Assembly (NCBI GenBank): GCA_040080215.1
Contig: JBEBIT010000008.1
Location: forward strand, 14,487 to 78,486
Reading direction: 5' to 3'
Origin: Steroidobacteraceae bacterium
GTDB taxonomy: Bacteria > Pseudomonadota > Gammaproteobacteria > Steroidobacterales > Steroidobacteraceae
DNA: 64,000 nucleotides
In this document: positions 1 through 64,000 of the stretch, in pieces
Layout: each line of letters begins with the position of its first letter
How positions within the stretch are numbered: the stretch's first letter is position 1
Position numbers and translations under genes: made by a program
Notes under the pieces: generated by a model
Seen by the model: only the letters and a program-made list of their open reading frames with translations
The model's database searches: none
Told to the model about the DNA's origin: nothing

Positions 1-1334
1 GTCTCGGCCTTGTAGTACATGGCCCACGACTCGGCGACCGGCACATAGAACAAGCCGTAGTCCGGGCTGTAGCTCGGCGGCGGCCAATTGGCGGCACCCT
101 GGTTCGCGCTCGAGACCAGCGCGCCCGAGATGTGGCTGTCCTTCTCCGGAATGCGCACCGGCTGGCCCTTTGCGTTGAGCTTCGGTTCCGCCCAGTTGGT
201 CGTTCTCGAGAACTTGGATGTGAGCAGGTGTTCACCGGTCGTGCGATCAACGACAAAGAAATAGCCGTTGCGGGCCGCCGTCATCGCTACCTTGCGCATG
301 CGGCCACCGATCTCGATATCTGCGAGCACCGGCGTCTGCGCGGAGTCCCAGTCATGCGTATCGTTCGGCGAAGTCTGGTAGTACCAGGCCATCTTGCCGG
401 TTTCGACGTTGATCGCGACGAGCGAGCAGGTGTACAGCGCATCCATGTTCCCGCGGACATCGGCGAAATAGGACGGCGACGGATTGCCGGTACCGATGAT
501 GTACAGGTTGGTTTCCGGGTCGTACGAACCGGGTACCCACGGATTGCCGCCGCCGTGGCGAGCAGCGTAGAGGTCTTTCCACGTCTCGAGCCCCGGATCG
601 CCGGCCTTCATCGGGACGGCATACCACTTCCACTGCAATGCGCCGGTTTCGGGATCGAACGACTGCAGGAAGCCCGGCGCATCGAGATCGTTGCCGGCGC
701 CCACCAGGACATGATTGCCGACCACGATGGGCGCGGGTGTCGAGAAATACTGTTCCTCGAAGCTCGCGATCTCGACGTGCCAGCGCTCCTTGCCTGTGGT
801 TGCATCGAGCGACACGAGGTAGTTGTCGGGCGTTTCCATGAATAGGTAGTTGCCCCACATGCCGAGGCCGCGGTTGCCGATATGGGTGCCTCCGCGCGTC
901 TTCCAGTGGTAATGCCACAAAATCTTGCCGCCCCGCGCATCGACCGCCCAGGCGTTGTCGGGCGTGGAGACATACAGGATGCCGTTCACCTGCAGGATGG
1001 ACGCACGGATGTTCGCGACCAGCGCCGCAAACAGCTTGCCCTCACCGACACCGCCGATGTTTACGGGATGGGGGCCGCGATCGCCAGCGCCTGCAACGAC
1101 GCGGGTGCTCCAGGCGAGCGAGAGCTGCGTGACGTTGGATTGGTTGATCTGGTCGAGCGAGCTGTAGCGTTTGCCGCTGTAGTCCCCGGAATAAGTCGGC
1201 CATGAGTCCGGAGCAGGCTTCAGGATGCTGGAGGGATGCAGTCCCTGAGCCGGTTCGGCAGCGAGGAGCGGGGAGCCGAGGGTTACGGCGAAACCCAGGA
1301 AGCATCCGAGCAGGCGATATGCGGTTGTCGTCAT
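1..1334 (-). CDS. PQQ-dependent quinoprotein dehydrogenase (beta-propeller); N-terminal ~444 aa only, the C-terminus runs off the left edge of the window
   Basis: Absent from the ORF track because there is no stop codon inside the window. My own minus-strand translation from the ATG at 1334-1332 gives MTTTAYRLLGCFLGFAVTLGSPLLAAEPAQG...PDSWPTYSGDYSGKRYSSLDQINQSNVTQLSLAWS...ILYVSTPDNAWAVDARGGKILWHY...LVSLDATTGKERWH...SFDPETGALQWKW. This is a signal peptide followed by the repeated W-motif blades typical of PQQ alcohol/sugar dehydrogenases. The start lies 1 nt after the stop of the upstream cytochrome c gene. Confidence 0.85.
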   Translation of the reverse strand, partial: MTTTAYRLLGCFLGFAVTLGSPLLAAEPAQGLHPSSILKPAPDSWPTYSGDYSGKRYSSLDQINQSNVTQLSLAWSTRVVAGAGDRGPHPVNIGGVGEGKLFAALVANIRASILQVNGILYVSTPDNAWAVDARGGKILWHYHWKTRGGTHIGNRGLGMWGNYLFMETPDNYLVSLDATTGKERWHVEIASFEEQYFSTPAPIVVGNHVLVGAGNDLDAPGFLQSFDPETGALQWKWYAVPMKAGDPGLETWKDLYAARHGGGNPWVPGSYDPETNLYIIGTGNPSPSYFADVRGNMDALYTCSLVAINVETGKMAWYYQTSPNDTHDWDSAQTPVLADIEIGGRMRKVAMTAARNGYFFVVDRTTGEHLLTSKFSRTTNWAEPKLNAKGQPVRIPEKDSHISGALVSSANQGAANWPPPSYSPDYGLFYVPVAESWAMYYKAE

Positions 1335-1335
1335 G

Positions 1336-2169
1336 TTATTTGACCGTAACGAGGTAAGCGGTGACGTCGTGGATGTTCTTGTCGGTGTACTTCGGCAGCA
1401 GTGCCTTGTGGCCGACAAGCGGGTCCATGATCTCGACCTTCGGCGAGTCGCCCTTGCGCGTGAAGGTCCGCTGGGCGCCGTCGGGCAGCCGGATCGTCAG
1501 CGTGAACTCATCGATCCGCAGCAGGTCGCCGGTGGCGGTGCCGGTTGTCGTGGTGACACTCGCTCTCGAACAAGTGCCGCTCGCGGGCATCAGCCAGCGC
1601 TGCTGCAGGGGACGCGCCTCGGTGTACTTGGCGCCGATGCCCTTCAAGTCGCCGGTAACCGAGTGGCAGCTGGCGCAGTTCTCGCCGAAGAAGCGCTTGC
1701 CTGCGTTCGCGTTGCCGGTGACGAACTCGGCTGGCCGCATGCGGGCCGGGTCGCGGCTGCTGATCGAGAAGCTGTGCAGGAACTCGGCGATGTCCGCCAT
1801 CTGTTCCTTCGACAGCGAGAACGCGGCCATTGCGGTTCCCGGCACACCCTTGGTCACGATGTCGGAGATCAGCTCGCCTTTCTGGTCCCTCAGTACGAGC
1901 TGCGAACGCAGCAGGCTCGGGCCGCCGTCGCCGCCGCGCGTATCCTTGCCGTGGCAGAAGGCGCAGCCGTTCAACTGGTACAGGGCCGAGCCGCGTTCGA
2001 CGGCCGCCGGATCGGTCGTGCGTTCCGGATAGGCCTGCACTTGCTGGAAGGCGGGGATCTCCGACTCGCATTGCTTGAGGGCCTGGGCAGCCGCGTTGCC
2101 CGACAGCGTGAGCAAAGTGGCGATTGCGGTGCTCAGCTGCAACGTCTTAAGCAATTTCCGGTTGCGCAA
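1336..2169 (-). CDS. Di-haem c-type cytochrome, exported
   Basis: ORF 1336..2424(-). It has two CxxCH motifs (NGCAFCHGK and ENCASCHSV). I place the start at the TTG at 2169-2167, which has an AGGGGAA Shine-Dalgarno 6-7 nt upstream and gives the signal peptide (M)RNRKLLKTLQLSTAIATLLTLSGNAAAQA. It is adjacent to the downstream PQQ dehydrogenase with a 1-nt gap. Confidence 0.85.
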   Translation of the reverse strand: MRNRKLLKTLQLSTAIATLLTLSGNAAAQALKQCESEIPAFQQVQAYPERTTDPAAVERGSALYQLNGCAFCHGKDTRGGDGGPSLLRSQLVLRDQKGELISDIVTKGVPGTAMAAFSLSKEQMADIAEFLHSFSISSRDPARMRPAEFVTGNANAGKRFFGENCASCHSVTGDLKGIGAKYTEARPLQQRWLMPASGTCSRASVTTTTGTATGDLLRIDEFTLTIRLPDGAQRTFTRKGDSPKVEIMDPLVGHKALLPKYTDKNIHDVTAYLVTVK

Positions 2170-2300
2170 ACGGGTTCCCCTGTCTTTTAGGTCGCCCCTC
2201 GATGTCGGGGCGGATTGTCGATGCGGATTCTGCAATTGCGGAAGCGGCAGCACAAACCCAAGTGCGGGGCGCTGCCGGCAGTCATCACGCGGCGATAGTA

Positions 2301-2312
2301 GTAATCGATTAC
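2301..2312. promoter_or_regulatory. Perfect 12-bp palindrome GTAATCGATTAC; candidate LacI-family operator (site 1)
   Basis: Read directly from the sequence. It is self-complementary with a central CG, which is the architecture of LacI/GalR-family operators. It lies about 130 nt upstream of the cytochrome c start, in the 490-bp divergent intergenic region. Confidence 0.6.
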
Positions 2313-2496
2313 AGGGTTTTAGGGAAGCACCCGAAGCGCGGCAGCGGACACGTTGTTCGCCGCTTGCGCGGGCGTGGACCTTCACGGACTGTTTTGCTGC
2401 GATGCCGCATAGACTCCCTGCCAAACCGGGGCACAGACAAAATCAATTCGTGCTCTGGACATAAACCCCACTTCGCGCGCATATTCCCGACCAAAG

Positions 2497-2508
2497 GTAA
2501 TCGATTAC
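2497..2508. promoter_or_regulatory. Second identical palindrome GTAATCGATTAC; candidate LacI-family operator (site 2)
   Basis: Exact repeat of site 1. It lies about 150 nt upstream of the ATG at 2661 in the same divergent region. Confidence 0.6.
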
Positions 2509-2660
2509 AAGAATCAGATACCGCGACGGGGGAAAGGTGGACGCAGTCGGATCGTTCCGCATTCAGGGCGAAGTGCGTGCTGCGCGCGCGCCGAAGTTCG
2601 TCGTGGACCGATTGTGCCATCGACTGAACCTGCCCTGACAGCGCTGCCACCTATTCACGA

Positions 2661-3404
2661 ATGATCGACTTCATGGCCATACACCGTCGCTTTCACGATT
2701 CGCGCCTCCGACGCGCTGCCGTTGCGTGGCTCGCGAGCTGCCTTTTGTCGCCGGTCGCGTCTTACGCGATGGCGCCCGCAGCAGAAGCCCAGGATCTTTC
2801 GGGCACCTGGGAAGTGCGCTACGACAGCCAGAGCGTGCCTGTGGCCAGGCTTACTGCAAAAGCCAAGGCGGCCAGCGCGGCCATGGCAGTGAAGGACATC
2901 GAGTCCCGTCGCTGGTGCCGCATCGGCGGCATGCCTTTCCTCATGCTCGAATCCCCGTTGCTGATTATCCGCCAGAGCCGTGCCGAGATCGTGGTCGCAC
3001 CGCAGGTGCAGGCCGTCGCCCGGCACCTCTATACCGATGGCGTCGCCCGTGCCGACCTCAAGGACTTCGATCCCGCCACGAATGGCTACACGGTGGCTCG
3101 CTGGGAAGGCAGCGTGCTGGTAGCGGAAACGAGCGGCTTCTCGGACCTCGGCATCGTCACGATTCCCGGCGGCGGCTATCGCACGGAGAACTCGCGGCTC
3201 GTGGAGCGCTTTCGGGTGCTCGACGGCGGCAAGCGCTTGTCGGTGACGTCCACGTGGACGGATCCGGGTGTCTTTGCGCAGCCCCATACCTATGAGGTCC
3301 GCTATTACCGGGCCGATGCCGGCGCGAGCGCATCCGCGCAGGCCTGCAATCCCTTCGAGGCCGGCCGCGAGGCATTCTTCGCGCCGGCGTTAGGTAAGAA
3401 GTAA
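2661..3404 (+). CDS. Secreted protein of unknown function, family A subtype I (copy A1)
   Basis: ORF 2661..3404. It has an N-terminal hydrophobic leader followed by DLSGTWE. Motifs shared with the paralog at 10679..11419(-) are SRRWC-x3-GMP, RWEGxxLVxET, PGGGYRT, LVERFRV and TWTDPGVFxQPHTY, plus a second Cys near the C-terminus. The start could instead be the ATG at 2673. Confidence 0.75.
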   Translation: MIDFMAIHRRFHDSRLRRAAVAWLASCLLSPVASYAMAPAAEAQDLSGTWEVRYDSQSVPVARLTAKAKAASAAMAVKDIESRRWCRIGGMPFLMLESPLLIIRQSRAEIVVAPQVQAVARHLYTDGVARADLKDFDPATNGYTVARWEGSVLVAETSGFSDLGIVTIPGGGYRTENSRLVERFRVLDGGKRLSVTSTWTDPGVFAQPHTYEVRYYRADAGASASAQACNPFEAGREAFFAPALGKK

Positions 3405-3416
3405 GGAGTCCACACG

Positions 3417-3809
3417 ATGAAGTTCCATTTCGCCGCGGCGCTTGCGCTTGGCTTTTCGGGTGCTGCGTTCGCGCATCATTCGTTCTCCATGTTCGACATG
3501 GACAAGGACGTGACGCTGGAAGGCAGCGTCATCGAATACCGCTTCGGGAATCCGCATTCCCACATCATCATCAAGGTTCCTGCCGGCAAGGCACAGGCAG
3601 AGTACGCCGGCAACTGGGATGTCGAGGGCGGCAGCGCGACCATCATGCGCCGGCAAGGCTGGTCGCGGGAAACCTTCAAGCCGGGTGACGGCATCAAGAT
3701 AGTCGGGCACCCGATGCGCGATGGCACCAAGGGCATTTCACTGTTCTACGCGATCATGCCGGACGGCACCCGCCTGTACCACGACATCGCCCGGCCGAAG
3801 GCCGACTGA
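3417..3809 (+). CDS. Small secreted protein, family B (copy B1); I recall similar proteins annotated as DUF6152, which needs checking
   Basis: ORF 3417..3809, with an AAGGAG Shine-Dalgarno upstream. The signal peptide MKFHFAAALALGFSGAAFA ends in an AxA site and is followed directly by HHSFSMFD. Conserved NPHSH and GHPMRDG motifs are present. The paralog is at 10224..10637(-). Confidence 0.8.
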   Translation: MKFHFAAALALGFSGAAFAHHSFSMFDMDKDVTLEGSVIEYRFGNPHSHIIIKVPAGKAQAEYAGNWDVEGGSATIMRRQGWSRETFKPGDGIKIVGHPMRDGTKGISLFYAIMPDGTRLYHDIARPKAD

Positions 3810-3823
3810 TCTGCGGAGCCAAC

Positions 3824-4597
3824 ATGACCACGCAGACTTCGATGTGGCTGTCCCTCGTGCTTGCGTTGCCGGTGCTGACGGCGACCCAGGCTGTCCATGC
3901 GGCGGCCGCGCCGAACGTCGATCTCAGCGGCTTCTGGGAGCGGCGCGACACGCAGGGCGGCGGCAGCTTCGGCGGCATGCTGGCCAGTTTGCCAAAGGCA
4001 GTGCTCGTGCCGGATTTCGTGCCGCCGCGTGCACCCTCCACGCAGGTTGATCCGCCGAGCACCGGCAAGCCGAATGCGGTCGGGGTGCCGTATATCGTCA
4101 CGACCGGCAACTGCAGCACGAGTGCCAGCCTCAACATTCCCTTCATGATGACCCACTCCACGCCGATCGACATCGTGCAGGGTGCGGACGAAATCCTGAT
4201 CGTTCCTGAAATGCCGGGCGCGCAGCGGATCTACATGGACGGCCGTGCGCATCCCGCGACGGGTCGCGTGGCGCCGACCGGCCTCGGACATTCCGTCGGC
4301 CGATGGGAAGGCAATGAACTCGTTGTCCATACGGTCGGCATGTCGGCGGGGGGAGGCATTCCGGGCGGGGGCTTTCGCACGCCGGAGACCGAGCTCACGC
4401 AGCGCTGGCGTCTCAAGGAAGGTGGCGCACAGCTCGAGGTCGAGTTCACGTGGGTCGATCCCAAGATCTATGCAAAGCCGCATACCTTCTCGCTGACGTA
4501 CTTCCGCATGCCTCAATCGACCTACGCGCTCGAGGAATGGTGCGATTCCGGCGACCCGTTGCAGCGGCAGTCGATCGTCCCCCCGAAGCAGGACTGA
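3824..4597 (+). CDS. Secreted protein of unknown function, family A subtype II (copy A2)
   Basis: ORF 3824..4597. It has a signal peptide followed by VDLSGFWE. Core motifs are RIYMDGRAHP, GHSVGRWEGNELVVHT, PGGGFRT, LTQRWRL and FTWVDPKIYAKPHTF, and the C-terminus is EEWCDSGDP...VPPKQD. The closest paralog is 11428..12264(-), which ends in PPKQE. Confidence 0.8.
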   Translation: MTTQTSMWLSLVLALPVLTATQAVHAAAAPNVDLSGFWERRDTQGGGSFGGMLASLPKAVLVPDFVPPRAPSTQVDPPSTGKPNAVGVPYIVTTGNCSTSASLNIPFMMTHSTPIDIVQGADEILIVPEMPGAQRIYMDGRAHPATGRVAPTGLGHSVGRWEGNELVVHTVGMSAGGGIPGGGFRTPETELTQRWRLKEGGAQLEVEFTWVDPKIYAKPHTFSLTYFRMPQSTYALEEWCDSGDPLQRQSIVPPKQD

Positions 4598-4608
4598 AGC
4601 CGACTCAC

Positions 4609-5556
4609 ATGCCCTTGCTCAATCGACGGGAATTCTCGCTGGGCCTGCTCGCGGCTGCTGCCGCGTGGCGCACCGCAGAGGCGGCCGGCAAGTTGAGCGC
4701 CACGATTGGTGGCGTGCGCGTCGGTGCGATCACCTACAGTTTCCGCGAGGTGCCGCGGACGCCGGGCAAGGACTTCCTCGAGACGGGCCTCGAGAGCTGC
4801 GTGGCATCCGGGCTGGGCGTTGCCGAGCTGTGGGCCACGATGGTCCAGCCCGACCAGCCGCTGCTGCCGCGGGGTGGCCAGTACGAGATCGACCCGGCGA
4901 ATGCCGCGATGGTGAAGGCCCGGGAAGACATTCGTCGTTGGCGCGTCGATACACCGGCATCGTACTGGCAGGGTGTCCGCCGCCGGTTCGACAAAGCCGG
5001 CATCGAGCTGATCGGCTACTCGCTGACGCTGGCCGATGACTTCACCGACGAGGAAATCGACAAAACGCTGCTCGCCGTGCGCGCCATGGGCATCCGCGAC
5101 ATCGGCACGAACCAGACGCGCGTTTCGATGGGCAAGCGCGTTGCGCCCTTCGCTGACAAGCACGGTGTCCGCCTGTGCTTCCACAACCATGCGAATGTCG
5201 ACCATCCGAATGAAGTCGCGACGATTGCCAGCATGGAAGAGGTCCTGGCCCAGTCGAAACACTACATGATCAACCTCGACGTCGGCCATTTCGTGGCCGC
5301 CAACCTCGATCCGGTGGCGTTCATCACCAAGTATCATGGCCGGATCAGCTACCTTCATCTCAAGGACCGCAAGCGCGACAATGGGGCCAACATGCCCTGG
5401 GGTCAGGGGGATACGCCGCTCAAGGAAGTGCTGCAGCTCGTGAAGAAGGAGCGCTATCCGATCCCGTGCCTCATCGAGTACGAATACAAAGGCGAGCAGT
5501 CGCCGCTCGTCGAGGTTGGCAAGTGTGTGGAATACATCCGTCAGGCGCTGGCCTGA
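4609..5556 (+). CDS. Xylose-isomerase-like TIM-barrel enzyme (sugar phosphate isomerase/epimerase family) with a twin-arginine signal
   Basis: Internal ATG at 4609 of ORF 4450..5556. The N-terminus MPLLNRREFSLGLLAAAAAWRTAEAAG is a Tat-type leader. The body carries FHNHANVDHPNE, NLDVGH, LHLKDR and LIEYEY, which are typical of this TIM-barrel family. Confidence 0.8.
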   Translation: MPLLNRREFSLGLLAAAAAWRTAEAAGKLSATIGGVRVGAITYSFREVPRTPGKDFLETGLESCVASGLGVAELWATMVQPDQPLLPRGGQYEIDPANAAMVKAREDIRRWRVDTPASYWQGVRRRFDKAGIELIGYSLTLADDFTDEEIDKTLLAVRAMGIRDIGTNQTRVSMGKRVAPFADKHGVRLCFHNHANVDHPNEVATIASMEEVLAQSKHYMINLDVGHFVAANLDPVAFITKYHGRISYLHLKDRKRDNGANMPWGQGDTPLKEVLQLVKKERYPIPCLIEYEYKGEQSPLVEVGKCVEYIRQALA

Positions 5557-5674
5557 AGGCTTTTCTGTTTTCGATGTATTGATTTGATTGCGTTTTGCAA
5601 CGTGGCCATGCAGGGCAGGGGGCTGTCACTGGCTGGCTTGGATTCAGGAACAATAATCAGGGGAGATCCTGCTC

Positions 5675-7933
5675 ATGACCGAGAAAAGACCGGCTATCCA
5701 TCTTTCGCACCTCACCAGGCTGTGCCTGGGACTCGGTGCGCTTACCTTCACGTCGGCCTCGATGGCGCAAGCGCTCGAGGAAGTGGTCGTCACGGCGTTG
5801 CGCGTCGAGTCGAACGTGCAGAAGACCCCGATCGCGATGGAAGTGCTCGACAGCGACGCACTCAAGGACCAGGGCATCGTCAACGTCGCGACGCTCGCCG
5901 CAGTGAGCCCCAGCGTGAACATCACCGGCTTCGGTGGCGGCACCGTGCTCACGGTGCGCGGTGTCTCGAGCCGTGACACGACCGAGATCGGCGATCCGGC
6001 CGTGGTCGTGAGCGTCGACGGCTTCTACCAGGACCGTTCGTATGCGCTCGGCCTCTCCCAGTACGATCTCGCCCGCATGGAAATCCTGCGCGGACCTCAG
6101 GGCACGCTGTATGGCCGCAATGCGACCGGCGGTGCGATCAACATGTTCACCGTGCGACCGAGCAAGGAAGCCGGCGGCTACGCACAGGCGGACTTCGGCA
6201 ACTACGGTGCGATCAATGCAGAAGGTGCCATCAACGTGCCGTTCGGCGACCGCGTGCAGATGCGGGCGTCGTTTGGTTCGCTGTACCACGACGGGTATCG
6301 CGACGGCGGCTTCTTCGGCAAGATGGACGACGCCAACTCCCGCTCGGGGCGGTTGCAGTTTGCCTTCCAGCCCACCGAAAACCTTGATCTGTGGATCCTC
6401 GCGCAGCACACCAAGCAGACGTCGCTTGGCAACTCCGCGAATCTGAGAGGCTATAACGTCCTGCCGGCGACAACCTGCAACATGGTGGCCGCAGGTGCTG
6501 TACCGGCAAGAACCGGACCCTGCCAGCTGGTCAACCACAGCGCGATTCCCGAGCTCGGTGATCCGCAGGTGTATACGAAGTATTACATGTCGCAGCTCAA
6601 CCTGGATGACACGGTCGTCAAATGGAATGCGACCCTTCGCACGCCGATCGCGACCATCACGTACCTCGGTGGTTACGACCGTCTGGATTGGGATTCCTAC
6701 AATCCGGGAGCCACCTTCCCGAGTCCGCTCAACGTAGCCACCGTGCAAGCGAACTTCGCCACCGTCTACAACCAGACGGAAAAGCCGCGGACGACGAACC
6801 ACGAACTGCGGTTCCAGTCGGTCGACCCGGACGCAAGGTTGACGTGGCAGTTCGGTGCGTTCTACTTCAAGAACGACAACGACCTGGACTCTTTCAACCA
6901 GCGTCCGAACGGCACGGCGAACCCGACGCCGGTCATCCACTTCATCTACGACGTCGGCATCAAGTCGCTGGCCGAGATGGCCCAGGTGGCGTTCAAGGTG
7001 ACGGACGACTTCAAGGTCACGGCCGGCTTCCGGCACAACAAGGACGAGAAGTCGCGCCAGGGTTACTTTGGTGGGTTCCAGTACCTGCCGCCGACGCAGC
7101 CGCTGGTCATCAGCCCCGGAAGCGACATCAGCAAGAACACGTACCACCTCGGCCTCGACTGGCAGCTGAACCCGGACTCGCTCCTCTATGCGAAGTACGG
7201 CACAGGCTACAAGTCGGGCGGCTTCACGGACATCGCGCCGTACGGTCCCGAAGAGATCAAGACCTACGAAGTGGGTTCGAAGAACCGCTTCTTCAACAAC
7301 CAGGTTCAGTTGAACCTGTCGGCCTACCGCAGCGACTACAGCGGCCAGCAGGTGCAACAGATCGTCCAGGGTGGTGGTGGACTCAAGATCGAGAACGCGG
7401 GCGAGACCAAGCTGCAGGGTCTTGAAGCCGAACTCACCATGTCCTCGGACCTTGGACAGCTCGAGTTCAACCTGGCCTACCTCGATGCCGAGTTCACGAA
7501 GTTCGACCTTGCGTACGGTGCGCCCGTGTTCGACGTCACCCGCCAGGCATGGGCCAGTCTTGCGACGGTCAATGTCGACCTCTCGGGCAATCGTCCGCAG
7601 CAGGCCCCGGAGTGGACGATCGGTGCGGCCGTGCAGCGCTCGTTCAATGTCTGGGACGGCGAGCTGACGACGCGTGTGCAGACCAAGTACCAGACGGAGC
7701 AGTTCTACACGTTCTTCAACCGTCCGGACGACATGCAGAAGGCGTATGCCACCATCAACTTCCTCGCGACGTATGCGCCCACCGGCAGTCCGTGGCAGTT
7801 CCAGGCGTACGTGAACAACCTGAGCAACGAAACGGTGTTCTCGAACGCGGGTCCCAACGATCGCTCGTTTGTGTACTCCTACACGTATCAGGCGCCGCGC
7901 ACGTATGGAGGCCGCGTCAGCTACAAGTGGTAA
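5675..7933 (+). CDS. TonB-dependent outer-membrane receptor
   Basis: ORF 5675..7933, 752 aa. It has a signal peptide ending in MAQA and a plug domain (EEVVVTALRVESNVQKTPIAMEVL...LRGPQGTLYGRNATGGAIN). A long beta-barrel follows, with the C-terminal motif RTYGGRVSYKW. Confidence 0.95.
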   Translation: MTEKRPAIHLSHLTRLCLGLGALTFTSASMAQALEEVVVTALRVESNVQKTPIAMEVLDSDALKDQGIVNVATLAAVSPSVNITGFGGGTVLTVRGVSSRDTTEIGDPAVVVSVDGFYQDRSYALGLSQYDLARMEILRGPQGTLYGRNATGGAINMFTVRPSKEAGGYAQADFGNYGAINAEGAINVPFGDRVQMRASFGSLYHDGYRDGGFFGKMDDANSRSGRLQFAFQPTENLDLWILAQHTKQTSLGNSANLRGYNVLPATTCNMVAAGAVPARTGPCQLVNHSAIPELGDPQVYTKYYMSQLNLDDTVVKWNATLRTPIATITYLGGYDRLDWDSYNPGATFPSPLNVATVQANFATVYNQTEKPRTTNHELRFQSVDPDARLTWQFGAFYFKNDNDLDSFNQRPNGTANPTPVIHFIYDVGIKSLAEMAQVAFKVTDDFKVTAGFRHNKDEKSRQGYFGGFQYLPPTQPLVISPGSDISKNTYHLGLDWQLNPDSLLYAKYGTGYKSGGFTDIAPYGPEEIKTYEVGSKNRFFNNQVQLNLSAYRSDYSGQQVQQIVQGGGGLKIENAGETKLQGLEAELTMSSDLGQLEFNLAYLDAEFTKFDLAYGAPVFDVTRQAWASLATVNVDLSGNRPQQAPEWTIGAAVQRSFNVWDGELTTRVQTKYQTEQFYTFFNRPDDMQKAYATINFLATYAPTGSPWQFQAYVNNLSNETVFSNAGPNDRSFVYSYTYQAPRTYGGRVSYKW

Positions 7934-7963
7934 GCCTGGAATAGGGCGCTGTCAGAGACTCCA

Positions 7964-7998
7964 GCCGCGACGTGCTCAAGGCGTCGCGGCTTTTTTTT
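7964..7998 (+). terminator. Rho-independent terminator after the TonB receptor gene
   Basis: A 9-bp GC stem (GCCGCGACG at 7964-7972 pairing with CGTCGCGGC at 7982-7990) is followed by T8 at 7991-7998, about 30 nt after the stop codon. Confidence 0.85.
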
Positions 7999-8039
7999 GC
8001 TCGATGACGGCAGCGATGAACCCATTTGCAAGGTGCAGG

Positions 8040-10202
8040 ATGAAGTACCGGATGCCCGTCGCCGTGTTGGTGGCAACACTCTGTTCCCCGCTGGGTGGGT
8101 GCGATCGCGATGGGGCGTCTGCAGGCCAGGCCGACGCCGATTGGCCCGCGTACGGTGGGCATGAAACCGGCGACCGCTATTCGGGCCTCACGCAGATCAC
8201 GCCTGCCAACGTCACCAGCCTCAAGGTCGCGTGGCGCGTCGATCACGCAGGGACCGGCGAATCCCAGACGCAGCCGCTGGTCGTGGGCGGCACCGTGTAC
8301 ACGTATACGCCGGACCACAAGGTGCTGGCCCTCGATGCCGCTACAGGCGAACGTCGCTGGCAGTTCGATTCCGGACTCGTCGGCACTGGCCCTGCGCGCG
8401 GCCTGACGTGGTGGACGGACGGCAAGACGAGCCGCGTGTTTGCAAGCGTAATGAATTACCTCTTTGCGCTCGATCCTGCCACCGGCACGCCGCTGCAGGA
8501 CTTCGGCGTTCAAGGCGCGGTCGACTTGCGGCAGGGTCTGCGGGGCGACCCCCACGATCACTTCGTCGCGCTGACTTCGCCCGGCATTGTCTACAAGGAC
8601 CTCCTCATCGTCGGCTTCCGCACCAGCGAGACGATGCCTGCGCCGCCCGGCGATATCCGTGCGTACGATGTCCGCACCGGCGAGCTGCGCTGGACTTTCC
8701 ATACCCTGCCTGAGGCCAACGAGCCCGGCGCAGGAAGCTGGCCGGGCGACGCTCGTGCAACATCCGGAGCAGCCAACAACTGGGTAGGCATGGTGATCGA
8801 TGCGGGACGGGGCATCGTCTACGTGCCCACCGGATCCGCGGTGCCCGACTTCATCGGCATCGATCGCAAAGGCGACAACCTGTATGCGAACTCGCTGCTG
8901 GCGCTCGATGCCGCGACGGGCAAGCGCCTGTGGCATTTCCAGCTGGTGCACCACGATATCTGGGACCGCGATCCGCCGTCGCCCCCGGTGCTACTCACGA
9001 TCCGGCGCAATGGCAAGCAGATCGATGCCGTCGCACAGACGACGAAGCAGGGTTTCGTGTTCGTGTTCGATCGCGTGAGCGGCGAGCCGCTGTTTCCGGT
9101 CGAGGAACGCGCCTACCCGGCCAGCTCGCTCCCCGGTGAAGTGGCTTCACCTACGCAGCCCTTTCCGGTGCTGCCCGAACCCATCGCGCGGCAGCGGCTG
9201 ACAGAAGACATGCTGACGACAAGGACGCCTGAGGCCCATGCTGCGGCGCTGGATCGGTTCCGGACAATGCGCAGCGACGGGCAGTTTGTTCCGCTCGCGC
9301 TTGGCAAGCCCACCGTGGTCTTCCCGGGCTTCGACGGGGGAGCCGAGTGGGGCGGCGCCGCTGTGGATCCGCGGTCGGGCGTGCTGTACGTCAATGCGAA
9401 CGATGTGGCGTGGACCGGCGAGCTCGCACCTAACGTACCCGTCACGGGCGTCGCCGCGTCGCTGTACCAGGTACAGTGCGCCGCGTGTCATGGCGTCGAG
9501 CGCAAGGGCTCGCCACCCGCGTTTCCGTCACTCGTCGATGTGGGGCGGCGTCTCCCGGCTGCCGACGTTGTGACGGTCATCCGTGACGGGCGAGGCCGGA
9601 TGCCGCCGTTCGGCGCGCTGGGCGCGGAATCCATTGCCCTGCTCCAGGATTATCTGGTCACCGGCAACGATCGGCCTCTGCCGAGCCCCGTGGCATCCGC
9701 AGGCCCGGTGACTGCAGCACAGGCCGGCAGGGAGCCGATGACGAGGACGCTGCGCAACCCCAGCTCGCCGGGCAAGTACCGCTTCACGGGGTACCAGAAG
9801 TTCCTGGATGCAGACGGCTATCCCGCGATCGTACCCCCGTGGGGAACGCTCAACGCCATCGACCTCAACACCGGAAAGTATTTATGGAAGGTGCCGCTCG
9901 GCGAATATCCTGAGCTGGTGGCGCAGGGCATGAAGGACACGGGGTCGGAAAACTACGGTGGCCCGGTCGTTACCGAGGGCGGGCTGGTGTTCATCGGCGC
10001 GACGGTGTTCGACCACAAGCTGCGCGCATTCGACAGCAGGACCGGGAAGGTGTTGTGGCAGTACGAGCTGCCCTATGCGGGGACCGCGACGCCGGCGGTC
10101 TACAGCGTGGCAGGCAAGCAGTATGTCGTCATTTCCACCAGCAACGCGCGCAACCGCAATGCGCCGCAGGGGAGCGCGCTGATCGCCTTTTCACTTCCGT
10201 GA
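8040..10202 (+). CDS. PQQ-dependent beta-propeller dehydrogenase (glucose/quinate dehydrogenase-like) with an internally inserted c-type cytochrome domain; probable lipoprotein
   Basis: The ATG at 8040 lies downstream of the terminator and is preceded by AGGTGCAGG. The leader MKYRMPVAVLVATLCSPLGGCD contains the lipobox LGGC. The propeller motifs are DWPAYGGHETGDRYSGLTQITPANVTSLKVAWR, ALDAATGERRWQF and ALDAATGKRLWHF. The CAACHG haem site (YQVQCAACHGVERKG...GRMPPFG) sits between propeller segments. Confidence 0.9.
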   Translation: MKYRMPVAVLVATLCSPLGGCDRDGASAGQADADWPAYGGHETGDRYSGLTQITPANVTSLKVAWRVDHAGTGESQTQPLVVGGTVYTYTPDHKVLALDAATGERRWQFDSGLVGTGPARGLTWWTDGKTSRVFASVMNYLFALDPATGTPLQDFGVQGAVDLRQGLRGDPHDHFVALTSPGIVYKDLLIVGFRTSETMPAPPGDIRAYDVRTGELRWTFHTLPEANEPGAGSWPGDARATSGAANNWVGMVIDAGRGIVYVPTGSAVPDFIGIDRKGDNLYANSLLALDAATGKRLWHFQLVHHDIWDRDPPSPPVLLTIRRNGKQIDAVAQTTKQGFVFVFDRVSGEPLFPVEERAYPASSLPGEVASPTQPFPVLPEPIARQRLTEDMLTTRTPEAHAAALDRFRTMRSDGQFVPLALGKPTVVFPGFDGGAEWGGAAVDPRSGVLYVNANDVAWTGELAPNVPVTGVAASLYQVQCAACHGVERKGSPPAFPSLVDVGRRLPAADVVTVIRDGRGRMPPFGALGAESIALLQDYLVTGNDRPLPSPVASAGPVTAAQAGREPMTRTLRNPSSPGKYRFTGYQKFLDADGYPAIVPPWGTLNAIDLNTGKYLWKVPLGEYPELVAQGMKDTGSENYGGPVVTEGGLVFIGATVFDHKLRAFDSRTGKVLWQYELPYAGTATPAVYSVAGKQYVVISTSNARNRNAPQGSALIAFSLP

Positions 10203-10223
10203 GCAGGCGATCAGCGCGGCGTC

Positions 10224-10637
10224 TTACTCGGCCTTGGGACGAGCGATGTCCGTATACAGCCGCGTGCCGTCCGGCTTGTTGATGTAGAACAGGGCGCCGC
10301 CCTTGTTGCCGTCGCGCAGCGGATGGATCACCGCGTCGATGGGCTCACCGGCCTTCAGGGTCGACTTGGTCCAGCCCTGGCGGCCCATGATGACCGTGCC
10401 GCCGCCGCACTCGAAGTCCCACAGGCCGACCAGCGCCGGGTCGATGCCGGGCGCTGCGTCAACCTTGACGGTCACGTGCACGTGCGGGTTCATCCACTTG
10501 TATTCGACTACCGTGCCCTTCACGGCGACATTCTTGTCCATCTCGAACATGGCAAACGAATGATGGGCGAGGGCCGGCATCGCGATCGCGCCAGCCAGTG
10601 CCAGGGAAGCGAGCCATCGGGAAAGGTTGGGTCTCAT
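10224..10637 (-). CDS. Small secreted protein, family B (copy B2); paralog of 3417..3809
   Basis: Internal ATG at 10637-10635 of ORF 10224..10988(-). The sequence MRPNLSRWLASLALAGAIAMPALA is followed directly by HHSFAMFEMDKNVAVKGTVVEYKWMNPHVHVTVKV and, later, IHPLRDGNKG. Confidence 0.8.
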   Translation of the reverse strand: MRPNLSRWLASLALAGAIAMPALAHHSFAMFEMDKNVAVKGTVVEYKWMNPHVHVTVKVDAAPGIDPALVGLWDFECGGGTVIMGRQGWTKSTLKAGEPIDAVIHPLRDGNKGGALFYINKPDGTRLYTDIARPKAE

Positions 10638-10678
10638 CGCAGTTACTCCGTCAGTAGCCGGGCAGTCCGCTGGCAGTG

Positions 10679-11419
10679 CTATTTCGCGGACGGCGGGTTG
10701 GCAAAGAACTCGGCGCGCTCCTTGTCGAGCGGATCGCAGTCGAGCGTTGTTTGTACTTCGTAGAACTTCGGCGCCCGCGTATAGCGGTACGCGTAGGTGT
10801 GCGGCGTCTTGAAGACCTTGGGGTCCTCCCAGGTGAACGTGACGATCAGCGCATTGCCGTTGTTCGCGAGGCGATAACGTTCGGTGAGCTTGCTGTCCGT
10901 CGTGCGGAACCCGCCTCCGGGCAGCAGCGTCAGGCCCTTGTCGCCGTCGATGCCGACGGTCGTGACGACGAACGTATTGCCTTCCCAATGCCCGACGGAG
11001 TCGCCCGTCGACGTGAAGTCATAGTCGTCGAGGAGCATGTTGTCCTTGCGGTCGAGGTAGATGTGCCTCGGCGTCGCGCGCGTCTCGAAGTTGACCAGGA
11101 CCTCGTGGGCGGACTGGCGGATGTCGATCGGGCGCGGTGAATCCATGGCCATCGGCATGCCGATGAAGTAGCACCACCTGCGGGAGTTCGCATCCTTGGC
11201 CCGGTGTTCGGCAATGACGGCAGGCGTGACGGACGGCTGCAGGTTCGCTTGCGGAATATTGCGGCCGTCGTAGGGGAGTTCCCAGAAGCCGCTGATGTTA
11301 TGCGGATCGAACGACGCAGCCGGTGCCGCAGCCTGGGCAGGCAACACCATCGAGAGCGCCGTCGCCACGGTGGCGGCACGCAGCGAGGCGCGTACGAGAT
11401 TCTTGAGTGCGAATGCCAT
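10679..11419 (-). CDS. Secreted protein of unknown function, family A subtype I (copy A3)
   Basis: The ATG at 11419-11417 (MAFALKNLVRASLRAATVATALSMVLPAQAAAP) is preceded by AGGAG. Motifs present are NISGFWE, SRRWCYFIGMP, GHWEGNTFVVTT, PGGGFRT, LTERYRL, FTWEDPKVFKTPHTY and LDCDP. Confidence 0.8.
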   Translation of the reverse strand: MAFALKNLVRASLRAATVATALSMVLPAQAAAPAASFDPHNISGFWELPYDGRNIPQANLQPSVTPAVIAEHRAKDANSRRWCYFIGMPMAMDSPRPIDIRQSAHEVLVNFETRATPRHIYLDRKDNMLLDDYDFTSTGDSVGHWEGNTFVVTTVGIDGDKGLTLLPGGGFRTTDSKLTERYRLANNGNALIVTFTWEDPKVFKTPHTYAYRYTRAPKFYEVQTTLDCDPLDKERAEFFANPPSAK

Positions 11420-11427
11420 GGACGTCG

Positions 11428-12264
11428 TTACTCCTGCTTGGGCGGAGCCACGCCCTGTGACTGCTTGGGATCCGCGGCGTCGCAGTACCACTCGAACGCG
11501 AGCTGCCTTGGTAGTCCGCGTTCCGCGAGGATCTCGAACGTATGCGGCTTCGTGTAGATCTTCGGGTCCGTGAAGGTGTAGCGCATCGTGAGGCGATTGC
11601 CATCGGGGGACAGGCTGTAGCGCTCGACCAGGACCGTCTCCGGCGTCTTGTAGCCGCCGGCCGGGACACCGCCTGGCGTGAGTCCGACGGTTTCGAACAC
11701 CAGCGCACCGCCTTCATAGCGGCCTACCGAATGGCCGGTCGCGGTCGGCACAAAGCGCTTGAGGTCGGGATGCGGACGGCCGTCCATGTAGATGTTCCGG
11801 CCAAGGCCCGGATTCTCACGGACGATCACGACCTCGTCGCGGTCCTGCACGATGTGGAACGCGGCCGAGTTCGGTTCAATTCCGCCAGGGAAGCCGCACG
11901 TGCCGGCAGTAACCACGTAGGCCTCGCCGTTCTGGTACTTCTTGTTCGGATCCCATGCACCCGTCCGCGGGCCTGCCTTCTTCTCGCGTTCCCGCTGTTC
12001 CGCGTAGGCCGGAGTCAGGGAGGCTTGCGGAAAACCCGCGGCGAGGTTGTCGAAACTGCCGGACCCGGTCGCATCGATGCGAACCCAGGCACCAGTCAGG
12101 TCCGGAATGCCACCGGCCGGCTGTGCCGCGCTTGCGGGTGCGACAGTACCGAGCGCGCCCGCGGCGACCGTGATCGGGATCGCCAGCCACCGTGAGAAGC
12201 GGCGGACAGCAGGCGGACTGCGTCTTGCAATCGTCGCGTTGGTTAGCGAAGCGTGGGCTGGCAT
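11428..12264 (-). CDS. Secreted protein of unknown function, family A subtype II (copy A4)
   Basis: ORF 11428..12303(-). I prefer the ATG at 12264 because GGAG lies about 8 nt upstream. Motifs present are IPDLTGAW, RNIYMDGRPHP, GHSVGRYEGGALVFET, AGGYKTP, LVERYSL, YTFTDPKIYTKPHTF and WYCDAADP...APPKQE. Confidence 0.8.
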   Translation of the reverse strand: MPAHASLTNATIARRSPPAVRRFSRWLAIPITVAAGALGTVAPASAAQPAGGIPDLTGAWVRIDATGSGSFDNLAAGFPQASLTPAYAEQREREKKAGPRTGAWDPNKKYQNGEAYVVTAGTCGFPGGIEPNSAAFHIVQDRDEVVIVRENPGLGRNIYMDGRPHPDLKRFVPTATGHSVGRYEGGALVFETVGLTPGGVPAGGYKTPETVLVERYSLSPDGNRLTMRYTFTDPKIYTKPHTFEILAERGLPRQLAFEWYCDAADPKQSQGVAPPKQE

Positions 12265-12309
12265 TGTGGGTCTCCGGAGGGCTCCATCCAGCGGCCTCGG
12301 CACTGAAAT

Positions 12310-12321
12310 GGAAACGATTAC
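12310..12321. promoter_or_regulatory. Degenerate copy (10/12) of the GTAATCGATTAC palindrome: GGAAACGATTAC
   Basis: Read directly from the sequence. It lies about 46-57 nt upstream of the proposed start of the A4-A3-B2 operon. It has two mismatches, both in one half-site. Confidence 0.35.
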
Positions 12322-12408
12322 ACCGTTACGATGTCGGGAATCTAGCGCAATCGATGCGCAGAGGGCAATGCTGGATCTTCGCTGCTGCAGTGCGATATCG
12401 CGAGGCGG

Positions 12409-13461
12409 TCAGTCGGCCCGGCCGGTCGAGGTACGAACGATCAGCGAATGCGGCAGGACGATGGTGCGCACCGCATCGCCCGACAGGTCGGCCTCGTCCT
12501 GCAGCATCTCGATCATGAGCTGCATGGCCATTTCGCCGATGGCGGCCTGTGGCTGGTGGATCGTGGTCAGCGGCGGGTCGCAGTAGCCGGAAAAGCGGAT
12601 GTCGTCAAAGCCGACGATCGAGATATCGCGGGGTATCCTCAGTCGGGTTTCCTTGATCGCACGAGCAGCGCCGATCGCCATTTCGTCGTTGGAGCAGAAC
12701 ACGCCGGTCGGCTTCATTGGCTTGCCGAGCAGCGTTTTCATCGCGGCATAGCCAGAGGGCGCCGAGAAGTCGCCGTTGACGATGAGTTCCTCGTCGACCT
12801 TGATCTTTGCCTGGGCCATGCATTGCCTGAAGCCGGCAAGCCGGTCCTTGCTCAAGGGGTTGTGCATCGGGCCCGTGATCTTGGCGATGCGCGTGTGCCC
12901 GAGGCGGATCAGGTGCTCCGTTGCCATGGCCGCCGCCGCGACGTTGTCGATCCTCACGTTCGGCAGCTTGATGTGGTCGAAATATTCGCAAGCGGTAACG
13001 ACCGGGATGGATGAGCGCTCGTCGTCCGTCGCATTCTTGAGGATCGAGGGCAGCAGGGCGCCGAGCAGGATCAGGCCATCCGCTTCCTTGCGTGCCAGCA
13101 TGGAGGCATAGCTGTCCAGCCTTTCCTGGTTGCCCTGGCTTTCCCCAAGCAGCACCTTGTAACCGCTCAGGTGGGCGAGGTTCTCGATGCCACGGATGAC
13201 GTTCGAGAAGAACGGGTTATGGATGGAAGGCACGACGACGACGATGCTGTCGCTCTTCTGGCGGCGCAGGCGGCTCGCGAGCGCATTGGGGCGGTAGCCG
13301 GACTTGCGGATTGCGTTCTCGACCCGCTCGCGGGTGGCGGCACGGACGGTGTCCGGGGAGGCCAGGGTCCTGGAGACGGTTGCGACCGAAACCTTGGCAA
13401 CGCGGGCCACGTCCCGGATCGTGGGCGTCTGGCTCGTCTTCGTGCGGGTTCGGCGTGTCAT
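12409..13461 (-). CDS. LacI-family transcriptional regulator
   Basis: ORF 12409..13461(-), 350 aa. It has an N-terminal HTH (TIRDVARVAKVSVATVSRTLASPDTVRAATRERVENAIRKSGYRPNALA) followed by a periplasmic-binding-protein-like sugar-binding fold. Confidence 0.95.
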   Translation of the reverse strand: MTRRTRTKTSQTPTIRDVARVAKVSVATVSRTLASPDTVRAATRERVENAIRKSGYRPNALASRLRRQKSDSIVVVVPSIHNPFFSNVIRGIENLAHLSGYKVLLGESQGNQERLDSYASMLARKEADGLILLGALLPSILKNATDDERSSIPVVTACEYFDHIKLPNVRIDNVAAAAMATEHLIRLGHTRIAKITGPMHNPLSKDRLAGFRQCMAQAKIKVDEELIVNGDFSAPSGYAAMKTLLGKPMKPTGVFCSNDEMAIGAARAIKETRLRIPRDISIVGFDDIRFSGYCDPPLTTIHQPQAAIGEMAMQLMIEMLQDEADLSGDAVRTIVLPHSLIVRTSTGRAD

Positions 13462-13654
13462 TTTTGTGGCAAGTCACAGCGGGGACCCATTGTTGCGGAT
13501 GCCCGTATACGCTGCAATGGCAAGGGACGTTTGACAGCGGTGTCAGTCGCGCTGCAAGCTCCCGCGGGCCTGCCGGTCGCGTAATTGGGGATGCGCTGAC
13601 CCGGCGCTGCGGGTCGCGGCGCAGTGGATAATCGAAGTCCTTGTCCCCACTGGC

Positions 13655-14923
13655 ATGCCATCAGAATCGTTGCGGGAACCGACCATGATCCAGTCTTTCA
13701 AGCCTCGCGCCATGAAGCTCAGCGTGTTGACCGCTGCATTGCGCGGACTCGTGCCGGCTGCGCGCCGCGAAGCCGACCCGGATCTGGAAGTGGAGGCGTG
13801 GCTCGATTTCGCCCGTGAGATCGGCTCGCCCAACATCCAGCTGTCGTGTGCCCTGCATCCGGACGAAAGCGACATCCCTGCCGAGGCGATGCTCGATCCC
13901 GTGGCCAATACGCTCGATCTGCGCAAGCCGCTGGACGCGAGGCGCGTGGCCCGTATCGAGCTTGCGATGCGTTCGACCGGAACGGGTTTGTCCGATCTCG
14001 CGTACTTCGACAACATGCTGGTTGCCGCGCCCGCCGCGCGTCGCTTGCGCCACGAGTTGATGCTGCGTGTGTTCGATGCCGCGACGGCATTGGGCGTCAA
14101 GGCGGTGTGCGGCTTTGTCGGGCGCAATCCCGATCTCGAGATGGACCAGAACCTCGCCATGTTCGAGGAGGTATTCGTGCCGCTCCTGCGCGAAGCGAAG
14201 GCGCGCGGCCTCGTGTACCGCGTCGAGCAGTGCCCGATGCCGGGCTGGAATGTCTCGGACAAGTGGCACAACAACATTGCCTACGCTCCAGGACCGTGGA
14301 TTGCGTTGCACCGGATCTGCGAGAAGCACGGTGTCGGTGACCAGTTCCGCATCCACTACGATCCTTCGCATGCCATCCTCATGGGGCAGGACACCCGCTC
14401 GCTGTTCCAGTACCTCAAGGATGAGGGCTACGGGTTCCTCATCGACGGCTTCCACGTGAAGGGACAAGTGATCGATGCGCGCGGCGTGTCGGCGTGGGGG
14501 TACGGTGGCCAGACGATGCAGCGCGGCGACTGGGTGGACGGCAAGCCGGCGAGGGATCCGTCACTGCAACGAAACGCATGGAAGAAGCAGGTGGTGCTCG
14601 CGGAACACGAATTGCCGGGCACAGCGCGACACGATCCGCTTGCATACCTGCAAAACCGCAGTGTCGACTGGCTCGATCACCAGCTCGCGGCTCGTGAGTT
14701 GCTGTCGATCGATGCGTCGCAGACGTATCTCGTCGTCGAGCACGAGTATCCCCCGGCGCGCGTCGACGACCGCCAGAAGCTCGGGCCGATCCTCCAGGGC
14801 TCGATGGCGTTCATCAAGGCCATCGACGAGGCCGCCGCCGCAATGCACGCGCTGCAGACGGAAGTGCTTGCGGCGCAGGGGATCCCGGTCCAGGGAATCG
14901 GCCGCGAGCCCTATCGCTCCTGA
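13655..14923 (+). CDS. Xylose-isomerase-like TIM-barrel protein (sugar phosphate isomerase/epimerase family), cytoplasmic; the start is uncertain (13655, 13685 or 13712)
   Basis: ORF 13655..14923. It has no signal peptide. The length and motifs ([22 protein letters not shown]) fit the large TIM-barrel members that commonly pair with Gfo/Idh/MocA oxidoreductases. Confidence 0.75.
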
Positions 14924-14965
14924 GTGATCGCGGCCGGACAAGAACAACAAGACGAGGGAAGCAAG

Positions 14966-16114
14966 ATGAGCTCGGAAGTGAAGGCCGACAGGCCGCTGCG
15001 TGCCGGCATCGTGGGAGGCGGTCAGGGTGCCTTCATCGGTCGCGTGCACCGCATGGCAGTCGAGCTCGACGGTGCGGCGCGCATTGTCGCCGGGGCGCTG
15101 TCGTCTGATCCTGCGCGCAACCGCGCGAGCGCGGCGGAATGGTTCCTCGATCGGGCCTACGACTCCTACGCGACGATGGCTATGGAAGAGGCAAAGCGGC
15201 CCGACGGTATCGACTTCGTCATCATCGCGACACCGAATCACCTGCATTTCCCGGTCGCAAAGGCCTTCCTGGATGCGGGCATCCATGTCGTGTGCGACAA
15301 GCCGATTGCGCTCTCCGTCGACGAGGCAACGACGCTCAAGACGCTCGCGGAGCAGCGGTCGCTGGTGTTCGGCCTGACCCACACTTACACGGGCTATCCC
15401 GCCGTCATCGAAGCTCGCGAGCGGGTCCGCTCGGGCCAGGTGGGCGAAGTCCGCAAGGTGCTTGTCGAATACCTGCAGGACTGGTTGATGGATCCGCTCG
15501 AGTCCACCGGCCAGAAGCAGGCCTCGTGGCGCACCGATCCGAAGAAGTCGGGCGAGAGCGGCTGTGTCGCCGACATCGGCACGCACTGCGAGAACCTGCT
15601 GGAGTTCATCACTGGCCTTGAGATCAAGTCGCTGTGCGCGGACTTCAGGATCTTCGTGGAAGGCCGGCTGCTCGACGACGACGCGAACATCCTGCTGCGC
15701 ATGAACAACGGCGCGACAGGCGTGCTGACCTGCTCGCAGGTGGCATGCGGCGAATCGAACGGCCTCAGTATCCGCATCTACGGATCGGAGGGCGGGCTCG
15801 AATGGCACCAGCAGGATCCGAACATCCTTGTCTTCAAGCCGAAAGGCCAGCCACACCAGCGTCTCGAAGTCGGTAACGGTTACATGGGCTCAGGCGCGAA
15901 GGGCGTCACGCGACTGCCGTCCGGTCATCCCGAGGGCTACATCGAAGCGTTTGCGACTTTGTATCGCAGCATCATCCGCGACATCTGGCGCCATCGCAGC
16001 GGCGTGCCGCTCGCGAGGGACTATCCAACTGCAGCGGACGGCGTCCGCGGTCTTGCGTTCCTGGCTTGCGCGATCGATAGCGCGCGGCGCGGCGCTCAGT
16101 GGGTGGATCTGTAG
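14966..16114 (+). CDS. Gfo/Idh/MocA-family NAD(P)-dependent oxidoreductase
   Basis: The ATG at 14966 is preceded by GAGGGAAG. The N-terminal Rossmann motif is LRAGIVGGGQGAFIGRVH, and IIATPNHLHFPVAKAFLDAGIHVVCDKP is typical of the family. Confidence 0.9.
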   Translation: MSSEVKADRPLRAGIVGGGQGAFIGRVHRMAVELDGAARIVAGALSSDPARNRASAAEWFLDRAYDSYATMAMEEAKRPDGIDFVIIATPNHLHFPVAKAFLDAGIHVVCDKPIALSVDEATTLKTLAEQRSLVFGLTHTYTGYPAVIEARERVRSGQVGEVRKVLVEYLQDWLMDPLESTGQKQASWRTDPKKSGESGCVADIGTHCENLLEFITGLEIKSLCADFRIFVEGRLLDDDANILLRMNNGATGVLTCSQVACGESNGLSIRIYGSEGGLEWHQQDPNILVFKPKGQPHQRLEVGNGYMGSGAKGVTRLPSGHPEGYIEAFATLYRSIIRDIWRHRSGVPLARDYPTAADGVRGLAFLACAIDSARRGAQWVDL

Positions 16115-16366
16115 TCGCTGATGACGCGGTTGCCGTTGGCTCCCAAAGGACGCTTGTGAACAGACGTGACCTTCTCGATTCAGCCTCACTTGCGACTGCG
16201 GTTTCGTTGCCCGGATCGTCCCGATCGTTCAAAACGGCCACGGCTGCGTGAGGCGACCGCTTAGCGGCTACGTTCTTCCTGCAGTTGGGGAGCGTTGCAA
16301 CCACCCCAACGACAACGGGTAACATTGCCCGCCTGACGTGGTTCAAGGCCGAACGAGGGGGAAAGT

Positions 16367-17509
16367 GTGGCGGTGATCAACAGCATTGCGGATTTGCGGG
16401 ACCTTGCCCGCAAGCGGGTTCCCCGGGCTATTTTCGAGTATGCGGATCGAGGTTCATACGACGAGATTACGCTGAGGCGCAATCGCGCGGACCTCGAGGC
16501 GCTAGAACTCAGGCAGCGCGTGATGATCGACCTGTCGCAGCTGTCGGTGGCGACCACCGTGCTCGGTGAGCCGTGGAGCTTCCCGGTGGCAATTGCTCCC
16601 ACTGGTCTCACGGGGCTTTTCCACGGCAATGGCGAGATTCACGGCGCGAGAGCAGCACAACAGGTCGGCGTGCCATTCACGTTGAGTACGATGTCCATCT
16701 GCTCGATTGAGGACGTCGCAGGCTCAGTCACGAAGCCGTTCTGGTTCCAGTTGTACCTGATGAAGGACCGCAGCTTCAATGAGGAGCTGATCGCACGGGC
16801 GGTGGCCGCCCGATGCAGTGCGTTGATGCTGACGCTCGACCTGACGGTGATGGGAGTGCGGCGACGCGATGCGAAGAACGGCCTCAGCATTCCCCCGCGC
16901 CTGACGCTGCGCAACGCGCTCGATATCGCGAGCAAGCCCGCATGGGCGATGGGTGTCCTGTTCGGCAAGCGTCGCACGTTCGGCAACCTTGTGGCGCGCA
17001 TGCCGGACACAGGCGGTCTGCTGACGTTGTCCCAGTGGATCGCGACGCAGTTCGATCCTTCCATCACATGGGCAGACCTCGAATGGGTGCGGGCGCGTTG
17101 GCCCGGAAAGCTCATCGTCAAGGGCGTGCTAGACGCCGAGGATGCCCGCCTCGCGGCAGAGCACGGGGTTGATGCGCTCGTGGTGTCGAACCACGGGGGC
17201 CGGCAGCTCGACAGCGCGCCGTCGACGATCTCTGTCCTGCCTGAAGTCGTTGAGGCCGTGGCCGGACGCTGCGAGGTGCTCTTCGATGGCGGCGTCCAGA
17301 GCGGCCAGGATGTCTTGAAGGCGCTTGCGCTGGGTGCTCGTGGCTGCCTTATTGGCAAGGCGTTCCTGTACGCGCTGGCAGCAAGGGGCGAAGCCGGGGT
17401 GCTGCTGGCGCTTGAGATCCTGCGCAAAGAGCTTGAAGTGAGCATGGCCCTGTCCGGCTGCACGGATGCCCGCAAGATCGACGCATCAATCCTGCGGGGG
17501 ACGCGATGA
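16367..17509 (+). CDS. FMN-dependent alpha-hydroxy-acid dehydrogenase/oxidase (LldD/MdlB/glycolate oxidase family)
   Basis: ORF 16367..17509 with a GTG start. Motifs present are IADLRDLARKRVPRAIFEYADRGSYDEITLRRN, WFQLY, VVSNHGGRQLD and a C-terminal FLYALA. Confidence 0.9.
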   Translation: MAVINSIADLRDLARKRVPRAIFEYADRGSYDEITLRRNRADLEALELRQRVMIDLSQLSVATTVLGEPWSFPVAIAPTGLTGLFHGNGEIHGARAAQQVGVPFTLSTMSICSIEDVAGSVTKPFWFQLYLMKDRSFNEELIARAVAARCSALMLTLDLTVMGVRRRDAKNGLSIPPRLTLRNALDIASKPAWAMGVLFGKRRTFGNLVARMPDTGGLLTLSQWIATQFDPSITWADLEWVRARWPGKLIVKGVLDAEDARLAAEHGVDALVVSNHGGRQLDSAPSTISVLPEVVEAVAGRCEVLFDGGVQSGQDVLKALALGARGCLIGKAFLYALAARGEAGVLLALEILRKELEVSMALSGCTDARKIDASILRGTR

Positions 17510-17528
17510 AAATGACGGGCAGTACCTG

Positions 17529-18404
17529 TTACTGCCAGCCGTTGCGCCAGTAAAGGCACATGCGGTCGACGTTGAGCGGCAGGTACTCGTCGTAGGTCAC
17601 CCAGCTCGCGTATTTCGGGAGCTTGATTTCCTTTGGCGCGACGTCGGGGCACTTGCCCTGCATGTGGGCGACGCGGACGGCTTCCTTCAGGTCCGTGAAG
17701 TAGCCCTTCATCGCGCGGATGTCGTCCTTGTCGCCCCAGCCCTTGGGGTTGTTCGCACGCGGATGGCTGACGACCAGCTTCTCCCAGTCGAGCGCGAGCA
17801 CGCGGTCGATACCTTCCAGCCATTCGTCGACGTAGGAGTCGAACATGCTGCGCCAGAAGATTTCCTTCACCGGCAGCCAGTCGGCGGCGTAGATGACCTT
17901 CTGGTCGGGTACCGAGATCACGAGACTGTTGTCGGAGTGATTGCGGCCAAGGTAGAGCAGGTCGACGCGGGTCTTGCCTACTTTAAGCGTCATCTTGTCG
18001 TTGACCAGCTTCGTCGGCAGCGGGATGGCCGGGTTCTTCAGGCGATCAAGCTGCACACGGGCAAGTCGATGCGCAACGAACTCAGTGCCTTTCTCCTGGA
18101 ATACCGCGCCACCTTCGATGTGGTCGTAATGATGATGGCTGTAGACCACATACTTGATCGGCGCCTGCGTGATCTTGCGAATCTCCGCGAGGTACACGGG
18201 CGCCGTGGTCGTGCTGATCGGATCAGTGACGACGACGCCTGCCGGGTCGACGACGAACATCGACTGGTAACCGCGGTACTGGAAGATGTACACGCCCGGC
18301 ATGACGTTCTTCACCTCAGCGGGAGGCGGTTCGGCTCCCATGAGCACGCTGCTCACGGCGCCCAGGCACAGCAGGGCGATCAGTCGAAAGAGTCGGTGGT
18401 GCAT
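17529..18404 (-). CDS. Secreted MBL-fold metallo-hydrolase
   Basis: ORF 17529..18404(-). It has the signal peptide MHHRLFRLIALLCLGAVSSVLMGA and the HxHxDH motif SHHHYDHIEGG. Confidence 0.85.
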   Translation of the reverse strand: MHHRLFRLIALLCLGAVSSVLMGAEPPPAEVKNVMPGVYIFQYRGYQSMFVVDPAGVVVTDPISTTTAPVYLAEIRKITQAPIKYVVYSHHHYDHIEGGAVFQEKGTEFVAHRLARVQLDRLKNPAIPLPTKLVNDKMTLKVGKTRVDLLYLGRNHSDNSLVISVPDQKVIYAADWLPVKEIFWRSMFDSYVDEWLEGIDRVLALDWEKLVVSHPRANNPKGWGDKDDIRAMKGYFTDLKEAVRVAHMQGKCPDVAPKEIKLPKYASWVTYDEYLPLNVDRMCLYWRNGWQ

Positions 18405-18508
18405 TGTCGTTCCTCTAGATCATTCCATCTGTTCATGAGCAGTTTTCTTCCAGGGTCCCGCAGAGGCGATGGCCGGACGCAAGCCTGGCAGACTCGGGTC
18501 CGTCGAGT

Positions 18509-19369
18509 TCACGGACGCGGTTCGCCACGCGCCGCGGCAATCGCCGCTGTTGCCAGTGGCTTCATCAATGCATATCCGTCCCTGTTGGGATGGACGCCGT
18601 CGTTGGTCAGCGTCTTGGTCAGGCCAAGTGCCTTGTCGGCAAGCACGGCGTGATAGTCGACGTAACGAATGCCCTTGCCGGCAGCATAACCTTGCAGCCA
18701 TGCGTTCAGGCGCGCGATGGTCGGCGCCGGATCGAGCCCGGGTTTCCACGGGAAATCGGCAGCAGGCGGAACCGACGCGAGGATGACCTCGATGCCATGT
18801 GCCTCGGCCAGCTCCACCATCGACTGGATATTCGCCTGCACCGTCTCGAGCGTGGTCGGCCCGGAGTTGCCGGCGACATCGTTGGTGCCCCCCATGATGT
18901 GGACCGCGATGGGTTCGAGTGCCACGACATCCTGGCGGAAGCGCACCAGCATCTGCCCCGTGGTCTGGCCGCTGATGCCACGATCGATGACGCCGGCAGA
19001 AAACAGGGCGGGATCGCCCAGCTTCCAGAATTCGGTAATCGAATCACCCATGAAGACGACGCGCTGTTCATCCGCGGCGGGCGAGCCGAGCGCACGATTC
19101 TCGGCTTCGTAACGGCACAACTGGGCCCAGTCGTTCGCGAGGCGTTCCGCATCGGTGCGCTGGCGGGCGGCCGCAGTGGCCGGGTCCGCTGGCAGCTGGG
19201 TTGCCCCTGGCTCGAGGAGCCGGGCAAGCCGCGGCGTCAGCGTGCCGGCTGCCGCGGCCGGTGGGGGACAGGGTTGCCCGGTGATGCCAACGGCGCGCTG
19301 CGGTGCGGCAGCCCCAATCAGTGCCATCGGGAATGTGACCAGCACGACGACGGCGATCAAGCGCTTCAT
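18509..19369 (-). CDS. Secreted SGNH/GDSL-family hydrolase
   Basis: Internal ATG at 19369 of ORF 18509..19690(-). It has the signal peptide MKRLIAVVVLVTFPMALIGAAAP. The catalytic blocks are FMGDSITEFW (block I), GISGQTT, GGTNDVAGN and NDGVHPN (block V). Confidence 0.85.
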   Translation of the reverse strand: MKRLIAVVVLVTFPMALIGAAAPQRAVGITGQPCPPPAAAAGTLTPRLARLLEPGATQLPADPATAAARQRTDAERLANDWAQLCRYEAENRALGSPAADEQRVVFMGDSITEFWKLGDPALFSAGVIDRGISGQTTGQMLVRFRQDVVALEPIAVHIMGGTNDVAGNSGPTTLETVQANIQSMVELAEAHGIEVILASVPPAADFPWKPGLDPAPTIARLNAWLQGYAAGKGIRYVDYHAVLADKALGLTKTLTNDGVHPNRDGYALMKPLATAAIAAARGEPRP

Positions 19370-19508
19370 GCAGACAACTCCGGATGAAAACAGGCTGCGG
19401 GCGCAATGTTGACAGCGCTGTCTAGGCCACGCAAGCTGCATCAAACAAATACGGGTGTCACGCCTGATGCCCGCGACAACACCAAGGTTTGCACACGGAG
19501 GGGAACCC

Positions 19509-20414
19509 ATGCGAGTCGCGAACTGTTCGAGACGGGAATTCATCACCGGCGCGCTGTCGGCAGCCGCAGTGGTCGGAGGCTTGGGCCTCTCGCGCAACGC
19601 GTTCGCGCTCGATACGCCTTTCCTGTTCCAGACGCATTCGCTCAGGGACTGGTTCATCCGCGATTTCGCCGGCACCCTCAAGGAGCTCAAGGACGTGGGC
19701 TACACCGGGATGGAGATCACTTCGTTCCACGGCTTCAAGGGCAACGTGCGCGGTGACTACGGCCCGCTCACCGACATGCCGCCGGCGCAGATCCGCAAGA
19801 TCATCACGGACTCGGGCCTCAGCTGCGAGAGCAGCCACTTCATGGCGAATGAGTTCGACGAGGCAGGCTTTGGCGCCGCGGTCGACTGGGCGCATGGCGT
19901 CGGCCTCAAGTACATGGTCGCGACGGGCTTGCCCACCGCAAAGACGTCGGCGGAATGGCGGCAGCAGTTCGACTGGATGAATCGCGTGGGCGAGCGGGTC
20001 CGCCGCGAAGGCATGCGGCTTGGCTTCCATACCGACGCATCCGTATGGACGCGCTACGACGGCAAGCTCGCGATGGACGAGATGCTGCGTAACGTGCCCG
20101 ACGAGAACTGCCTGCAGCAGCTCGATCTTGCCGGCGTCATCGAACACGACGTGGATGCAGGGGCGTACCTTTCGGCCCATCCCGGTCGTTTCTATTGGCT
20201 GCACCTGCGCGACGGCGTGAAGCCCGCGCAAGCCGGCGCCTACCTGCCCGCCCTCGTGCCGGGGCAGGGTGTGATCAACTGGAAGAGCGTGATGGCCGGC
20301 GCAAAGAAGGCGGGCGTCAAGAGTTACATCGTCGAGATGCAGGTGCGTCCGGTGGAAGGTTCGATGGATGCTTTCAAGGAAAGCTACAAGTACCTGCGCG
20401 CGATGACGCTCTGA
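19509..20414 (+). CDS. Xylose-isomerase-like TIM-barrel enzyme with a twin-arginine signal (second exported copy)
   Basis: Internal ATG at 19509. The leader MRVANCSRREFITGALSAAAVVGGLGLSRNAFA is Tat-type. The body carries GYTGMEI, GFHTD, WLHLRD and IVEMQ. Confidence 0.8.
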   Translation: MRVANCSRREFITGALSAAAVVGGLGLSRNAFALDTPFLFQTHSLRDWFIRDFAGTLKELKDVGYTGMEITSFHGFKGNVRGDYGPLTDMPPAQIRKIITDSGLSCESSHFMANEFDEAGFGAAVDWAHGVGLKYMVATGLPTAKTSAEWRQQFDWMNRVGERVRREGMRLGFHTDASVWTRYDGKLAMDEMLRNVPDENCLQQLDLAGVIEHDVDAGAYLSAHPGRFYWLHLRDGVKPAQAGAYLPALVPGQGVINWKSVMAGAKKAGVKSYIVEMQVRPVEGSMDAFKESYKYLRAMTL

Positions 20415-20436
20415 TCGCAGGATTGGGAAGTCCGAT

Positions 20437-21306
20437 ATGCCCGATACCCACGCTACGCACTCGTCAATGGTGCCGCTGCTGCGCCTAAGCGATGGTCGCA
20501 CCGCGCCGCAGCTTGGCCTCGGCGTATGGCAGGTTCCCGACGACACAGTGGCTCGCGTCGTCCGCGACGCGATTGGTCTCGGCTACCGCTCCATCGACAC
20601 CGCAACGATCTATGGCAATGAACGGGGAATCGGGCAGGGCATTCGAGAGTCCGCGTTGCCTCGAGGGCAGTTATTCATCACGACCAAGCTGTGGAACACC
20701 AGCCACGGCTACGATGCAACACTATTGGCATTCAGCGAGAGCCTCGCGAAATTGCAGCTCGACTATGTGGACCTCTACCTGATCCACTGGCCCGTTGCGA
20801 GTTCAGGCGAGTTCATCGAGAGCTGGCGCGCGATGATCAAGTTGAGGCAGGACGGGCGCGTGCGGTCGATCGGTGTCTGCAATTTCAATCCGGCGCACCT
20901 CGTCCGGTTGATTGAAGAGACGGGCGTCCGGCCGGTGGTCAACCAGATCGAGTTGCACCCGGGCTTCCAGCAGCACGAGGTGTCGAAGTTCAATGCGACG
21001 CTCGACGTCGTGACTGAATCGTGGAGCCCGCTGGGGCAGGGCAAGGTCCTCACCCATCCGGTGGTGGCGGCCATGGCGCGGAAGCACCAGCGCACACCCG
21101 CGCAGGTCGTGCTGCGCTGGCATCTCGACCAGGGGTTCATGGTGATACCAAAGACCGTCCATGCCGAGCGCCTGCGGGAGAACCTAGCACCTTTCGGTTT
21201 CTCGCTGGACGACGATGATCATGCCGCGATCGCCACCCTCGATAACCCGCAAGGCAGGCTCGGGGAAGATCCCGAGCTCGTGGGACTGCCGCCGCCGCAT
21301 GCTTGA
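20437..21306 (+). CDS. Aldo-keto reductase (DkgA/2,5-diketo-D-gluconate reductase-like)
   Basis: ORF 20437..21306. Motifs present are LGLGVWQV, YRSIDTATIYGNE, LFITTKLW, DLYLIHWP, GVCNF, NQIELHP and LRWHLDQG. Confidence 0.9.
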   Translation: MPDTHATHSSMVPLLRLSDGRTAPQLGLGVWQVPDDTVARVVRDAIGLGYRSIDTATIYGNERGIGQGIRESALPRGQLFITTKLWNTSHGYDATLLAFSESLAKLQLDYVDLYLIHWPVASSGEFIESWRAMIKLRQDGRVRSIGVCNFNPAHLVRLIEETGVRPVVNQIELHPGFQQHEVSKFNATLDVVTESWSPLGQGKVLTHPVVAAMARKHQRTPAQVVLRWHLDQGFMVIPKTVHAERLRENLAPFGFSLDDDDHAAIATLDNPQGRLGEDPELVGLPPPHA

Positions 21307-21316
21307 TGGAGCCGCG

Positions 21317-22351
21317 ATGGATACAGTGACACCTGACTTGATGCGCCGTGCGGTGCTGCAGGGCCTCGGGGCCAGCGGACTCGGTGCCCTGCTGTCACCC
21401 CGAGCGACGTTCGCCGCAGCGACTGCGCCCCATCGCATCGACATTCATTCGCACATTGCGCCTCCCGAGTGGATACGCAGCCTGACGCCCGAGGGCGTCA
21501 TCCTGCCGCCGCTCGCCAACTGGACGATTGCGCGACATCTCGACGACATGGATGGGGCGGGCGTTGCCACGGCCATCACGTCGATGACCTCGCCGGGATT
21601 GTGGTTTGGCGACCCTGCGGTCGCGAGGCCGCTCGCCCGCGCGTGCAATGATTACGCGGCGCAGCTGCGGGCAGACTATCCTGGCCGATTCGGCGTCTTC
21701 GTCGTGCTACCGCTGCCTGACATCGACGGCAGCCTCAAGGAGCTCGAATACGGTCTCGATGTGCTCAAGGCCGACGGAGTGTGCCTGTTCACCAGCTATG
21801 GCGACAAATGGCTCGGTGACCCGGCGTTCGATCCGGTGTTCGCCGAACTGAACCGCCGCAAGACCGTGGTGTACACCCATCCGATCAGCGCGAACTGCTG
21901 CCGCAACCTCGTGCCCGGCATCAATGACCCCTCCATCGAGTTCGGTACGGATACCACGCGTGCGATCGCGCGCTTCGTCTACAGCGGCAGCGCAGCGCGG
22001 TTCCCCGACGTGAAGCTGATCTTCAGCCATGCTGGCGGCACGATGCCGTTCCTGATCGAGCGGTTCGACCTGTTGTCGCGAACCCCGCCGTATCCGCAAT
22101 CGCTGCCCGCCGGCTTCCGATCGTACGCGCGGAACTTCTATTACGACACGGCGCAATCGTCGAACGCGGTGGCGCTCACTGCATTGAAGGCCGTGGTGCC
22201 CACATCGCATATTCTGTTCGGCACGGACTATCCGTTCCGCACGTCGCTGGAACACGTCGAAGGATTGCAGAAAGCCGGTGTGTTTACCGCGGAGGAAGTC
22301 CGCGGGATCGAACGCGATCACGCGCTGGCGTTGCTCGGAAGGCCCCGATAG
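21317..22351 (+). CDS. Amidohydrolase-2 (ACMSD/LigI/LigJ/LigW superfamily) enzyme with a twin-arginine signal
   Basis: Internal ATG at 21317. The Tat-type leader is MDTVTPDLMRRAVLQGLGASGLGALLSPRATFAAA. The metal-binding HxH follows in HRIDIHSHIAPPEW, and FSHAGG and GTDYPF come later. Confidence 0.8.
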   Translation: MDTVTPDLMRRAVLQGLGASGLGALLSPRATFAAATAPHRIDIHSHIAPPEWIRSLTPEGVILPPLANWTIARHLDDMDGAGVATAITSMTSPGLWFGDPAVARPLARACNDYAAQLRADYPGRFGVFVVLPLPDIDGSLKELEYGLDVLKADGVCLFTSYGDKWLGDPAFDPVFAELNRRKTVVYTHPISANCCRNLVPGINDPSIEFGTDTTRAIARFVYSGSAARFPDVKLIFSHAGGTMPFLIERFDLLSRTPPYPQSLPAGFRSYARNFYYDTAQSSNAVALTALKAVVPTSHILFGTDYPFRTSLEHVEGLQKAGVFTAEEVRGIERDHALALLGRPR

Positions 22352-22388
22352 ACCGCTGCGTCCGGACCAGCGCAGCGTCGCCCTGAGT

Positions 22389-23438
22389 TCAGCCGCGGAA
22401 ACGCGGCAGCAGTTTCAGCGCGTTGTCGCGCCGCACGGCGAGCAACTCGGCCGCCGACAAGCCGAGTCCGGCGAGGCCGTCATTCGTCGCACCCACGGGG
22501 ACGTAAGGGTAATCGCTGCCCAGCATGATCTGCGAGATCGGTGCGACGGTGGCCAGGGCGGCCCATGCCGCGCGATTGGCCGCATTGGCCATTTCGTAGT
22601 GCAAGCGCGCGAGTTCCGCGTTCAGGCCTTGTGGCATCTTCTCCGCCTTGTCCTTCGCCGTGGCGAGCTGCGAGATGCGGCCCGCGAGGACCGGCAGCGT
22701 GCCGCCTGCATGCGAGAACACGAAGCGGATGTCCCGGTACTTCATCAGGCTGCCGGTAAACAGCAGGCTGGTGATGGCGCGCGCCGTGTCGTGCGGATAT
22801 TCAATGAGGTTGGGTGTCACTGACGACATCAGCGTGCGGCAGCAGTCAGCGCCCGTCGGGTGATAGTAGACGACGGCCTTGCGACGGTTGAGTTCCTCGA
22901 GGACCGGGGCAAACAGCGGATCGCCGGCCCACTTGTCGCCATGGCTCGTCATCATGCCGATGCCGTCTGCCTTGAGCACATCAAGGGCGTAGGCAAGTTC
23001 GCGCAGGCTCCCCTCCGTGTCGGGCAGGGGCAATGCAGCGAAGAAGCCGAAGCGGCCGGGGTGGTCGGCCGCCAGTTTCGCCATGTATTCATTGCACTGC
23101 CGCGCGAGCTTGCGGCCCTGTTCGACGTCGCCGAACCAGACGCCCGGCTGCGTGATCGACGCTACGGCCGACGCGATGCCGTTGCGGTCCATTTCCTCGA
23201 GCGTGCGCGCCAGCGTCCATTGTTCGATGATCGCGGGACTGACTGAATTCGCGCGGGCGACGGCAAGGAAATCCGGCGGGAACACGTGGTGATGGACGTC
23301 GATGAAGCCCTTGCCGGCGGCTGGCGCCGCAGTCCACCCGCTGCCTGGCAACAGGAGCGCACTGGCGGCAGCACCGAGGCCGGCCAGTACCTGTCGTCTC
23401 GACACAGCCGATTCGTTGTCCGATTGGAAGGGATGCAT
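22389..23438 (-). CDS. Amidohydrolase-2 family enzyme with a twin-arginine signal (paralog of 21317..22351)
   Basis: Internal ATG at 23438. The leader includes VSRRQVLAGLGAAASALLLPGSGWTAAPAAG. FIDVHHHVFPPDF, FSHAGGT and GSDYPY follow. It is colinear with its neighbour over most of its length. Confidence 0.8.
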   Translation of the reverse strand: MHPFQSDNESAVSRRQVLAGLGAAASALLLPGSGWTAAPAAGKGFIDVHHHVFPPDFLAVARANSVSPAIIEQWTLARTLEEMDRNGIASAVASITQPGVWFGDVEQGRKLARQCNEYMAKLAADHPGRFGFFAALPLPDTEGSLRELAYALDVLKADGIGMMTSHGDKWAGDPLFAPVLEELNRRKAVVYYHPTGADCCRTLMSSVTPNLIEYPHDTARAITSLLFTGSLMKYRDIRFVFSHAGGTLPVLAGRISQLATAKDKAEKMPQGLNAELARLHYEMANAANRAAWAALATVAPISQIMLGSDYPYVPVGATNDGLAGLGLSAAELLAVRRDNALKLLPRFRG

Positions 23439-23464
23439 GACGCCGTCCTCCTGATCCGATGCGA

Positions 23465-24298
23465 TTAGTCGCAGACTTGCTGCCACTCGGCAAGCGCAAT
23501 GCCGGTATACCACGTGGTCAGCGGCCTGTAGAAGAAGCTGTCGAAGCGGGCACCCGGGCCGGCCACGCCACGCGCCATCAGCCACGTGCGGATCTCTTCG
23601 GTGCCGTTGCCGGCCAGGTTGACGTTGTCGGTCGCGTAGCGGACGACGGCTTCATCCGTGCCTTCGCGCAGCAAGCGCAGGAACTCCTTGTCGAACGCTT
23701 CGTTGATCATGCCCATGCGGGGCGTGCCGACGTCATGGCTCAAGCCTCCCGTGCCGAGAAAGCACACGCGCTCGACACCTTTGAAGCTCGCGATCGCCTC
23801 GCGCAGGAGCTTTCCCCATTGCAGGCAACGTTGCATGGTCGGCAACGGCGGCTGCACGCAATTCACAAGCAGCGGCACCACGGGGAGGTCACCAGGAACG
23901 CCCGCCAGTTCGAGCGGCGTGAGCATCCCGTGATCGAGGATCAGCTCCATGGACAGCGCCGGATCGAAGCCCGCAGCATAGGCTTCGCCGATCAGATGGG
24001 CACCGAGCGCCGCATTGCCTTGCAGCCAGCGTCGCTTGGCCTTGAGCCAGGGCTCGATCGGTGTCTCGTAGCTGTCCGCCGCGCCGATGCAGAAGGCGGG
24101 CAGGTTGTTGAGGAAGAAGTTGTGCAGGTGGTCATCCGCGGCGATGACGATGGCCTGCGGGCGCGCGGCCGCAATGCGCTTCCCGAGTTCCTTGAAGCTG
24201 GCGTAGACCGCCTCCCGGTCCGCTACCGACACGGCGTCGGGGAAATTCAGCATCACCGGAGTATGGGTTGCGGCGAAGACGCCGGTGATGTCAGCCAT
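23465..24298 (-). CDS. Class III extradiol ring-cleavage dioxygenase, catalytic (LigB-like) subunit
   Basis: ORF 23465..24298(-). Motifs MADITGVFAATHTP, IVIAADDHLHNFF, LPAFCIG, LDHG and GTGGLSHD match the LigB/protocatechuate 4,5-dioxygenase beta family. Confidence 0.85.
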   Translation of the reverse strand: MADITGVFAATHTPVMLNFPDAVSVADREAVYASFKELGKRIAAARPQAIVIAADDHLHNFFLNNLPAFCIGAADSYETPIEPWLKAKRRWLQGNAALGAHLIGEAYAAGFDPALSMELILDHGMLTPLELAGVPGDLPVVPLLVNCVQPPLPTMQRCLQWGKLLREAIASFKGVERVCFLGTGGLSHDVGTPRMGMINEAFDKEFLRLLREGTDEAVVRYATDNVNLAGNGTEEIRTWLMARGVAGPGARFDSFFYRPLTTWYTGIALAEWQQVCD

Positions 24299-24620
24299 GG
24301 ACCGGACCTACTGCGCGCAAGGAGTCGAGGAAAGTGTCTTCGGGAATCCTGAGCGCGAGGCAATGGGCACGGATCAGGTACGGATTGGCGCCCGCGAGAT
24401 ACATCTGGCCGAAGTCATTGTCGTAGAGCGCCTGCTTGAGGGCCTGGGGCAACGGGATCTTGGCCATGTACGCGACGCGATCGGCCACGAAGCGCTCGAA
24501 GTCGGGACGCTTGTGTTGCACGTCGAACAGGATGCGGTCGATCCAGTACGCGTCCGCATCCGGCATGCCGAGCTGCCAGTTCTTGCCGTTGTAGCGCGGC
24601 TTCGCGGTCGCCTCCGTCAT
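24291..24620 (-). CDS. LigA-like small subunit of the extradiol dioxygenase
   Basis: Internal ATG at 24620 of ORF 24291..24947(-), giving 109 aa (MTEATAKPRYNGKNWQL...ILFDVQHKRPDFERFVADRVAYMAKIPLPQALKQALYDNDFGQMYLAGANPY). It overlaps the LigB start by 8 nt and the upstream hydrolase stop by ATGA. Confidence 0.7.
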   Translation of the reverse strand: MTEATAKPRYNGKNWQLGMPDADAYWIDRILFDVQHKRPDFERFVADRVAYMAKIPLPQALKQALYDNDFGQMYLAGANPYLIRAHCLALRIPEDTFLDSLRAVGPVHG

Positions 24621-25756
24621 GCACGGACCTGTTCGACGAGCCACTCGACGATCGTCGGCACGGTACGGGGCGTGTGGCCCATGTGGCCGCCCGGAAAGAG
24701 CCGCACGGATTTCGGACTGCCGTGATCGAGGAGCAGGAAGATATCCTCGACAGGACACTGCTTGTCGAACTTGCCGTTGACGAGCAGGAGCGGGGCGCAC
24801 GGCCGGTCGAGAAGCCCCAAGTCCACAAGCGAGAGCTTCTGGAAGAACTCGATGTACTCGGCGTCGCTCGATGCACCGAGCATGCGGCTGCGGGTCTCGA
24901 CGAGTTCCATCAGGTAGCTGTCTGGGTAGCGCGAGGCTTCGACCCAATCCTTCTGGAACATGTGGTGTGCACCGCCGCCCCAGCTCACGGCGCCTGCGAT
25001 GCGTTCCGGATGCAGGTGCGCGAGCTTGGTCGCCCAGTAACCGCCAAAGGAGCGGCCGAGGCAGCCCACCTTCGCGCCGCTCAAGTCGGCCTGCGCTGCG
25101 ATCCAGTCGAACACGGGCAGGAACTGGCGCTCCGCGTCGAACGAACCGACGACAGGCGATTCGCCGGTGCCGGCGTTATCCATGGCAATCGTGGCAACGC
25201 CCGCGGCGAGCAGGGCATTGCTGACTTCCGTCATCTGCTCCTTCCACGCATCCACGCCGCCCCACATCACGACGACAGGCGGCTTCGCCACATTGACTGG
25301 ACGGCGGACGAGAATCGGAATGACAGTGCCTTCGCCGGGTCGCCCGGAAAAGGGCACCTCGACACGCTCGATGCCTATCTTGAAGTAGCGCGCGGCATCG
25401 AGGTACGTCTCGCGTTCGCGGCGGGCGCATTCCAGCTTGCGCGGGTGATTGGGGCACGGAAAGCGGCCAAAGAAGTAGTAGCCGTGTGCGCGCATATACA
25501 ACCCGGCGGCCAAGGTGGCGTCGCCTCGCACTTCGGCGGCCCGCGCGAGTTCCGCCGTGCGGTCGCCGGCCTTGCCCCAGACATCGACCCAGCTGTCGCC
25601 GTCCAGTCCCTTGAGGCTGTCGATCAGCGGCGCGGCTTCCCGCGGGTCGAGCAGTGAAAGCGGATGGGCACGCGCGGCCAGCTTGTCGTGCATCCACTGC
25701 TTGGCTTCGGCCAAGGTTCGCGGACGGCCGGTGGGCAGGGGGGGCGACTCAGCCAT
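24617..25756 (-). CDS. Alpha/beta-fold hydrolase (FrsA/DHPON-hydrolase-like); candidate C-C hydrolase for the ring-fission product
   Basis: ORF 24617..25756(-), 379 aa. It has the nucleophile elbow GRSFGG and a typical alpha/beta layout. It is translationally coupled (ATGA overlap) to the LigA-like gene. Confidence 0.7.
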   Translation of the reverse strand: MAESPPLPTGRPRTLAEAKQWMHDKLAARAHPLSLLDPREAAPLIDSLKGLDGDSWVDVWGKAGDRTAELARAAEVRGDATLAAGLYMRAHGYYFFGRFPCPNHPRKLECARRERETYLDAARYFKIGIERVEVPFSGRPGEGTVIPILVRRPVNVAKPPVVVMWGGVDAWKEQMTEVSNALLAAGVATIAMDNAGTGESPVVGSFDAERQFLPVFDWIAAQADLSGAKVGCLGRSFGGYWATKLAHLHPERIAGAVSWGGGAHHMFQKDWVEASRYPDSYLMELVETRSRMLGASSDAEYIEFFQKLSLVDLGLLDRPCAPLLLVNGKFDKQCPVEDIFLLLDHGSPKSVRLFPGGHMGHTPRTVPTIVEWLVEQVRA

Positions 25757-25898
25757 GGGTGTCAGTTCCGGGGACGAGCAAGAAGAGAGGCAACTGCCTG
25801 GTCAGGCATTGTCCCTGCTGGGTGTCGGGGGACGTTTGACGAATGCGCGATGGATGTTGCCTTGCCCTGCACAGGGGCGCGGCAAGGACGGACCGGGG

Positions 25899-26540
25899 TC
25901 AGGCCAGGCTGACGGAGAAAGCGGCGGTCGTCCTCGATTTGACATCATCAAGCGTGACGCCGGGTGCGAGTTCGCGCAGTTCGAACCCGGAATGTCGGTC
26001 CGATCTCGCGAAGACGGCGAGGTCCGTGATCAGCAAATCGACGACGTTGACACCGGTGAGGGGAAGTTCGCAGCGCGGCTTGAACTTCGGCGCGCCCTTG
26101 CTCGTGTGTTCCATCACGACGACGACGCGCTTGACGCCGGCGACGAGGTCCATCGCGCCGCCCATGCCCTTGACCATCTTGCCGGGTACCATCCAGTTGG
26201 CGATGTCCCCTCCCTCGGAGATTTCCATCGCGCCGAGTACCGAGAGATCGATGTGCCCGCCGCGGATCATTGCGAAGCTGTCGGCCGAGGAAAAGTACGA
26301 CGAGAAGGGCAGTTCACTGACCGTCTGCTTGCCTGCGTTGATGAGGTCCGCGTCCTCCTGGCCCCTGAGCGGAAACGGTCCCATGCCCAGCATGCCGTTC
26401 TCCGACTGCAGGATGACGTGCACGCCGGCAGGGATGTAGTTGGCAACCAGCGTCGGGATGCCGATGCCGAGGTTCACGTAATAGCCATCCTGCAGTTCGC
26501 GCGCTGCGCGCTCGGCCATCTGTTCGCGAGTCCACGGCAT
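25899..26540 (-). CDS. 3-oxoacid CoA-transferase subunit B (PcaJ/ScoB family)
   Basis: ORF 25899..26540(-). The sequence [31 protein letters not shown]...SENG is the canonical B-subunit N-terminus and includes the catalytic-Glu SENG motif. Confidence 0.9.
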
Positions 26541-26546
26541 GATTCG

Positions 26547-27251
26547 TCACGCCTCCCGCACAGTGCGGTTTTCGATGGGCTTCACGTAGTTCGCGCCCTG
26601 GAAAATGCGCTGCACGTAAATGCCTGGCGTGTGGATCGCGTCGGGATCCAGCTCGCCAACCGGCACCAGATGTTCGACTTCGGCGATCGTCACGCGCCCG
26701 GCGGTGGCCATGTTCGGATTGAAGTTGCGCGCGGTCTTGCGGTAGATCAGGTTGCCTTCCGTATCGCCTTTCCAGGCTTTCACGAGCGAGATGTCCGCAG
26801 TGAGTCCCGTCTCGAAGACGTAAGTCTCCCCGTCGACGACGCGCTGTTCCTTGCCTTCGGCCACCAGCGTGCCGGCTCCCGTGCGCGTGAAGAACCCGTA
26901 AATGCCGGCGCCGCCTGCGCGGATACGCTCGGCGAGCGTGCCTTGCGGATTGAACTCGACTGCGAGCTCGCCCGTCAGGTACTGCTTTTCGAACAGCTTG
27001 TTCTCGCCGACATACGACGACACCATCTTGGCGATCTGGCGCTGCTCAAGCAGCAGGCCAAGGCCGAAGCCGTCGAGGCCCGCATTGTTCGAGATGACGG
27101 TGAGGCCGCGCACCCCGGAGTCGCGCAGCGCAAGGATCAGGTTCTCGGGCAGGCCGCTCACGCCGAAGCCGCCGGCCATGATCGTCAAGTTGTCACGCAG
27201 CAGTCCCGACAACGCCGTCTTTGCGTCCGGGTAGACCTTGCCGTGCTTCAA
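26547..27251 (-). CDS. 3-oxoacid CoA-transferase subunit A (PcaI/ScoA family)
   Basis: ORF 26547..27251(-). The sequences KVYPDAKTALSGLLRDNLTIMAGGFGVSGLPENLI and AERIRAGGAGI are typical of the A subunit. Confidence 0.9.
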   Translation of the reverse strand: MKHGKVYPDAKTALSGLLRDNLTIMAGGFGVSGLPENLILALRDSGVRGLTVISNNAGLDGFGLGLLLEQRQIAKMVSSYVGENKLFEKQYLTGELAVEFNPQGTLAERIRAGGAGIYGFFTRTGAGTLVAEGKEQRVVDGETYVFETGLTADISLVKAWKGDTEGNLIYRKTARNFNPNMATAGRVTIAEVEHLVPVGELDPDAIHTPGIYVQRIFQGANYVKPIENRTVREA

Positions 27252-28249
27252 GACGAGAGGTTTCCCGTTGCATCGCCCTGCGCACTGTCTGGAGTGGCGG
27301 CGAGCATGCGGCGGCGGAATTCACGCGGGGTTTGCTGGAAGCGGGTGCGGAAGGACCGGCTGAAATGGGCGAGGTCGCGGAAGCCCCAGGAATAAGCGAT
27401 CTCGCTGATCGTGCGGTGGCGCAGCAGCGGCAGCGACAGTTCATCGCGGCACCGCTCGAGGCGCTCGAGCCAGATGCTCTTCATCAGCGTGACAGGCTCG
27501 CCGGAAAACAGCTCGTAGACATGGCGGGGCGACAGGTCCACGCCGCGGGCAATCATGTCTGCCGTGAGGTTGGGGTCGTGGAGGTTGGCGCGCACGAAGC
27601 GGCGGATCCGGTCCTTGTGGTAACGCTCAAGGCGCGGCGGAATGGCCACGGCAGTCCGTGCGAGCGAGCTCAGCGCCATGGCCAGCACATGCGGCGTGGC
27701 GGTGGAGATGCGAGTGGCCATCACCTCGTCGAGATTGGGTGCGAGGTCGAACAACTCATCAAGCATGCCACGCAACATGGCGCCGGCACCCGAATCGCCC
27801 CGGATGCGGACGGCCGTCAGCGCGTCGGCTTCGGCGAAGACTTCGCGCAACTGGTTTGCCGGGATGTAGAGCGAGTTCGTCTGGATGGCGCCTGTCTTGA
27901 GGTGAAACGGCCGGCCGGTGTCCACCAGGAAGAGGTCGCCGGGTTCGATAGCGGCCTCGCGGCCGTCCTGGACCACGGTGGTCTTGCCTTCCTTCTGCAG
28001 TCCGAGGAGGAAGTAGGTCTGGACGCTGGCATCCGCGATGACGCGACGGGTGGTCGAATGCGCCGAGAACCGCAGGGAGGCAAAGCGCAGCAGCGGCGAC
28101 GAGTACGCCGTCATGCGCATGTCGAAGGGTTCCTGCTCGTCGGGGTTGATCTGCAGGCCGAGGGAAAACAGCCGGTTCATCGTGTCCTGATAGACACGCG
28201 TCCGCTTTGCGATCGGGATATCGTGAGTCGAAAAGGTTGCTGGACTCAT
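27248..28249 (-). CDS. AraC-family transcriptional regulator
   Basis: Internal ATG at 28249 (MSPATFSTHDIPIAKRTRVY...). The C-terminal double HTH is RRFVRANLHDPNLTADMIARGVDLSPRHVYELF...ISEIAYSWGFRDLAHFSRSFRTRFQQTPREFR. The stop overlaps the CoA-transferase A start by 4 nt. Confidence 0.85.
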   Translation of the reverse strand: MSPATFSTHDIPIAKRTRVYQDTMNRLFSLGLQINPDEQEPFDMRMTAYSSPLLRFASLRFSAHSTTRRVIADASVQTYFLLGLQKEGKTTVVQDGREAAIEPGDLFLVDTGRPFHLKTGAIQTNSLYIPANQLREVFAEADALTAVRIRGDSGAGAMLRGMLDELFDLAPNLDEVMATRISTATPHVLAMALSSLARTAVAIPPRLERYHKDRIRRFVRANLHDPNLTADMIARGVDLSPRHVYELFSGEPVTLMKSIWLERLERCRDELSLPLLRHRTISEIAYSWGFRDLAHFSRSFRTRFQQTPREFRRRMLAATPDSAQGDATGNLSS

Positions 28250-28377
28250 GGACTGGCTCCCCCTCAAGGCATGCCCCCGCCTCTGTCTGGCTGAGCGGAG
28301 GCCGCGCCGCATTTCAGCACAACAGGACAAGGATCGGTTTACCGGCAGATCGCCCGCCGCGCCAGTGGAGGGCGGGA

Positions 28378-28391
28378 TGTAATCGATTCCA
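28378..28391. promoter_or_regulatory. Near-palindrome TGTAATCGATTCCA, related to the GTAATCGATTAC sites
   Basis: Read directly from the sequence. It matches the perfect sites at 11 of 12 core positions. It lies in the divergent AraC / MFS intergenic region. Confidence 0.4.
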
Positions 28392-28587
28392 ATTGTGCCA
28401 CGCCCTGCGCGGAACCGGAACGGCACTGTGCAGGTCGAGGCAAACTCTTGAGCAAACCTGAGCAAGCCCCGGCAGACCGCCTGTGGTGCCATGCGTCGGC
28501 TGGCGGAAAGGCACGCTGGGCACCGCCGGCAGACCGGGGGCCGGGTCAAATGAAGAGCCTGAGAGCGTAGAGGTCCCAAAGGAAACC

Positions 28588-29865
28588 ATGGCAAGCGAAA
28601 CCGGCAAGCCCGCGGGCGGGAGCGTCCCGGCGGAATCCAGCACGGGCGTACGAACCGGCCTCTGGACCACCTTTGCGTCGGTGGTCGGACTGACATTTGG
28701 CCCGAGCGCCATCGCCGTGCTCGGGTTCGGGGTGTTCGTCCGCCCGCTCGAAGCCGAGTTCGGCTGGACGCGGACCCAGGTCTCGCTGGCTTCCGTGATC
28801 ATCTCGTGGATGATCGTGCTGGTGTCGCCGCTGCAGGGCATCCTGATCGACCGCTTCGGCGCGCGCCCGGTGGTGTTGTGCTCGATCCCGGCCTTCGCGG
28901 CCGGCATTGCGGCGCTGTATGTCCTGCCCAACAACCTTGCCGTGTTCTATCTCATGTGGGTGATCATTCCCGTGCTGGCCGTCGGGCTGTGGCCGCTCGC
29001 GTACCTCAAGGCGGTGAGCACATGGTTCGATCGACGCCTCGGACTCGCGATCGGTATCGCCAACGCAGGGATCGGCATCGGCAGTGCGCTGGTGCCGCTG
29101 ATCGCGGGTGCCCTGATTGCCACCTACGGCTGGCGCTCGGGCTATCTCGGCCTCGCCGTCATTGCACTCGTCGTCACCTGGCCCGTCTCGTGGCTGTTCC
29201 TGCGTGAGCAGCACGCGGTCGGCGATGCCGGCAAGCCAGGGGCGACCGCCGCACCGGCACTGTTCGGGATCGCGTTCAGGGAGGCGGCCCGCACGCGCAC
29301 GTTCTGGCTGCTCGGCGGGGCGTATTTCCTGCTGGGCGTCATCAACACCGCGCTGATCACGCAGCAGATTCCGATGCTGATCGACTCCGGGCTCACCCCG
29401 CAAGCGGCCGCGGTCGTGCAGTCCATCTTTGGCATCGCGATGATGGTCGGAAGGCTCGGTACCGGGTACGTCATCGATCGCGTGTTCGCCCCGTGGGTGA
29501 TGATCGTCGTGTCCCTGGGAGCCGCCATCGCCTGTGCGCTGTACGGTACCGGCGTGACCGGAGGCATGGTGTTCGTGTCCGCTTGCCTGATCGGACTCGT
29601 CGTCGGCGCGGAGTTCGATGTGCTCGCTTTCATGATCAAGCGTTATTTCGGCATCGTTGCGTACGGCAAGTTGTACGGCGTGATCTTTGCGGTGTTCCAG
29701 TTCGGCGCAGGCATCGGTGCCGCAGCGTTGCCGATCAGCCGCGGCCAGTTCGGCAGCTACACGCCCGGTCTCTACGCTTTCGGCATCGTGCTGGTCCTCG
29801 CCGCAGTCGTTTTCAGTCGGCTGGGCGCGTATACGTTCCAGCCGTCGCCGCCTGCGGCAAGGTGA
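28588..29865 (+). CDS. MFS transporter
   Basis: Internal ATG at 28588. The protein has about 12 hydrophobic segments, with the loop motif GILIDRFGARP between TM2 and TM3. Confidence 0.9.
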   Translation: MASETGKPAGGSVPAESSTGVRTGLWTTFASVVGLTFGPSAIAVLGFGVFVRPLEAEFGWTRTQVSLASVIISWMIVLVSPLQGILIDRFGARPVVLCSIPAFAAGIAALYVLPNNLAVFYLMWVIIPVLAVGLWPLAYLKAVSTWFDRRLGLAIGIANAGIGIGSALVPLIAGALIATYGWRSGYLGLAVIALVVTWPVSWLFLREQHAVGDAGKPGATAAPALFGIAFREAARTRTFWLLGGAYFLLGVINTALITQQIPMLIDSGLTPQAAAVVQSIFGIAMMVGRLGTGYVIDRVFAPWVMIVVSLGAAIACALYGTGVTGGMVFVSACLIGLVVGAEFDVLAFMIKRYFGIVAYGKLYGVIFAVFQFGAGIGAAALPISRGQFGSYTPGLYAFGIVLVLAAVVFSRLGAYTFQPSPPAAR

Positions 29866-29875
29866 AGGGTCCGGC

Positions 29876-30400
29876 ATGAAAGCCCGCATGGCACTGCCTG
29901 ACGAACCGGGACTGACGGAAGACCAACGGCGCGTACGCGCAGCCATCCTCGCAACCCGGCGCAATCTCGACGGTCCTTTTCCTGCGTGGTTGCACAGCCC
30001 CGAGCTTGCCGACCTCGCGCAAGCGCTTGGGGCATTCTGCCGGTACCGAACGGGGCTGCCCTTGCTCGAGTCCGAGCTGCTCATCCTGTGCGTGGCAAGT
30101 CACTGCCGCTGTGTCGGTGAGCAGCAGATCCACGAGCCCATCGCGCGCTCGGCAGGCCTTGGCGATTCCGTGATCGCCGCGCTGCGCCGGGGCGACCAGG
30201 CTGAACTGCCGACCGTCCGATTGCAGGTGCTGCATGACCTCGCGCGGCAGCTGCTGACGACGCATCGGATCGACGATGCCTTGTTCGGGGCGGCACAGAC
30301 GGAATTCGGAGACCGGCTGCTGGTCGAAATCGTCGGCATCATCGGGTACTACACGCTGGCGGCACAGACGCTGAACGCGTTCGACATGGTGAAGGAATGA
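29876..30400 (+). CDS. Carboxymuconolactone decarboxylase (CMD/AhpD-like) family protein
   Basis: Internal ATG at 29876, 174 aa. The length and helical pattern (LTEDQRRVRAAI...LILCVASHCRCVGEQQIHEPIA...GYYTLAAQTLNAF) are reminiscent of CMD-family proteins. Confidence 0.6.
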   Translation: MKARMALPDEPGLTEDQRRVRAAILATRRNLDGPFPAWLHSPELADLAQALGAFCRYRTGLPLLESELLILCVASHCRCVGEQQIHEPIARSAGLGDSVIAALRRGDQAELPTVRLQVLHDLARQLLTTHRIDDALFGAAQTEFGDRLLVEIVGIIGYYTLAAQTLNAFDMVKE

Positions 30401-31524
30401 GTATTGCGGCGAGCCGAGTGCTCGTGGTGGGCGGGGGCATCGGCGGGATGTCGAGTGCCATTGTCTTGCGGCGTCTTGGCATCGCAGTTGACGTCGTCGA
30501 ACTCGATCGTGAGTGGCGCGTCTACGGCGCTGGTATCACGATCACCGGGCCGACGCTCCGTGCCTTCAAGGCGCTCGGCATCTATGATTCCGTGATGGCC
30601 GATGCGTACGTGGGTCACGGCATCCAGATCTGCTCCGTGGCGGGCGAGCCGATTCGCGTGGTCGCAACGCCCACTCCAGTGGGCAGCGATGTCGCAGGCA
30701 GTGGCGGCATCATGCGGCCGGTGCTGCACCGGATATTGTCGGCCTCGACGCTCGAATCTGGAGCACAGGTACGCCTCGGGCTCGGCATCGAAGCGCTCGA
30801 CCAGCATGACGATCGCGTCACGGCGACTTTCACCGACGGGAGGCAGGCAACCTACGACGCAGTGATCGGTGCCGATGGTCTCTTCTCGAGGACCCGGGAG
30901 CTGATCTTTCCCGATGCGCCGCGGCCTGAGTACGTCGGCCAGTTCATCTGGCGGGTCACCGTGCCGCGGGATCCCGCCATCGAGCGGCGGCATTTCTTCC
31001 TTGGAGGTCCCGTCAAGGTGGGCCTCAATCCCGTTTCGCGCGACGAGATGTACATGTTCGTGCTCGAAGGCGCGCCGGCCAAGGTCAAGATCGAAGACGA
31101 CGTACTGGTGCCGAGACTCAAGGCGCTGCTCGCACCCTACGGAGGCGCTGTCGGCCGGGTACGCGACAGCCTTGATGAGCGTTTCCAGATCATCGCCCGC
31201 CCGCTCGAGGCGTTCCTGCTTCCGAGTCCGTGGTATTCGGGCCGCGTAATGCTGGTCGGGGATGCCGCTCATCCGACGACCCCACAGCTCGCGTCCGGCG
31301 CCGGCATGGCGGTGGAGGATGCACTCGTCCTCGGGGCAGAGATGGAAGGGGCGGCCTCGGTACCGGAGGCGTTCGCTGCCATGATGGCTCGCCGCCATGA
31401 CCGGTGCCGCATGGTGGTCGAGAATTCCCTCGAGATCGGCCGCCGCGAGCGGACCGGCGCGCCGCCGGAGTCGCAGACGGAAATACTCGAGCGTTCGCTC
31501 GCGATCCTCGCGCAGCCGATTTGA
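30397..31524 (+). CDS. FAD-dependent aromatic monooxygenase (salicylate hydroxylase/UbiH-like)
   Basis: ORF 30397..31524. Motifs present are the GxGxxG element VLVVGGGIGGMSSA, GADGLFSRTR and GRVMLVGDAAHPTTPQLASGAGMAVEDA. There is a 4-nt overlap with the upstream gene. Confidence 0.85.
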   Translation: MSIAASRVLVVGGGIGGMSSAIVLRRLGIAVDVVELDREWRVYGAGITITGPTLRAFKALGIYDSVMADAYVGHGIQICSVAGEPIRVVATPTPVGSDVAGSGGIMRPVLHRILSASTLESGAQVRLGLGIEALDQHDDRVTATFTDGRQATYDAVIGADGLFSRTRELIFPDAPRPEYVGQFIWRVTVPRDPAIERRHFFLGGPVKVGLNPVSRDEMYMFVLEGAPAKVKIEDDVLVPRLKALLAPYGGAVGRVRDSLDERFQIIARPLEAFLLPSPWYSGRVMLVGDAAHPTTPQLASGAGMAVEDALVLGAEMEGAASVPEAFAAMMARRHDRCRMVVENSLEIGRRERTGAPPESQTEILERSLAILAQPI

Positions 31525-31585
31525 GGCGAGGGAAGGTATAATCGGGCGCCTTTTCCGCCCACCTGCCGTGAGGTCCTGAAGATCC

Positions 31586-31873
31586 ATGCTGAAGCACAAC
31601 ACCTACTTCGATGGCCGCGTCCAGAGCCTGGGATTCGAGCGCAATGCGCTCAAGGCCACGGTAGGCGTCATCGCTCCGGGCGAGTATCACTTCAATACGG
31701 GCGCAGCCGAACGGATGACCGTCGTCAGTGGCGAACTGCGTGCGAAGCTGAAGGACGGCGCATGGCAGACGTACGCTCAGGGCACTTCATTCGAGGTTGC
31801 GGCCAACAGCGGCTTCGATGTGCAGGCCGTCGGCGGTCCCGCTGCCTACCTGTGCGAGTTCCTGGGCGGCTGA
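31586..31873 (+). CDS. ppnP: Pyrimidine/purine nucleoside phosphorylase PpnP (YaiE/DUF1255)
   Basis: 95 aa. The sequence MLKHNTYFDGRVQSLGF...GEYHFNTGAAERMTVVSGEL...YLCEF is colinear with E. coli PpnP. Confidence 0.85.
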   Translation: MLKHNTYFDGRVQSLGFERNALKATVGVIAPGEYHFNTGAAERMTVVSGELRAKLKDGAWQTYAQGTSFEVAANSGFDVQAVGGPAAYLCEFLGG

Positions 31874-32183
31874 TCCAGTCGGGCAATTGGATGGTGGTTT
31901 GCTGGCCATAAAGGCCAATTGCAGTATTGAGCCAATTCCTGCGCAGCCACGGACATGAATCCTGGGAGTGATCAGGCAGTCTGTGCCCCGCGCTCACTGG
32001 GCTCGCCTGCCGCGCCTTGGCCGGGCACGGCGTCTGTCTCGCCTGATTGAGTGGAAAAAGTGGTGGCCGTTGGTCCTGCATTCCGCATCCGGTCATGGCA
32101 CGATCCGATTTCCCGGTTGTCAGTGGGGCTGTGGAGCCTGTGCGGCTGGGCGGCCGATTTGTCTTTTCGATGGAGTTGCCACC

Positions 32184-33041
32184 ATGAAATTCCCTGGATT
32201 GCCCCTCTGTGCGTTTGCTGCGTTGCTGTTCGCCGGCAGCGCGGCCCACGCCCAGGTCGACCTCACTGGCATGTGGGGTCAGTTGACGACCTCGGACGGA
32301 CCCGAACGTGGCGCCGGTCCCGACTACGGCGACTACACCGGGCTACCGCTGAGCGCAGCAGGCCTGCTGCGGGCCGAAACCTGGAGCGACCAGAAATGGA
32401 CGGTACCGGAGCATCAGTGCGAGCCGCATCCGATCGACTATGCGCCATTCGGTCCTGCCGGCATGCGCGTCTGGGGCGACGTCGATCACCCGACGCAGCG
32501 GATAACAGCGCTGCACCAGACGTTCCAGTGGATGATCACGCATCGAGTGATCTGGCTTGACGGCCGCCCGCACCCGTCGCAGTACGCCCCGCACACATGG
32601 ATGGGGTTTAGCACGGGCAAGTGGATCGGCGACATGCTGGTCGTAAACACCACCCATATCAAGGAAGGCTGGATACGGCGCAATGGACCTTCCCGCAGCG
32701 AGAAGGGCAAGCTGACCGAATACTGGATGCGGCACGACAACCTGCTGACGATCACCAGCATTACCGAAGACCCGGTGTACCTGACGGAACCGGTTGTCCG
32801 CAGCATGAACTGGCAGCTGGATCCGGGTTACCAGCACGGCCCCTATCCGTGCTCGGCACGCGTCGAGATCGAACGGCCGCAGGGCTTTGTCGCGCACTTC
32901 CTGCCTGGGACGAATCCGCTGCTTGCCGAGTTCCGCGACAAGCTGGGAGTGCCTGTCCAGGCCGCGCAGGGGGGCGCTGAAGCGCTGTACCCGGAGTACG
33001 AGCAGAAGCTGCGCGACATGATCAAGGCTGCGAAGAAGTAG
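32184..33041 (+). CDS. Secreted protein of unknown function, family A subtype III (copy A5)
   Basis: Internal ATG at 32184. The signal peptide MKFPGLPLCAFAALLFAGSAAHAQ is followed by VDLTGMWGQL. Motifs present are RVIWLDGRPHP, GFSTGKWIGDMLVVNTTHIKEGWIRRNG and EDPVYLTEP. The two Cys residues are in equivalent positions to those of A1-A4. Confidence 0.7.
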   Translation: MKFPGLPLCAFAALLFAGSAAHAQVDLTGMWGQLTTSDGPERGAGPDYGDYTGLPLSAAGLLRAETWSDQKWTVPEHQCEPHPIDYAPFGPAGMRVWGDVDHPTQRITALHQTFQWMITHRVIWLDGRPHPSQYAPHTWMGFSTGKWIGDMLVVNTTHIKEGWIRRNGPSRSEKGKLTEYWMRHDNLLTITSITEDPVYLTEPVVRSMNWQLDPGYQHGPYPCSARVEIERPQGFVAHFLPGTNPLLAEFRDKLGVPVQAAQGGAEALYPEYEQKLRDMIKAAKK

Positions 33042-33053
33042 TGGAGCGTATTC

Positions 33054-34085
33054 GTGATGAGACGACTGCAAATGAAACTAAATGACGGGTGCGCGTTCGC
33101 CGTCGCGTTGCTGCTCGTGGTTGCGGGCGCTGCGGCAGTGCAGGCTGCACAACCAGCGCGTCGCGGCCAGGCTGCCGCGCCCGCCGCGCCGCCACCGCTG
33201 GAACTCGTCACGGAGCACCTCCGCGGCAATCTCTACATGATTGGCGGCGACGGTGGCAACGTTACGGTGCAGATCGGTGAGCAGGGCGTGGTGGTTATCG
33301 ATACCGGCTTTGTGCAGAACGCACCCGCGTTGCTTGGGGAAATCCGCAAGCTTTCAGACAAGAAGATCACCTATATCATCAACACCCACTATCACGCGGA
33401 TCACACGGGCGGCAACGCGTTCATTGCCCCTACCGGACAGTATGTCGGTGGCGTTGGCATCGGCGTCGCGCCGCGGGCAGCCATCTGGGCCCACGAAAAC
33501 GTATTGACGCGAGTGAGTACGACCACTGGCAGTGGCAAGGAGCCGCTGGTTCCGCCGCAGGGCTGGCCGATCGAGACCTACTTCACCGCCGAGCAGGAGA
33601 TCTTTTTCAACGGTGAACCCATTCAGCTGATCCACATGCCCAACGCGCATACGGATGGTGACAGCATCGTGTTCTTCCGGCGCTCCGACGTGATTGCAAC
33701 GGGAGACCTGTTCAATACAACGATGTATCCGTACATCGATGCAGCAGCGGGCGGGAACATCAATGGTTATATCGATGCGCTGAACCACATTATCGATCTC
33801 GCGATACCGGCCGAGAACGAGGAGGGGGGCACGATGATCGTGTCGGGCCATGGCCGGATCGGCGATGAATACGATCTGCTGGTCTACCGGGATGCCATCA
33901 CGATCATCCGCGATCGTATTGCGGACTTGATCGGCAAGGGATTGACGCTTGAGCAGGTGCAGGCCGCAAAGCCGACGCTGGATTACGACGGCATCTACGG
34001 AGCGACATCGGGGTTCTGGACCACGACACAGTTTGTAGCCGCTGTTTACGGCGACCTGAAACAGGCCAGGGCGGAAGCGAAGTAA
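33054..34085 (+). CDS. Secreted MBL-fold metallo-hydrolase
   Basis: ORF 33054..34085. It has a hydrophobic leader ending AAAVQAA, the HxHxDH motif NTHYHADHTGGN, and later HMPNAHTDGD and SGHG. Confidence 0.85.
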   Translation: MMRRLQMKLNDGCAFAVALLLVVAGAAAVQAAQPARRGQAAAPAAPPPLELVTEHLRGNLYMIGGDGGNVTVQIGEQGVVVIDTGFVQNAPALLGEIRKLSDKKITYIINTHYHADHTGGNAFIAPTGQYVGGVGIGVAPRAAIWAHENVLTRVSTTTGSGKEPLVPPQGWPIETYFTAEQEIFFNGEPIQLIHMPNAHTDGDSIVFFRRSDVIATGDLFNTTMYPYIDAAAGGNINGYIDALNHIIDLAIPAENEEGGTMIVSGHGRIGDEYDLLVYRDAITIIRDRIADLIGKGLTLEQVQAAKPTLDYDGIYGATSGFWTTTQFVAAVYGDLKQARAEAK

Positions 34086-34961
34086 ATGAACACTTCAACA
34101 AGGATCACTAGAGCGGGAATGGCTGCGGTGCTGGCGTTTGCCTGTGTTGCAACAAGTCATGCCGGCGCCCCTCCTGCAGGTGCGCCACGCGCCGCGGCGC
34201 CCAATCCATTTGCCCCTGCCCCACAAGGCAAGCCTGGCGCGACGATTGACCTTACCGGCAACTGGGTGCCGATCATCAGCCAGGACTGGCGCTGGCGAAT
34301 GATTACTCCGCCGAAGGGCGACTATTCAGCTGTGCCGTTGAATCCCAATGGCACGCGGGTCGCGGACAGTTGGGATCTTGCCAGGGACGACGCGGCGGGC
34401 GAGCAGTGCAAGGCGTTTGGCGCTCCTGCGATCATGCGGGTACCCGGCAGACTGCGCATCAGCTGGCAGGATGACATGACACTGAAGCTTGAGTTCGATG
34501 CGGGTCAGCAGACCCGCCTGCTGAGGTTCAGCGCGCCGAACACGCCTCCACTGATGGCATCAGGGGAGCGAACCTGGCAGGGCTTTTCGACAGCGAGCTG
34601 GTTCAAGCAACAGCAGCGGCGCGGGTTCGTGCCGTTTGCACCTCCGGGAGAAATTGCACCAGGGGGGAGCCTGACGGTGGAGACGACAAATCTGAAGGCA
34701 GGTTACCTGCGCAAGAACGGCGTGCCATACAGCGAGAACGCGCAGCTCAAGGAATACTTTGACCGGTTGCAGCAGCCGGACGGAACCGAATGGCTGGTGG
34801 TGACAACGGTCGTGACCGATCCGATGTACCTTCGCCAGCCCTTCGTTGTCGCCACACACTTCAAGAAGGAGCCTGACGGTTCGAAGTGGAATCCGCAGCC
34901 GTGCCGGACCGATCCGCCGGTCGTCGACAATTTCAAGAACCGGCCGGCGGGCTTCCGCTGA
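34086..34961 (+). CDS. Secreted protein of unknown function, family A subtype III (copy A6)
   Basis: ORF 34086..34961, starting immediately after the MBL stop. Motifs present are IDLTGNWVPI, GEQCKAFGAP, TTNLKAGYLRKNGVPYSE, TDPMYLRQP and a C-terminal NPQPC. Confidence 0.7.
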   Translation: MNTSTRITRAGMAAVLAFACVATSHAGAPPAGAPRAAAPNPFAPAPQGKPGATIDLTGNWVPIISQDWRWRMITPPKGDYSAVPLNPNGTRVADSWDLARDDAAGEQCKAFGAPAIMRVPGRLRISWQDDMTLKLEFDAGQQTRLLRFSAPNTPPLMASGERTWQGFSTASWFKQQQRRGFVPFAPPGEIAPGGSLTVETTNLKAGYLRKNGVPYSENAQLKEYFDRLQQPDGTEWLVVTTVVTDPMYLRQPFVVATHFKKEPDGSKWNPQPCRTDPPVVDNFKNRPAGFR

Positions 34962-34963
34962 AC

Positions 34964-34995
34964 GACTTCCCGCCCCGTCTGGGGCGAGAAGTCGA
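34964..34995. repeat. Strong GC hairpin (13-bp stem with one mismatch, GTCT loop)
   Basis: The sequence is CGACTTCCCGCCCC-GTCT-GGGGCGAGAAGTCG, directly after the stop at 34961. Confidence 0.6.
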
Positions 34996-35009
34996 CGCTC
35001 CCCCTTGAC

Positions 35010-35050
35010 TGGGAACCGCTTGCCATGGGGTTCCCAGCTTTTTTCGTTTT
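35010..35050 (+). terminator. Rho-independent terminator
   Basis: The stem is TGGGAACC (35010-35017) pairing with GGTTCCCA (35029-35036). It is followed by GCTTTTTTCGTTTT. Confidence 0.75.
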
Positions 35051-35127
35051 GTAGTAGAGCGGAGCGTTGCTTGCCGGGTGATAGGATCGTTGATGTCACT
35101 TGAGCGATATCACGAAGGGCATCCCGC

Positions 35128-35607
35128 ATGCGCATCCTGTTCGTCTGCATGGGCAATATCTGTCGATCGCCGAGCGCGGAAGGTGTATTCCGCAAGCTGG
35201 TGAGCGAGCGCCGGCCCGATCTGGTGCTGGAAATCGACTCGGCCGGTACCCATGACTACCACACCGGCCATCCTCCTGACCGTCGATCCATCGCGGCTGC
35301 GGCACGACGTGGCATCGACTTGTCCGACCTGCGCGCGAGGACGGTTACACAGGAGGATTTCGAGCGCTTCGACCTGATCCTTGCGATGGATCGGGACAAC
35401 CTCGCGTTGCTGCACCAGAGAGTACCTGCAGTCCATCGGGAGCGGGTGCGCCTGATGATGGAATTTGCACCCGACGCGAGTACCCGTGAAGTGCCGGATC
35501 CGTACTACGGCGGTGCCAACGGATTCGAAGCAGTACTCGACCTGCTGGAAGAAGCCGCGGAAGGGCTGTTGCAGTCGATCGGACAAGCGAAGAACGTGTC
35601 CCGCTGA
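35128..35607 (+). CDS. Low-molecular-weight protein-tyrosine phosphatase
   Basis: The N-terminus MRILFVCMGNICRSPSAEGVF contains the CX5R(S) P-loop. A C-terminal DPYYG motif is also present. Confidence 0.9.
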   Translation: MRILFVCMGNICRSPSAEGVFRKLVSERRPDLVLEIDSAGTHDYHTGHPPDRRSIAAAARRGIDLSDLRARTVTQEDFERFDLILAMDRDNLALLHQRVPAVHRERVRLMMEFAPDASTREVPDPYYGGANGFEAVLDLLEEAAEGLLQSIGQAKNVSR

Positions 35608-35614
35608 ATCAACA

Positions 35615-35643
35615 GCAGGAGCCAGCCATGCGCTGGCTCCTGC
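35615..35643. terminator. Perfect 12-bp hairpin between convergent genes (possible bidirectional terminator; no U-tract)
   Basis: GCAGGAGCCAGC (35615-35626) pairs with GCTGGCTCCTGC (35632-35643) across a 5-nt loop. Confidence 0.5.
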
Positions 35644-35653
35644 GTCAAGTGCC

Positions 35654-38256
35654 CTACTCGCTGCGAGGCGTCGAGTCCCTTTCGGGTGAGAACGACATCG
35701 TGCCCGTGCTCGGGCTGCTTGACCACACTGTCACCGGCTTATCGTTGCTGCTTGCAGGTGCGGACGCCGGCGCTTCGCTCTGGCGAGGCTCCGAGGGCTG
35801 CGGTGCTTCGCGAGGAGCAGCAGGGGGAACCGGGGGAGCGAGTTCAAAACTGCGCTGCGGCTCGGCGGGCCGGGAATCCGGACGCGGCTCATGTGACTGG
35901 AACTCGGAAGTGGACTGCGAAGTCCCCGACTCGGATGATTGCGGCTGCGAGTCGAATGACCGCTCCTGACCGTCGTCACGCGCCTCGTCATTCGCTTGGC
36001 CCGGACCTGCGTTGCCTGGCGCCTCGTCTCCACCACGACCACCACGGCCGCGACGACGACGACCACCACGGCGCGAGCGGCCGCTGCGTTCACCGCGTGC
36101 ATTCGCATCCGGTGCGCCCTCGGCGGGCTTGTCTGCACCTTCAATCCTCTCTTGACCCTGCGGCTGCGCTTCGCGCTGCCGTTCCGGACGCGGCTGATTC
36201 TGTTGCTGCGGCGGCCTCGGCTGCTGGGGCGCTGCAACTGCCTGTGCTGTTGCCGGGTTCGCTGCGGGGTTTGCAGCTGCGGGTGCAGGCGGACGTTGCC
36301 TGTCGCCGCGATCGCGATTGCCCTGGTCCTGGGGGCGACGCTCATCGCGCGGGCGATCGCGCCTTGCATCGGGACGGCGCTCGCCGCCACTGCCGCTGCG
36401 CGGGCCGCGGTCGCGATCCCCGCGATGGCCTTCATCACGATTGCGATCACGATCCCGTCCGTGGCGCTCGGGCCGCGAATCACGACTGCGCTCTGGGCGT
36501 GAGGGGGTGATGGGCTTCACTTCCTCGACCGGTGCGGAACCGGCGCCGCCGAAGAAGAATCGCCACAGCTTAACGAGGATACCGATCTGCTCGACCGGAG
36601 CAGGCTGAGGAGTCACGGCTTCCTGCGCGATGCTGGGCGGTGGCGGCAGGCTTGCGACCGCGCTCGTGACGACGGGTACTTGCGCTTCGGTCTTCGCTTC
36701 GTTGCGATTGGCGATGCCATCCACGTCGACCAGCGGCTGGACTGCGAGCTGGTGGCTGACGATGCTGTTCTCGAGCAACGCCGTTTCATCGTCGCGCACG
36801 CGACGGATGTCGTAAGCGGGCGTCTCGATGTACTTGTTCGGAATCAGCACGACCTGCACGCCACCCTTGGCTTCGATGTTGTGCAACCACTCGCGCTTCT
36901 CGTTCATGAGATACGTGGCGACATCGACGGGCAGCTGGGCGATGACCTTGGCGGTGCGGTCCTTGCGGGCCTCTTCGCCGATGAGACGCAGGATGGCGAG
37001 TGCCAACGACTCGACGCCGCGGATGCTGCCCATGCCCGAGCAGCGCGGGCACGCAATGTGCGTGGCATCGCTGATCGACGGGCGCAGGCGTTGGCGCGAC
37101 ATCTCGAGCAAGCCGAACCGCGACAGGCGGCCGATCTGGATGCGGGCGCGATCCTGCTTGACGGCATCGCGCAACCGGTCTTCGACGGCACGCTGGTTCT
37201 TCTGCGACAGCATGTCGATGAAGTCGATGACGATGAGGCCACCCAGGTCGCGAAGTCGCAGCTGGCGGGCGATTTCATCTGCCGCTTCGAGATTCGTGTT
37301 GAACGCCGTGGTCTCGATGTCGCCTCCACGCGTGGCCCGCGCGGAGTTGATGTCGATGGAGACCAGCGCTTCCGTCGGGTCGATGACCACGGAGCCACCC
37401 GAGGGCAGATGAACCTTGTGCGAGTGTGCCGACTCGATCTGGTTCTCGATCTGGAAGCGCGTGAACAGCGGCACGTCTTCTTCGTACAGCTTCAGCTTGC
37501 GCAGGGAAGCCGGCATGAAGCGCTGCATGTATTCCTGCGCTTCGGCAAAGATGGCGGGGCTGTCGACGAGGATCTCGCCGATGTCGTCATTCAGGTAATC
37601 GCGCAGTGCACGGATGATGGCCTTCGATTCCTGGTAGATCAGGAACGGGGCAGGGCGGTCCTTGGCGGCTTCTTCGATGGCCTTCCAGACTTCCTGCAGG
37701 TTCGCGAGGTCCCACTGCAGTTCCTCCGTCGACCGGCCGACGCCGGCCGTGCGGACGATGGCGCCCATGTTCTCGGGGATGTCCACGGCTTCCAGCGCCT
37801 CACGGAGCTGGTCGCGGTCTTCGCCCTCGATACGACGGGAAACGCCGCCGGCGCGCGGGTTGTTCGGCATCAGCACGAGGAAGCGGCCGGCGAGGCTGAC
37901 GAAGGTGGTCAGCGCAGCGCCCTTGGTGCCGCGTTCTTCCTTCTCGACCTGGACGATGATGTCCTGGCCTTCGGACAGGAGTTCCCGGATGTTGAGCTTG
38001 CCGCTCGCGGCCGCCTGGGTCTTGAAGTATTCCTTCGAGACTTCCTTCAGCGGCAGGAAGCCATGGCGCTCGGCGCCATATTCGACAAAGCACGCCTCGA
38101 GGCTCGGCTCGACGCGCGTGATGCGACCTTTATAGACGTTGGCTTTTTTCTGTTCGCGTGACGGTAATTCGACGTCGAGATCGTAAATGCGCTGGCCATC
38201 AACCAGCGCGACTCGCAACTCCTCTTCCTGGGTTGCATTGACGAGCATTCTTTTCA
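35654..38256 (-). CDS. rne: Ribonuclease E
   Basis: Internal ATG at 38256. The conserved catalytic N-terminal half begins [30 protein letters not shown]. It is followed by a long Arg/Pro/Asp-rich low-complexity C-terminal scaffold. Confidence 0.95.
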
Positions 38257-38689
38257 TGGGCCCCTTCTTTTCGTGGGTACGGGGCCGCAACTCTGCGCAC
38301 GGACGGCGCCAGCTCAAGGCTCAAGGATTGATCGGGGAGTAAGGTCATCCGATTGTCTTCGGCGACGGCCTAAAGGGGCCTTCGCATCAAGGAATCCTGT
38401 CCAGGTCTCTGGCATCCCGCCCGGTGCGGTTTGATCGACCCGGATCCCGAGTTGCGGGTCCGGCGCCGGTCCGACTGCGGCCGAGCGATGGTCTGACTGT
38501 TCAGAACCAACTAAGATGCGGCGCTTTGAGGCGACTTTCGCGCTTCCCAAGGCCACCGCGTGTGGATCGCGTTGCGAACTAAATTGCCCGCACCGCGATA
38601 TGTTTCGCGACGGACTATATCAGGACAGTCTCCCTTTATTCAATGGCTTACGTGTGTCCAGTCCGCAGTTTTCTGCGGGGTCCCCAGTC
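38257..38689 (-). promoter_or_regulatory. Long rne leader / divergent rne-rluC promoter region
   Basis: About 430 nt of non-coding sequence lies between the rne start and the probable rluC start. Long structured rne 5' UTRs that mediate autoregulation are established in enterobacteria. I did not verify the structure here. Confidence 0.35.
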
Positions 38690-39691
38690 GTGACTGCTCC
38701 GAAGCAGAGGTCCGCGCCCGAAACCGCTGCCGGGGAAGGGCCACGGGCCCAGGTTTCCTATGTCGATGCGACCGAGGGTGATGCCGGGCAGCGCATCGAC
38801 AACTTCCTCATGCGCGTGCTCAAGCACGTGCCGAAAAGCCATGTTTACCGGGTTTTGCGCAAGGGCGAAGTCCGAGTCAACGGCAAACGCGCCAAGCCGG
38901 AATACCGGCTGGTCGAAGGTGACAAGGTCCGGATCCCGCCGCTGCGCATCGAGACGGAGGCCCCACAGCAGAAGCCGTCTCATTCCCTGCAGGACGCCTT
39001 GCAGGCAGCTGTTATCCACGAGGATCGGGACATTCTGATCGTCAACAAGCCATCTGGTATCGCCGTGCATGGCGGCAGTGGGCAGTCCTTCGGCGTCATC
39101 GAAGCCCTGCGGGAGGCGCGGCCTGAGCTAAAGGAGCTTGAGCTGGTGCACCGGCTGGATCGGGATACCAGCGGCGTGCTGCTGCTGGCCAAGCGCCGGG
39201 CTGCCTTGCGTGAATTGCACGCGAGGCTTCGCGAGCGGGAGATGGACAAGAAGTACCTGGCGCTGGTCATGGGGCGCTGGACGCTTGGACCCAAGAAGAT
39301 CGATCTGGCGCTCAAGACCAACCTGCGCCAGGGCGGGGAACGGATGGTCCAGGTGCACCCGGAAGGCCAGACGGCGACCAGTCGCTTCAAGCCGATCCAG
39401 TTCTTCGGCAAGGTGGCGACGCTGATGGAAGTGTCGATCGGGACGGGACGGACGCACCAGATCCGCGTGCATGCGGCAGCCGCAGGACACCCGGTCCTCG
39501 GCGACGAGAAGTATGGTGATCGCGACGGCAACAACGCGCTCAAGGCCTATGGCCTCAGGCGCATGTTCCTGCATGCCCAATCGCTCGGGTTCCAGAAGCC
39601 GGGCAGTACCGAGAAATTCAGCATCAGCGCGCCCCTGGACGAGGAGCTGCAGAAGGTGCTCGACAACCTGAAGAAGGCGGAGAAGGGCTAG
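38690..39691 (+). CDS. rluC: 23S rRNA pseudouridine synthase RluC (RluA family); the start is uncertain (a GTG at 38690 is proposed, and the ORF opens at 38516)
   Basis: It has an S4 domain (RIDNFLMRVLKHVPKSHVYRVLRKGEVRVNGKR) and the catalytic motif HRLDRDTSGVLLLAK, with a late GRTHQIRVH. The gene is divergent from rne as in E. coli. Confidence 0.9.
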   Translation: MTAPKQRSAPETAAGEGPRAQVSYVDATEGDAGQRIDNFLMRVLKHVPKSHVYRVLRKGEVRVNGKRAKPEYRLVEGDKVRIPPLRIETEAPQQKPSHSLQDALQAAVIHEDRDILIVNKPSGIAVHGGSGQSFGVIEALREARPELKELELVHRLDRDTSGVLLLAKRRAALRELHARLREREMDKKYLALVMGRWTLGPKKIDLALKTNLRQGGERMVQVHPEGQTATSRFKPIQFFGKVATLMEVSIGTGRTHQIRVHAAAAGHPVLGDEKYGDRDGNNALKAYGLRRMFLHAQSLGFQKPGSTEKFSISAPLDEELQKVLDNLKKAEKG

Positions 39692-39722
39692 TAGCTCGCT
39701 TTTGCGGCAGCCCTGCGGCTAC

Positions 39723-40325
39723 TCACGGCAGTTCGAATCCCGCCCGGCGCAACGCGCCGCTCAGCCAGATCAGCGGCAGTCCCATGAGCCCCGTTGGGTC
39801 CTGGGAGTCGATGCGGTCGAACAGCGAGATGCCGAGTCCCTCGCACTTGAAGCCGCCTGCGCAGTCGAAAGGCTGCTCCGCATCCACATACCGCTTGATC
39901 TCGGCATCCGTCAGCGTCCGGAACGTGACGGTGGTGGTGTCGACATGGCTCTCCTGCCGACCGGTGCGGGTGTCGAGGAGCTGGACACCCGAGTGGAACA
40001 GGACCCTCTGGCCGCTGGCGTCGCGCAGTTGCTCGATGCACTTGTCCCTGGAGCCTGGCTTGCCGAGGACGATCCTGCCCCGCAAGGCAACCTGGTCCGA
40101 CCCGATGATGATGCTGTTGGGATAGCGGGCAGCCACCGCGGCGGCCTTTTCCCGTGAAAGGCGCTGCGACAGGGTCAGGGCGTCCTCGTCCGGGCCGCGG
40201 GTTTCATCCACTTGGGAACCGCAGGTCACGAACGGGATTCTGAGGCGCTCCAGCAGCTCGCGGCGGTAGCGGGAAGTGGAGGCCAGTACGAGGGGCAGTG
40301 CGGGGCGCGGCGAATGGGGGCTCAT
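39723..40325 (-). CDS. Maf-family nucleoside triphosphate pyrophosphatase (YceF-like)
   Basis: Motifs present are LVLASTSRYRRELLERL, IIGSDQV, GKPG and AGGFKCEGLG. The gene occupies the yceF position of the conserved cluster. Confidence 0.9.
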   Translation of the reverse strand: MSPHSPRPALPLVLASTSRYRRELLERLRIPFVTCGSQVDETRGPDEDALTLSQRLSREKAAAVAARYPNSIIIGSDQVALRGRIVLGKPGSRDKCIEQLRDASGQRVLFHSGVQLLDTRTGRQESHVDTTTVTFRTLTDAEIKRYVDAEQPFDCAGGFKCEGLGISLFDRIDSQDPTGLMGLPLIWLSGALRRAGFELP

Positions 40326-40389
40326 GGTCGCAAGTCCGGGTCTCTATCTTTATGAAAAAACAAGGATTTAGGGAGCAGAAAACTTTGAC

Positions 40390-40941
40390 ATGCTCCGGCT
40401 CGATCCCTATCATACGCGCCCCATGCCGGCCACCCCGGACGAACCTGTCGATGCTATTGTGCTGGCTGGCCGCGAAGCGGTCGTCGAGCGCAGCTACGAC
40501 CTTGCGGGTTTGCCGCGTGCGGGCTTGGCAGGCTGTTTGCCGGGGACGGCAGTTGCCGTGCAGTTCCGGTTTTCGCGGGCCGAAGGCGGCATCGGGATCG
40601 ACACTGAGTTGGACGGCCAAGTGGTGCTGACATGTCAGCGCTGCCTGAAGCCGGTCGCGGTGCCGGTCCAGGGCGACAGTGCGCTGGTTCTGGTTGCAGA
40701 CGATGCTGCAGCGGAGCAGGTGCCGGATGGGCGAGAGCCCATTGTTGCCGAGGCCAATCAGGTAGACCTGACCTGGCTGGCGGAAGAAGAAATGTTGCTT
40801 GCGTTGCCGCTCGTGCCGTTGCACGAGGAAGCGTGCAGCGCGGCGGTCGACAGTGAAGCGGTTGCAGTTGTGAGCGAGGTCCCGGAAGGGAAGCGCCAGA
40901 AGCCTTTTGAGAACCTGCGGGATCTGTTGAAGAAGCAGTGA
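40390..40941 (+). CDS. yceD: YceD (DUF177) large-ribosomal-subunit accumulation protein
   Basis: It carries CQRCLKPV and a C-terminal acidic/PLVPLHEE region. It lies directly upstream of rpmF, as in most bacteria. Confidence 0.85.
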   Translation: MLRLDPYHTRPMPATPDEPVDAIVLAGREAVVERSYDLAGLPRAGLAGCLPGTAVAVQFRFSRAEGGIGIDTELDGQVVLTCQRCLKPVAVPVQGDSALVLVADDAAAEQVPDGREPIVAEANQVDLTWLAEEEMLLALPLVPLHEEACSAAVDSEAVAVVSEVPEGKRQKPFENLRDLLKKQ

Positions 40942-40965
40942 CCTCGCACCAGTAGAGTACGAACC

Positions 40966-41157
40966 ATGCCAGTCCAGAAAAGCAGAAAGACTCCTTCCAA
41001 GCGCGGTATGCACCGGTCGCACGACGGCCTTGCACGCCCGGCCCTGTCCATCGACCCGACGTCCGGCGAGACGCACCTGCGTCATCGCATCACCCCGGAT
41101 GGTTTCTATCGCGGGAAGAAGGTCATCGAAGGCCGCGTCGAAGAAGACAAGGAATAG
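40966..41157 (+). CDS. rpmF: 50S ribosomal protein L32
   Basis: The N-terminus is [22 protein letters not shown]. Confidence 0.95.
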
Positions 41158-41220
41158 CATTCCTTTGAGCAAGCGGACGTCTGCAGTCCCCTGCACACGT
41201 AAGGCCACTGATCGTCTGCG

Positions 41221-42276
41221 GTGGCCGACGATCTTCCCGGCCGAAGCGCCTTGACCAGGCGCATTACCATTGCGATCGATGCGATGGGAGGGGATCACGG
41301 CCCTTCGATCACCGTGCCCGCCGCGCTCTCTGTATTGAGGGCGGAACCCGACCTCCACGTCATCCTGGTAGGCAAGCGGGAAGTCGTTGAGCCGCTGGCC
41401 GGATCTTCGCTCCATTCCCTTGGCGAACGGTTGACGCTGCAGGACGCGACGCAGGTCGTCACGATGGACGAGCGCCCGCAGGACGCGTTGCGCAAGAAGA
41501 AGGACTCTTCGATGCGTGTCGCCATTGACCTGGTGAAATCCGACGCCGCGGACGCTTGCGTCAGCGCCGGCAACACGGGCGCGTTGATGGCGACTGCCCG
41601 ATTCGTGCTGAAGACCGTCACGGGGATCGACCGCCCTGCGATCCTGGCACGAATTCCCTCGCGGACCGGCCATACACACATGCTGGATCTCGGAGCCAAC
41701 GCCGATTGCACGGCGGAACAGCTTTTCCAGTTTGCGGTGATGGGTGCGGTAGTCGCCGCCGATGTGAATGGCGTCGACCGGCCACGAGTGGGTCTCCTCA
41801 ACATCGGCGAGGAAGAGATGAAGGGCAACGAAGTTGTCCAACAGGCGGCAAACCTGCTTGTGAAAAGCACGCTCAATTACATCGGTTTCGTCGAAGGCAC
41901 GGATATTTTCACTGGCGAAGTGGACGTGGTGGTGACGGACGGCTTTACCGGCAATATCGCCCTCAAGACCATGGAAGGCGTTGCCGCCATGCTGGTCGGT
42001 GCGCTGCGTACGGAATACACTCGAAACCCGATCCGCCGTCTCGGCGCCCTGGCGTCATGGCCGGCGCTGAAGGCGATACGCCGGCGATTTGATACACGTA
42101 CCCTGAATGGTGCCAGCATGGTCGGATTGACCGGTGTGGTCATCAAGAGTCATGGCGGCGCCGACCAGGTCGCCTTTGCCAACGCGATTCGCGTTGGGTT
42201 GGCCGAAGCGCGCAAGGGTGCGCCTACCGAGATAAGCCAGCTCCTCGCGGCCCAACCTACGCAGCAGACACACTGA
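41221..42276 (+). CDS. plsX: Phosphate acyltransferase PlsX
   Basis: Motifs present are ITIAIDAMGGDHGP, SAGNTGALMA, LLNIGEE and DGFTGN. The start is a GTG. Confidence 0.95.
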   Translation: MADDLPGRSALTRRITIAIDAMGGDHGPSITVPAALSVLRAEPDLHVILVGKREVVEPLAGSSLHSLGERLTLQDATQVVTMDERPQDALRKKKDSSMRVAIDLVKSDAADACVSAGNTGALMATARFVLKTVTGIDRPAILARIPSRTGHTHMLDLGANADCTAEQLFQFAVMGAVVAADVNGVDRPRVGLLNIGEEEMKGNEVVQQAANLLVKSTLNYIGFVEGTDIFTGEVDVVVTDGFTGNIALKTMEGVAAMLVGALRTEYTRNPIRRLGALASWPALKAIRRRFDTRTLNGASMVGLTGVVIKSHGGADQVAFANAIRVGLAEARKGAPTEISQLLAAQPTQQTH

Positions 42277-42285
42277 GAAGACCGA

Positions 42286-43251
42286 ATGTATTCCAGAATT
42301 GCAGGCACAGGCAGCTACCTTCCCGAGAAGGTGCTGACCAATTTCGACCTCGAGAAGATCGTCGAGACGACGGACGAATGGATCCGTACGCGCACCGGCA
42401 TCGAACGTCGGCACGTCGCGGCGCCCGAACAGACCACCTGCGACATGGCCGAGCAGGCGGCGCGCAGGGCGATGGAGTCGGCCGGTGTCGGTCCCGAAGA
42501 GATCGACCTCATCGTCATCGGGACAACCACGCCGGATCAGGTTTTTCCAAATACCGGGTGTCTGCTGCAGGCTCGTCTCGGCATCCACGGACCGCCGGCC
42601 ATCCAGCTCGAAGCAGCCTGCTCGGGATTCATCTATGGCCTCAGCATTGCCGACCGATTCATTCGCACGGGGGGCGCCAAGTGCGCACTCGTGATCGGTG
42701 CCGACATGTTGACGCGCATCGTGGACTGGACTGATCGCACCACGTGCGTCCTGTTCGCCGATGGCGCGGGCGCCGTCATCCTGAAGCCCTCGGACGAGGC
42801 GGGCATCATGTCGACGCACATCCACGCCGATGGCGCCTATTCCAACCTGCTGTACGTCCCGACGGGCGTGTCCAAGAAGCATGATCCCGCAGTCGCCAAC
42901 CAGCACTGCGTCATCATGAAGGGCAACGAAGTGTTCAAGGTGGCGGTCAACACGCTGGGCCGCATCGTCGATGAAACCCTCGAGGCCAACCAGCTCGACA
43001 AGTCGGCCATCGACTGGCTGGTACCGCATCAGGCCAACATGAGGATCATCCAGGCCACGGCGAAGAAGCTCGACATGCCGATGGAAAAGGTCATCGTCAC
43101 CGTCCAGGACCAGGGTAATACCTCGGCCGCGTCGGTGCCGCTGGCGCTCGATACCGGCGTTCGTGACGGGCGGATCAAGCGGGGAGACCTGTTGCTGCTC
43201 GAGGCATTCGGCGGCGGATTTACCTGGGGATCGGCCCTGGTCCGCTATTGA
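42286..43251 (+). CDS. fabH: Beta-ketoacyl-ACP synthase III
   Basis: The N-terminus is MYSRIAGTGSYLPEKVLTNFDLEKIVETTDEWIRTRTGI. The active-site Cys is in AACSGF, with HQAN and GNTSAAS also present. Confidence 0.95.
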   Translation: MYSRIAGTGSYLPEKVLTNFDLEKIVETTDEWIRTRTGIERRHVAAPEQTTCDMAEQAARRAMESAGVGPEEIDLIVIGTTTPDQVFPNTGCLLQARLGIHGPPAIQLEAACSGFIYGLSIADRFIRTGGAKCALVIGADMLTRIVDWTDRTTCVLFADGAGAVILKPSDEAGIMSTHIHADGAYSNLLYVPTGVSKKHDPAVANQHCVIMKGNEVFKVAVNTLGRIVDETLEANQLDKSAIDWLVPHQANMRIIQATAKKLDMPMEKVIVTVQDQGNTSAASVPLALDTGVRDGRIKRGDLLLLEAFGGGFTWGSALVRY

Positions 43252-43252
43252 G

Positions 43253-43297
43253 TCGCTGCGCTGCGATTCCGGGACCGGTGCAGCGGCAGCGATTTTC
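43253..43297 (+). terminator. Rho-independent terminator immediately after fabH
   Basis: TCGCTGCGCTGC (43253-43264) pairs with GCAGCGGCAGCGA (43280-43292) with one bulge. TTTT follows. Confidence 0.7.
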
Positions 43298-43338
43298 CAC
43301 TTTCCTGCTAGACTCCTGCGCAAGTTTCGCTTAAGTTC

Positions 43339-44313
43339 ATGAAACCCATGGAATACCCGCGCCCGTTCGCACTGTCAGTCCTTCTCTGCCTGTTGGCTGG
43401 GGCCTCTGCGTCCGCGGCGACCTATCCTTTGCCCGCCGAGGCCGACTCGGTCGTCGGCGAGATCCAGTATGTAGTCACCCGATACGAGGACACCCTGCTC
43501 GATATCGGCAGGCGTTTCGGCATCGGCTACGAAGAAATCGTGAATGCCAATCCCGGGGTTGACGCCTGGGTTCCGGGCACTGGCGTGCGGGTCACCATTC
43601 CTTCCCGTTTCATCCTTCCCGACGCACCCCGCGAGGGTATCGTCGTGAACCTGCCCGAACACAGGCTCTATTACTTCCCGAAGCCGAAGGCGGGGGAGCC
43701 TGCTGTGGTGCAGACCTATCCGGTCAGCGTCGGCAAGGAAGACTGGACGACGCCCGTGGGCGTTACTCGAGTCGTCGACAAGCGAGTGCGTCCGACGTGG
43801 TACCCGCCCGAATCCGTCCGCGCAGAGCATGCAGCCCAAGGCCGGTTCCTGGCCAAGGCGGTGCCACCGGGGCCTGACAATCCGCTGGGCGAGTTCGCAA
43901 TGCGCTTGGGCTTGCCGGGCGGCGCCTATCTGATCCATGGCACCAACAAGCCCACGGGTGTTGGCATGCCGGTCACGCACGGCTGCATCCGCATGTTCCC
44001 CGAGGACATCGAGAACGTATTCCAGCAAGTGCCGGTGAATACAACTGTCCGGATCCTGCACCAGCCGAGCAAGATGGGATGGCTAGGGGACAATCTGTAC
44101 CTGGAAGTACACGGCATGCTGGAAGGGCAGAAAGACCCAGAGACCTACGGGCTCACCCAGTTGACGCGCGCGGTGGTGGCGGCCACGAAGGATCGGCCGG
44201 TGCAGCTCGACTGGAAGCATGCAGAGCAGGTTTTCGCCAAGGCCACCGGCGTTCCGGAGCCGCTCTCGCACCTGCCTCCCGTGGTTGCAAGTACAGAAAG
44301 CGGCGCTCGCTAG
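43339..44313 (+). CDS. Periplasmic L,D-transpeptidase (LysM + YkuD domains; ErfK/YbiS/YcfS-like)
   Basis: It has a signal peptide and a LysM segment (YVVTRYEDTLLDIGRRFGIGYEEIVNANPGV). The YkuD catalytic motif is IHGTNKPTGVGMPVTHGCIRM. Confidence 0.9.
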   Translation: MKPMEYPRPFALSVLLCLLAGASASAATYPLPAEADSVVGEIQYVVTRYEDTLLDIGRRFGIGYEEIVNANPGVDAWVPGTGVRVTIPSRFILPDAPREGIVVNLPEHRLYYFPKPKAGEPAVVQTYPVSVGKEDWTTPVGVTRVVDKRVRPTWYPPESVRAEHAAQGRFLAKAVPPGPDNPLGEFAMRLGLPGGAYLIHGTNKPTGVGMPVTHGCIRMFPEDIENVFQQVPVNTTVRILHQPSKMGWLGDNLYLEVHGMLEGQKDPETYGLTQLTRAVVAATKDRPVQLDWKHAEQVFAKATGVPEPLSHLPPVVASTESGAR

Positions 44314-44502
44314 CCTCGCTGGCTGCCGCGCTCCGCGGCGGACTGAACTGCCCTATCGGCAAACTCTGGCTGCGTTCGCTTGCGGCGCTGGTACACTGCG
44401 GGCCGCGGGTCCTGCGGTTCTGATCTGTCCATACCTATTGGGGTTAGTCCACGGTGATGTCCGTGGGGCCCGCCTATCCCCCCCCAACTAGAAGACTCCC
44501 CT

Positions 44503-44540
44503 CCCGAAAACGAAAACGCCGCGAGGTTTCCCCCGCGGCG
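44503..44540 (-). terminator. Rho-independent terminator of the lipoprotein gene
   Basis: On the minus strand the hairpin CGCCGCG..CGCGGCG (44517-44540) is followed by TTTTCGTTTTCGGG, about 30 nt after the stop. Confidence 0.8.
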
Positions 44541-44569
44541 CTCGTAGAAAGACCTGAAAACGAGTCGAA

Positions 44570-44881
44570 TTACTTCGACTGCGTCTGCTTGAACATGCGG
44601 TCGATCTTCTCGTTGGTGGCATCGCAGCAGGCCTGGCTGGCCTGGGCAGCCGTCAACGCACGGTTGGCGGCATTCTGCGCGCCATCCGCAGCGGTGCGGG
44701 CAGCAGCAGCTGCTGCAGCAGCGGCATCGGCAGCAGACTTTGCAGCTGCAGCATCCTGCACGCCCTTGTCAGCAGTCGCCTTGACGGCATTCAACTGCTC
44801 GGTGGTTACGCAGCCCGTGGCGGCGACGAGGAAGAGGGCAGCGACGCCCACCTTCAGGGTGTTGGCAACAGTATTTTTCAT
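44570..44881 (-). CDS. Alanine-rich outer-membrane lipoprotein with a C-terminal Lys (Lpp/OprI-like)
   Basis: 103 aa. It has the lipobox LVAATGC and an Ala-rich coiled-coil-like body. The C-terminus DRMFKQTQSK ends in Lys, like Braun lipoprotein and Pseudomonas OprI. The upstream region is AT-rich and the gene has its own terminator. Confidence 0.75.
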   Translation of the reverse strand: MKNTVANTLKVGVAALFLVAATGCVTTEQLNAVKATADKGVQDAAAAKSAADAAAAAAAAARTAADGAQNAANRALTAAQASQACCDATNEKIDRMFKQTQSK

Positions 44882-45158
44882 CTTCGTTCCCCTCTTGCTG
44901 GGTCAGAGTTTGGATCAAGTAAAAGCTTCTTCTTAACTCGCCGTGGGCAGAATCGTCCCTTCCACGAATCCCCCGCATCACCTGCGAGCAGGTACTGCGG
45001 GATGAGTCGATGTGGAGAATACAAGATTGCAGCGGTGCAATAAAGCTTATGTTATGAACCGTCGGCAGACGGCGACATAAAAAGCTGCGGGATTCCAGCT
45101 GCTTGCGAGGTGTAGGATTGCGCTGACTCTGCGAAGGGCGAACCCTACCCGCTAGAGG

Positions 45159-45611
45159 CTACCGCCAGCAGTCTGTATTGGTCGCGCTCTTGGCGCCCGC
45201 CGACGTCAGTGAGAAAGAGTCGCAATGGCTGTCGGTTGCTTGGGCCCCACCTGAGACTGGTGTGGCAGTGACCGTGAATTCCCGGGTGAGATCGCCGCTC
45301 GTGATCGCGAGGTTGTACCAGCCGTTTTCGGTCCCGTTTATACCCAGTCCAGCCGGGGGAGCGTCCGCCAGCGCGTCATTGTCGGCATAGGTGTTGTTCT
45401 GCAGATAGAACTTTTCCTGAGCTGCGGCCACGCGCAAAAGCGCAGACATGGCGTCCGTTCTCTGCGCACGAATGACATAGTTGCGGTAGCTGGGTACGGC
45501 GATGGCGGACAGGATGCCGATGATGACGATCACGATCATCAGTTCGATCAGCGTCACGCCTTGCATACGAAATCGGGTCGCGAGCGGTTTGGTGTGTCTG
45601 TTCGTATGCAT
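45159..45611 (-). CDS. pilE: Type IV pilin-like protein PilE
   Basis: The prepilin leader ends ...RFRMQG and is followed by VTLIELMIVIVIIGILSAIAVPSYRNYV. A C-terminal Cys pair is present (HCDSF...TDCW). It is the last gene of the minor-pilin operon. Confidence 0.85.
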   Translation of the reverse strand: MHTNRHTKPLATRFRMQGVTLIELMIVIVIIGILSAIAVPSYRNYVIRAQRTDAMSALLRVAAAQEKFYLQNNTYADNDALADAPPAGLGINGTENGWYNLAITSGDLTREFTVTATPVSGGAQATDSHCDSFSLTSAGAKSATNTDCWR

Positions 45612-45678
45612 GGCGTCAGTCCGTTGTATTCGCAAGCGTCAGGCGGGACCGTGGAATTCACGGTCCCGCCTGGGCGAG

Positions 45679-48600
45679 CTAATTTGTGTCCGTATTCTGC
45701 TGCGTCCAGAAAGTGCGGACCGGCACGTTGAAGATGTCCACAGGGCATTTCTCCAAACCAACTAGGCACGTTCCAGGTGGCTTGCAATCCAGTCCGATAC
45801 ACGCAGTTGGCGGTGGTGGTGGTGGCGTACATGCGTCACCTACACAAGGTGGGGGATCATCAGTCGGCGGTGGCGGATCATCGGATGGCGGGAACAAAAT
45901 GACCGGTGTCGGCGCGATACCGGTCTGCTGCAGTTCATTCTGCACAAGAATCTCGCCATTCACCGCGCTGATTGCGTAGAAAGTATTCTTCACGCCGCTG
46001 ACTACACAGGCGTTACGTGCCGACTCGCTCGCGACGGGTGTGAATGTCGAGAAAAGGATCTTGCCGTCGAACGTTCGCGATTCAGTCAGCACCTTTTCGC
46101 CCTGCCAAGACGGCAGATTGAGGAGCATCTTCCAGCCGAGTGCGCTACTCGCTACGGTTGGCGTTTCGACGCCTGTTACATCGATCAGGCCAGTCACATC
46201 ATCCGTGATTGGTGTGAGGCTATCGTATGTCGATTGGGTGAAGGCCTGGAAGGGCTGTTTGTCTCTCAATGAGTAGAATCGGTCCTGTATTTCCTCGTTG
46301 ATGGGGTGGGCTCGGAACCCACTTCCCAACGCAAGATTGATAACGGGACGACCGTCTATTCTCAGCAGCGAAGCGTCAGGTGCGTTATAGAAGCGGCGCG
46401 TCGAGGCGTTGGGGTGGCTTCCGCTGTCGGCGTTGCCCAAAGAAGCAAACACGCCGCCCGTAACGAGAGATGCCTTGGTCGTCGCGTTGTTGTTGATGTC
46501 GAAGCGCCAGACCCGCCCACCTGTATCAGCGGCATACATGCGGTCGGCAAAGTCATCGTTGGTAAGGTCGATGACGCGAATGTCTGCGGGAATCGAATGT
46601 GTCAGCTTGGCGTGCGTGAAGTTTGCCGTACTGTCGTAGCCGAGGCCGGTCACGTTCGTCGGCCCGGCATGCCACAGCAAGTCGCCGGTGATGGCATCGA
46701 TCATGTAGATGCGATTGCCAGTGTCGTCGACATTGTACGGAACGCCGTCCTGTGACGGATCGTACCCGCCACCCACGATCATCACGAGCTTTTCGCTGTT
46801 CTGTGTGACGCCAGAGATCTGTGACAGATTCACGCGCGTAATGATGGGAGTCGACCAGGTTTCACCACCGCCGGCCAGGATATCGTTACGCCCCTTGCGC
46901 CACAGTAGCTTCGGCTGGGTCTTGTTGGTGACATCGAGTGCGTAGTAGTTATATCCGCCGCGACCCATGCCGAAGAACAGGAATACGCGATCGTTGCCGT
47001 CCGTAACATTGGCCGGGTTCACGATACCGTCGCCATTGTGATCCAGCTTATAGGCGACGACATTGCCGTCCAGGCCGAATCCCTTGGTGGCAGAAGGATC
47101 GTTTTCGCGGAGCGCTGCCATCCTGGGAAGCAATTCGCTGGGGATGTATGTCCAGATCTCCTCGCCAGCGTCAACGCCACTCATCCCATTCGGGTGGATG
47201 GCATGCAAGTACCCGTCATTGGTCGCTGCGTACACTACCGCATCGTTGATATCGGGTGAGTTTACTGTGCCTCCGTAGATTACAGGGACCGGGCGTGCGT
47301 GCAGTGGGTCGCCAATGCTGTAACGAGTCTCGTCGGGAAGTCCGCCGTCTACGTTGCCGCCTCTTACCCACTGGATCATATCGCTTACCGTGCCTCCCGA
47401 CGATCCGCTCGGCAAGCCGAGTACCGTATCGATCAGCAGCGTATTGCTGCTGGAAATGCCATTATTAGTGACACCATACAAGTTGGCGGGCTTGCTGGCC
47501 GTCAATGCCGCGAGATCCGTATACACATTGCGATCTGCTGGCGACGGAAGCTTGTGGGCTGCGCCACCGAGCTCCACTTTCGAGCCGTCAACTGCATCTG
47601 ACCAGAAGCTCTGTGCGTTGTTCGCGAAGAAGCCCGTTGCCGTATCGACCGCTGGACGATCTCGAGAATCTGCGATCGTGCCATCAGCCTTCAGCTTGTA
47701 CTTCTTCAGATTGCCCGGCCAGTGCATGTTGGCGGAAGGCTGGAATACGGTCACGAAGAGGTCGCTCAGGTTCTGCGTCCGGTTGAATGCATTCACCGAA
47801 ACGGCGGGCGCCGTGAACGAGGTGTCCTGACTGATGATCTCGCGGATGATGGTTTCGAAGACATTGGTCAGTGACGCCGTGTCGCTGGCTTCATAGGCCG
47901 TGCCGCCGCCTGCCTCAGCGGTGGCAGCCAGCGTCGTCGAACCCACTACATCGCCGCCGAACCCCACCGTGTAGGTGGTGACGGTGTCCTGCACGGAAGT
48001 CGACGATAACAAGTCATGGGTATACATGTACTTGGCAATGTCATCCAGGCACCGACCATTCTCGCCGCCTGTGCTGTTGTTGGAGCACTGTGTCGGGTGC
48101 GCCAGATCGGTGCCGACGAATCCAGTCAACTGCGGGATGACTGTATTGGCGTCAATGTCCGAGGTTGGCTCGCCGTCGGTCAACAACAAGTTATAGTTCT
48201 TTGCGCAAGACTCCGTTCCCAGCGGTGTAATGAATACGCCATTGCCATTGACTCTGGTGCTTGCATCACTATTTAGGTAGCGAGGGCTCAAGCCTGCCCA
48301 ATAGCGGTACACCTCGAAAAGAGTTTCAGACAAAGGCGTAAATCCGTCCGGTGTCAGCGCCTTCACGGTGTCCTGCATGGTGCTGCGGATGGTCTCGATG
48401 GGGGTCATCGGGATGAGTACCTTGCCGCCCTGATTGTTGTTGTACACCGTCAGGCCGACATTGACGTTGCTGAGCCTGTCCAGCGTCGTCACCGTCACGT
48501 CCTGCACGATTTCAAGTCGTGTTCTGGAGATTGTCCCGCCGCCATTCAGGTAGTTCAGGTAGTTGCCGCTGTAGAACGTATAGCTGCCATTGCGTCCAGC

Positions 48601-49206
48601 GGCGGAGCTCCACCAGCTGTCTTGTCTCGCTCCGTTGTTGGTGCCGTAGGGATTGCCTGTGCTGCTTTCGATGGGGTAACGATTGTCGTCGGTCGATCGG
48701 CCGTCCGCCGTGGCCGATTGTGCGTCGGCCTTGCAATCGATTACTTCGCGGCTGCCACTGGTGACAGCCTGCCAGACGCTGCGGTTGCGACTACGGTCGC
48801 GATACTGCGCCACGTTGCTGATCGAGACAATGCCGGTTGAATCCAGCGGCGGCTGCGCGGACTGGCAGAGAAACTCGTTCTTGTCGACATAGTTGTCGGT
48901 TGCCCGCCTTCCCGAACAACTTGGTGCCGTGGCGTTGCTACCGGTGGCCCAATAGACATTGTTCTTGTCGCAACTGCCACTGTAGGTGACACCGGGGTCC
49001 CAGGCGACCTGAGTCAACACGGCGCTATCCATGCTGCCGGACGTATCGATGATGAACATGATGTTCGCAGCAGTACTTGTGCCGGGCGGAGGTACAGCCA
49101 CGAAGATCTCCGTGTCGTCTGCGCTGGCCGGCTTGCCTGCTCCTGAGAGCACAACCAGCAGGGCCGCGGAGACAAGGCTAGCCAGGCGGCGAAAGTTCGG
49201 GTTCAT
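45679..49206 (-). CDS. pilY1: Type IV pilus tip protein PilY1 with an N-terminal vWA domain
   Basis: 1175 aa. It has a signal peptide and the MIDAS motif IIDTSGSMDS. The PilY1 propeller carries the Ca-site-like loops LDHNGDGIVN and IDLTNDDFADRMYAADTGGRVWRFD. Confidence 0.9.
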   Translation of the reverse strand: MNPNFRRLASLVSAALLVVLSGAGKPASADDTEIFVAVPPPGTSTAANIMFIIDTSGSMDSAVLTQVAWDPGVTYSGSCDKNNVYWATGSNATAPSCSGRRATDNYVDKNEFLCQSAQPPLDSTGIVSISNVAQYRDRSRNRSVWQAVTSGSREVIDCKADAQSATADGRSTDDNRYPIESSTGNPYGTNNGARQDSWWSSAAGRNGSYTFYSGNYLNYLNGGGTISRTRLEIVQDVTVTTLDRLSNVNVGLTVYNNNQGGKVLIPMTPIETIRSTMQDTVKALTPDGFTPLSETLFEVYRYWAGLSPRYLNSDASTRVNGNGVFITPLGTESCAKNYNLLLTDGEPTSDIDANTVIPQLTGFVGTDLAHPTQCSNNSTGGENGRCLDDIAKYMYTHDLLSSTSVQDTVTTYTVGFGGDVVGSTTLAATAEAGGGTAYEASDTASLTNVFETIIREIISQDTSFTAPAVSVNAFNRTQNLSDLFVTVFQPSANMHWPGNLKKYKLKADGTIADSRDRPAVDTATGFFANNAQSFWSDAVDGSKVELGGAAHKLPSPADRNVYTDLAALTASKPANLYGVTNNGISSSNTLLIDTVLGLPSGSSGGTVSDMIQWVRGGNVDGGLPDETRYSIGDPLHARPVPVIYGGTVNSPDINDAVVYAATNDGYLHAIHPNGMSGVDAGEEIWTYIPSELLPRMAALRENDPSATKGFGLDGNVVAYKLDHNGDGIVNPANVTDGNDRVFLFFGMGRGGYNYYALDVTNKTQPKLLWRKGRNDILAGGGETWSTPIITRVNLSQISGVTQNSEKLVMIVGGGYDPSQDGVPYNVDDTGNRIYMIDAITGDLLWHAGPTNVTGLGYDSTANFTHAKLTHSIPADIRVIDLTNDDFADRMYAADTGGRVWRFDINNNATTKASLVTGGVFASLGNADSGSHPNASTRRFYNAPDASLLRIDGRPVINLALGSGFRAHPINEEIQDRFYSLRDKQPFQAFTQSTYDSLTPITDDVTGLIDVTGVETPTVASSALGWKMLLNLPSWQGEKVLTESRTFDGKILFSTFTPVASESARNACVVSGVKNTFYAISAVNGEILVQNELQQTGIAPTPVILFPPSDDPPPPTDDPPPCVGDACTPPPPPPTACIGLDCKPPGTCLVGLEKCPVDIFNVPVRTFWTQQNTDTN

Positions 49207-49240
49207 GATTGAGTCCTCAATGTCCTGCTGACGGCGACGT

Positions 49241-49630
49241 TCATTTGCCGCGGCGGCTCTTGGTGGAGGTTGCAGGCTTGTTGCCTACGCCGAAGGCGAC
49301 CAGCCGGGTCACTTCGGAGGTCTTGCTGTCGTAAAAGATGCCGAGTGTCGGGTCCGGATCGGCCTGCTGCAGGGCTAGGTTGAATCCAGTCTGTGTCGCA
49401 GCAGTCTTGCCAAGGAGGAAGCGAGTGGCCTGCGTCAACTGCAAGGTCAATGCGGGGCAAGTCTCGCAACTTCTTACGATGAACGAAGAAGGTGCGCGAT
49501 CAGGCACGCGTATTGAGGCGCTGGATACTTCGATGGCTTGCTCCAGCGCCTGAAGGCGCGGGGTCTCCGCAGCCTGCGATACGCCAATGGCAACAAGTGC
49601 CGAAATCAGCGGTAGTAGTCGTTTGGACAT
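49241..49630 (-). CDS. Small secreted hypothetical protein inserted between pilX and pilY1
   Basis: ORF of 129 aa. It has the signal peptide MSKRLLPLISALVAIGVSQAAE, a single CxxC (SCETCP) and a basic tail. No family was recognised. Confidence 0.55.
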   Translation of the reverse strand: MSKRLLPLISALVAIGVSQAAETPRLQALEQAIEVSSASIRVPDRAPSSFIVRSCETCPALTLQLTQATRFLLGKTAATQTGFNLALQQADPDPTLGIFYDSKTSEVTRLVAFGVGNKPATSTKSRRGK

Positions 49631-49660
49631 GGTCTTGCTCCTGGCAGCCTCTCGCCGGGC

Positions 49661-50125
49661 CTAGAGGCCGGGCACGGGGATATAAAAGCTCTGTGTATTT
49701 GTAGAAGTGGCGTCTTGGTTGGTGGTTCCGGTGCTCACAATGTCGTAGTGAAGCGCTCGGGGGGCACCTGTGCCGACGCCAATACTTGAATTCGGTAGGT
49801 CAGTCTCGCCATTGTCTGGATTGTTCGTTACCGTCACGTCGAACGTGTCGCCCGAGTCTGGATTGGTTATCGGACCTGGCGCATAGACGGTACCTGGAAC
49901 CCAATTTGTGAGTGCAGTTTCAACGCCGGATTCTGCCGCCTGGAATGCGTTCTGTGAGAATTGGTTGTTTCCCGCCATGCGCAACTCAAGCGTCGCCGTA
50001 TTCATGCCTGACACGGCAAGTAACGTCAGCACCAGGAGCAGAATCAATCCGATAACAAGTGCGGCACCTTGCTGCCTGACCTTTGAAGCGGACCTTGCTG
50101 CAAATGAGCGGGTTGGGGCATTCAT
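49661..50125 (-). CDS. pilX: Minor pilin assembly protein PilX
   Basis: The sequence QQGAALVIGLILLLVLTLLAVSGMNTATLELRMAGN is the PilX N-terminal motif. Confidence 0.8.
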   Translation of the reverse strand: MNAPTRSFAARSASKVRQQGAALVIGLILLLVLTLLAVSGMNTATLELRMAGNNQFSQNAFQAAESGVETALTNWVPGTVYAPGPITNPDSGDTFDVTVTNNPDNGETDLPNSSIGVGTGAPRALHYDIVSTGTTNQDATSTNTQSFYIPVPGL

Positions 50126-50139
50126 GGTTGACTCAACGA

Positions 50140-51087
50140 CTATCCCGGAGGAGGGAGTGTGGAATTTCGGATCTGGATGGTCTTGGAGACGAGAAGGCGG
50201 CGACGGTGGTCGCTAAAAGCCCCGGGAGCCGCGTTGGCATACGCATAGTCCGTGCCATCTTCAAAGCCCACTTCCATGTCTGGTGCGACAACCAGTAACC
50301 AGATCCTTGCGGAGACGACCTGCGCACCCACAGGTACGGCATCGCTGTTGACGTACTGGTCTGCGCTGTTGTCGCCTCCGGTAAGGTCTATGCCGAATTG
50401 CACTTGCAAATCTTGTACACCCTGGATGATTTCCTGATCCTCGATGGTCATGCCATTCAAGGTTTGCCTCCGTAACGCGAATGTACCGGTGCCCGCGGGA
50501 TTGCTGATGTAGTAGGCATTGACGAGCAGATCGTGAGTCTCCGTACGCGCCGGATCGGCGCCGAGTGGGGATGTGCCATCATTTACGAAGCGCGCTATAC
50601 CCCGGTTGCTCTGGATCTGGAAGCGTCCATTCGAAGGAGCGCTGACGTTGGCATTCGCGCGTCGGACAATCAGCGTATCCGCACCAGCAGCGGGATCTAT
50701 GCCATCGCAGTCCAAATCGTAGCCGGTACTGTTCTGATCCCGGCCGTCCAGGTAGTGTTCGGCGTCGACTGTCCAGTTGTTGCCGCAGTCATTTGTTACA
50801 CCAACGGCGACTGCTGCCGTGCCTTCCAAGGGGCCCGCCTTATCAACCACGTTTATTGCAAAATTGGTCAGTCCCCAGTAACCCGCCATTCTCACATCAG
50901 GCTCGATCACGTCCAGAGCGTATCGAGCCACTTCCTGCAATCGAGCGGCTGCATCGTTGGTGCGGTACGTGCTGCGACTCTGCATGTACACAGATACTGC
51001 ACCGATGATCAGCAATGTGCCGATGACCAGGGAGACCATCAGTTCGATGAGACTCACGCCCCCTTGAAGGTGCTTGGCGTTGCTCAT
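50140..51087 (-). CDS. pilW: Minor pilin PilW
   Basis: It has a prepilin-type N-terminus, GVSLIELMVSLVIGTLLIIGAVSVY. Its size and operon position also fit PilW. Confidence 0.85.
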   Translation of the reverse strand: MSNAKHLQGGVSLIELMVSLVIGTLLIIGAVSVYMQSRSTYRTNDAAARLQEVARYALDVIEPDVRMAGYWGLTNFAINVVDKAGPLEGTAAVAVGVTNDCGNNWTVDAEHYLDGRDQNSTGYDLDCDGIDPAAGADTLIVRRANANVSAPSNGRFQIQSNRGIARFVNDGTSPLGADPARTETHDLLVNAYYISNPAGTGTFALRRQTLNGMTIEDQEIIQGVQDLQVQFGIDLTGGDNSADQYVNSDAVPVGAQVVSARIWLLVVAPDMEVGFEDGTDYAYANAAPGAFSDHRRRLLVSKTIQIRNSTLPPPG

Positions 51088-51566
51088 ATCTGGACCCTCA
51101 TGACGTAGCTGACCATGCCATCCTGGCCGGCTTCCACCCAGCTAACGGTGATCACATAGGAATCCGGAGTCGTGGTGCCGTCGTAATCGATTTGGGCAGT
51201 GCCTCCGGGCAACGCCTGCACAATTTCAGCGTTCCAGACTGCTTTGTCATGATTCGCCATGACGTCTGGTGTACAGCTGGCGCTGTCTCCGCCCTCTTCG
51301 CAGTTACCATCGAATGCTCCCGTGTCGTCCACGGCCTTGGCATATGTGGCGGCTCCCAAGCGATTGGCTCGGATGCGGTCAGCCATGCTGGCGGCGAGGT
51401 TTACGGCCTCGGTTCGTATTAAAGCGGTACGGCCGGCGCGCAGGCTTTCCACATACAGCGCGGCGATGCCGAGCATGCCAATCGACAGGACGACCAGGGC
51501 AACGAGAGCCTCGACGAGGGTGAACCCTCGTGCCCGATGAAACGGATGCGTGTTGAAGGAATTCAT
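51084..51566 (-). CDS. pilV: Minor pilin PilV
   Basis: Internal ATG at 51566, giving RGFTLVEALVALVVLSIGMLGIAALYVESL. It overlaps pilW by ATGA. Confidence 0.85.
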   Translation of the reverse strand: MNSFNTHPFHRARGFTLVEALVALVVLSIGMLGIAALYVESLRAGRTALIRTEAVNLAASMADRIRANRLGAATYAKAVDDTGAFDGNCEEGGDSASCTPDVMANHDKAVWNAEIVQALPGGTAQIDYDGTTTPDSYVITVSWVEAGQDGMVSYVMRVQI

Positions 51567-51571
51567 TGTGA

Positions 51572-52228
51572 TCAGCAACCGCCCAGGGCTGTGATGTCAT
51601 CCACCAGGCGGGTGACCTGCGGGCGACCTGTTTGCGAAATCGTGATGGCTCGTGCCGCCGAATTGTCGGCACCGTAAATAGTCGTGTTACCGCGGCTGTC
51701 GCACAAACGGATGCTGGTGAGGGGCGTTCCGGCGGCAACAGTTCTTGAGAAGCCCGAAGACGTGAAGGCGATATAGCCTCGATTGGCATTCGGTGCGGTT
51801 AGCGGCGTGATTGTGTCGGGTACGGTGTCGTGCCGCAGCAGTATGGCTTCATCATCGTCCACCACGAGGTTGCCATCATTGGCGTCGGACATGGTCGGGT
51901 CAGCGTCATCAACGAAGACGATCCAGCCCCGGCCCGCAGCAGTGCAGGTGGGTGTCGCGGCATTCGGGTCGGTGCTCATGCACATCACGGTCCAGGCGCG
52001 ACGCTTGACGGCTTCGGTTCTCGCCATGTGCAGGGCTGCCAGGACGTCATTGGCGGAGGACGTCATGCGGCTGTTGCGAATGAACTCGGCCATGTTGGGG
52101 GCGCCGAGCCCGAGGATGACGGCTGCCACGGTGATGGTCAGCATCAGCTCGAGCAGCGTGAACCCTTTGACCGGGGCGGGAGACGCCATGGGCCGGGACC
52201 GGGTGCGGAGTTTGGGCTTGATGCTCAT
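51572..52228 (-). CDS. GspH/FimT-family minor pilin (FimT/FimU)
   Basis: It carries KGFTLLELMLTITVAAVILGLGAPNMAEFIRNSRMTSSANDVLAALHMARTEAVKR. It is the first gene of the operon. Confidence 0.8.
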   Translation of the reverse strand: MSIKPKLRTRSRPMASPAPVKGFTLLELMLTITVAAVILGLGAPNMAEFIRNSRMTSSANDVLAALHMARTEAVKRRAWTVMCMSTDPNAATPTCTAAGRGWIVFVDDADPTMSDANDGNLVVDDDEAILLRHDTVPDTITPLTAPNANRGYIAFTSSGFSRTVAAGTPLTSIRLCDSRGNTTIYGADNSAARAITISQTGRPQVTRLVDDITALGGC

Positions 52229-52402
52229 GGAGGCGACTCTAGATGGCGTGAATGGGGCGGGGCGGGGTTTCCGATCAGTGGTCGAGTTGGGCGGACAAGC
52301 GGCTGTCGTGGCTGATTTCTGTCAAGTCGGGAGAGGGGTGATGCGCGAGCAATCGCACTGGCATGGGGTGGATGAAGGACTATTGTGTTTCATTGTCCGG
52401 GT

Positions 52403-52418
52403 CTGTATAAAATACCAG
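52403..52418. promoter_or_regulatory. SOS (LexA) box-like site CTGTATAAAATACCAG
   Basis: It matches the gammaproteobacterial CTGT-N8-ACAG consensus with one mismatch in the right arm. It lies 59 nt upstream of the lexA ATG. Confidence 0.6.
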
Positions 52419-52421
52419 TTA

Positions 52422-52437
52422 CTGGGTGTTCGTACAG
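52422..52437. promoter_or_regulatory. Second SOS box-like site CTGGGTGTTCGTACAG
   Basis: It has the form CTGG-N8-ACAG, with one mismatch in the left arm. It lies 3 nt after the first box. Confidence 0.5.
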
Positions 52438-52476
52438 AATCCTCTCCTTCAAAGAGTATTTAAAGAGTAATCGGCC

Positions 52477-53103
52477 ATGAATGAACTGACACCGCGCCAG
52501 CGGCAGATCGTCGAATTCATCCAGCAGTGGCTGATGGACGCGGGCAGACCGCCCACCCGAGCCGAAATTGCCAAGGCTTTCGGCTTCAAGTCCCCGAACG
52601 CAGCGGAAGAGCATCTCAGGGCCTTGCAGCGCAAAGGGGTGCTGGATCTGTCGCCGGGAGCGTCCCGCGGTATCCAGCTCAAGGATTCGCTGCGTGAGCA
52701 GATGGGGTTGCCGCTGATCGGCCGGGTGGCGGCGGGCAAGCCCATCCTTGCCGAGGAGAACATCGAGGCCCGGTATCAGATCGATCCGCAGCTGTTCAGT
52801 CCCCGGCCGCACTATCTGCTCAAGGTCAAGGGCATGAGCATGAAGGACGCCGGCATCCTCGATGGCGATCTCGTTGCCGTGCATCGCACGCCCGAGGTGC
52901 GTAGTCGCCAGATCGTCGTGGCACGCCTCGAGAATGAAGTGACCGTGAAGCGGTACAAGCAGGACGGGCCGATCGTGTGGCTCATGCCGGCGAATGACGA
53001 CTTCGATCCCATCCGGGTGGATCTCAAGGAGCAGTCGCTCATCATCGAGGGTGTCGTTGTCGGCGTGCTGCGGCAGGGCACAGGCAAGGGTTTTCTCCAA
53101 TAG
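52477..53103 (+). CDS. lexA: LexA repressor
   Basis: It begins [16 protein letters not shown]. The Ala-Gly cleavage site is in GRVAAGKP, the Ser nucleophile in GMSMKDAGI and the Lys in VTVKRY. Confidence 0.95.
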
Positions 53104-53105
53104 AG

Positions 53106-53232
53106 GCGACAGGCAGCCGGCGGGCACACAGTCCCCACGACCCACTCATTCGTGCGCTGTGCTTGCCTGTAGTAGTCCACCGTTAGTAGTCCATCGGTCG
53201 AGTCCAAGGCCCGTCCGTCGGCTGCCTGTCGC
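53106..53232 (+). other. Structured intergenic element: a perfect 14-bp inverted repeat enclosing 99 nt, followed by a T-tract; it contains a 10-bp direct repeat
   Basis: GCGACAGGCAGCCG (53106-53119) is the exact reverse complement of CGGCTGCCTGTCGC (53219-53232). TTTTGATTT follows. TAGTAGTCCA occurs at 53170-53179 and again at 53184-53193. Confidence 0.6.
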
Positions 53233-53279
53233 TTTTGATTTCCCGGCTGCGGGGTTTCAGTGAACTTCTGTGGAAATGA

Positions 53280-53975
53280 ATGTGTGCCGATCGCAACGAT
53301 CACCGCAGCGATCCCCCCGGTGACTCCCGGAGCGATCCCCGAAGTGATCCCCGTATCGATGCGCTGCTCGGCAATCCGGCGGTGTGGCGTGCGGGGAAGG
53401 GCGGGGTAGCCAACGCTGCGGTCGTTCCGACCGGATTTGCATCGCTCGATCAGCAGCTTCCCGGGGGTGGCTGGCCTGCCCAAGGACTGGTTGAGTTCCT
53501 GATTGATCGGCCTGGCATAGGCGAGTTGGGTGTGTTGTTGCCGGCACTGGTGGCGCTTCAGCAGCTGTCTCCCGAGAGCTGGCTGATGCTGGTCTCGCCC
53601 CCTCATGAGCCCTATGCGCCCGCGCTCGCGGCGCGAGGAGTCGACCTCAAGCGACTGCTCGTGACCCGAACGCCGGAGATTCTGTGGACGATGGAACAGG
53701 CGCTGCGGTCCATGGTCTGTCGCGCAGTCATTGCGTGGGTAGGCGATACGCAGACTATGCGTATGCAGTGGCTGCGTCGATTGCAGCTGGCCGCTACGCA
53801 GTCTGGCTCCCTGGCGGTGCTGTGCAGGCCACGCCGCCATGCCCGGGAGTCTTCTCCGGCGGTGTTGCGCCTTGAGCTTGAGCCCGCGGCAGCAGGCCTG
53901 ACTGTCAGGGTCGTGAAGAGCCGTGGCGGACCGCTCGGATCAGTGTGCCTCGGCTTTGAGGATGCTGACGACTGA
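53280..53975 (+). CDS. imuA: ImuA (SulA/RecA-like translesion-synthesis accessory protein)
   Basis: The sequence VPTGFASLDQQLPGGGWPAQGLVEFL...PPHEPYAPALAARGVDLKRLLV is typical of ImuA. The gene lies upstream of imuB and dnaE2. Confidence 0.85.
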   Translation: MCADRNDHRSDPPGDSRSDPRSDPRIDALLGNPAVWRAGKGGVANAAVVPTGFASLDQQLPGGGWPAQGLVEFLIDRPGIGELGVLLPALVALQQLSPESWLMLVSPPHEPYAPALAARGVDLKRLLVTRTPEILWTMEQALRSMVCRAVIAWVGDTQTMRMQWLRRLQLAATQSGSLAVLCRPRRHARESSPAVLRLELEPAAAGLTVRVVKSRGGPLGSVCLGFEDADD

Positions 53976-53999
53976 CACTTTAACCTGTGGAATTCCTGC

Positions 54000-55619
54000 A
54001 TGGCCGTCCCTGGCAAGTCATTTGATCTCTTTCCGTCGCAAAGCCCTGATGAGAATAGGGCTGGCATGCGCGGTGAAGAGGGGAGTGCTTTGCTCAAAAG
54101 CATGCCTTCCGCAGGCGTTGCATCAGGGACCCAGCCGGCCGTAGCCACTGCGCGCGAACTGTGGCTGGCACTGCACTTGCCGAGTCTGCCCTTCGAAGCC
54201 CTCTACGCTGCGGGCCTTGTTGCGGAACCGGCCCATCACGGCCCGATGGCTGTCGTCGAGCGTGCAGGCCAACAGCAGGTGATTGCCTGTAATGCGGCCG
54301 CAGTGGGTGTCGGTGTCACGGCAGGGATGGGCATCAATGCAGCCTATGCGCTGGCAAGACAGCTGCGCATTCACGAAAGACAACCTGAGGTGGAGCGCTT
54401 GCTACTCGAACGTGTTGCGGGATGGGCCGGAAAGTTCACGCCTCGCGTCAGTCTTGAAGCGCCCGATGCGGTACTGCTCGAAGTCAAAGGGAGTCGCCGG
54501 CTTTTCGGTGGGCTCACCGCACTCTCTGAACAGGTTGCTGCGGGAGTACGCGAGCTGGGCGTGACGCCATCGATTGCGCTTGCACCCACGCCGCGCGCGG
54601 CACTCTGGTTTGCGAGAGCGGGGGAGAAGATCAGTGTCACCGCCGTTCGCGATCTTCCGGGCTTGCTTGCACGCCTGCCTGTCGCTGTATTGCGTTGGCC
54701 TGAACACGTTGTGACGTTGCTTGCTTCGATGGGCGTGCATGCGGTGGGGGATTGCCTGCGATTGCCACGGGACGGCCTTGCCCGGCGCATGGGGCAGGAG
54801 CTGCTGCTCGAGCTGGATCGGGCGACAGGCCGGCTGCCTGATGTCCGTCGCGATTTTCGACCTCAGGTGCGTTTCAGTGGTGCTCGTGATTTCGATGACG
54901 AGATTGCACAGGGCGCCTGGTTGCTCGAACGGCTCGATTCGCTGCTCGATGACCTCGCTGAGTTCCTCGAGGCGAGGCAGGCTGGCGTGCAGTCGCTGTT
55001 GCTCATGCTGTTGCACCGGGACCGGCCACCGACCCGACAGGTCTTTCGTTTTGCATCGCTCGCTACGCAGCGCGAGCATTTCGTTGCCGTCATGGGCGAA
55101 CAGCTTTCGCGGATGCAGTTGCAGGCACCCGTGCGGGGGGCGAAATTGCGCTCCGGGCCGCTCTTGATGAATGCCCCCGTCTCGAAGTCGTTCTTTTTTG
55201 CCGCGAATGCCCACGCACCCGAGCAGGTGTCGCGGCTGCTTGAGCGGTTGCGGGCGAGGCTCGGTGCGGCTGCGCTGTATCGCCTGCAAACCCTTGCGGA
55301 CCACCGCCCGGAACACGCATGGGGCAAGGTGGAGTCATGGCAGGCGGGCAAAGCAACAGAAAGAGGCCAGCCTGGCCGCTGTCGTCCCCTCTGGCTGCTG
55401 GCCGAGCCGCAGCCACTCGAGCAGGCTGGTGGTTGGCCGGCTTATGGCGGGCCGCTTGAGATCAAACGCGGTCCTGAACGCATCGAAGGGGGATGGTGGG
55501 CCGGCAGGGATGTTGCACGGGATTACTACACCGCATGCACTCAGGAAGGCGTGCGGTTGTGGGTCTACAGGGACCGCCGTGCGCCACAGGGATGGTTCCT
55601 GCACGGTATCTTTGGATGA
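54000..55619 (+). CDS. imuB: ImuB (Y-family polymerase-like protein); the start is uncertain (54000, 54066 or 54102)
   Basis: ELWLALHLPSLPFEAL is the characteristic N-terminus, and the C-terminus is GWFLHGIFG. The cassette position also fits. Confidence 0.85.
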   Translation: MAVPGKSFDLFPSQSPDENRAGMRGEEGSALLKSMPSAGVASGTQPAVATARELWLALHLPSLPFEALYAAGLVAEPAHHGPMAVVERAGQQQVIACNAAAVGVGVTAGMGINAAYALARQLRIHERQPEVERLLLERVAGWAGKFTPRVSLEAPDAVLLEVKGSRRLFGGLTALSEQVAAGVRELGVTPSIALAPTPRAALWFARAGEKISVTAVRDLPGLLARLPVAVLRWPEHVVTLLASMGVHAVGDCLRLPRDGLARRMGQELLLELDRATGRLPDVRRDFRPQVRFSGARDFDDEIAQGAWLLERLDSLLDDLAEFLEARQAGVQSLLLMLLHRDRPPTRQVFRFASLATQREHFVAVMGEQLSRMQLQAPVRGAKLRSGPLLMNAPVSKSFFFAANAHAPEQVSRLLERLRARLGAAALYRLQTLADHRPEHAWGKVESWQAGKATERGQPGRCRPLWLLAEPQPLEQAGGWPAYGGPLEIKRGPERIEGGWWAGRDVARDYYTACTQEGVRLWVYRDRRAPQGWFLHGIFG

Positions 55620-55629
55620 AGCTTCGTCC

Positions 55630-58600
55630 ATGTACGCAGAGCTTCACTGCCTTTCCAATTTCACGTTTCTGCGTGGCGCATCTTCTCCCGAAGAGCTGGT
55701 GAGGCGCGCCGCGCAGTTGGGATATACAGCGCTCGCGTTGACGGACGAATGCTCGGTGGCTGGCGTCGTGCGCGCCCATGTTGCTGCGAAAGCAGTCGGG
55801 CTCAAGCTCATCATCGGCAGCGAGTTCCGTCTTGTTGATGGTTTGCGGCTGGTGGTTCTCGCCACCAGCCGAAGGGGATACGCGGAGCTGTGTCGCCTGA
55901 TCACCGTTGGCCGCCGTGCGGCAGAAAAGGGCAGCTATCACCTCAAACGGGAGGATTTTTCAGGGTTCCCCTCTGCAGTTTCTTTCCTTCAGGAATGCAT
56001 CGCGCTGTGGCTGCCGGGATCTGAATCCGATCCGGATGAAGGCGCATGGGTAAGAGATGTCTTTCCCGGGCGCGCCTGGATTGCAACCGAGCTCCTGAGC
56101 GATGGCATCGACCGCAAGCGACTTTCCGGCTTGCGGATGCTGTCGCGGAGTCTTGCGATGCCGCTGGTTGCGAGTGGCGATGTCCACATGCATGTGCCGG
56201 AGCGACGACCCTTGCAGGATGCCGTGACGGCGATTCGCATCGGGGTGCCGCTCGCTTCAGCAGGACTGCACCTGCATGCCAATGGCGAACGTCATCTGCG
56301 CCCCCTGGCGCGCATCAGGAAGCGCTATCCGGCCGACTTGCTGGCCCAGACGATTGAGGTCGCGAAAGGCTGCGATTTCTCCCTCGACGAGGTTCGCTAC
56401 GAATATCCGGACGAAATCGTGCCGCAGGGTGCAACGCCTGCGAGCTATCTCAGGCAACTCGCGGAAGAGGGGATGCAGCGCTATTGGCCGGCGGGCGTAC
56501 CGGACAAGGTGCGTATCCAGGTCGATGAGGAGCTCGCGCTCATCCACGAGCTCAACTATGAAGCCTTCTTTCTTACCGTCTACGACGTGGTGAAGTTTGC
56601 TCGTTCAGTCGGGATTCTCTGCCAGGGGCGGGGCTCGGCTGCGAATTCCGCCGTGTGCTACTGCATCGGTATCACCGCCGTCGATCCCGCCAGGAGCTCG
56701 TTGCTCTTTGGTCGCTTCCTGTCGAAGGAACGCAACGAGCCGCCCGACATCGATGTCGATTTCGAGCATGAGCGGCGCGAAGAGGTCATCCAGTACATCT
56801 ACCGGAAATACGGCCGGCATCGTGCTGCCCTTGCGGCTACGGTCATCACTTACCAGCCACGCAGTGCTATTCGGGACTTGGGGAAGGCGCTCGGGCTCGA
56901 CGTCATGCAGACAGACCGCCTGGCGCGCACGCTGCAGTGGTGGGATGGCAAGCAGCCGGATGCCGAGCGGATCCGGGAAGCGGGGCTCGATCCGCAAAGC
57001 CCGCTGCTCAGGCAGCTGTTTGTGCTCGTGGGACAGTTGTGCGGGTTCCCCCGACATCTTTCGCAGCACGTCGGCGGCTTCGTCATCGCGCGCGATTCGC
57101 TCGACAACCTGGTGCCCGTGGAGAACGCGGCCATGCCGGAGCGGACAGTCATCCAGTGGGAGAAGGACGACCTCGAGGCGCTCGGCCTGCTGAAAGTCGA
57201 CGTATTGGCCCTCGGCATGCTGACGACCATCCGCCGCAGCTTCGATCTCGTGCGGCGGTTCCGCGGCAGGGAGTACAGCTTCGATGGCATCCCGGCCGAA
57301 GAAGCGTGTGTCTACGAAATGATCAGCGAGGCCGACACCATCGGCGTATTCCAGATCGAATCACGGGCCCAGATGTCGATGTTGCCGCGGCTCAAGCCAA
57401 GCACTTTCTATGACCTCGTCATTGAAGTCGCTATCGTGCGCCCCGGTCCCATCCAGGGAGGCATGGTGCATCCGTACCTGCGCAGGCGGACAGGGGTGGA
57501 GCCGGTCTCTTACCCCGGACCGGGGATCGAAAGCGTACTCAGCCGTACGCTCGGGGTGCCCATCTTCCAGGAGCAGGTCATGCAACTCGCCGTGGTGGCG
57601 GCCGGGTTCACGCCCGGCGAGGCTGATCAGCTGCGCCGTGCAATGGCAGCGTGGAAGCGCAAGGGCGGACTCGAGCCGTTCGAGCAGAATCTGATCGAGG
57701 GCATGCGTGCACGAGGCTATGAAGAGAGCTTCGCACGGCAGATCTTCGAGCAGATCAAGGGGTTTGGCGACTATGGCTTTCCGGAGTCGCATGCAGCCAG
57801 CTTCGCCTTGCTCGTCTATGTTTCCGCCTGGCTCAAGCGCCATGAGCCCGCTGCATTTACCGCCGCACTGCTCAACAGCCAGCCCATGGGGTTCTATGCG
57901 CCGGCACAGCTTGTCCGGGATGCCCGGGAACACCATGTCGAGGTGCGTGGCGTGGACGTGCAATGCAGCGACTGGGAAAGCACGTTGGAACGACGCAACG
58001 ATGGCGAGCCCGCATTGCGCCTTGGCTTCAAGCTGCTGAAGGGACTCGGGCAGGCAGCGGCGGAGCGAATCGCAGCCGCGAGGGAGGCTCACGGTGCATT
58101 CGAAAGCGTGCAACGTCTCGCCGAGCGAACCGGCCTTGGACGGCGCGAATTGCAAGTACTCGCTGCAGGAGGGGCGCTCAAGTCTCTGGTAGGCGATCGC
58201 CATCAGGCGGTCTGGGGAGTGAGTGGTGTCGAAGCTCCCTTGCCGGTTTTCGCGGAGCTGCGGATTGCGGAAGGGACGCCGCTGCTGGTGCGGCCACTGG
58301 AAGGCCAGGATATCGCTGCCGACTATCGAAGCCTGGGTTTGACGCTGGGTCGTCACCCGCTTGCGCTGCTCCGGCGTCGCTTTGAACGCGAGAAGGCGGT
58401 GGCTGCAGTCGAACTCAAGGCCTTGTCGCCAGGCCTTGGCGTCAGGGTAGCGGGGCTGGTGATAGGCCGGCAGCGTCCCGGCAACGGCAATGCCATCTTC
58501 GTGACGCTCGAAGACGAGACGGGGCAGGTCAACCTGATTGTCTGGGCGAGTCTTGCCGAGCGCCAGCGCAAGGTCCTGCTGGGTTCAAGGCTGCTGCAAG

Positions 58601-58713
58601 CGAACGGAATCCTGCAGCGCGAAGGCAAGGTCATCCACGTGGTGGCCCGGCAACTGCTGGACCGCAGCCGGTGGCTGGGCCGGCTCAACGTCCTGTCACG
58701 GGACTTTCATTGA
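55630..58713 (+). CDS. dnaE2: Error-prone DNA polymerase DnaE2 (ImuC)
   Basis: The internal ATG at 55630 gives a PHP-domain N-terminus, MYAELHCLSNFTFLRGASSPEELVRRAAQLGYTALALTDE. The protein is 1027 aa with Pol III alpha core motifs. Confidence 0.95.
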   Translation: MYAELHCLSNFTFLRGASSPEELVRRAAQLGYTALALTDECSVAGVVRAHVAAKAVGLKLIIGSEFRLVDGLRLVVLATSRRGYAELCRLITVGRRAAEKGSYHLKREDFSGFPSAVSFLQECIALWLPGSESDPDEGAWVRDVFPGRAWIATELLSDGIDRKRLSGLRMLSRSLAMPLVASGDVHMHVPERRPLQDAVTAIRIGVPLASAGLHLHANGERHLRPLARIRKRYPADLLAQTIEVAKGCDFSLDEVRYEYPDEIVPQGATPASYLRQLAEEGMQRYWPAGVPDKVRIQVDEELALIHELNYEAFFLTVYDVVKFARSVGILCQGRGSAANSAVCYCIGITAVDPARSSLLFGRFLSKERNEPPDIDVDFEHERREEVIQYIYRKYGRHRAALAATVITYQPRSAIRDLGKALGLDVMQTDRLARTLQWWDGKQPDAERIREAGLDPQSPLLRQLFVLVGQLCGFPRHLSQHVGGFVIARDSLDNLVPVENAAMPERTVIQWEKDDLEALGLLKVDVLALGMLTTIRRSFDLVRRFRGREYSFDGIPAEEACVYEMISEADTIGVFQIESRAQMSMLPRLKPSTFYDLVIEVAIVRPGPIQGGMVHPYLRRRTGVEPVSYPGPGIESVLSRTLGVPIFQEQVMQLAVVAAGFTPGEADQLRRAMAAWKRKGGLEPFEQNLIEGMRARGYEESFARQIFEQIKGFGDYGFPESHAASFALLVYVSAWLKRHEPAAFTAALLNSQPMGFYAPAQLVRDAREHHVEVRGVDVQCSDWESTLERRNDGEPALRLGFKLLKGLGQAAAERIAAAREAHGAFESVQRLAERTGLGRRELQVLAAGGALKSLVGDRHQAVWGVSGVEAPLPVFAELRIAEGTPLLVRPLEGQDIAADYRSLGLTLGRHPLALLRRRFEREKAVAAVELKALSPGLGVRVAGLVIGRQRPGNGNAIFVTLEDETGQVNLIVWASLAERQRKVLLGSRLLQANGILQREGKVIHVVARQLLDRSRWLGRLNVLSRDFH

Positions 58714-58725
58714 TAACGGCAGCGC

Positions 58726-59025
58726 TCACCTGCGCTTGCTGCCAGATTTGGCGCCACGTCCAGTCCTGCCTGCTCCGTCCGGAACGCCCTCGATTTCATA
58801 GTCGTTGAAATCAGACACGAGCTCGGCCGTCATCTTTTCTTCACGGAGACGTTCGAGGCGGCGCCACGCCGGCTCGCCCGCTTTGGGTGCGCCCCGTTTG
58901 CGCTTGTCCAGGTCGTCGATGAGATGCTCGATGTCCAGCTCATCGCCGGCACCGGCCGATTCCTCGGCTTCATCTTCTTCGTCGAACTCTTCCGATTGCG
59001 TCTTCTCGCTCATCGACCCCCTCAA
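58726..59025 (-). CDS. Small hypothetical protein with an acidic N-terminal half and a basic C-terminal tail
   Basis: ORF of 99 aa; the start may be the ATG at 59013. It has no signal peptide or TM segment. The sequence runs EEFDEEDEAEE...PAWRRLERLREEKMTAEL...SGSKRR. No function was recognised. Confidence 0.5.
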   Translation of the reverse strand: MRGSMSEKTQSEEFDEEDEAEESAGAGDELDIEHLIDDLDKRKRGAPKAGEPAWRRLERLREEKMTAELVSDFNDYEIEGVPDGAGRTGRGAKSGSKRR

Positions 59026-59114
59026 GCGGGACTGCGTTGCGCCAGATATATAGAGCGATTCGCGTGAGGGTGCAAGGGGCTACTGCACGTGTCGTCAGCA
59101 GCAGCGGAAGCGCG

Positions 59115-60332
59115 TCAGGCAATCAGCTCGTTGAGCTGGAAGATCGGCAGGAGCATCGCGAGCACGATGAGCAGAACGAAGCCGCCCATCACGAGGATCA
59201 TGAGCGGGCCCAGCAGTCCCACGAACGTGCTCAAGGTCGCATCCATCTCCCGTTCCTGGTTGCTCGCGGCACGGTCCAGCATGGTCTCGAGGTCGCCGCT
59301 GGTCTCGCCGCTCGCGATGAGATGAATCATCATCGGTGGGAAGAGGCGGGAAGTGCTCAAGGACTTGGCGATGGCAGCACCTTCCCGAACCCGGGCGGCG
59401 GCTTCCTCGACGGCATCCCGCATCGGGAGGTTGGTGACGACCTCGCCCGCGATCTTGAGCGCATCCAGCACGGGAACGGAACTCGATGTCAGCGTGGAGA
59501 ACGTGCGGGCAAAGCGCGCTGTATTGGTGCCCCGGACGACCTTGCCGACGAGAGGCAGGTTGAGCAGCATGCGGTGGAAGCGGCGTCGCGCTGCGGGCGC
59601 CCTGAGCCAGCGACGGAACAGCAAGGCGGCTGCAATGCAGAGGAGAATCACCAGCCAGCCCCAGTTGCGCATGAAATCGGAGAACCCGATGAGGATCTGG
59701 GTCAGCAGCGGCAAGGCAGCCTTGGAGTTCTCGAACTGGCGCACGATCTTCGGTACTACGAACGTCAACAGCATTGCGACGATTGAGGCGCACACCACGA
59801 ACAGAAGGATGGGATAGAGCATCGCATTCAGGGTGCGGCTGCGCAGCAGTTCCCGGCTTTCCGTGTAGTCCGCGAGCCGCTCGAGAACCGTATCCAGGTG
59901 GCCCGACTGCTCGCCCGCCGCGACGGTAGCGCGATAGATCTCGGGGAAAGCCTTGGGAAAATCGCCGAGGCCATCCGCCAGCGCGTGTCCCTGCATGACC
60001 TTGGATCGCACGCCAAGGAGCACGCTGCGGGTGCGGGGTCGCTCGGACTGTTCCGACACCGCCAGCAGGGCTTCTTCAAGCGGCAGTCCCGAGCGAACCA
60101 GCGTGGCCAATTGTCGCGTTAGAAGCGCCAGATCCTTGGCGGTCAACCCGCGCGTCAGGGAGAAACGGCCTTCCTCCCTGCGGGCTTCCCGTTGAGCGAC
60201 TTCGGTAACGGTGACGGGTAGCAAGCTGCGTTCGCGCAGCATCTGCCGAACCTGCCGGGCCGTGTCGCCTTCGAGAACACCGGTCTTCTCGCGGCCACCC
60301 GCATCGACGGCGGTGTATTCGAATGCGCCCAC
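59115..60332 (-). CDS. gspF: Type II secretion system inner-membrane platform protein GspF
   Basis: It begins MGAFEYTAVDAGGREKTGVLEGDTARQVRQMLRERSLLPVTV. Two GspF repeats and three TM segments follow. Confidence 0.95.
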   Translation of the reverse strand: MGAFEYTAVDAGGREKTGVLEGDTARQVRQMLRERSLLPVTVTEVAQREARREEGRFSLTRGLTAKDLALLTRQLATLVRSGLPLEEALLAVSEQSERPRTRSVLLGVRSKVMQGHALADGLGDFPKAFPEIYRATVAAGEQSGHLDTVLERLADYTESRELLRSRTLNAMLYPILLFVVCASIVAMLLTFVVPKIVRQFENSKAALPLLTQILIGFSDFMRNWGWLVILLCIAAALLFRRWLRAPAARRRFHRMLLNLPLVGKVVRGTNTARFARTFSTLTSSSVPVLDALKIAGEVVTNLPMRDAVEEAAARVREGAAIAKSLSTSRLFPPMMIHLIASGETSGDLETMLDRAASNQEREMDATLSTFVGLLGPLMILVMGGFVLLIVLAMLLPIFQLNELIA

Positions 60333-60342
60333 CGGGGTGCCC

Positions 60343-61857
60343 CTAGTCCTCGCGCGTGACGCGCAGGACTTCTTCGATGGTCGTGATGCCCGCGAGTATC
60401 TTCTGCCGGCCGTCGTCGCGGATGCTGGGAGTCATGGTGCGGGCATGGCGCTCGAGTTCGTGCTCGCCGGCTCCGTCGTGGATCATGGTGCGCATGGTGT
60501 CGTCCACGATCGCGAGTTCGTGGATGCCAGTGCGGCCCTTGAATCCATGTGCACTGTCTGCGCCGGGACGATACAGGATAGGCGAGGGGGCACCTGCCGG
60601 AATATTGAGCAGACGACGTTCATACTCGCCTGCCTCGTAAGCCTGCTTGGTGTCCGGGTTCAATACGCGAACCAGCCGCTGCGCCATGACGCCGAGCAGG
60701 CTGGAGGACAGCAGGAACGGTTCCACTCCCATGTCACGGAGCCGGGTTACGGCGCCGACCGCGGTATTCGTGTGCAGCGTCGATAGAACGAGGTGGCCGG
60801 TCAGCGAGGCCTGGACGGCGATATGCGCCGTCTCGAGATCGCGGATTTCGCCGACCATGACGACGTCCGGGTCCTGGCGGAGGATGGCTCGCAAGCCGCG
60901 CGCAAAGGTCATTTCCACCTTGGTATTGACCTGGGTCTGGCCGATGCCGTCGATGTAGTACTCGATCGGATCCTCGACCGTCATGATGTTGCGGGTGTTG
61001 TCGTTGATTCGCTCGAGGGCGGCATACAGCGTGGTCGTCTTGCCCGAGCCCGTTGGTCCCGTCACCAGGATGATGCCGTGCGGTTTGTGCACCAGCTCAT
61101 CCATCCGGTCCTGCGTGTGCTGTTCCATGCCGAGGGAACTCAATTCGAGGCGGCCCGCCTGCTTGTCCAGCAAGCGCAATACCACACGTTCGCCGTGGCC
61201 TGCGGGGATCGTCGACACACGCACGTCGACTGCACGGCCGGCGATGCGCAGGCTGATGCGGCCGTCCTGTGGGAGTCGCTTCTCTGCGATATCCAGCTTC
61301 GACATGACCTTGACCCGCGATACGACCAGCGGCGCCACGGCGCGACGAGACTGCAACACTTCACGCAGGACGCCGTCGATCCGGAAGCGGATGACGAGAC
61401 GATTCTCGAACGGTTCGATATGGATGTCGGATGCGTTGTCACGGACTGCCTGCGTGAGGATCGCATTGATCAGCTTGATGATGGGCGCGTGGTCGTCGCT
61501 TTCAAGCAGGTCGGACGGTTCCGGCAGATCCTGGACCAGGTGAGTCAGGTCGGTGTCGTCCTCGAAGCCACCTGCCATCTGCATCGCCGTGCTGGTGCCG
61601 CCTTCGTAGCGCTCGCGCAGCAATTGGTCGAATGCGTCGGATTCGACTCGCCGTAGCCGCAACGGGACGCCGAGGAATCGCCGCACCTCTGCGATGCTGG
61701 CTGGCGTGGCTCCGGCGCGATAGATGGCATCCGCCACCCCGTCCACCAATTGCTGCACGAGGATGCCGTGCCGCTTGGCGAATGTGAAAGACAGCAGAGG
61801 CGCCGTGCTCGGGGCCTTCGCTGTCTCCTCGATTGCGATGGGAGGAGAGGCTGCCAT
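60343..61857 (-). CDS. gspE: Type II secretion ATPase GspE
   Basis: It has an N-terminal FAKRHGIL, the Walker A motif VTGPTGSGKTTTLYA, and Asp and His boxes. Its ATG overlaps the gspD stop (TAATG). Confidence 0.95.
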   Translation of the reverse strand: MAASPPIAIEETAKAPSTAPLLSFTFAKRHGILVQQLVDGVADAIYRAGATPASIAEVRRFLGVPLRLRRVESDAFDQLLRERYEGGTSTAMQMAGGFEDDTDLTHLVQDLPEPSDLLESDDHAPIIKLINAILTQAVRDNASDIHIEPFENRLVIRFRIDGVLREVLQSRRAVAPLVVSRVKVMSKLDIAEKRLPQDGRISLRIAGRAVDVRVSTIPAGHGERVVLRLLDKQAGRLELSSLGMEQHTQDRMDELVHKPHGIILVTGPTGSGKTTTLYAALERINDNTRNIMTVEDPIEYYIDGIGQTQVNTKVEMTFARGLRAILRQDPDVVMVGEIRDLETAHIAVQASLTGHLVLSTLHTNTAVGAVTRLRDMGVEPFLLSSSLLGVMAQRLVRVLNPDTKQAYEAGEYERRLLNIPAGAPSPILYRPGADSAHGFKGRTGIHELAIVDDTMRTMIHDGAGEHELERHARTMTPSIRDDGRQKILAGITTIEEVLRVTRED

Positions 61858-64000
61858 TACCTGGGACCGGCGCGACTTGCAGGCGGCGCGGCAGCGGGTG
61901 CTTCAGGCGTCGGTGCCGGCGTTGTCACCGGAGTTGGCGAGACTGCGCGCACCCCTTCATTGGTCGTGTTCTGAACCGCGGGTGTTCCGCCCGCAGCAGG
62001 CGCTGCAGGTGGATACTTCGCATATTCCTCGATTGGCGCGAGGGTGGGTTGCTTGTCGCCCGGAAGCATCCTTACATTGCCGTTGCTGCGATTGAGCTGC
62101 TGGTCGCGGATCAGGTTGTACTTGCTGTTGGTCTCGAAGGCAGCCTCGACGCCGTCCCGGATGATGGTCGGGCGGATGAAGACCATCAGGTTGGTCTTCA
62201 CCTTCTTCACGCTGCGTGTCTTGAACAGTTCTCCCAGCAGCGGAATGGCACCGAGGAACGGCACGCGATTCTCGCCTTCGCGGAGGTTGTCCTCGATCAG
62301 CCCGCCCAGCACGATTACGCCGCCATCGTCGACCAGCACCTTCGTGTTGATGGTCCGCTTGTTGGTGATGAGGTCGACCGCACCGGAAGTGCCTTGGGCA
62401 AGGCTGGAAGCCTCCTGCTCGATCTTCATCAATACGGAGCCGCTGTCATTGATCTGGGGCGTGATCTTCAGGATCGTGCCGACTTCCTGTCGCTGGATGG
62501 TCTGGAAGGGATTCACGGTGCCGGTGGCCCCGCCCGTGGTGCTTCCCGTCGTGTTCGTGTACTGGCCGGTGATGAAAGGTACTTCCTGCGCAATCTTGAT
62601 CTCGGCTTCCTCGTTGTCCAGCGTCATGATCGAGGGAGTGGAGATGATGTTCGTGTTGGCGTCGCCGCGCAGAGCACGCAGGATTACCGCGAAGTTCATG
62701 CCGCCGCCGGCCTGGTCGAACCGCCCGCCACCCAACGTGAGGCCATTCGGAACTGTCGTCGTCGCAGTTGGATTCGCGATGCCGCGCAGGATGTCGCCCA
62801 GGCTGGTACCGCCGACGGCCTGATTGAAGACGCCGAGCGGAATCGGATTCCCCGCGGAATCGTTGCCGGTTGCCGCCCAGTTGAGTCCGAGCTCCGAGGC
62901 TTTGTCGGAATCGATCTCGACCACGATGGCCTCGACCTGGACCTGCGCGCGGCGGATGTCGAGCTTGTCGATGATCGACATGACCTGGCGCATCATCTTG
63001 GGGGGTGCCGTGATGACGAGCGCGTTGGTTTGCACATCCGCCCAGATCGTCACGTTGCGGTCTGCGGCCGCTGCGCCGGCGGCAGCAGCGCCGCCGGGTG
63101 CAGCCTGCGTGACGCCCTGCACCTGCTCCTTGAGTTTGGTCGCGATTTTTTCAGCATCTGCGTAGTGCAGGTAGCGGACCTGGGTATCACCGCCGCTTTC
63201 GAGCGGCGTGTCCAGGTGCGTAATCAGGGTCTTGATCCGCAGGCGCTGGGACGCTTCGCCAGTCACGAGCACGCTGTTGCTGCGGTCGTCTGCCACGACC
63301 TTTACCTGCATGGCGCCACCGCCGCCTTCAGCGGCGGCACCGCCCGCGGCGAACAGGGTGTTGACGACGCGGACGATCTCACCGGAGCTCGCGTTCTGCA
63401 GCTGGATGATGTCGATGTCGCCGTCGCCCGCCTGGTCGATGCGGGCGATGATCCGCATGATCCGGTTCACGTTGTTCGCGCGGTCGGAAATGATCAGCAC
63501 GTTCGATGACGGGGATGCGACGAGATGGCCTTCCTGCGGGATGAGCGGGCGCAGGATCGGGACCAGCTGTACCGCGCTGATGTTCCGTACGGTAATGACC
63601 TGGGTGACGATCTCGTCCGAAGTCGCACTGACGCGATCTGGCAAGTCGACCGAGGGCGAGGTGCGCGCATTGGCCATAGGAATCACACGGACGATGTTCC
63701 CGGTCTCGACGGCCGTGAAGCCATGCACCTGCAATATCGACAGGAAGGCCTGGTAGAACGCATCTGGGGACATCGGTGTCGATGACAGCATGGTCACCTG
63801 TGCGCGCACCCGGGGATCGATGATGAAGTTCTTGCCGGTGATGGCGCTTACCGCATCGACGATCTGCGCAAGGTCTGCATCCTTGTAGTTAGGCGTGATG
63901 GTGGCTTGCTGTGCGTTGGCGCTGGCTGAGCTCAGCAACAGCACTGCGCAGACCCATGCCGGGAGTACGCCCCTGGCCCGACCTTGCGCTGCTTGCGGGT
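61857..64000 (-). CDS. gspD: Type II secretion secretin GspD; the extreme N-terminus (start codon) lies beyond the right edge of the window
   Basis: It has N0-N3 domains and a secretin domain (VVLGGLI, VPFLGAIPLLGELFK). The in-frame sequence upstream of the listed M reads ...RARGVLPAWVCAVLLLSSASANAQQ (a signal peptide) with no start before position 64000. The C-terminus is a Pro/Ala/Thr-rich tail. Confidence 0.95.
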   Translation of the reverse strand, partial: PQAAQGRARGVLPAWVCAVLLLSSASANAQQATITPNYKDADLAQIVDAVSAITGKNFIIDPRVRAQVTMLSSTPMSPDAFYQAFLSILQVHGFTAVETGNIVRVIPMANARTSPSVDLPDRVSATSDEIVTQVITVRNISAVQLVPILRPLIPQEGHLVASPSSNVLIISDRANNVNRIMRIIARIDQAGDGDIDIIQLQNASSGEIVRVVNTLFAAGGAAAEGGGGAMQVKVVADDRSNSVLVTGEASQRLRIKTLITHLDTPLESGGDTQVRYLHYADAEKIATKLKEQVQGVTQAAPGGAAAAGAAAADRNVTIWADVQTNALVITAPPKMMRQVMSIIDKLDIRRAQVQVEAIVVEIDSDKASELGLNWAATGNDSAGNPIPLGVFNQAVGGTSLGDILRGIANPTATTTVPNGLTLGGGRFDQAGGGMNFAVILRALRGDANTNIISTPSIMTLDNEEAEIKIAQEVPFITGQYTNTTGSTTGGATGTVNPFQTIQRQEVGTILKITPQINDSGSVLMKIEQEASSLAQGTSGAVDLITNKRTINTKVLVDDGGVIVLGGLIEDNLREGENRVPFLGAIPLLGELFKTRSVKKVKTNLMVFIRPTIIRDGVEAAFETNSKYNLIRDQQLNRSNGNVRMLPGDKQPTLAPIEEYAKYPPAAPAAGGTPAVQNTTNEGVRAVSPTPVTTPAPTPEAPAAAPPASRAGPR

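Follow-up and report, generated by a model that had tools for sequence, protein, structure and literature searches.

The DUF6152 family, with a conserved N-terminal His-His, as a candidate new kind of periplasmic metal-binding protein

Two small secreted proteins, B1 and B2, encoded in the 64-kb stretch of Steroidobacteraceae DNA analysed here (the window), belong to the family DUF6152, whose sequences make it a strong candidate for a periplasmic metal-binding protein of a new kind. By analogy with the CopC-CopD system, it is tentatively proposed, with slightly less than even confidence, that the B proteins are non-catalytic periplasmic metal carriers binding via an N-terminal His. No described function or structure was found for DUF6152, and a literature search on DUF6152, DUF6644 and DUF2214 returned no relevant paper.

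The open reading frame of B1 (130 aa; 3417..3809, + strand) is preceded by a ribosome-binding site, AAGGAG, 7 nt 5' of the ATG, and its product is 100% identical to a protein of a Steroidobacteraceae MAG. B2 (137 aa from the ATG; 10224..10637, - strand) shares 54% identity with B1, and both score far above the cut-off of 27 of the DUF6152 model PF19649, with 97.8 bits (E=4e-28) for B1 and 88.9 bits (E=2.4e-25) for B2. In translation, B1 consists of MKFHFAAALALGFSGAAFA followed by HHSFSMFD...NPHSH...GHPMRDG and B2 of MRPNLSRWLASLALAGAIAMPALA followed by HHSFAMFE...NPHVH...IHPLRDG. Read from the sequence, each leader combines a basic n-region with a hydrophobic core and ends with small residues in the -3/-1 positions, and inspection revealed neither a lipobox Cys nor a twin-arginine motif; these are the sequence features of Sec export and signal peptidase I cleavage. 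The B1 leader (3417-3473, + strand) ends in AFA, immediately followed by the codons CAT CAT TCG of His1-His2-Ser3 (3474..3482, + strand), the mature chain being read from His20 (3474), and in B2 the translated leader occupies 10566-10637 and His-His-Ser 10557-10565 on the - strand. The AxA site followed by HHSF that the preliminary description had pointed out in both proteins was thus confirmed, and by the -3/-1 rule together with conservation in the family the mature N-terminus of B1 and B2 is very probably His-His.

DUF6152 comprises 11,563 clusters at 50% identity, spread over Acidobacteriota, Alpha-, Beta- and Gammaproteobacteria and other phyla, with Paracoccus versutus, Cupriavidus campinensis, Azospirillum brasilense and Novosphingobium humi as cultured hosts, and its model was matched by all 57 aligned relatives. 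Conservation was counted in 282 complete members, corresponding to ~118 effective sequences at 80% clustering. Position -1 is Ala in 266 of the 282 and position -3 Ala or Val in 217; His occupies +1 after the predicted cleavage in 281, which is the sequence signature of the N-terminal-His chelate class, followed by His2 in 280 and Ser3 in 269. Judged from the alignment, this HHS pattern is far beyond chance, and a functional site at the free N-terminus is likely, because His1 and His2 are near-totally conserved together with His28 and Glu51. The tandem DUF6152 protein P0154, which carries the HHS arm on its N-terminal copy only, with the (N/D)PH motif retained and the arm missing in the internal copy, has a domain pattern that fits a requirement for a free N-terminus.

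That the His-His has no special role, with cleavage taking place elsewhere or the motif only aiding signal peptidase recognition or folding, is extremely improbable. B1 does offer an alternative small-residue site three residues upstream, between SGA and A, but the -3/-1 pattern right before HH is kept across the family while positions further upstream vary, and at 99% over the effective sequences it is better conserved than most residues of the core. His at +1/+2 is not required by signal peptidase and is uncommon there, which also counts against this explanation. The rarity of His after the cleavage site is the very premise of the study that defined the "signal-strapped" families (PMC12537917).

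Conservation extends well beyond the arm, with N26 in 269, Pro27 in all 282, His28 in 281 and Glu51 in 278 of the complete members, and Asp72 near-invariant. In B1, the NPHSH motif (mature N26-H30; 3549..3563, + strand) is placed by the structural model in the strand 1-2 loop, the near-invariant acidic residue Glu51 (GAG, 3624..3626, + strand) at the end of strand 3, and GHPMRDG (mature 78-84; 3705..3725, + strand) at the end of strand 4 and in the strand 4-5 loop. The histidines of NPHxH and HP(M/L)RDG had been described as invariant. The statement holds for His28 and fails for His30 (weighted frequency 0.33), which is conserved only in the B1/B2 subfamily and replaced elsewhere by Trp, Phe or Tyr; His79 is only partly conserved (weighted frequency 0.71, with Asn at 0.13) and less constant than Pro80 (0.98), Asp83 (0.82) and G84 (0.92). 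The near-invariance of Glu51 and Asp72 was missing from the earlier residue list.

The AlphaFold (AF2) model of B, with a pLDDT of 89.6 overall and 79 over the first ten residues, predicts an OB-type barrel with an N-terminal arm, and the Ig-like sandwich of LPMOs, CopC and YcnI is not seen in it. Taking as criterion five strands paired 1-2-3-5-4-1 with a helix between strands 3 and 4, the secondary structure elements of the model follow the OB order. The top PDB fold matches are all OB domains, but weak ones (E 0.03-0.2, TM about 0.4), and sequence searches of the PDB with B1 and with the profiles of B, family A and DUF6644 gave nothing significant. The strongest covarying pairs, measured by MI with APC, are 30-49, 34-47, 23-32, 16-75 and 15-78, in agreement with the OB strand pairings 1-2, 2-3 and 1-4, and the pairs 30-49 and 32-49 put Glu51 beside the start of strand 2, near His28 and His30. 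Pairs involving the arm ranked below 55 after removal of truncated sequences; covariation fails to place the arm because its positions are too conserved. Mean-field DCA was also tried for arm placement and discarded, gap artefacts dominating the output, and initial signs of packing between the arm and the 79-89 loop were lost after filtering.

Across 78 DUF6152 loci, the neighbours found most often are paired DUF6644 membrane proteins. A DUF6644 gene occurs anywhere in the locus in 57; in 49 it is encoded on the strand of the DUF6152 gene and starts no more than 400 bp downstream of it, and in 46 it does so as a pair. Two-gene DUF6152-DUF6644 operons are found in the Paracoccus, Cupriavidus and Azospirillum strains named above, the neighbours of the pair being mainly genes for the catabolism of sugars and other compounds; neither homeostasis genes nor regulators for copper, nickel or zinc were found beside it in cultured strains. 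DUF6644 proteins have about 160 aa, four helices and a single invariant His, located in helix 1, and usually occur as two paralogues. The CopD Pfam model was matched over its whole profile by 7 of 31 members, with a best E of 3.1e-5, all below the curated cut-off (17.8 bits against 32.1 for the first member); DUF2214 was matched by 10 of the 31, and precomputed CopD or DUF2214 matches exist for 6 of 120 DUF6644 homologues. Comparison with E. coli YebZ by hhalign was not significant (E=0.52), and an NCBIfam scan of DUF6644 gave scattered noise only; the resemblance to CopD is a weak lead. The earlier suggestion of a CopC-type carrier gains indirect support from the fact that, across the family, B genes are typically partnered by a membrane pair weakly similar to CopD. 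B itself has no CopC match in sequence or fold.

The same membrane pair could be read as an electron-transfer unit, in which a b-type haem would sit between the helix-1 His residues of DUF6644 and B would be the redox or haem-handling link to cytochrome c. HemJ has been reported to hold such a haem, and besides CopD, DUF6644 gives weak matches to UPF0093/HemJ (E about 0.1 in 2 of the 31 members, plus a single NCBIfam match at 0.01); the invariant His, the usual presence of two paralogues, the frequent cytochrome c genes and a thioredoxin-like protein encoded upstream in 9 loci are all consistent with this reading. It is nonetheless improbable, as the HemJ similarity is at noise level, B has no haem-binding motif, haem is not known to be ligated by His-His at an N-terminus, and no DUF6644 gene was found in the window.

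Genes of family A are the next commonest neighbours, occurring in 56 of the 78 loci and within 300 bp of B in 37, and the A-B pairing also holds in distant Sphingomonadales. Each B gene of the window is accompanied by two of them. A1 (secreted, 247 aa; 2661..3404, + strand), paralogous to A2-A4, lies directly upstream of B1, and A2 (secreted, 257 aa; 3824..4597, + strand) directly downstream. On the other strand, A3 (A1 type; ORF limits 10679..11491, - strand, the start being probably internal) is directly upstream of B2 and is itself preceded by A4 (A2 type; 11428..12303, - strand) and, upstream of A4-A3-B2, by a LacI-family regulator (12409..13461, - strand; Pfam LacI and Peripla_BP_3). No NCBIfam model matches the B or A proteins, and A1 has no match in Pfam either. 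The AF2 model of A2 (pLDDT 81) predicts a calycin-like beta-barrel, with fatty-acid and retinol binding proteins and then avidins as best PDB folds (E about 1e-3, TM about 0.5 on target). Going by this model, family A proteins seem made to bind small organic molecules, a type of binding that would suit a metal pathway poorly unless the metal moves as a chelate.

Such neighbours favour the possibility that B works without metal, as an accessory of a periplasmic small-molecule module together with the A proteins and a TIM-barrel enzyme, its His-His binding an organic ligand or acting as acid/base. OB folds often bind oligosaccharides and other non-metal ligands, and the candidates for a TonB-imported ligand include derivatives of sugars as well as cofactors, for example PQQ. 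The xylose-isomerase-like TIM-barrel enzyme (4609..5556, + strand; Pfam AP_endonuc_2, 315-aa gene call), which carries the Tat-type leader MPLLNRREFSLGLL, follows A2 directly; its homologues occur in 43 of the 78 loci and adjoin B in window-type and Bryobacterales loci. The nearby quinoproteins belong to the "empty quinoprotein" group, and cofactor scavenging is therefore conceivable. Even so, a non-metal role is judged fairly unlikely. His is strictly at +1 rather than anywhere in a pocket, which is the signature of chelation by the alpha-amine; the internal domain of P0154 lacks the arm; metal sites typically show a polar set like the conserved one here, with three His and Glu/Asp; and the core partner is the small membrane protein pair, not family A or the TIM barrel.

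The rest of the window bears on a redox role. Downstream of the TIM-barrel gene lie a TonB-dependent outer-membrane receptor (5675..7933, + strand; Pfam Plug and TonB_dep_Rec_b-barrel) and a beta-propeller dehydrogenase of the PQQ type into which a cytochrome c domain is inserted (ORF limits 7869..10202, + strand; Pfam PQQ at E=1e-187, Cytochrome_CBB3). TonB receptors of acidobacterial type occur in 25 further loci. On the far side of A1 are a di-haem cytochrome c with two Cytochrom_C stretches (ORF limits 1336..2424, - strand; 1336-2169 by the gene call on the identical contig L086) and a second quinoprotein-type dehydrogenase of "acido-empty-quinoprotein group A", cut by the window edge (1..1334, - strand; TIGR04528, 581 bits on the partial protein). 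The B cassettes are thus flanked by the cytochrome c/"empty quinoprotein" pair, which is also present in related loci, and by the PQQ-cytochrome fusion. Carbohydrate-binding modules and glycoside hydrolases were not found at the window locus.

From this setting B could be a copper protein with a redox-active histidine brace, either resembling LPMOs or an oxidase of another type, reduced by the PQQ-cytochrome fusion or the di-haem cytochrome and acting on a TonB-imported glycan. The conserved N-terminal His and the flanking of the window cassettes by both quinoprotein types are in keeping with this, as are the cytochrome c genes in 29 and quinoprotein genes in 24 of the 78 loci; in Bryobacterales all these genes form one long co-oriented cluster with sugar-metabolism genes. 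This explanation is nevertheless very improbable. The predicted OB barrel is unlike the flat-faced Ig-like fold of LPMOs, no LPMO family is matched in sequence, and most DUF6152 members have no quinoprotein or cytochrome gene nearby, such genes being rarer than DUF6644 or family A and absent from the two-gene operons of Paracoccus, Cupriavidus and Azospirillum. Quinohaemoproteins normally give their electrons to soluble cytochromes, with no extra acceptor needed. All four new-fold families tested, DUF4198, DUF6702, Ang-1 and Ang-2, bound metal and had negligible oxidase and no meaningful peroxidase activity (PMC12537917). The new-fold precedents were carriers. The LPMO analogy of the preliminary description is not supported by these results, and its link to the PQQ enzyme and cytochromes is weakly supported by their proximity in 24-29 of 78 loci. 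A bolder version is held to be just as doubtful: DUF6152 might be a new structural class of redox-active histidine-brace copper centre on an OB barrel that, alone or with DUF6644, trades electrons with the "empty quinoprotein"/cytochrome c module, oxidising a TonB-imported substrate or feeding the membrane. Were a redox-active copper centre present, the family would be a widespread, unrecognised periplasmic copper redox system.

In the preferred reading of B as a non-catalytic metal carrier, B1 and B2 would be exported by Sec to the periplasm and cut by signal peptidase I after AFA/ALA to start with His-His-Ser, leaving a mature protein of about 111 residues predicted to form an OB-type beta-barrel from which a short arm extends at the N-terminus. 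A site for a divalent transition metal would be provided by His1 through its free alpha-amine and its imidazole, completed by His2 and, most probably, His28 and Glu51 of the barrel; Cu(II) is the first guess, with Ni(II) and Zn(II) also possible. B would capture or hold the metal without catalysis and, in most genomes, pass it to or receive it from the four-helix, CopD/DUF2214-like DUF6644 pair encoded directly downstream, following the hand-over logic of CopC-CopD, YcnI-YcnJ and the "anglerase"-permease fusions. Two calycin-like family-A proteins and often a TonB-dependent receptor would be part of the same module. The window contains no DUF6644 gene, so the hand-over step would not be local there, and neither genes for the homeostasis of copper, nickel or zinc nor regulators of it were found in the window. 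Because the membrane partner is missing and the neighbours are a TIM-barrel enzyme, a TonB receptor, quinoproteins and cytochromes, B in the window may meet the metal demand of a module for sugar oxidation in the periplasm.

If metal binding by DUF6152 is true, the family would add a fifth fold, and the first OB barrel, to the N-terminal-His chelators generated by signal peptidase. DUF6152 and DUF6644 together would then constitute a widespread periplasm-to-membrane metal relay parallel to CopC-CopD, and a functional anchor would be gained for DUF6152, DUF6644 and the calycin-like family A, which are unannotated and common in soil bacteria.

Among known systems, LPMOs are likewise secreted with His as mature residue 1, and fungal LPMOs can be reduced by a PQQ dehydrogenase bearing a cytochrome domain. 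They differ from B, a predicted OB barrel, in being Ig-like/fibronectin-III-like sandwiches whose substrate face is flat, and the core context of DUF6152 is a membrane protein pair. No LPMO is among the 50 best PDB fold matches of the B model, and no LPMO Pfam family was matched by B1, B2 or, at E≤1, the 57 relatives, DUF6152 being the sole Pfam match of all of them. Of the histidine brace of LPMOs, in which the amine and imidazole of His1 and a second His surround Cu in a T-shape, the B sequence predicts His1. CusF, a periplasmic Cu(I)/Ag(I) chaperone, resembles B as a small periplasmic OB-type barrel that passes metal to a membrane transport system, but its site is internal rather than N-terminal, formed by His/Met/Met ligands plus Trp; it is not among the 50 best fold matches of B, and no sequence similarity between the two was detected.

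Closer parallels are offered by the signal-strapped families of Franco Cairo et al. 2025, in which metals are chelated, independently of the fold, by a His that removal of the signal peptide leaves at the N-terminus; His1 is present in 65-100% of members and metal affinities range from nM to pM (PMC12537917). DUF4198 binds Ni and has TonB-receptor neighbours, while Ang-1 and Ang-2 bind Cu and are fused to permeases (PMC12537917). DUF6152 is absent from that paper and its supplements (PMC12537917). It shares with these families a His1 predicted to be exposed by leader cleavage and, in the model, a fold unrelated to LPMOs. It differs in that they are beta-sandwiches and B a predicted OB barrel, in that its His2 is conserved as strictly as His1, and in that its permease-like partner is a separate gene of another family, whereas Ang domains are attached to their permease.

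In YcnI of Bacillus subtilis, a protein of another fold than B that is membrane-tethered, the Cu(II) site is a mono-histidine brace. Cu(II) exchange has been demonstrated between YcnI and YcnJ, a CopC-CopD-type importer (PMC12362106), and this combination of an extracytoplasmic Cu(II) protein with a CopD-type membrane protein is likened to B-DUF6644. The DUF6152 member P0117 carries the name "YcnI" in JGI; the YcnI family DUF1775 had no match at E≤1 in 57 DUF6152 members, P0117 included.

CopC/YobA with CopD/YebZ, an N-terminal-His copper protein with a membrane protein, serves copper binding and delivery, not catalysis (PMC8689200). The CopC Pfam model (PF04234) was unmatched by B1, B2 and the 57 relatives even at E≤1, and a profile comparison of B with E. 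coli YobA was not significant (E=0.099), with only the leader end aligned. CopC is an Ig/cupredoxin-like sandwich with a single N-terminal His, where B is a predicted OB barrel starting with His-His; CopD is one protein of about 290 aa, where DUF6644 is about 160 aa and paired; and no copper regulon context was found around B. Common to both is the arrangement on which the proposed carrier role is modelled, a small secreted beta-protein with His first whose gene adjoins that of a small multi-helix membrane protein.

The DUF6152 protein B1 (3417-3809, + strand), a 130-residue ORF with an AAGGAG ribosome-binding site upstream, has an identical counterpart in a Steroidobacteraceae metagenome-assembled genome, and the second copy B2 (10224-10637, - strand) shares 54% identity with B1. 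Their N-terminal sequences read MKFHFAAALALGFSGAAFA/HHSFSMFD and MRPNLSRWLASLALAGAIAMPALA/HHSFAMFE, respectively (slash, predicted cleavage), each leader starting basic and continuing into a hydrophobic core, with Ala at both -3 and -1 and with neither a lipobox nor a twin-arginine motif found by sequence inspection. HHSF directly behind a leader ending in AxA, as observed in the preliminary description, was confirmed by sequence in both copies, and both also bear the NPH(S/V)H and (G/I)HP(M/L)RDG motifs that it listed. From the -3/-1 rules and family conservation, we infer that cleavage would take place directly before HHSF.

B1 and B2 are unexceptional representatives of DUF6152, a Pfam family already on record yet uncharacterised; their scores clear its threshold by a wide margin (E=4e-28 and 2.4e-25, respectively), and neither matches an NCBIfam model. 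A literature search found no paper mentioning DUF6152 or its usual gene partner, the membrane-protein family DUF6644. When 1.84 billion cluster representatives were searched with a profile, 11,563 family members fell within E<=0.001, of which 3,628 reached E<=1e-10, and in 120/120 of the closest database relatives a leader is followed by A/HH(S/A/G)F. Conservation was assessed on the 282 of 350 pooled sequences with an ungapped core (~118 effective sequences), numbered from His1 of the predicted mature chain: His1 and His28 each occur in 281/282, His2 in 280/282, Ser3 and Asn26 each in 269/282, Pro27 in 282/282, Glu51 in 278/282 and Asp72 in 267/282, preceded by Ala at -1 (266/282) and Ala/Val at -3 (217/282). 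The further histidines were initially called invariant, which holds for His28 but not for His30 (weighted frequency 0.33, Trp/Phe/Tyr elsewhere) or His79 (0.71, Asn 0.13), the latter followed by Pro80 (0.98) and Asp83 (0.82).

Most apparent His-His exceptions among 150 representatives were fragments or frameshifted gene calls, genuine ones being rare (HN in P0125, HQ in P0140, none in P0156). A His-His pair without special role is very unlikely. The 220-residue relative P0154 contains two tandem DUF6152 domains, of which only the first, leader-proximal copy carries the HHS arm; in the internal copy the arm is missing while the (N/D)PH motif is retained, a natural experiment that appears to tie the His-His segment to a free N-terminus. 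Another relative, P0117, was named "uncharacterized protein YcnI" by JGI; neither it nor any other aligned member matched DUF1775, the YcnI domain, at E<=1.

An AlphaFold2 model of mature B1 built from 57 sequences (mean pLDDT 89.6, pTM 0.81) starts with an N-terminal arm (residues 1-12, of which the first ten average pLDDT 79), followed by strand 1 (13-23), the NPH loop, strand 2 (30-35), strand 3 (46-51), a helix (55-60), strand 4 (73-78), the HPxRDG loop, strand 5 (91-94) and two short C-terminal strands. Among PDB structures, the top fold matches were exclusively OB domains, from Lys/Asn/Asp-tRNA synthetases (anticodon-binding), RPA, Teb1, an SSB and Mop/ModE, and all were weak (E 0.03-0.2, TM about 0.4), indicating no close solved relative; PDB sequence searches gave insignificant S1 and cold-shock matches only. 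The top mutual-information pairs (30-49, 32-49, 34-47, 23-32, 16-75, 15-78 and 81-87) are consistent with OB strand pairing, which together with the fold matches argues against an Ig-like sandwich. The couplings 30-49 and 32-49 put Glu51 next to where strand 2 begins, hence close to His28 and His30. Covariation did not place the arm with His1 and His2, because the arm is nearly invariant.

An N-terminal His-His dipeptide is by itself a strong Cu(II)/Ni(II) chelator. The likeliest of the readings weighed, though tentative, is that B1 and B2 carry metal in the periplasm without catalysis, with His-His at the N-terminus, His28 and Glu51 as ligands. The proposed N-terminal metal site or metal chaperone gains partial support: the site is plausible, and a carrier is likelier than an enzyme.

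The window contains two cassettes, A1-B1-A2 (2661-4597, +) and A4-A3-B2 (12303-10224, -), in which A1-A4 (2661-3404, 3824-4597, 10679-11491 and 11428-12303) are secreted paralogues of ~250 residues that match neither Pfam nor NCBIfam. This unannotated family A always occurs as two divergent paralogues, with a conserved Cys pair, several conserved His residues and invariant DGRxHP and GHSxG motifs, and its model (pLDDT 81), closest to fatty-acid and retinol binding proteins and avidins, resembles a calycin-type ligand-binding barrel. A further family-A-like segment (profile match at 32541-32810) lies in a 357-residue protein (31968-33041, +) with no Pfam or NCBIfam match, adjoined by a FAD-dependent monooxygenase (30397-31524) and an MFS transporter (28483-29865), and a weaker A1-like match was seen at 34662-34904.

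Located 3' of A2 is a xylose-isomerase-like TIM-barrel enzyme (4609-5556, +) with the twin-arginine-type leader MPLLNRREFSLGLL. Such enzymes are normally cytoplasmic and metal-dependent; the leader suggests that this one is exported folded to the periplasm, and its homologues flank DUF6152 in many loci. Further on are a LacI regulator, more TIM-barrel proteins and a GFO/IDH/MocA oxidoreductase, and no copper, nickel or zinc homeostasis genes were seen in the window. The main rival to a metal carrier is a function without metal: B would share the handling of an organic ligand with the TIM-barrel enzyme and the calycin-like A proteins. This is possible, if rather doubtful.

The TIM-barrel gene is followed by a TonB-dependent receptor (5675-7933, +) and a PQQ-type dehydrogenase with a cytochrome c domain (7869-10202, +), and divergent from A1 lies a di-haem cytochrome c (1336-2424, -) with a second quinoprotein downstream (1-1334, -), truncated where the window begins. 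Although partial, this protein scores 581 bits as a member of NCBIfam TIGR04528, "acido-empty-quinoprotein group A", a name suggesting Acidobacteria, here in a Steroidobacteraceae (Gammaproteobacteria) genome; the same cytochrome-quinoprotein pair recurs in acidobacterial DUF6152 loci.

In total, 78 loci from a scan of one genome per species were compared by profile searches of six-frame translations and protein searches, mostly from Acidobacteriota (Bryobacterales, Vicinamibacterales, Terriglobia), with some from Steroidobacteraceae, Alphaproteobacteria, Binataceae, Eremiobacterota and Actinomycetota. A DUF6644 gene starts within 400 bp downstream on the same strand in 49/78, as a pair in 46/78, and occurs anywhere in 57/78; family A lies within 300 bp in 37/78 and anywhere in 56/78. 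Also counted were the TIM-barrel homologue (43/78), di-haem cytochrome c (29/78), acidobacterial-type TonB receptor (25/78), quinoprotein (24/78), ROK kinase (14/78), MFS transporter (9/78) and thioredoxin-like protein (9/78). Plain two-gene operons of DUF6152 (A/HHGW...) and DUF6644 are found in Paracoccus versutus, Cupriavidus campinensis and Azospirillum brasilense, and Novosphingobium humi and Novosphingobium sp. PP1Y combine DUF6152, a family-A homologue and two DUF6644 genes. These counts and cultured-strain operons identify DUF6644 as the core partner, with family A second; the window, like its closest relative, L001, is of a minority type that has no DUF6644 nearby. Family-A homologues adjoin DUF6152 in Sphingomonadales too, and in Croceibacterium atlanticum two DUF6152 genes are accompanied by a family-A homologue and a TonB receptor. 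A two-domain thioredoxin/AhpC-TSA-like protein sits directly upstream of A-A-B in L033 (7765-9018) and 8 other Acidobacteriota loci; some copper-trafficking systems are accompanied by thiol-disulfide oxidoreductases.

The quinoprotein and cytochrome genes are lineage-specific additions; the suggested link to PQQ and cytochrome electron donors is weak despite their recurrence. That their products feed a redox-active copper centre, LPMO-like or other, is highly improbable, and such a centre finds no support in fold, sequence or family-wide context.

DUF6644 proteins have ~160 residues and four predicted helices, with one invariant His in helix 1, invariant Arg50, Gly83, Lys103, Trp149, Gly156 and Arg157, and a C-terminal GRxxAY. 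Tandem paralogues directly follow DUF6152 in L003 (6367-7354), L081 (8391-8864), L082 (6349-6861), L084 (6335-6841) and about 45 other loci. When 31 members were scanned singly against Pfam, 27 matched DUF6644; below curated thresholds, 10 matched DUF2214 (best E=2.6e-4), 7 CopD (best E=3.1e-5, profile positions 2-104 of 105) and 2, weakly, UPF0093/HemJ, and precomputed annotations held the same sub-threshold matches on 6/120 homologues. "CopD-like" is kept as a lead, not family membership, because these matches are sub-threshold and comparing profiles with E. coli YebZ gave no significant result. A haem-based electron-transfer unit of B with DUF6644 is improbable; family-wide, a DUF6152 metal carrier would work with the DUF6644 membrane pair.

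Established pairs of this kind are CopC/YobA with CopD/YebZ and YcnI with YcnJ, each an N-terminal-His Cu(II) protein with a CopD-type membrane protein (PMC8689200, PMC12362106). Copper would be the first guess for the carried metal, given the analogy to CopC and YcnI and the weakly CopD-like partner; the precedents would accommodate nickel or zinc just as well. Proteins with His directly after the leader were sought by Franco Cairo et al. 2025, and all four families characterised bound metal without significant oxidase activity (His1 conservation 65-100%): DUF4198 bound Ni and has TonB-receptor neighbours, DUF6702 bound Ni, Co and Cu, and Ang-1 and Ang-2 bound Cu and are fused to HupE/UreJ permeases (PMC12537917). 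DUF6152 is absent from that paper and its supplements. New here are the near-absolute His-His-Ser N-terminus across DUF6152 on a predicted OB barrel, and the conserved operon with calycin-like proteins and membrane proteins of sub-threshold CopD likeness. If metal binding is true, this very large family would represent a variant of the N-terminal-histidine metalloprotein theme, with a predicted OB fold instead of the Ig-like sandwich of LPMOs, CopC, YcnI and the recent N-terminal-His proteins.

Follow-up and report, generated by a model that had tools for sequence, protein, structure and literature searches.

MBL-type alkylsulfatases, enzymes of the metallo-beta-lactamase (MBL) fold, recruit their substrates through a lipid-binding, SCP2-like partner domain that is always part of the same polypeptide. 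The MBL fold is also that of the flavodiiron proteins, in which a carboxylate replaces the second histidine of the HxHxDH motif in a di-iron site of the form H-x-E-x-D-H. Calycin-type inhibitors of metalloproteases are known as well, for example those encoded next to the secreted serralysin metalloproteases. In the ped cluster of Pseudomonas putida a periplasmic, SoxH-like MBL protein whose role is unknown (PP_2678) is encoded beside the small beta-rich carrier PP_2677 (PMC12997753). Here we analysed a triad of genes in a 64-kb stretch of Steroidobacteraceae DNA (the window, by which we mean the whole stretch), in which an MBL-fold gene stands between two paralogous genes, A5 and A6, of a group that we call family A. 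Our results suggest that soil bacteria of two phyla make a periplasmic protein complex that has not yet been described.

The triad shares with the MBL-fold alkylsulfatases SdsA1, Pisa1 and YjcS (2cfu, 2yhe, 4pdx), which are likewise exported enzymes of soil bacteria, the permanent joining of an MBL domain to what may be a small-molecule-binding domain, but these enzymes are found only among the weak sequence matches of the triad MBL (marginal similarity, E about 5e-4), and the partners in the triad are one or two predicted calycin-like barrels that are usually encoded by separate genes. The best-scoring named family for the triad MBL, and its best NCBIfam match, is the quinoprotein relay metallohydrolase TIGR04559 (described together with TIGR04558), yet the score of 89.4 bits against a cut-off of 280 means that the protein is not a member. 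The PQQ dehydrogenase, cytochrome c550 and SoxYZ-like carrier of the SoxH relay system are not among the triad's neighbours, and A5 and A6 show no sequence relationship to SoxY and SoxZ and do not have their C-terminal GGCGG arm. A literature search on 8D2Z, DUF6152, DUF6644 or the combination of lipocalin-like, MBL and TonB proteins returned nothing relevant.

The three open reading frames of the triad lie on one strand within 32184-34961 (Table 1). Gaps of 12 nt and 0 nt between them had been given in a previous sequence-only reading of this DNA, and the stop and start codons bear this out: A5 ends with TAG at 33039-33041, the next letters being GGAG ahead of the MBL start, and the MBL stop codon (TAA, 34083-34085) directly abuts the ATG of A6. 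Candidate starts of the MBL gene are the GTG at 33054 and the ATGs at 33057 and 33072, the last being the choice of NCBI. In all three proteins a signal sequence can be read, made up of an n-region, a hydrophobic stretch and an AxA-type motif. A6 is 100% identical to its NCBI entry, which comes from a Steroidobacteraceae MAG. The neighbours of the triad in the window encode Ppnp, a FAD monooxygenase, an LMW phosphatase and RNase E, and the housekeeping genes among them (Ppnp, LMW phosphatase, RNase E) give no hint at a substrate; scans of the triad region for Rfam families, tRNAs, promoters and terminators gave nothing useful.

Table 1. Family-A genes and associated features of the window (positions are those of the whole stretch).
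Feature	Position	Strand	Description
A1	2661-3404	+	family-A paralogue that opens cassette 1 (A1-DUF6152-A2)
DUF6152 gene	3417-3809	+	between A1 and A2; Pfam PF19649, 4e-28; NCBI "DUF6152 family protein"
A2	3824-4597	+	family-A paralogue
PQQ dehydrogenase	7869-10202		near another family-A cassette
Second DUF6152 gene	10224-10637	-	directly downstream of A4; Pfam PF19649, 2.4e-25
A4	10679-11491	-	family-A paralogue directly downstream of A3; listed ORF over-extended at the 5' end
A3	11428-12303	-	family-A paralogue; listed ORF over-extended at the 5' end
Second MBL	17529-18404		adjoins no family-A gene
A5	32184-33041	+	285 aa, exported; NCBI MEQ1579781.1 "hypothetical protein"
MBL-fold gene	33054-34085	+	343 aa from the GTG at 33054; NCBI MEQ1579782.1 "MBL fold metallo-hydrolase"
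A6	34086-34961	+	291 aa, exported paralogue of A5; NCBI MEQ1579783.1 "hypothetical protein"

A5 and A6 are 30% identical over 246 aa in BLASTP (E 3e-22) and were related by hhalign profile-profile comparison with a probability of 99.95% (E 4.6e-38, 203 columns). Comparison with the profile of A1-A4 likewise gave 99.3% for A5 (E 3.3e-20) and 97% for A6 (E 8e-11), so that the proposed kinship of both with A1-A4 came through the profile comparison, and by these sequence criteria A5 and A6 are paralogues within one superfamily that includes A1-A4. Scanning all ORFs of the window with an HMM returned exactly six family-A genes, the number counted before. The hallmark motifs described for A5 and A6 were all found ((V/I)DLTGxW, two invariant cysteines, GFST(G/A)xW and DPxYLx(E/Q)P), as was the subtype block TT(H/N)(I/L)K(E/A)G(W/Y)(I/L)R(R/K)NG, and the G-x-W residues G29 and W31 are invariant across all six paralogues of the window. 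In A5 numbering the invariant polar and charged residues are D50, Y51, H82, D85, Y86, H158, K160, R165, R166, N167 and E179, while R206 is conserved in at least 95% of A5 homologues; many such invariant residues are also found in A6, which lacks the conserved C-terminal helical tail of A5. These polar and charged residues of A5 and A6 exceed what would be expected of a passive hydrophobic binder.

None of the six paralogues has a match in Pfam, even at E <= 10, or in NCBIfam, a natural fusion protein gave no match in either collection, and sequence searches of the PDB with three profiles, those of A5 and the fusion among them, found none. Nevertheless, the superfamily comprises about 13,800 clusters at 50% identity, with more than 7,000 clusters of A5 homologues at 90% identity, every one of them named hypothetical, and more than 7,800 of A6 homologues. 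Family A is well conserved across phyla and plentiful in soil metagenomes, A5 being the most conserved member of the triad (cross-phylum identity of 52-62%, against 42-58% for the MBL). We are therefore dealing with a very large family of predicted barrels that is missing from Pfam, NCBIfam and the PDB and carries the label "hypothetical protein" everywhere, and its near-obligate partnership and its fusions with MBL proteins give thousands of so far unannotated genes a concrete hypothesis that can be tested.

Structure prediction yielded a model of A5 with a pLDDT of 73 and a model of a natural A5-A6 fusion with a pLDDT of 89 and a pTM of 0.90, in which two calycin-like beta-barrels are seen; at these values both barrels and their mutual arrangement can be taken as confidently predicted. 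In the A5 and fusion models each domain is an up-and-down barrel of 8-9 consecutive antiparallel strands, with the G-x-W in strand 1. Foldseek searches of the PDB with two models placed avidins, FABP/CRBP and SAHS proteins on top (E 0.01-0.3, target-normalised TM-score 0.45-0.62) and returned nothing at E <= 1e-3. A5 and A6 are thus predicted calycin-like barrels with weak fold matches in the PDB, and the guess of a lipocalin-like barrel survives in this weaker form, the strand number and the G-x-W of the models agreeing with it and the fold matches reaching only E >= 0.01. The likeness to the calycins (lipocalins, FABP/CRBP, avidins, SAHS) would lie in the predicted up-and-down barrel, the G-x-W of strand 1 and a conserved arginine in the last strand, the cysteine pair of A5 and A6 probably tethering the C-terminal end, and the tandem A5-A6 arrangement recalls the two-barrel proteins AimA (6b7l) and BFA1 (5yvf). 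The differences are a conserved, helix-rich insertion of about 60 residues between strands 1 and 2 and the many invariant charged residues, and no sequence-level relation to the lipocalin-like families of Pfam was found.

The central protein matches Pfam PF00753 (Lactamase_B) with 73.6 bits (cut-off 22.7, E 2.7e-20) and its metal-ligand set is intact, the motifs THYHADH, WAHEN, HTDGD and SGHG providing the complete HxHxDH, H196, D221 and H263. An alignment census of orthologues placed it, with the pattern HHDH-H-H-D-D-H, in the canonical class, and, to judge from these ligands, the protein probably acts as a di-zinc hydrolase.

The association of the MBL with family A was examined in two surveys, one based on A5 (80 loci in genomes of Steroidobacteraceae, of further Gammaproteobacteria and of Acidobacteriota) and one based on the MBL (80 metagenome loci). 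When enough downstream DNA was available, A5 homologues were followed by an MBL of the same type in 63 of 69 cases and by MBL and A6 in 51 of 69; two of the six exceptions were fused A5-MBL ORFs, so that 65 of the 69 are followed by or fused to an MBL. The MBL-based survey found a family-A gene upstream in 54 of 59 loci and A6 downstream in 33 of 63, and over the surveys A6 is the third gene in roughly 55-75% of cases. The linkage to MBL genes is therefore very strongly conserved, as the sequence-only reading had supposed, the gene order being kept in two phyla, and A5 is a near-obligate, in effect an obligate, partner of the MBL. Natural fusions of both kinds were also found among the 120 best matches of one search, about 26 joining A5 to A6 (485-601 aa) and about 47 joining A5 to the MBL (about 630 aa), with signal peptides retained. 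Such fusions point to fixed parts of one complex and not to loose accessory binders, and from fusions and synteny we infer that A5, the MBL and A6 form a physical complex.

The explanation that we prefer, with a probability of roughly 0.45, is that a translationally coupled operon of A5, MBL and A6 encodes three Sec-exported proteins that would come together in the periplasm as a hetero-oligomer made of a hydrolytic MBL and two fixed, non-catalytic barrels. The MBL-fold protein would supply the metal centre and, as the most likely mechanism in the window, hydrolyse a small exported or imported compound; A5 would be its obligate partner, and A6 would pair with A5 as a two-barrel unit. As fixed non-catalytic subunits the calycin-like barrels may bind the substrate, present it or close off the active site, a role that can be likened to that of the lipid-binding domain fused to the MBL-type alkylsulfatases.

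A difficulty for extending this explanation beyond the window comes from the metal sites of the orthologues. The canonical ligands, HxHxDH and H263, are kept in only 16 of 65 sandwiched orthologous MBLs, whereas 26 of the 65 belong to a variant class (S/T-x-D/E-x-D-H) and 23 to a degenerate class, for example N-x-S-x-Q-N with R263. The triads of two cultured species, Steroidobacter agaridevorans SA29-B and S. flavus CGMCC 1.10759 (loci L015 and L017), also contain an MBL whose site is degenerate. Most orthologous MBLs having altered or lost metal ligands, the idea of proteins accessory to periplasmic catalysis does not hold in general. The invariant residues of A5 and A6 are moreover unlikely to be tuned to the chemistry of the MBL, because they stay constant while its metal site varies widely. 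One could then suppose, although we find it doubtful, that the A5/A6 pair is the functional core, with a binding, carrier or catalytic role, and that the MBL serves as a scaffold or, without hydrolysing anything, as a metal or redox subunit, the module then being part of a periplasmic electron-transfer or metal-handling system and not a hydrolase. The greater conservation of A5 fits this supposition, as does the company of the variant and degenerate loci: a protein of about 750 aa with an invariant CxxCH heme-c motif precedes the module in 25 of 49 of them, DUF6152 is often part of them, and in one locus (L062) DUF6644 membrane proteins are interspersed among triads, while a Novosphingobium plasmid has them adjoining an A-like gene and DUF6152, the search of a plasmid collection having given only two weak matches, both from Novosphingobium humi. 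The carboxylate at ligand position 118 also recalls the H-x-E-x-D-H di-iron site of the flavodiiron proteins, a likeness that concerns the 26 variant orthologues and not the canonical MBL of the window, and triad-type MBLs have no flavodoxin domain. Against the supposition, the MBL of the window has the full ligands of a zinc hydrolase and belongs to a class in which neither the cytochrome nor DUF6152 co-occurs in any of the 16 cases, no homologue of the 750-aa cytochrome or of DUF6644 was found within the 64 kb, and some metal site may persist in every MBL class, since D221 is kept in 66 of 66 MBLs and D219 in 65 of 66. A broader form of this thinking, tentative but possible, sees in the module a multi-subunit periplasmic metalloprotein of a new class, widespread among the Gammaproteobacteria and Acidobacteriota of soils, in which the MBL would be clamped by one or two barrels from a new superfamily of about 14,000 clusters, the conserved function would lie with the barrels and not with the MBL, the metal site would have diversified from di-zinc to carboxylate-rich and ligand-less forms, and the module would work with a dedicated c-type cytochrome, DUF6152 with its His-His N-terminus and DUF6644. 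The barrels could then have a carrier or redox role through their invariant cysteine pair and polar residues, by a logic like that of SoxYZ with SoxH. Such drift of the metal site inside a conserved complex would amount to a natural experiment on the re-use of an enzyme fold.

Two other accounts of the locus fare worse. If A5 and A6 acted on the MBL as periplasmic inhibitors, immunity proteins or chaperones, in the manner of the calycin-fold inhibitors of serralysins or of the BLIP-type beta-lactamase inhibitors, this would agree with their export, with their being encoded directly beside the enzyme and with the calycin-like barrel shape of the models; we consider it very improbable, as the frequent A5-MBL fusions and the very strong conservation of A5 are more in keeping with a constitutive complex than with a releasable inhibitor, family-A pairs without an MBL exist (A1/A2 and A3/A4 sit with DUF6152), and the known inhibitors are half as large as the barrels. 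It is hardly credible that the central gene is an environmental class B beta-lactamase conferring resistance and flanked by unrelated hypothetical genes. Its closest PDB match is 8d2z, of unknown function, with beta-lactamases of subclasses B2 and B3 next, but the class B models of NCBIfam match it weakly and far below their cut-offs (core 52.8 against 100, B1 45.3 against 200, B2 48.2 against 240, B3 36 against 240), and neither the near-obligate linkage and fusion with A5 nor the many orthologues without metal ligands are what such an enzyme would lead one to expect.

What speaks against the preferred reading of a hydrolytic MBL held by barrels is that the canonical class, to which the triad MBL belongs, shows A5 only, without A6, in 10 of 16 cases, so that A6 is not needed in this class. 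The gene neighbourhoods of canonical loci, searched for clues to a substrate, gave none, these loci lying beside unrelated housekeeping genes such as those of glycine cleavage, RNase E and fatty acids. A gentisate-like operon surrounds the module in only one subtype, from Acidobacteria; its genes are those for FAA hydrolase, a cupin, Amdase and MFS proteins, and one such locus also has a tannase and a carboxylesterase.

The remaining family-A genes of the window keep other company. It had been proposed that they always occur with exported enzymes, and this does not hold for cassettes 1 and 2, which are paired with DUF6152, not a known enzyme. Cassette 2 consists of A3 and A4 followed by a DUF6152 gene that had been missed, and both DUF6152 proteins of the window would begin with His-His after cleavage of the signal peptide (AFA|HHSF in cassette 1, ALA|HHSF in cassette 2). 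The window does contain a second MBL, as had been noted; being only 24% identical to the triad MBL and adjoining no family-A gene, it was rejected as part of the system. A hidden family-A domain in the MBL proteins of about 540 aa or in the cytochrome of about 750 aa from related loci was likewise dismissed (hhalign probability below 2%). PQQ dehydrogenases lie near other family-A cassettes, one in the window and, as GSDH genes, in a further locus (L003).

The A5, metallo-beta-lactamase (MBL) fold and A6 genes of this Steroidobacteraceae MAG form one triad, which is flanked by Ppnp and LMW phosphotyrosine phosphatase genes, with RNase E nearby and an aromatic-catabolism cluster farther upstream. 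A GGAG is located 5' of A5, and the TAG stop of A5 (33039-33041) is followed by a GGAG and then by the candidate MBL starts GTG 33054, ATG 33057 and ATG 33072, the TAA stop of the MBL gene (34083-34085) directly abutting the A6 ATG. As read from the sequence, each of the three N-termini carries a basic n-region followed by a hydrophobic stretch and then by an AxA-like site, with putative cleavage between AHA and QVDLTG in A5, VQA and AQP in the MBL-fold protein, and SHA and GAP in A6.

Coordinates of the features discussed (window positions unless a related locus, L034 or L068, is named)
Feature	Position	Strand	Remarks
Dihaem-type cytochrome c	1336-2424	-	near cassette 1
A1	2661-3404		family-A candidate
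DUF6152, cassette 1	3417-3809	+
A2	3824-4597		family-A candidate
TonB-dependent receptor	5675-7933		near cassette 1
PQQ quinohemoprotein dehydrogenase	7869-10202		near cassette 1
DUF6152, second gene	10224-10637	-	137 aa, Pfam 2.4e-25
A4	10679-11491	-	family-A candidate
A3	11428-12303	-	family-A candidate
Second exported MBL	17529-18404
A5	32184-33041	same as MBL, A6	ORF, 285 aa; MEQ1579781.1, hypothetical protein (NCBI)
MBL-fold protein	33054-34085	same as A5, A6	ORF, 343 aa; MEQ1579782.1, MBL fold metallo-hydrolase (NCBI)
A6	34086-34961	same as A5, MBL	ORF, 291 aa; MEQ1579783.1, hypothetical protein (NCBI)
~750-aa protein, example	L068:7977-10229	-
~750-aa protein, example	L034:3512-5935

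Pairwise alignment of A5 and A6 yielded 30% identity across 246 residues (E 3e-22), and comparison of their profiles, with about 120 homologues apiece, gave a probability of 99.95% (E 4.6e-38, 203 columns). The kinship of both to A1-A4, the other four candidates of family A, had been claimed by the sequence-only reading and was borne out against the A1-A4 profile for A5 (99.3%, E 3.3e-20) and A6 (97%, E 8e-11); an HMM scan over all window ORFs likewise recovered exactly the six genes claimed, and the motifs cited were all present, including two Cys invariant in the six proteins. Neither Pfam, searched up to E = 10, nor NCBIfam had a match for any of the six, and three profiles of the family found no match among PDB sequences. 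A5 and A6 each have more than 7,000 homologue clusters at 90% identity (a lower bound), and the six-paralogue profile matched 13,804 clusters at 50% identity (E <= 1e-3; 7,037 at E <= 1e-10), many of which are tandem two-domain proteins.

The central protein scores well over the Pfam Lactamase_B cut-off and carries the complete canonical ligands (HxHxDH, H196, D221, H263). Its best named family is the SoxH-related "quinoprotein relay" metallohydrolase, at 89 bits versus a cut-off of 280, and among solved structures it is closest to 8d2z, whose function is unknown, with subclass B2 beta-lactamases next; all beta-lactamase models score it far under cut-off, and it is unlikely to be a plain beta-lactamase. 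The second exported MBL, only 24% identical to it, lacks a family-A neighbour and was therefore rejected as a part of the system.

The linkage of A5 and A6 with MBL genes, proposed from the window alone, proved to be conserved. Scanning a single genome of each species, we recovered 448 A5 relatives; the best 80 loci belong to Steroidobacteraceae, other Gammaproteobacteria and, in many cases, Acidobacteriota (Bryobacteraceae, Solibacteraceae, Terriglobia and Vicinamibacterales). Among the 69 homologues in these 80 loci with at least 2.2 kb of DNA downstream, a triad-type MBL gene follows A5 in 63, and MBL plus A6 in 51; two of the six exceptions are fused A5-MBL reading frames, bringing the total to 65/69. 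In a survey of 80 metagenome loci anchored on the MBL gene, a family-A gene lay upstream in 54/59 and A6 downstream in 33/63, a distinct A5-MBL-only variant being present. Stop/start codon overlaps are common in related triads. The A6 search also returned proteins of about 500 aa in which an A5-type half precedes an A6-type one. Among the best 120 matches to one such fusion, about 26 were of this A5-A6 kind and about 47, with a length of about 630 aa, had an A5-type domain ahead of an MBL domain; signal peptides are retained in the fusions. In related Steroidobacteraceae genomes we also observed two or three A5-type paralogues inside about 60 kb (L007, L009 and L013 in OZ257260.1, 731-793 kb; L005 and L008 in CAWFXI010000011.1), some adjoining proteins of about 540 aa with a C-terminal MBL domain that replace the 340-aa MBL.

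The A5 model, based on 36 sequences, was of mediocre quality (pLDDT 73), and the natural A5-A6 fusion P0132, modelled from 126 sequences whose assignment to each half was verified beforehand, reached pLDDT 89 and pTM 0.90. In each predicted half, strand 1 bears the invariant D-L-(T/S)-G-x-W and is followed by a conserved helix-rich insertion of about 60 residues that houses the first Cys, eight more antiparallel strands and the second Cys. Foldseek gave no PDB match at E <= 1e-3 for the family-A models; the best matches were all calycins (avidins, FABP/CRBP and tardigrade SAHS; TM to target 0.45-0.62), with the two-barrel proteins BFA1 and AimA among the weaker ones. We therefore term the predicted fold calycin-like, superfamily membership being unproven.

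The gene fusions, together with the pTM of the fusion model, provide the strongest available support for a single three-protein complex. We consider a conserved complex of A5 and MBL, with or without A6, to be probable (roughly 0.8), most likely as a periplasmic hetero-oligomer. The module may be described as a multi-subunit exported MBL-fold protein; that A5 and A6 are inhibitors or chaperones of the MBL-fold protein is unlikely. Because the di-zinc ligand set is intact in the window, we tentatively prefer for this module a hydrolase in which the MBL subunit would perform hydrolysis at the di-zinc site and the A5 and A6 barrels would be fixed subunits. The main rival, which we regard as rather improbable, assigns the conserved function to the barrels and the role of scaffold or of redox/metal subunit to the MBL. 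It is consistent with the drift of the MBL ligands and with the association of cytochrome, DUF6152 and DUF6644 genes at other loci. The metal site is, unexpectedly, not conserved across orthologous triad MBLs, D221 being invariant and D219 nearly so, in what looks, from the alignments, like repeated loss or change inside a conserved complex. A5 identity across phyla is 52-62% irrespective of the site class.

MBL metal-site classes in 65 loci; partner columns count loci with the gene family anywhere in the same locus
Class	Loci	A6	~750-aa cytochrome	DUF6152	DUF6644
Canonical HxHxDH + H263	16/65	6	0	0	5
S/T-x-D/E-x-D-H	26/65	23	13	7	2
Degenerate (e.g. N-x-S-x-Q-N with R263)	23/65	21	12	8	2

Within one orthologous group HxHxDH drifts to SADPDH, TIDRDH, NADPRN, SFLPAH, HAHLEN and others (MBL domains of L004-L083 and P0269-P0354). 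The exported ~750-aa protein combines a carboxypeptidase-regulatory-like domain with an invariant K-x-C-x-x-C-H-Q (heme-c CxxCH) motif and numerous invariant Cys, Trp and Gly residues. Past its N-terminal domain it has no Pfam match, and the PDB contains no relative; it lies directly 5' of A5 in about 33/80 related loci (L020-L081), and only alongside non-canonical metal motifs. MBLs of the canonical class, including that of the window, are usually solitary or accompanied by an AraC regulator or DUF6644 membrane proteins, their neighbours offering no consistent substrate clue; the window itself holds no homologue of the ~750-aa cytochrome or of DUF6644. The DUF6644 proteins show weak similarity to HemJ and DUF2214; their genes are interleaved with two triads in L062:19-8754, and are divergent beside GH39-like, A-like and DUF6152 genes on a Novosphingobium humi plasmid (L169, NZ_CP103870, 5858-9833). 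In one Acidobacteria/Vicinamibacterales subtype (L084, L085, L086-L088), two family-A/MBL modules share an operon with a gentisate-pathway-like gene set (FAA hydrolase, cupin, Amdase family, MFS transporter), and L084 additionally has tannase, carboxylesterase and GntR genes; TonB-dependent receptors and CadC-like regulators occur in other related loci.

In the family databases and published literature searched we found no report of a partnership between family A and MBL-fold proteins. The Pseudomonas ped cluster, in which a SoxH-like MBL gene adjoins a SoxYZ-like carrier gene, both of unknown role, offers an architectural parallel to the MBL and barrel module (PMC12997753). The folds of the components are known, but the barrel family is unannotated; as a functional lead the module is large, well supported and testable, without a tie to a classic open question.

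The suggestion that family A always accompanies exported enzymes did not hold as a general rule, since cassettes 1 (A1-DUF6152-A2) and 2 (A3-A4-DUF6152) pair it with DUF6152, the gene directly downstream of A4 having been absent from the earlier list. In both DUF6152 proteins the predicted mature N-terminus starts at a His-His pair (HHSF[SA]MF[DE]MDK), shortly followed by an NPH motif, and an N-terminal histidine metal site, by analogy with histidine-brace copper proteins, is conceivable. A xylose-isomerase-like TIM-barrel gene also lies near cassette 1 (within 1336-10202). Between 44000 and 52300 the GC content is 0.58-0.60, versus 0.62-0.66 elsewhere; this region is an ordinary cluster of type IV pilus minor pilin genes, encoding PilY1-like (1175 aa), PilW-like and GspH/FimU-like proteins.
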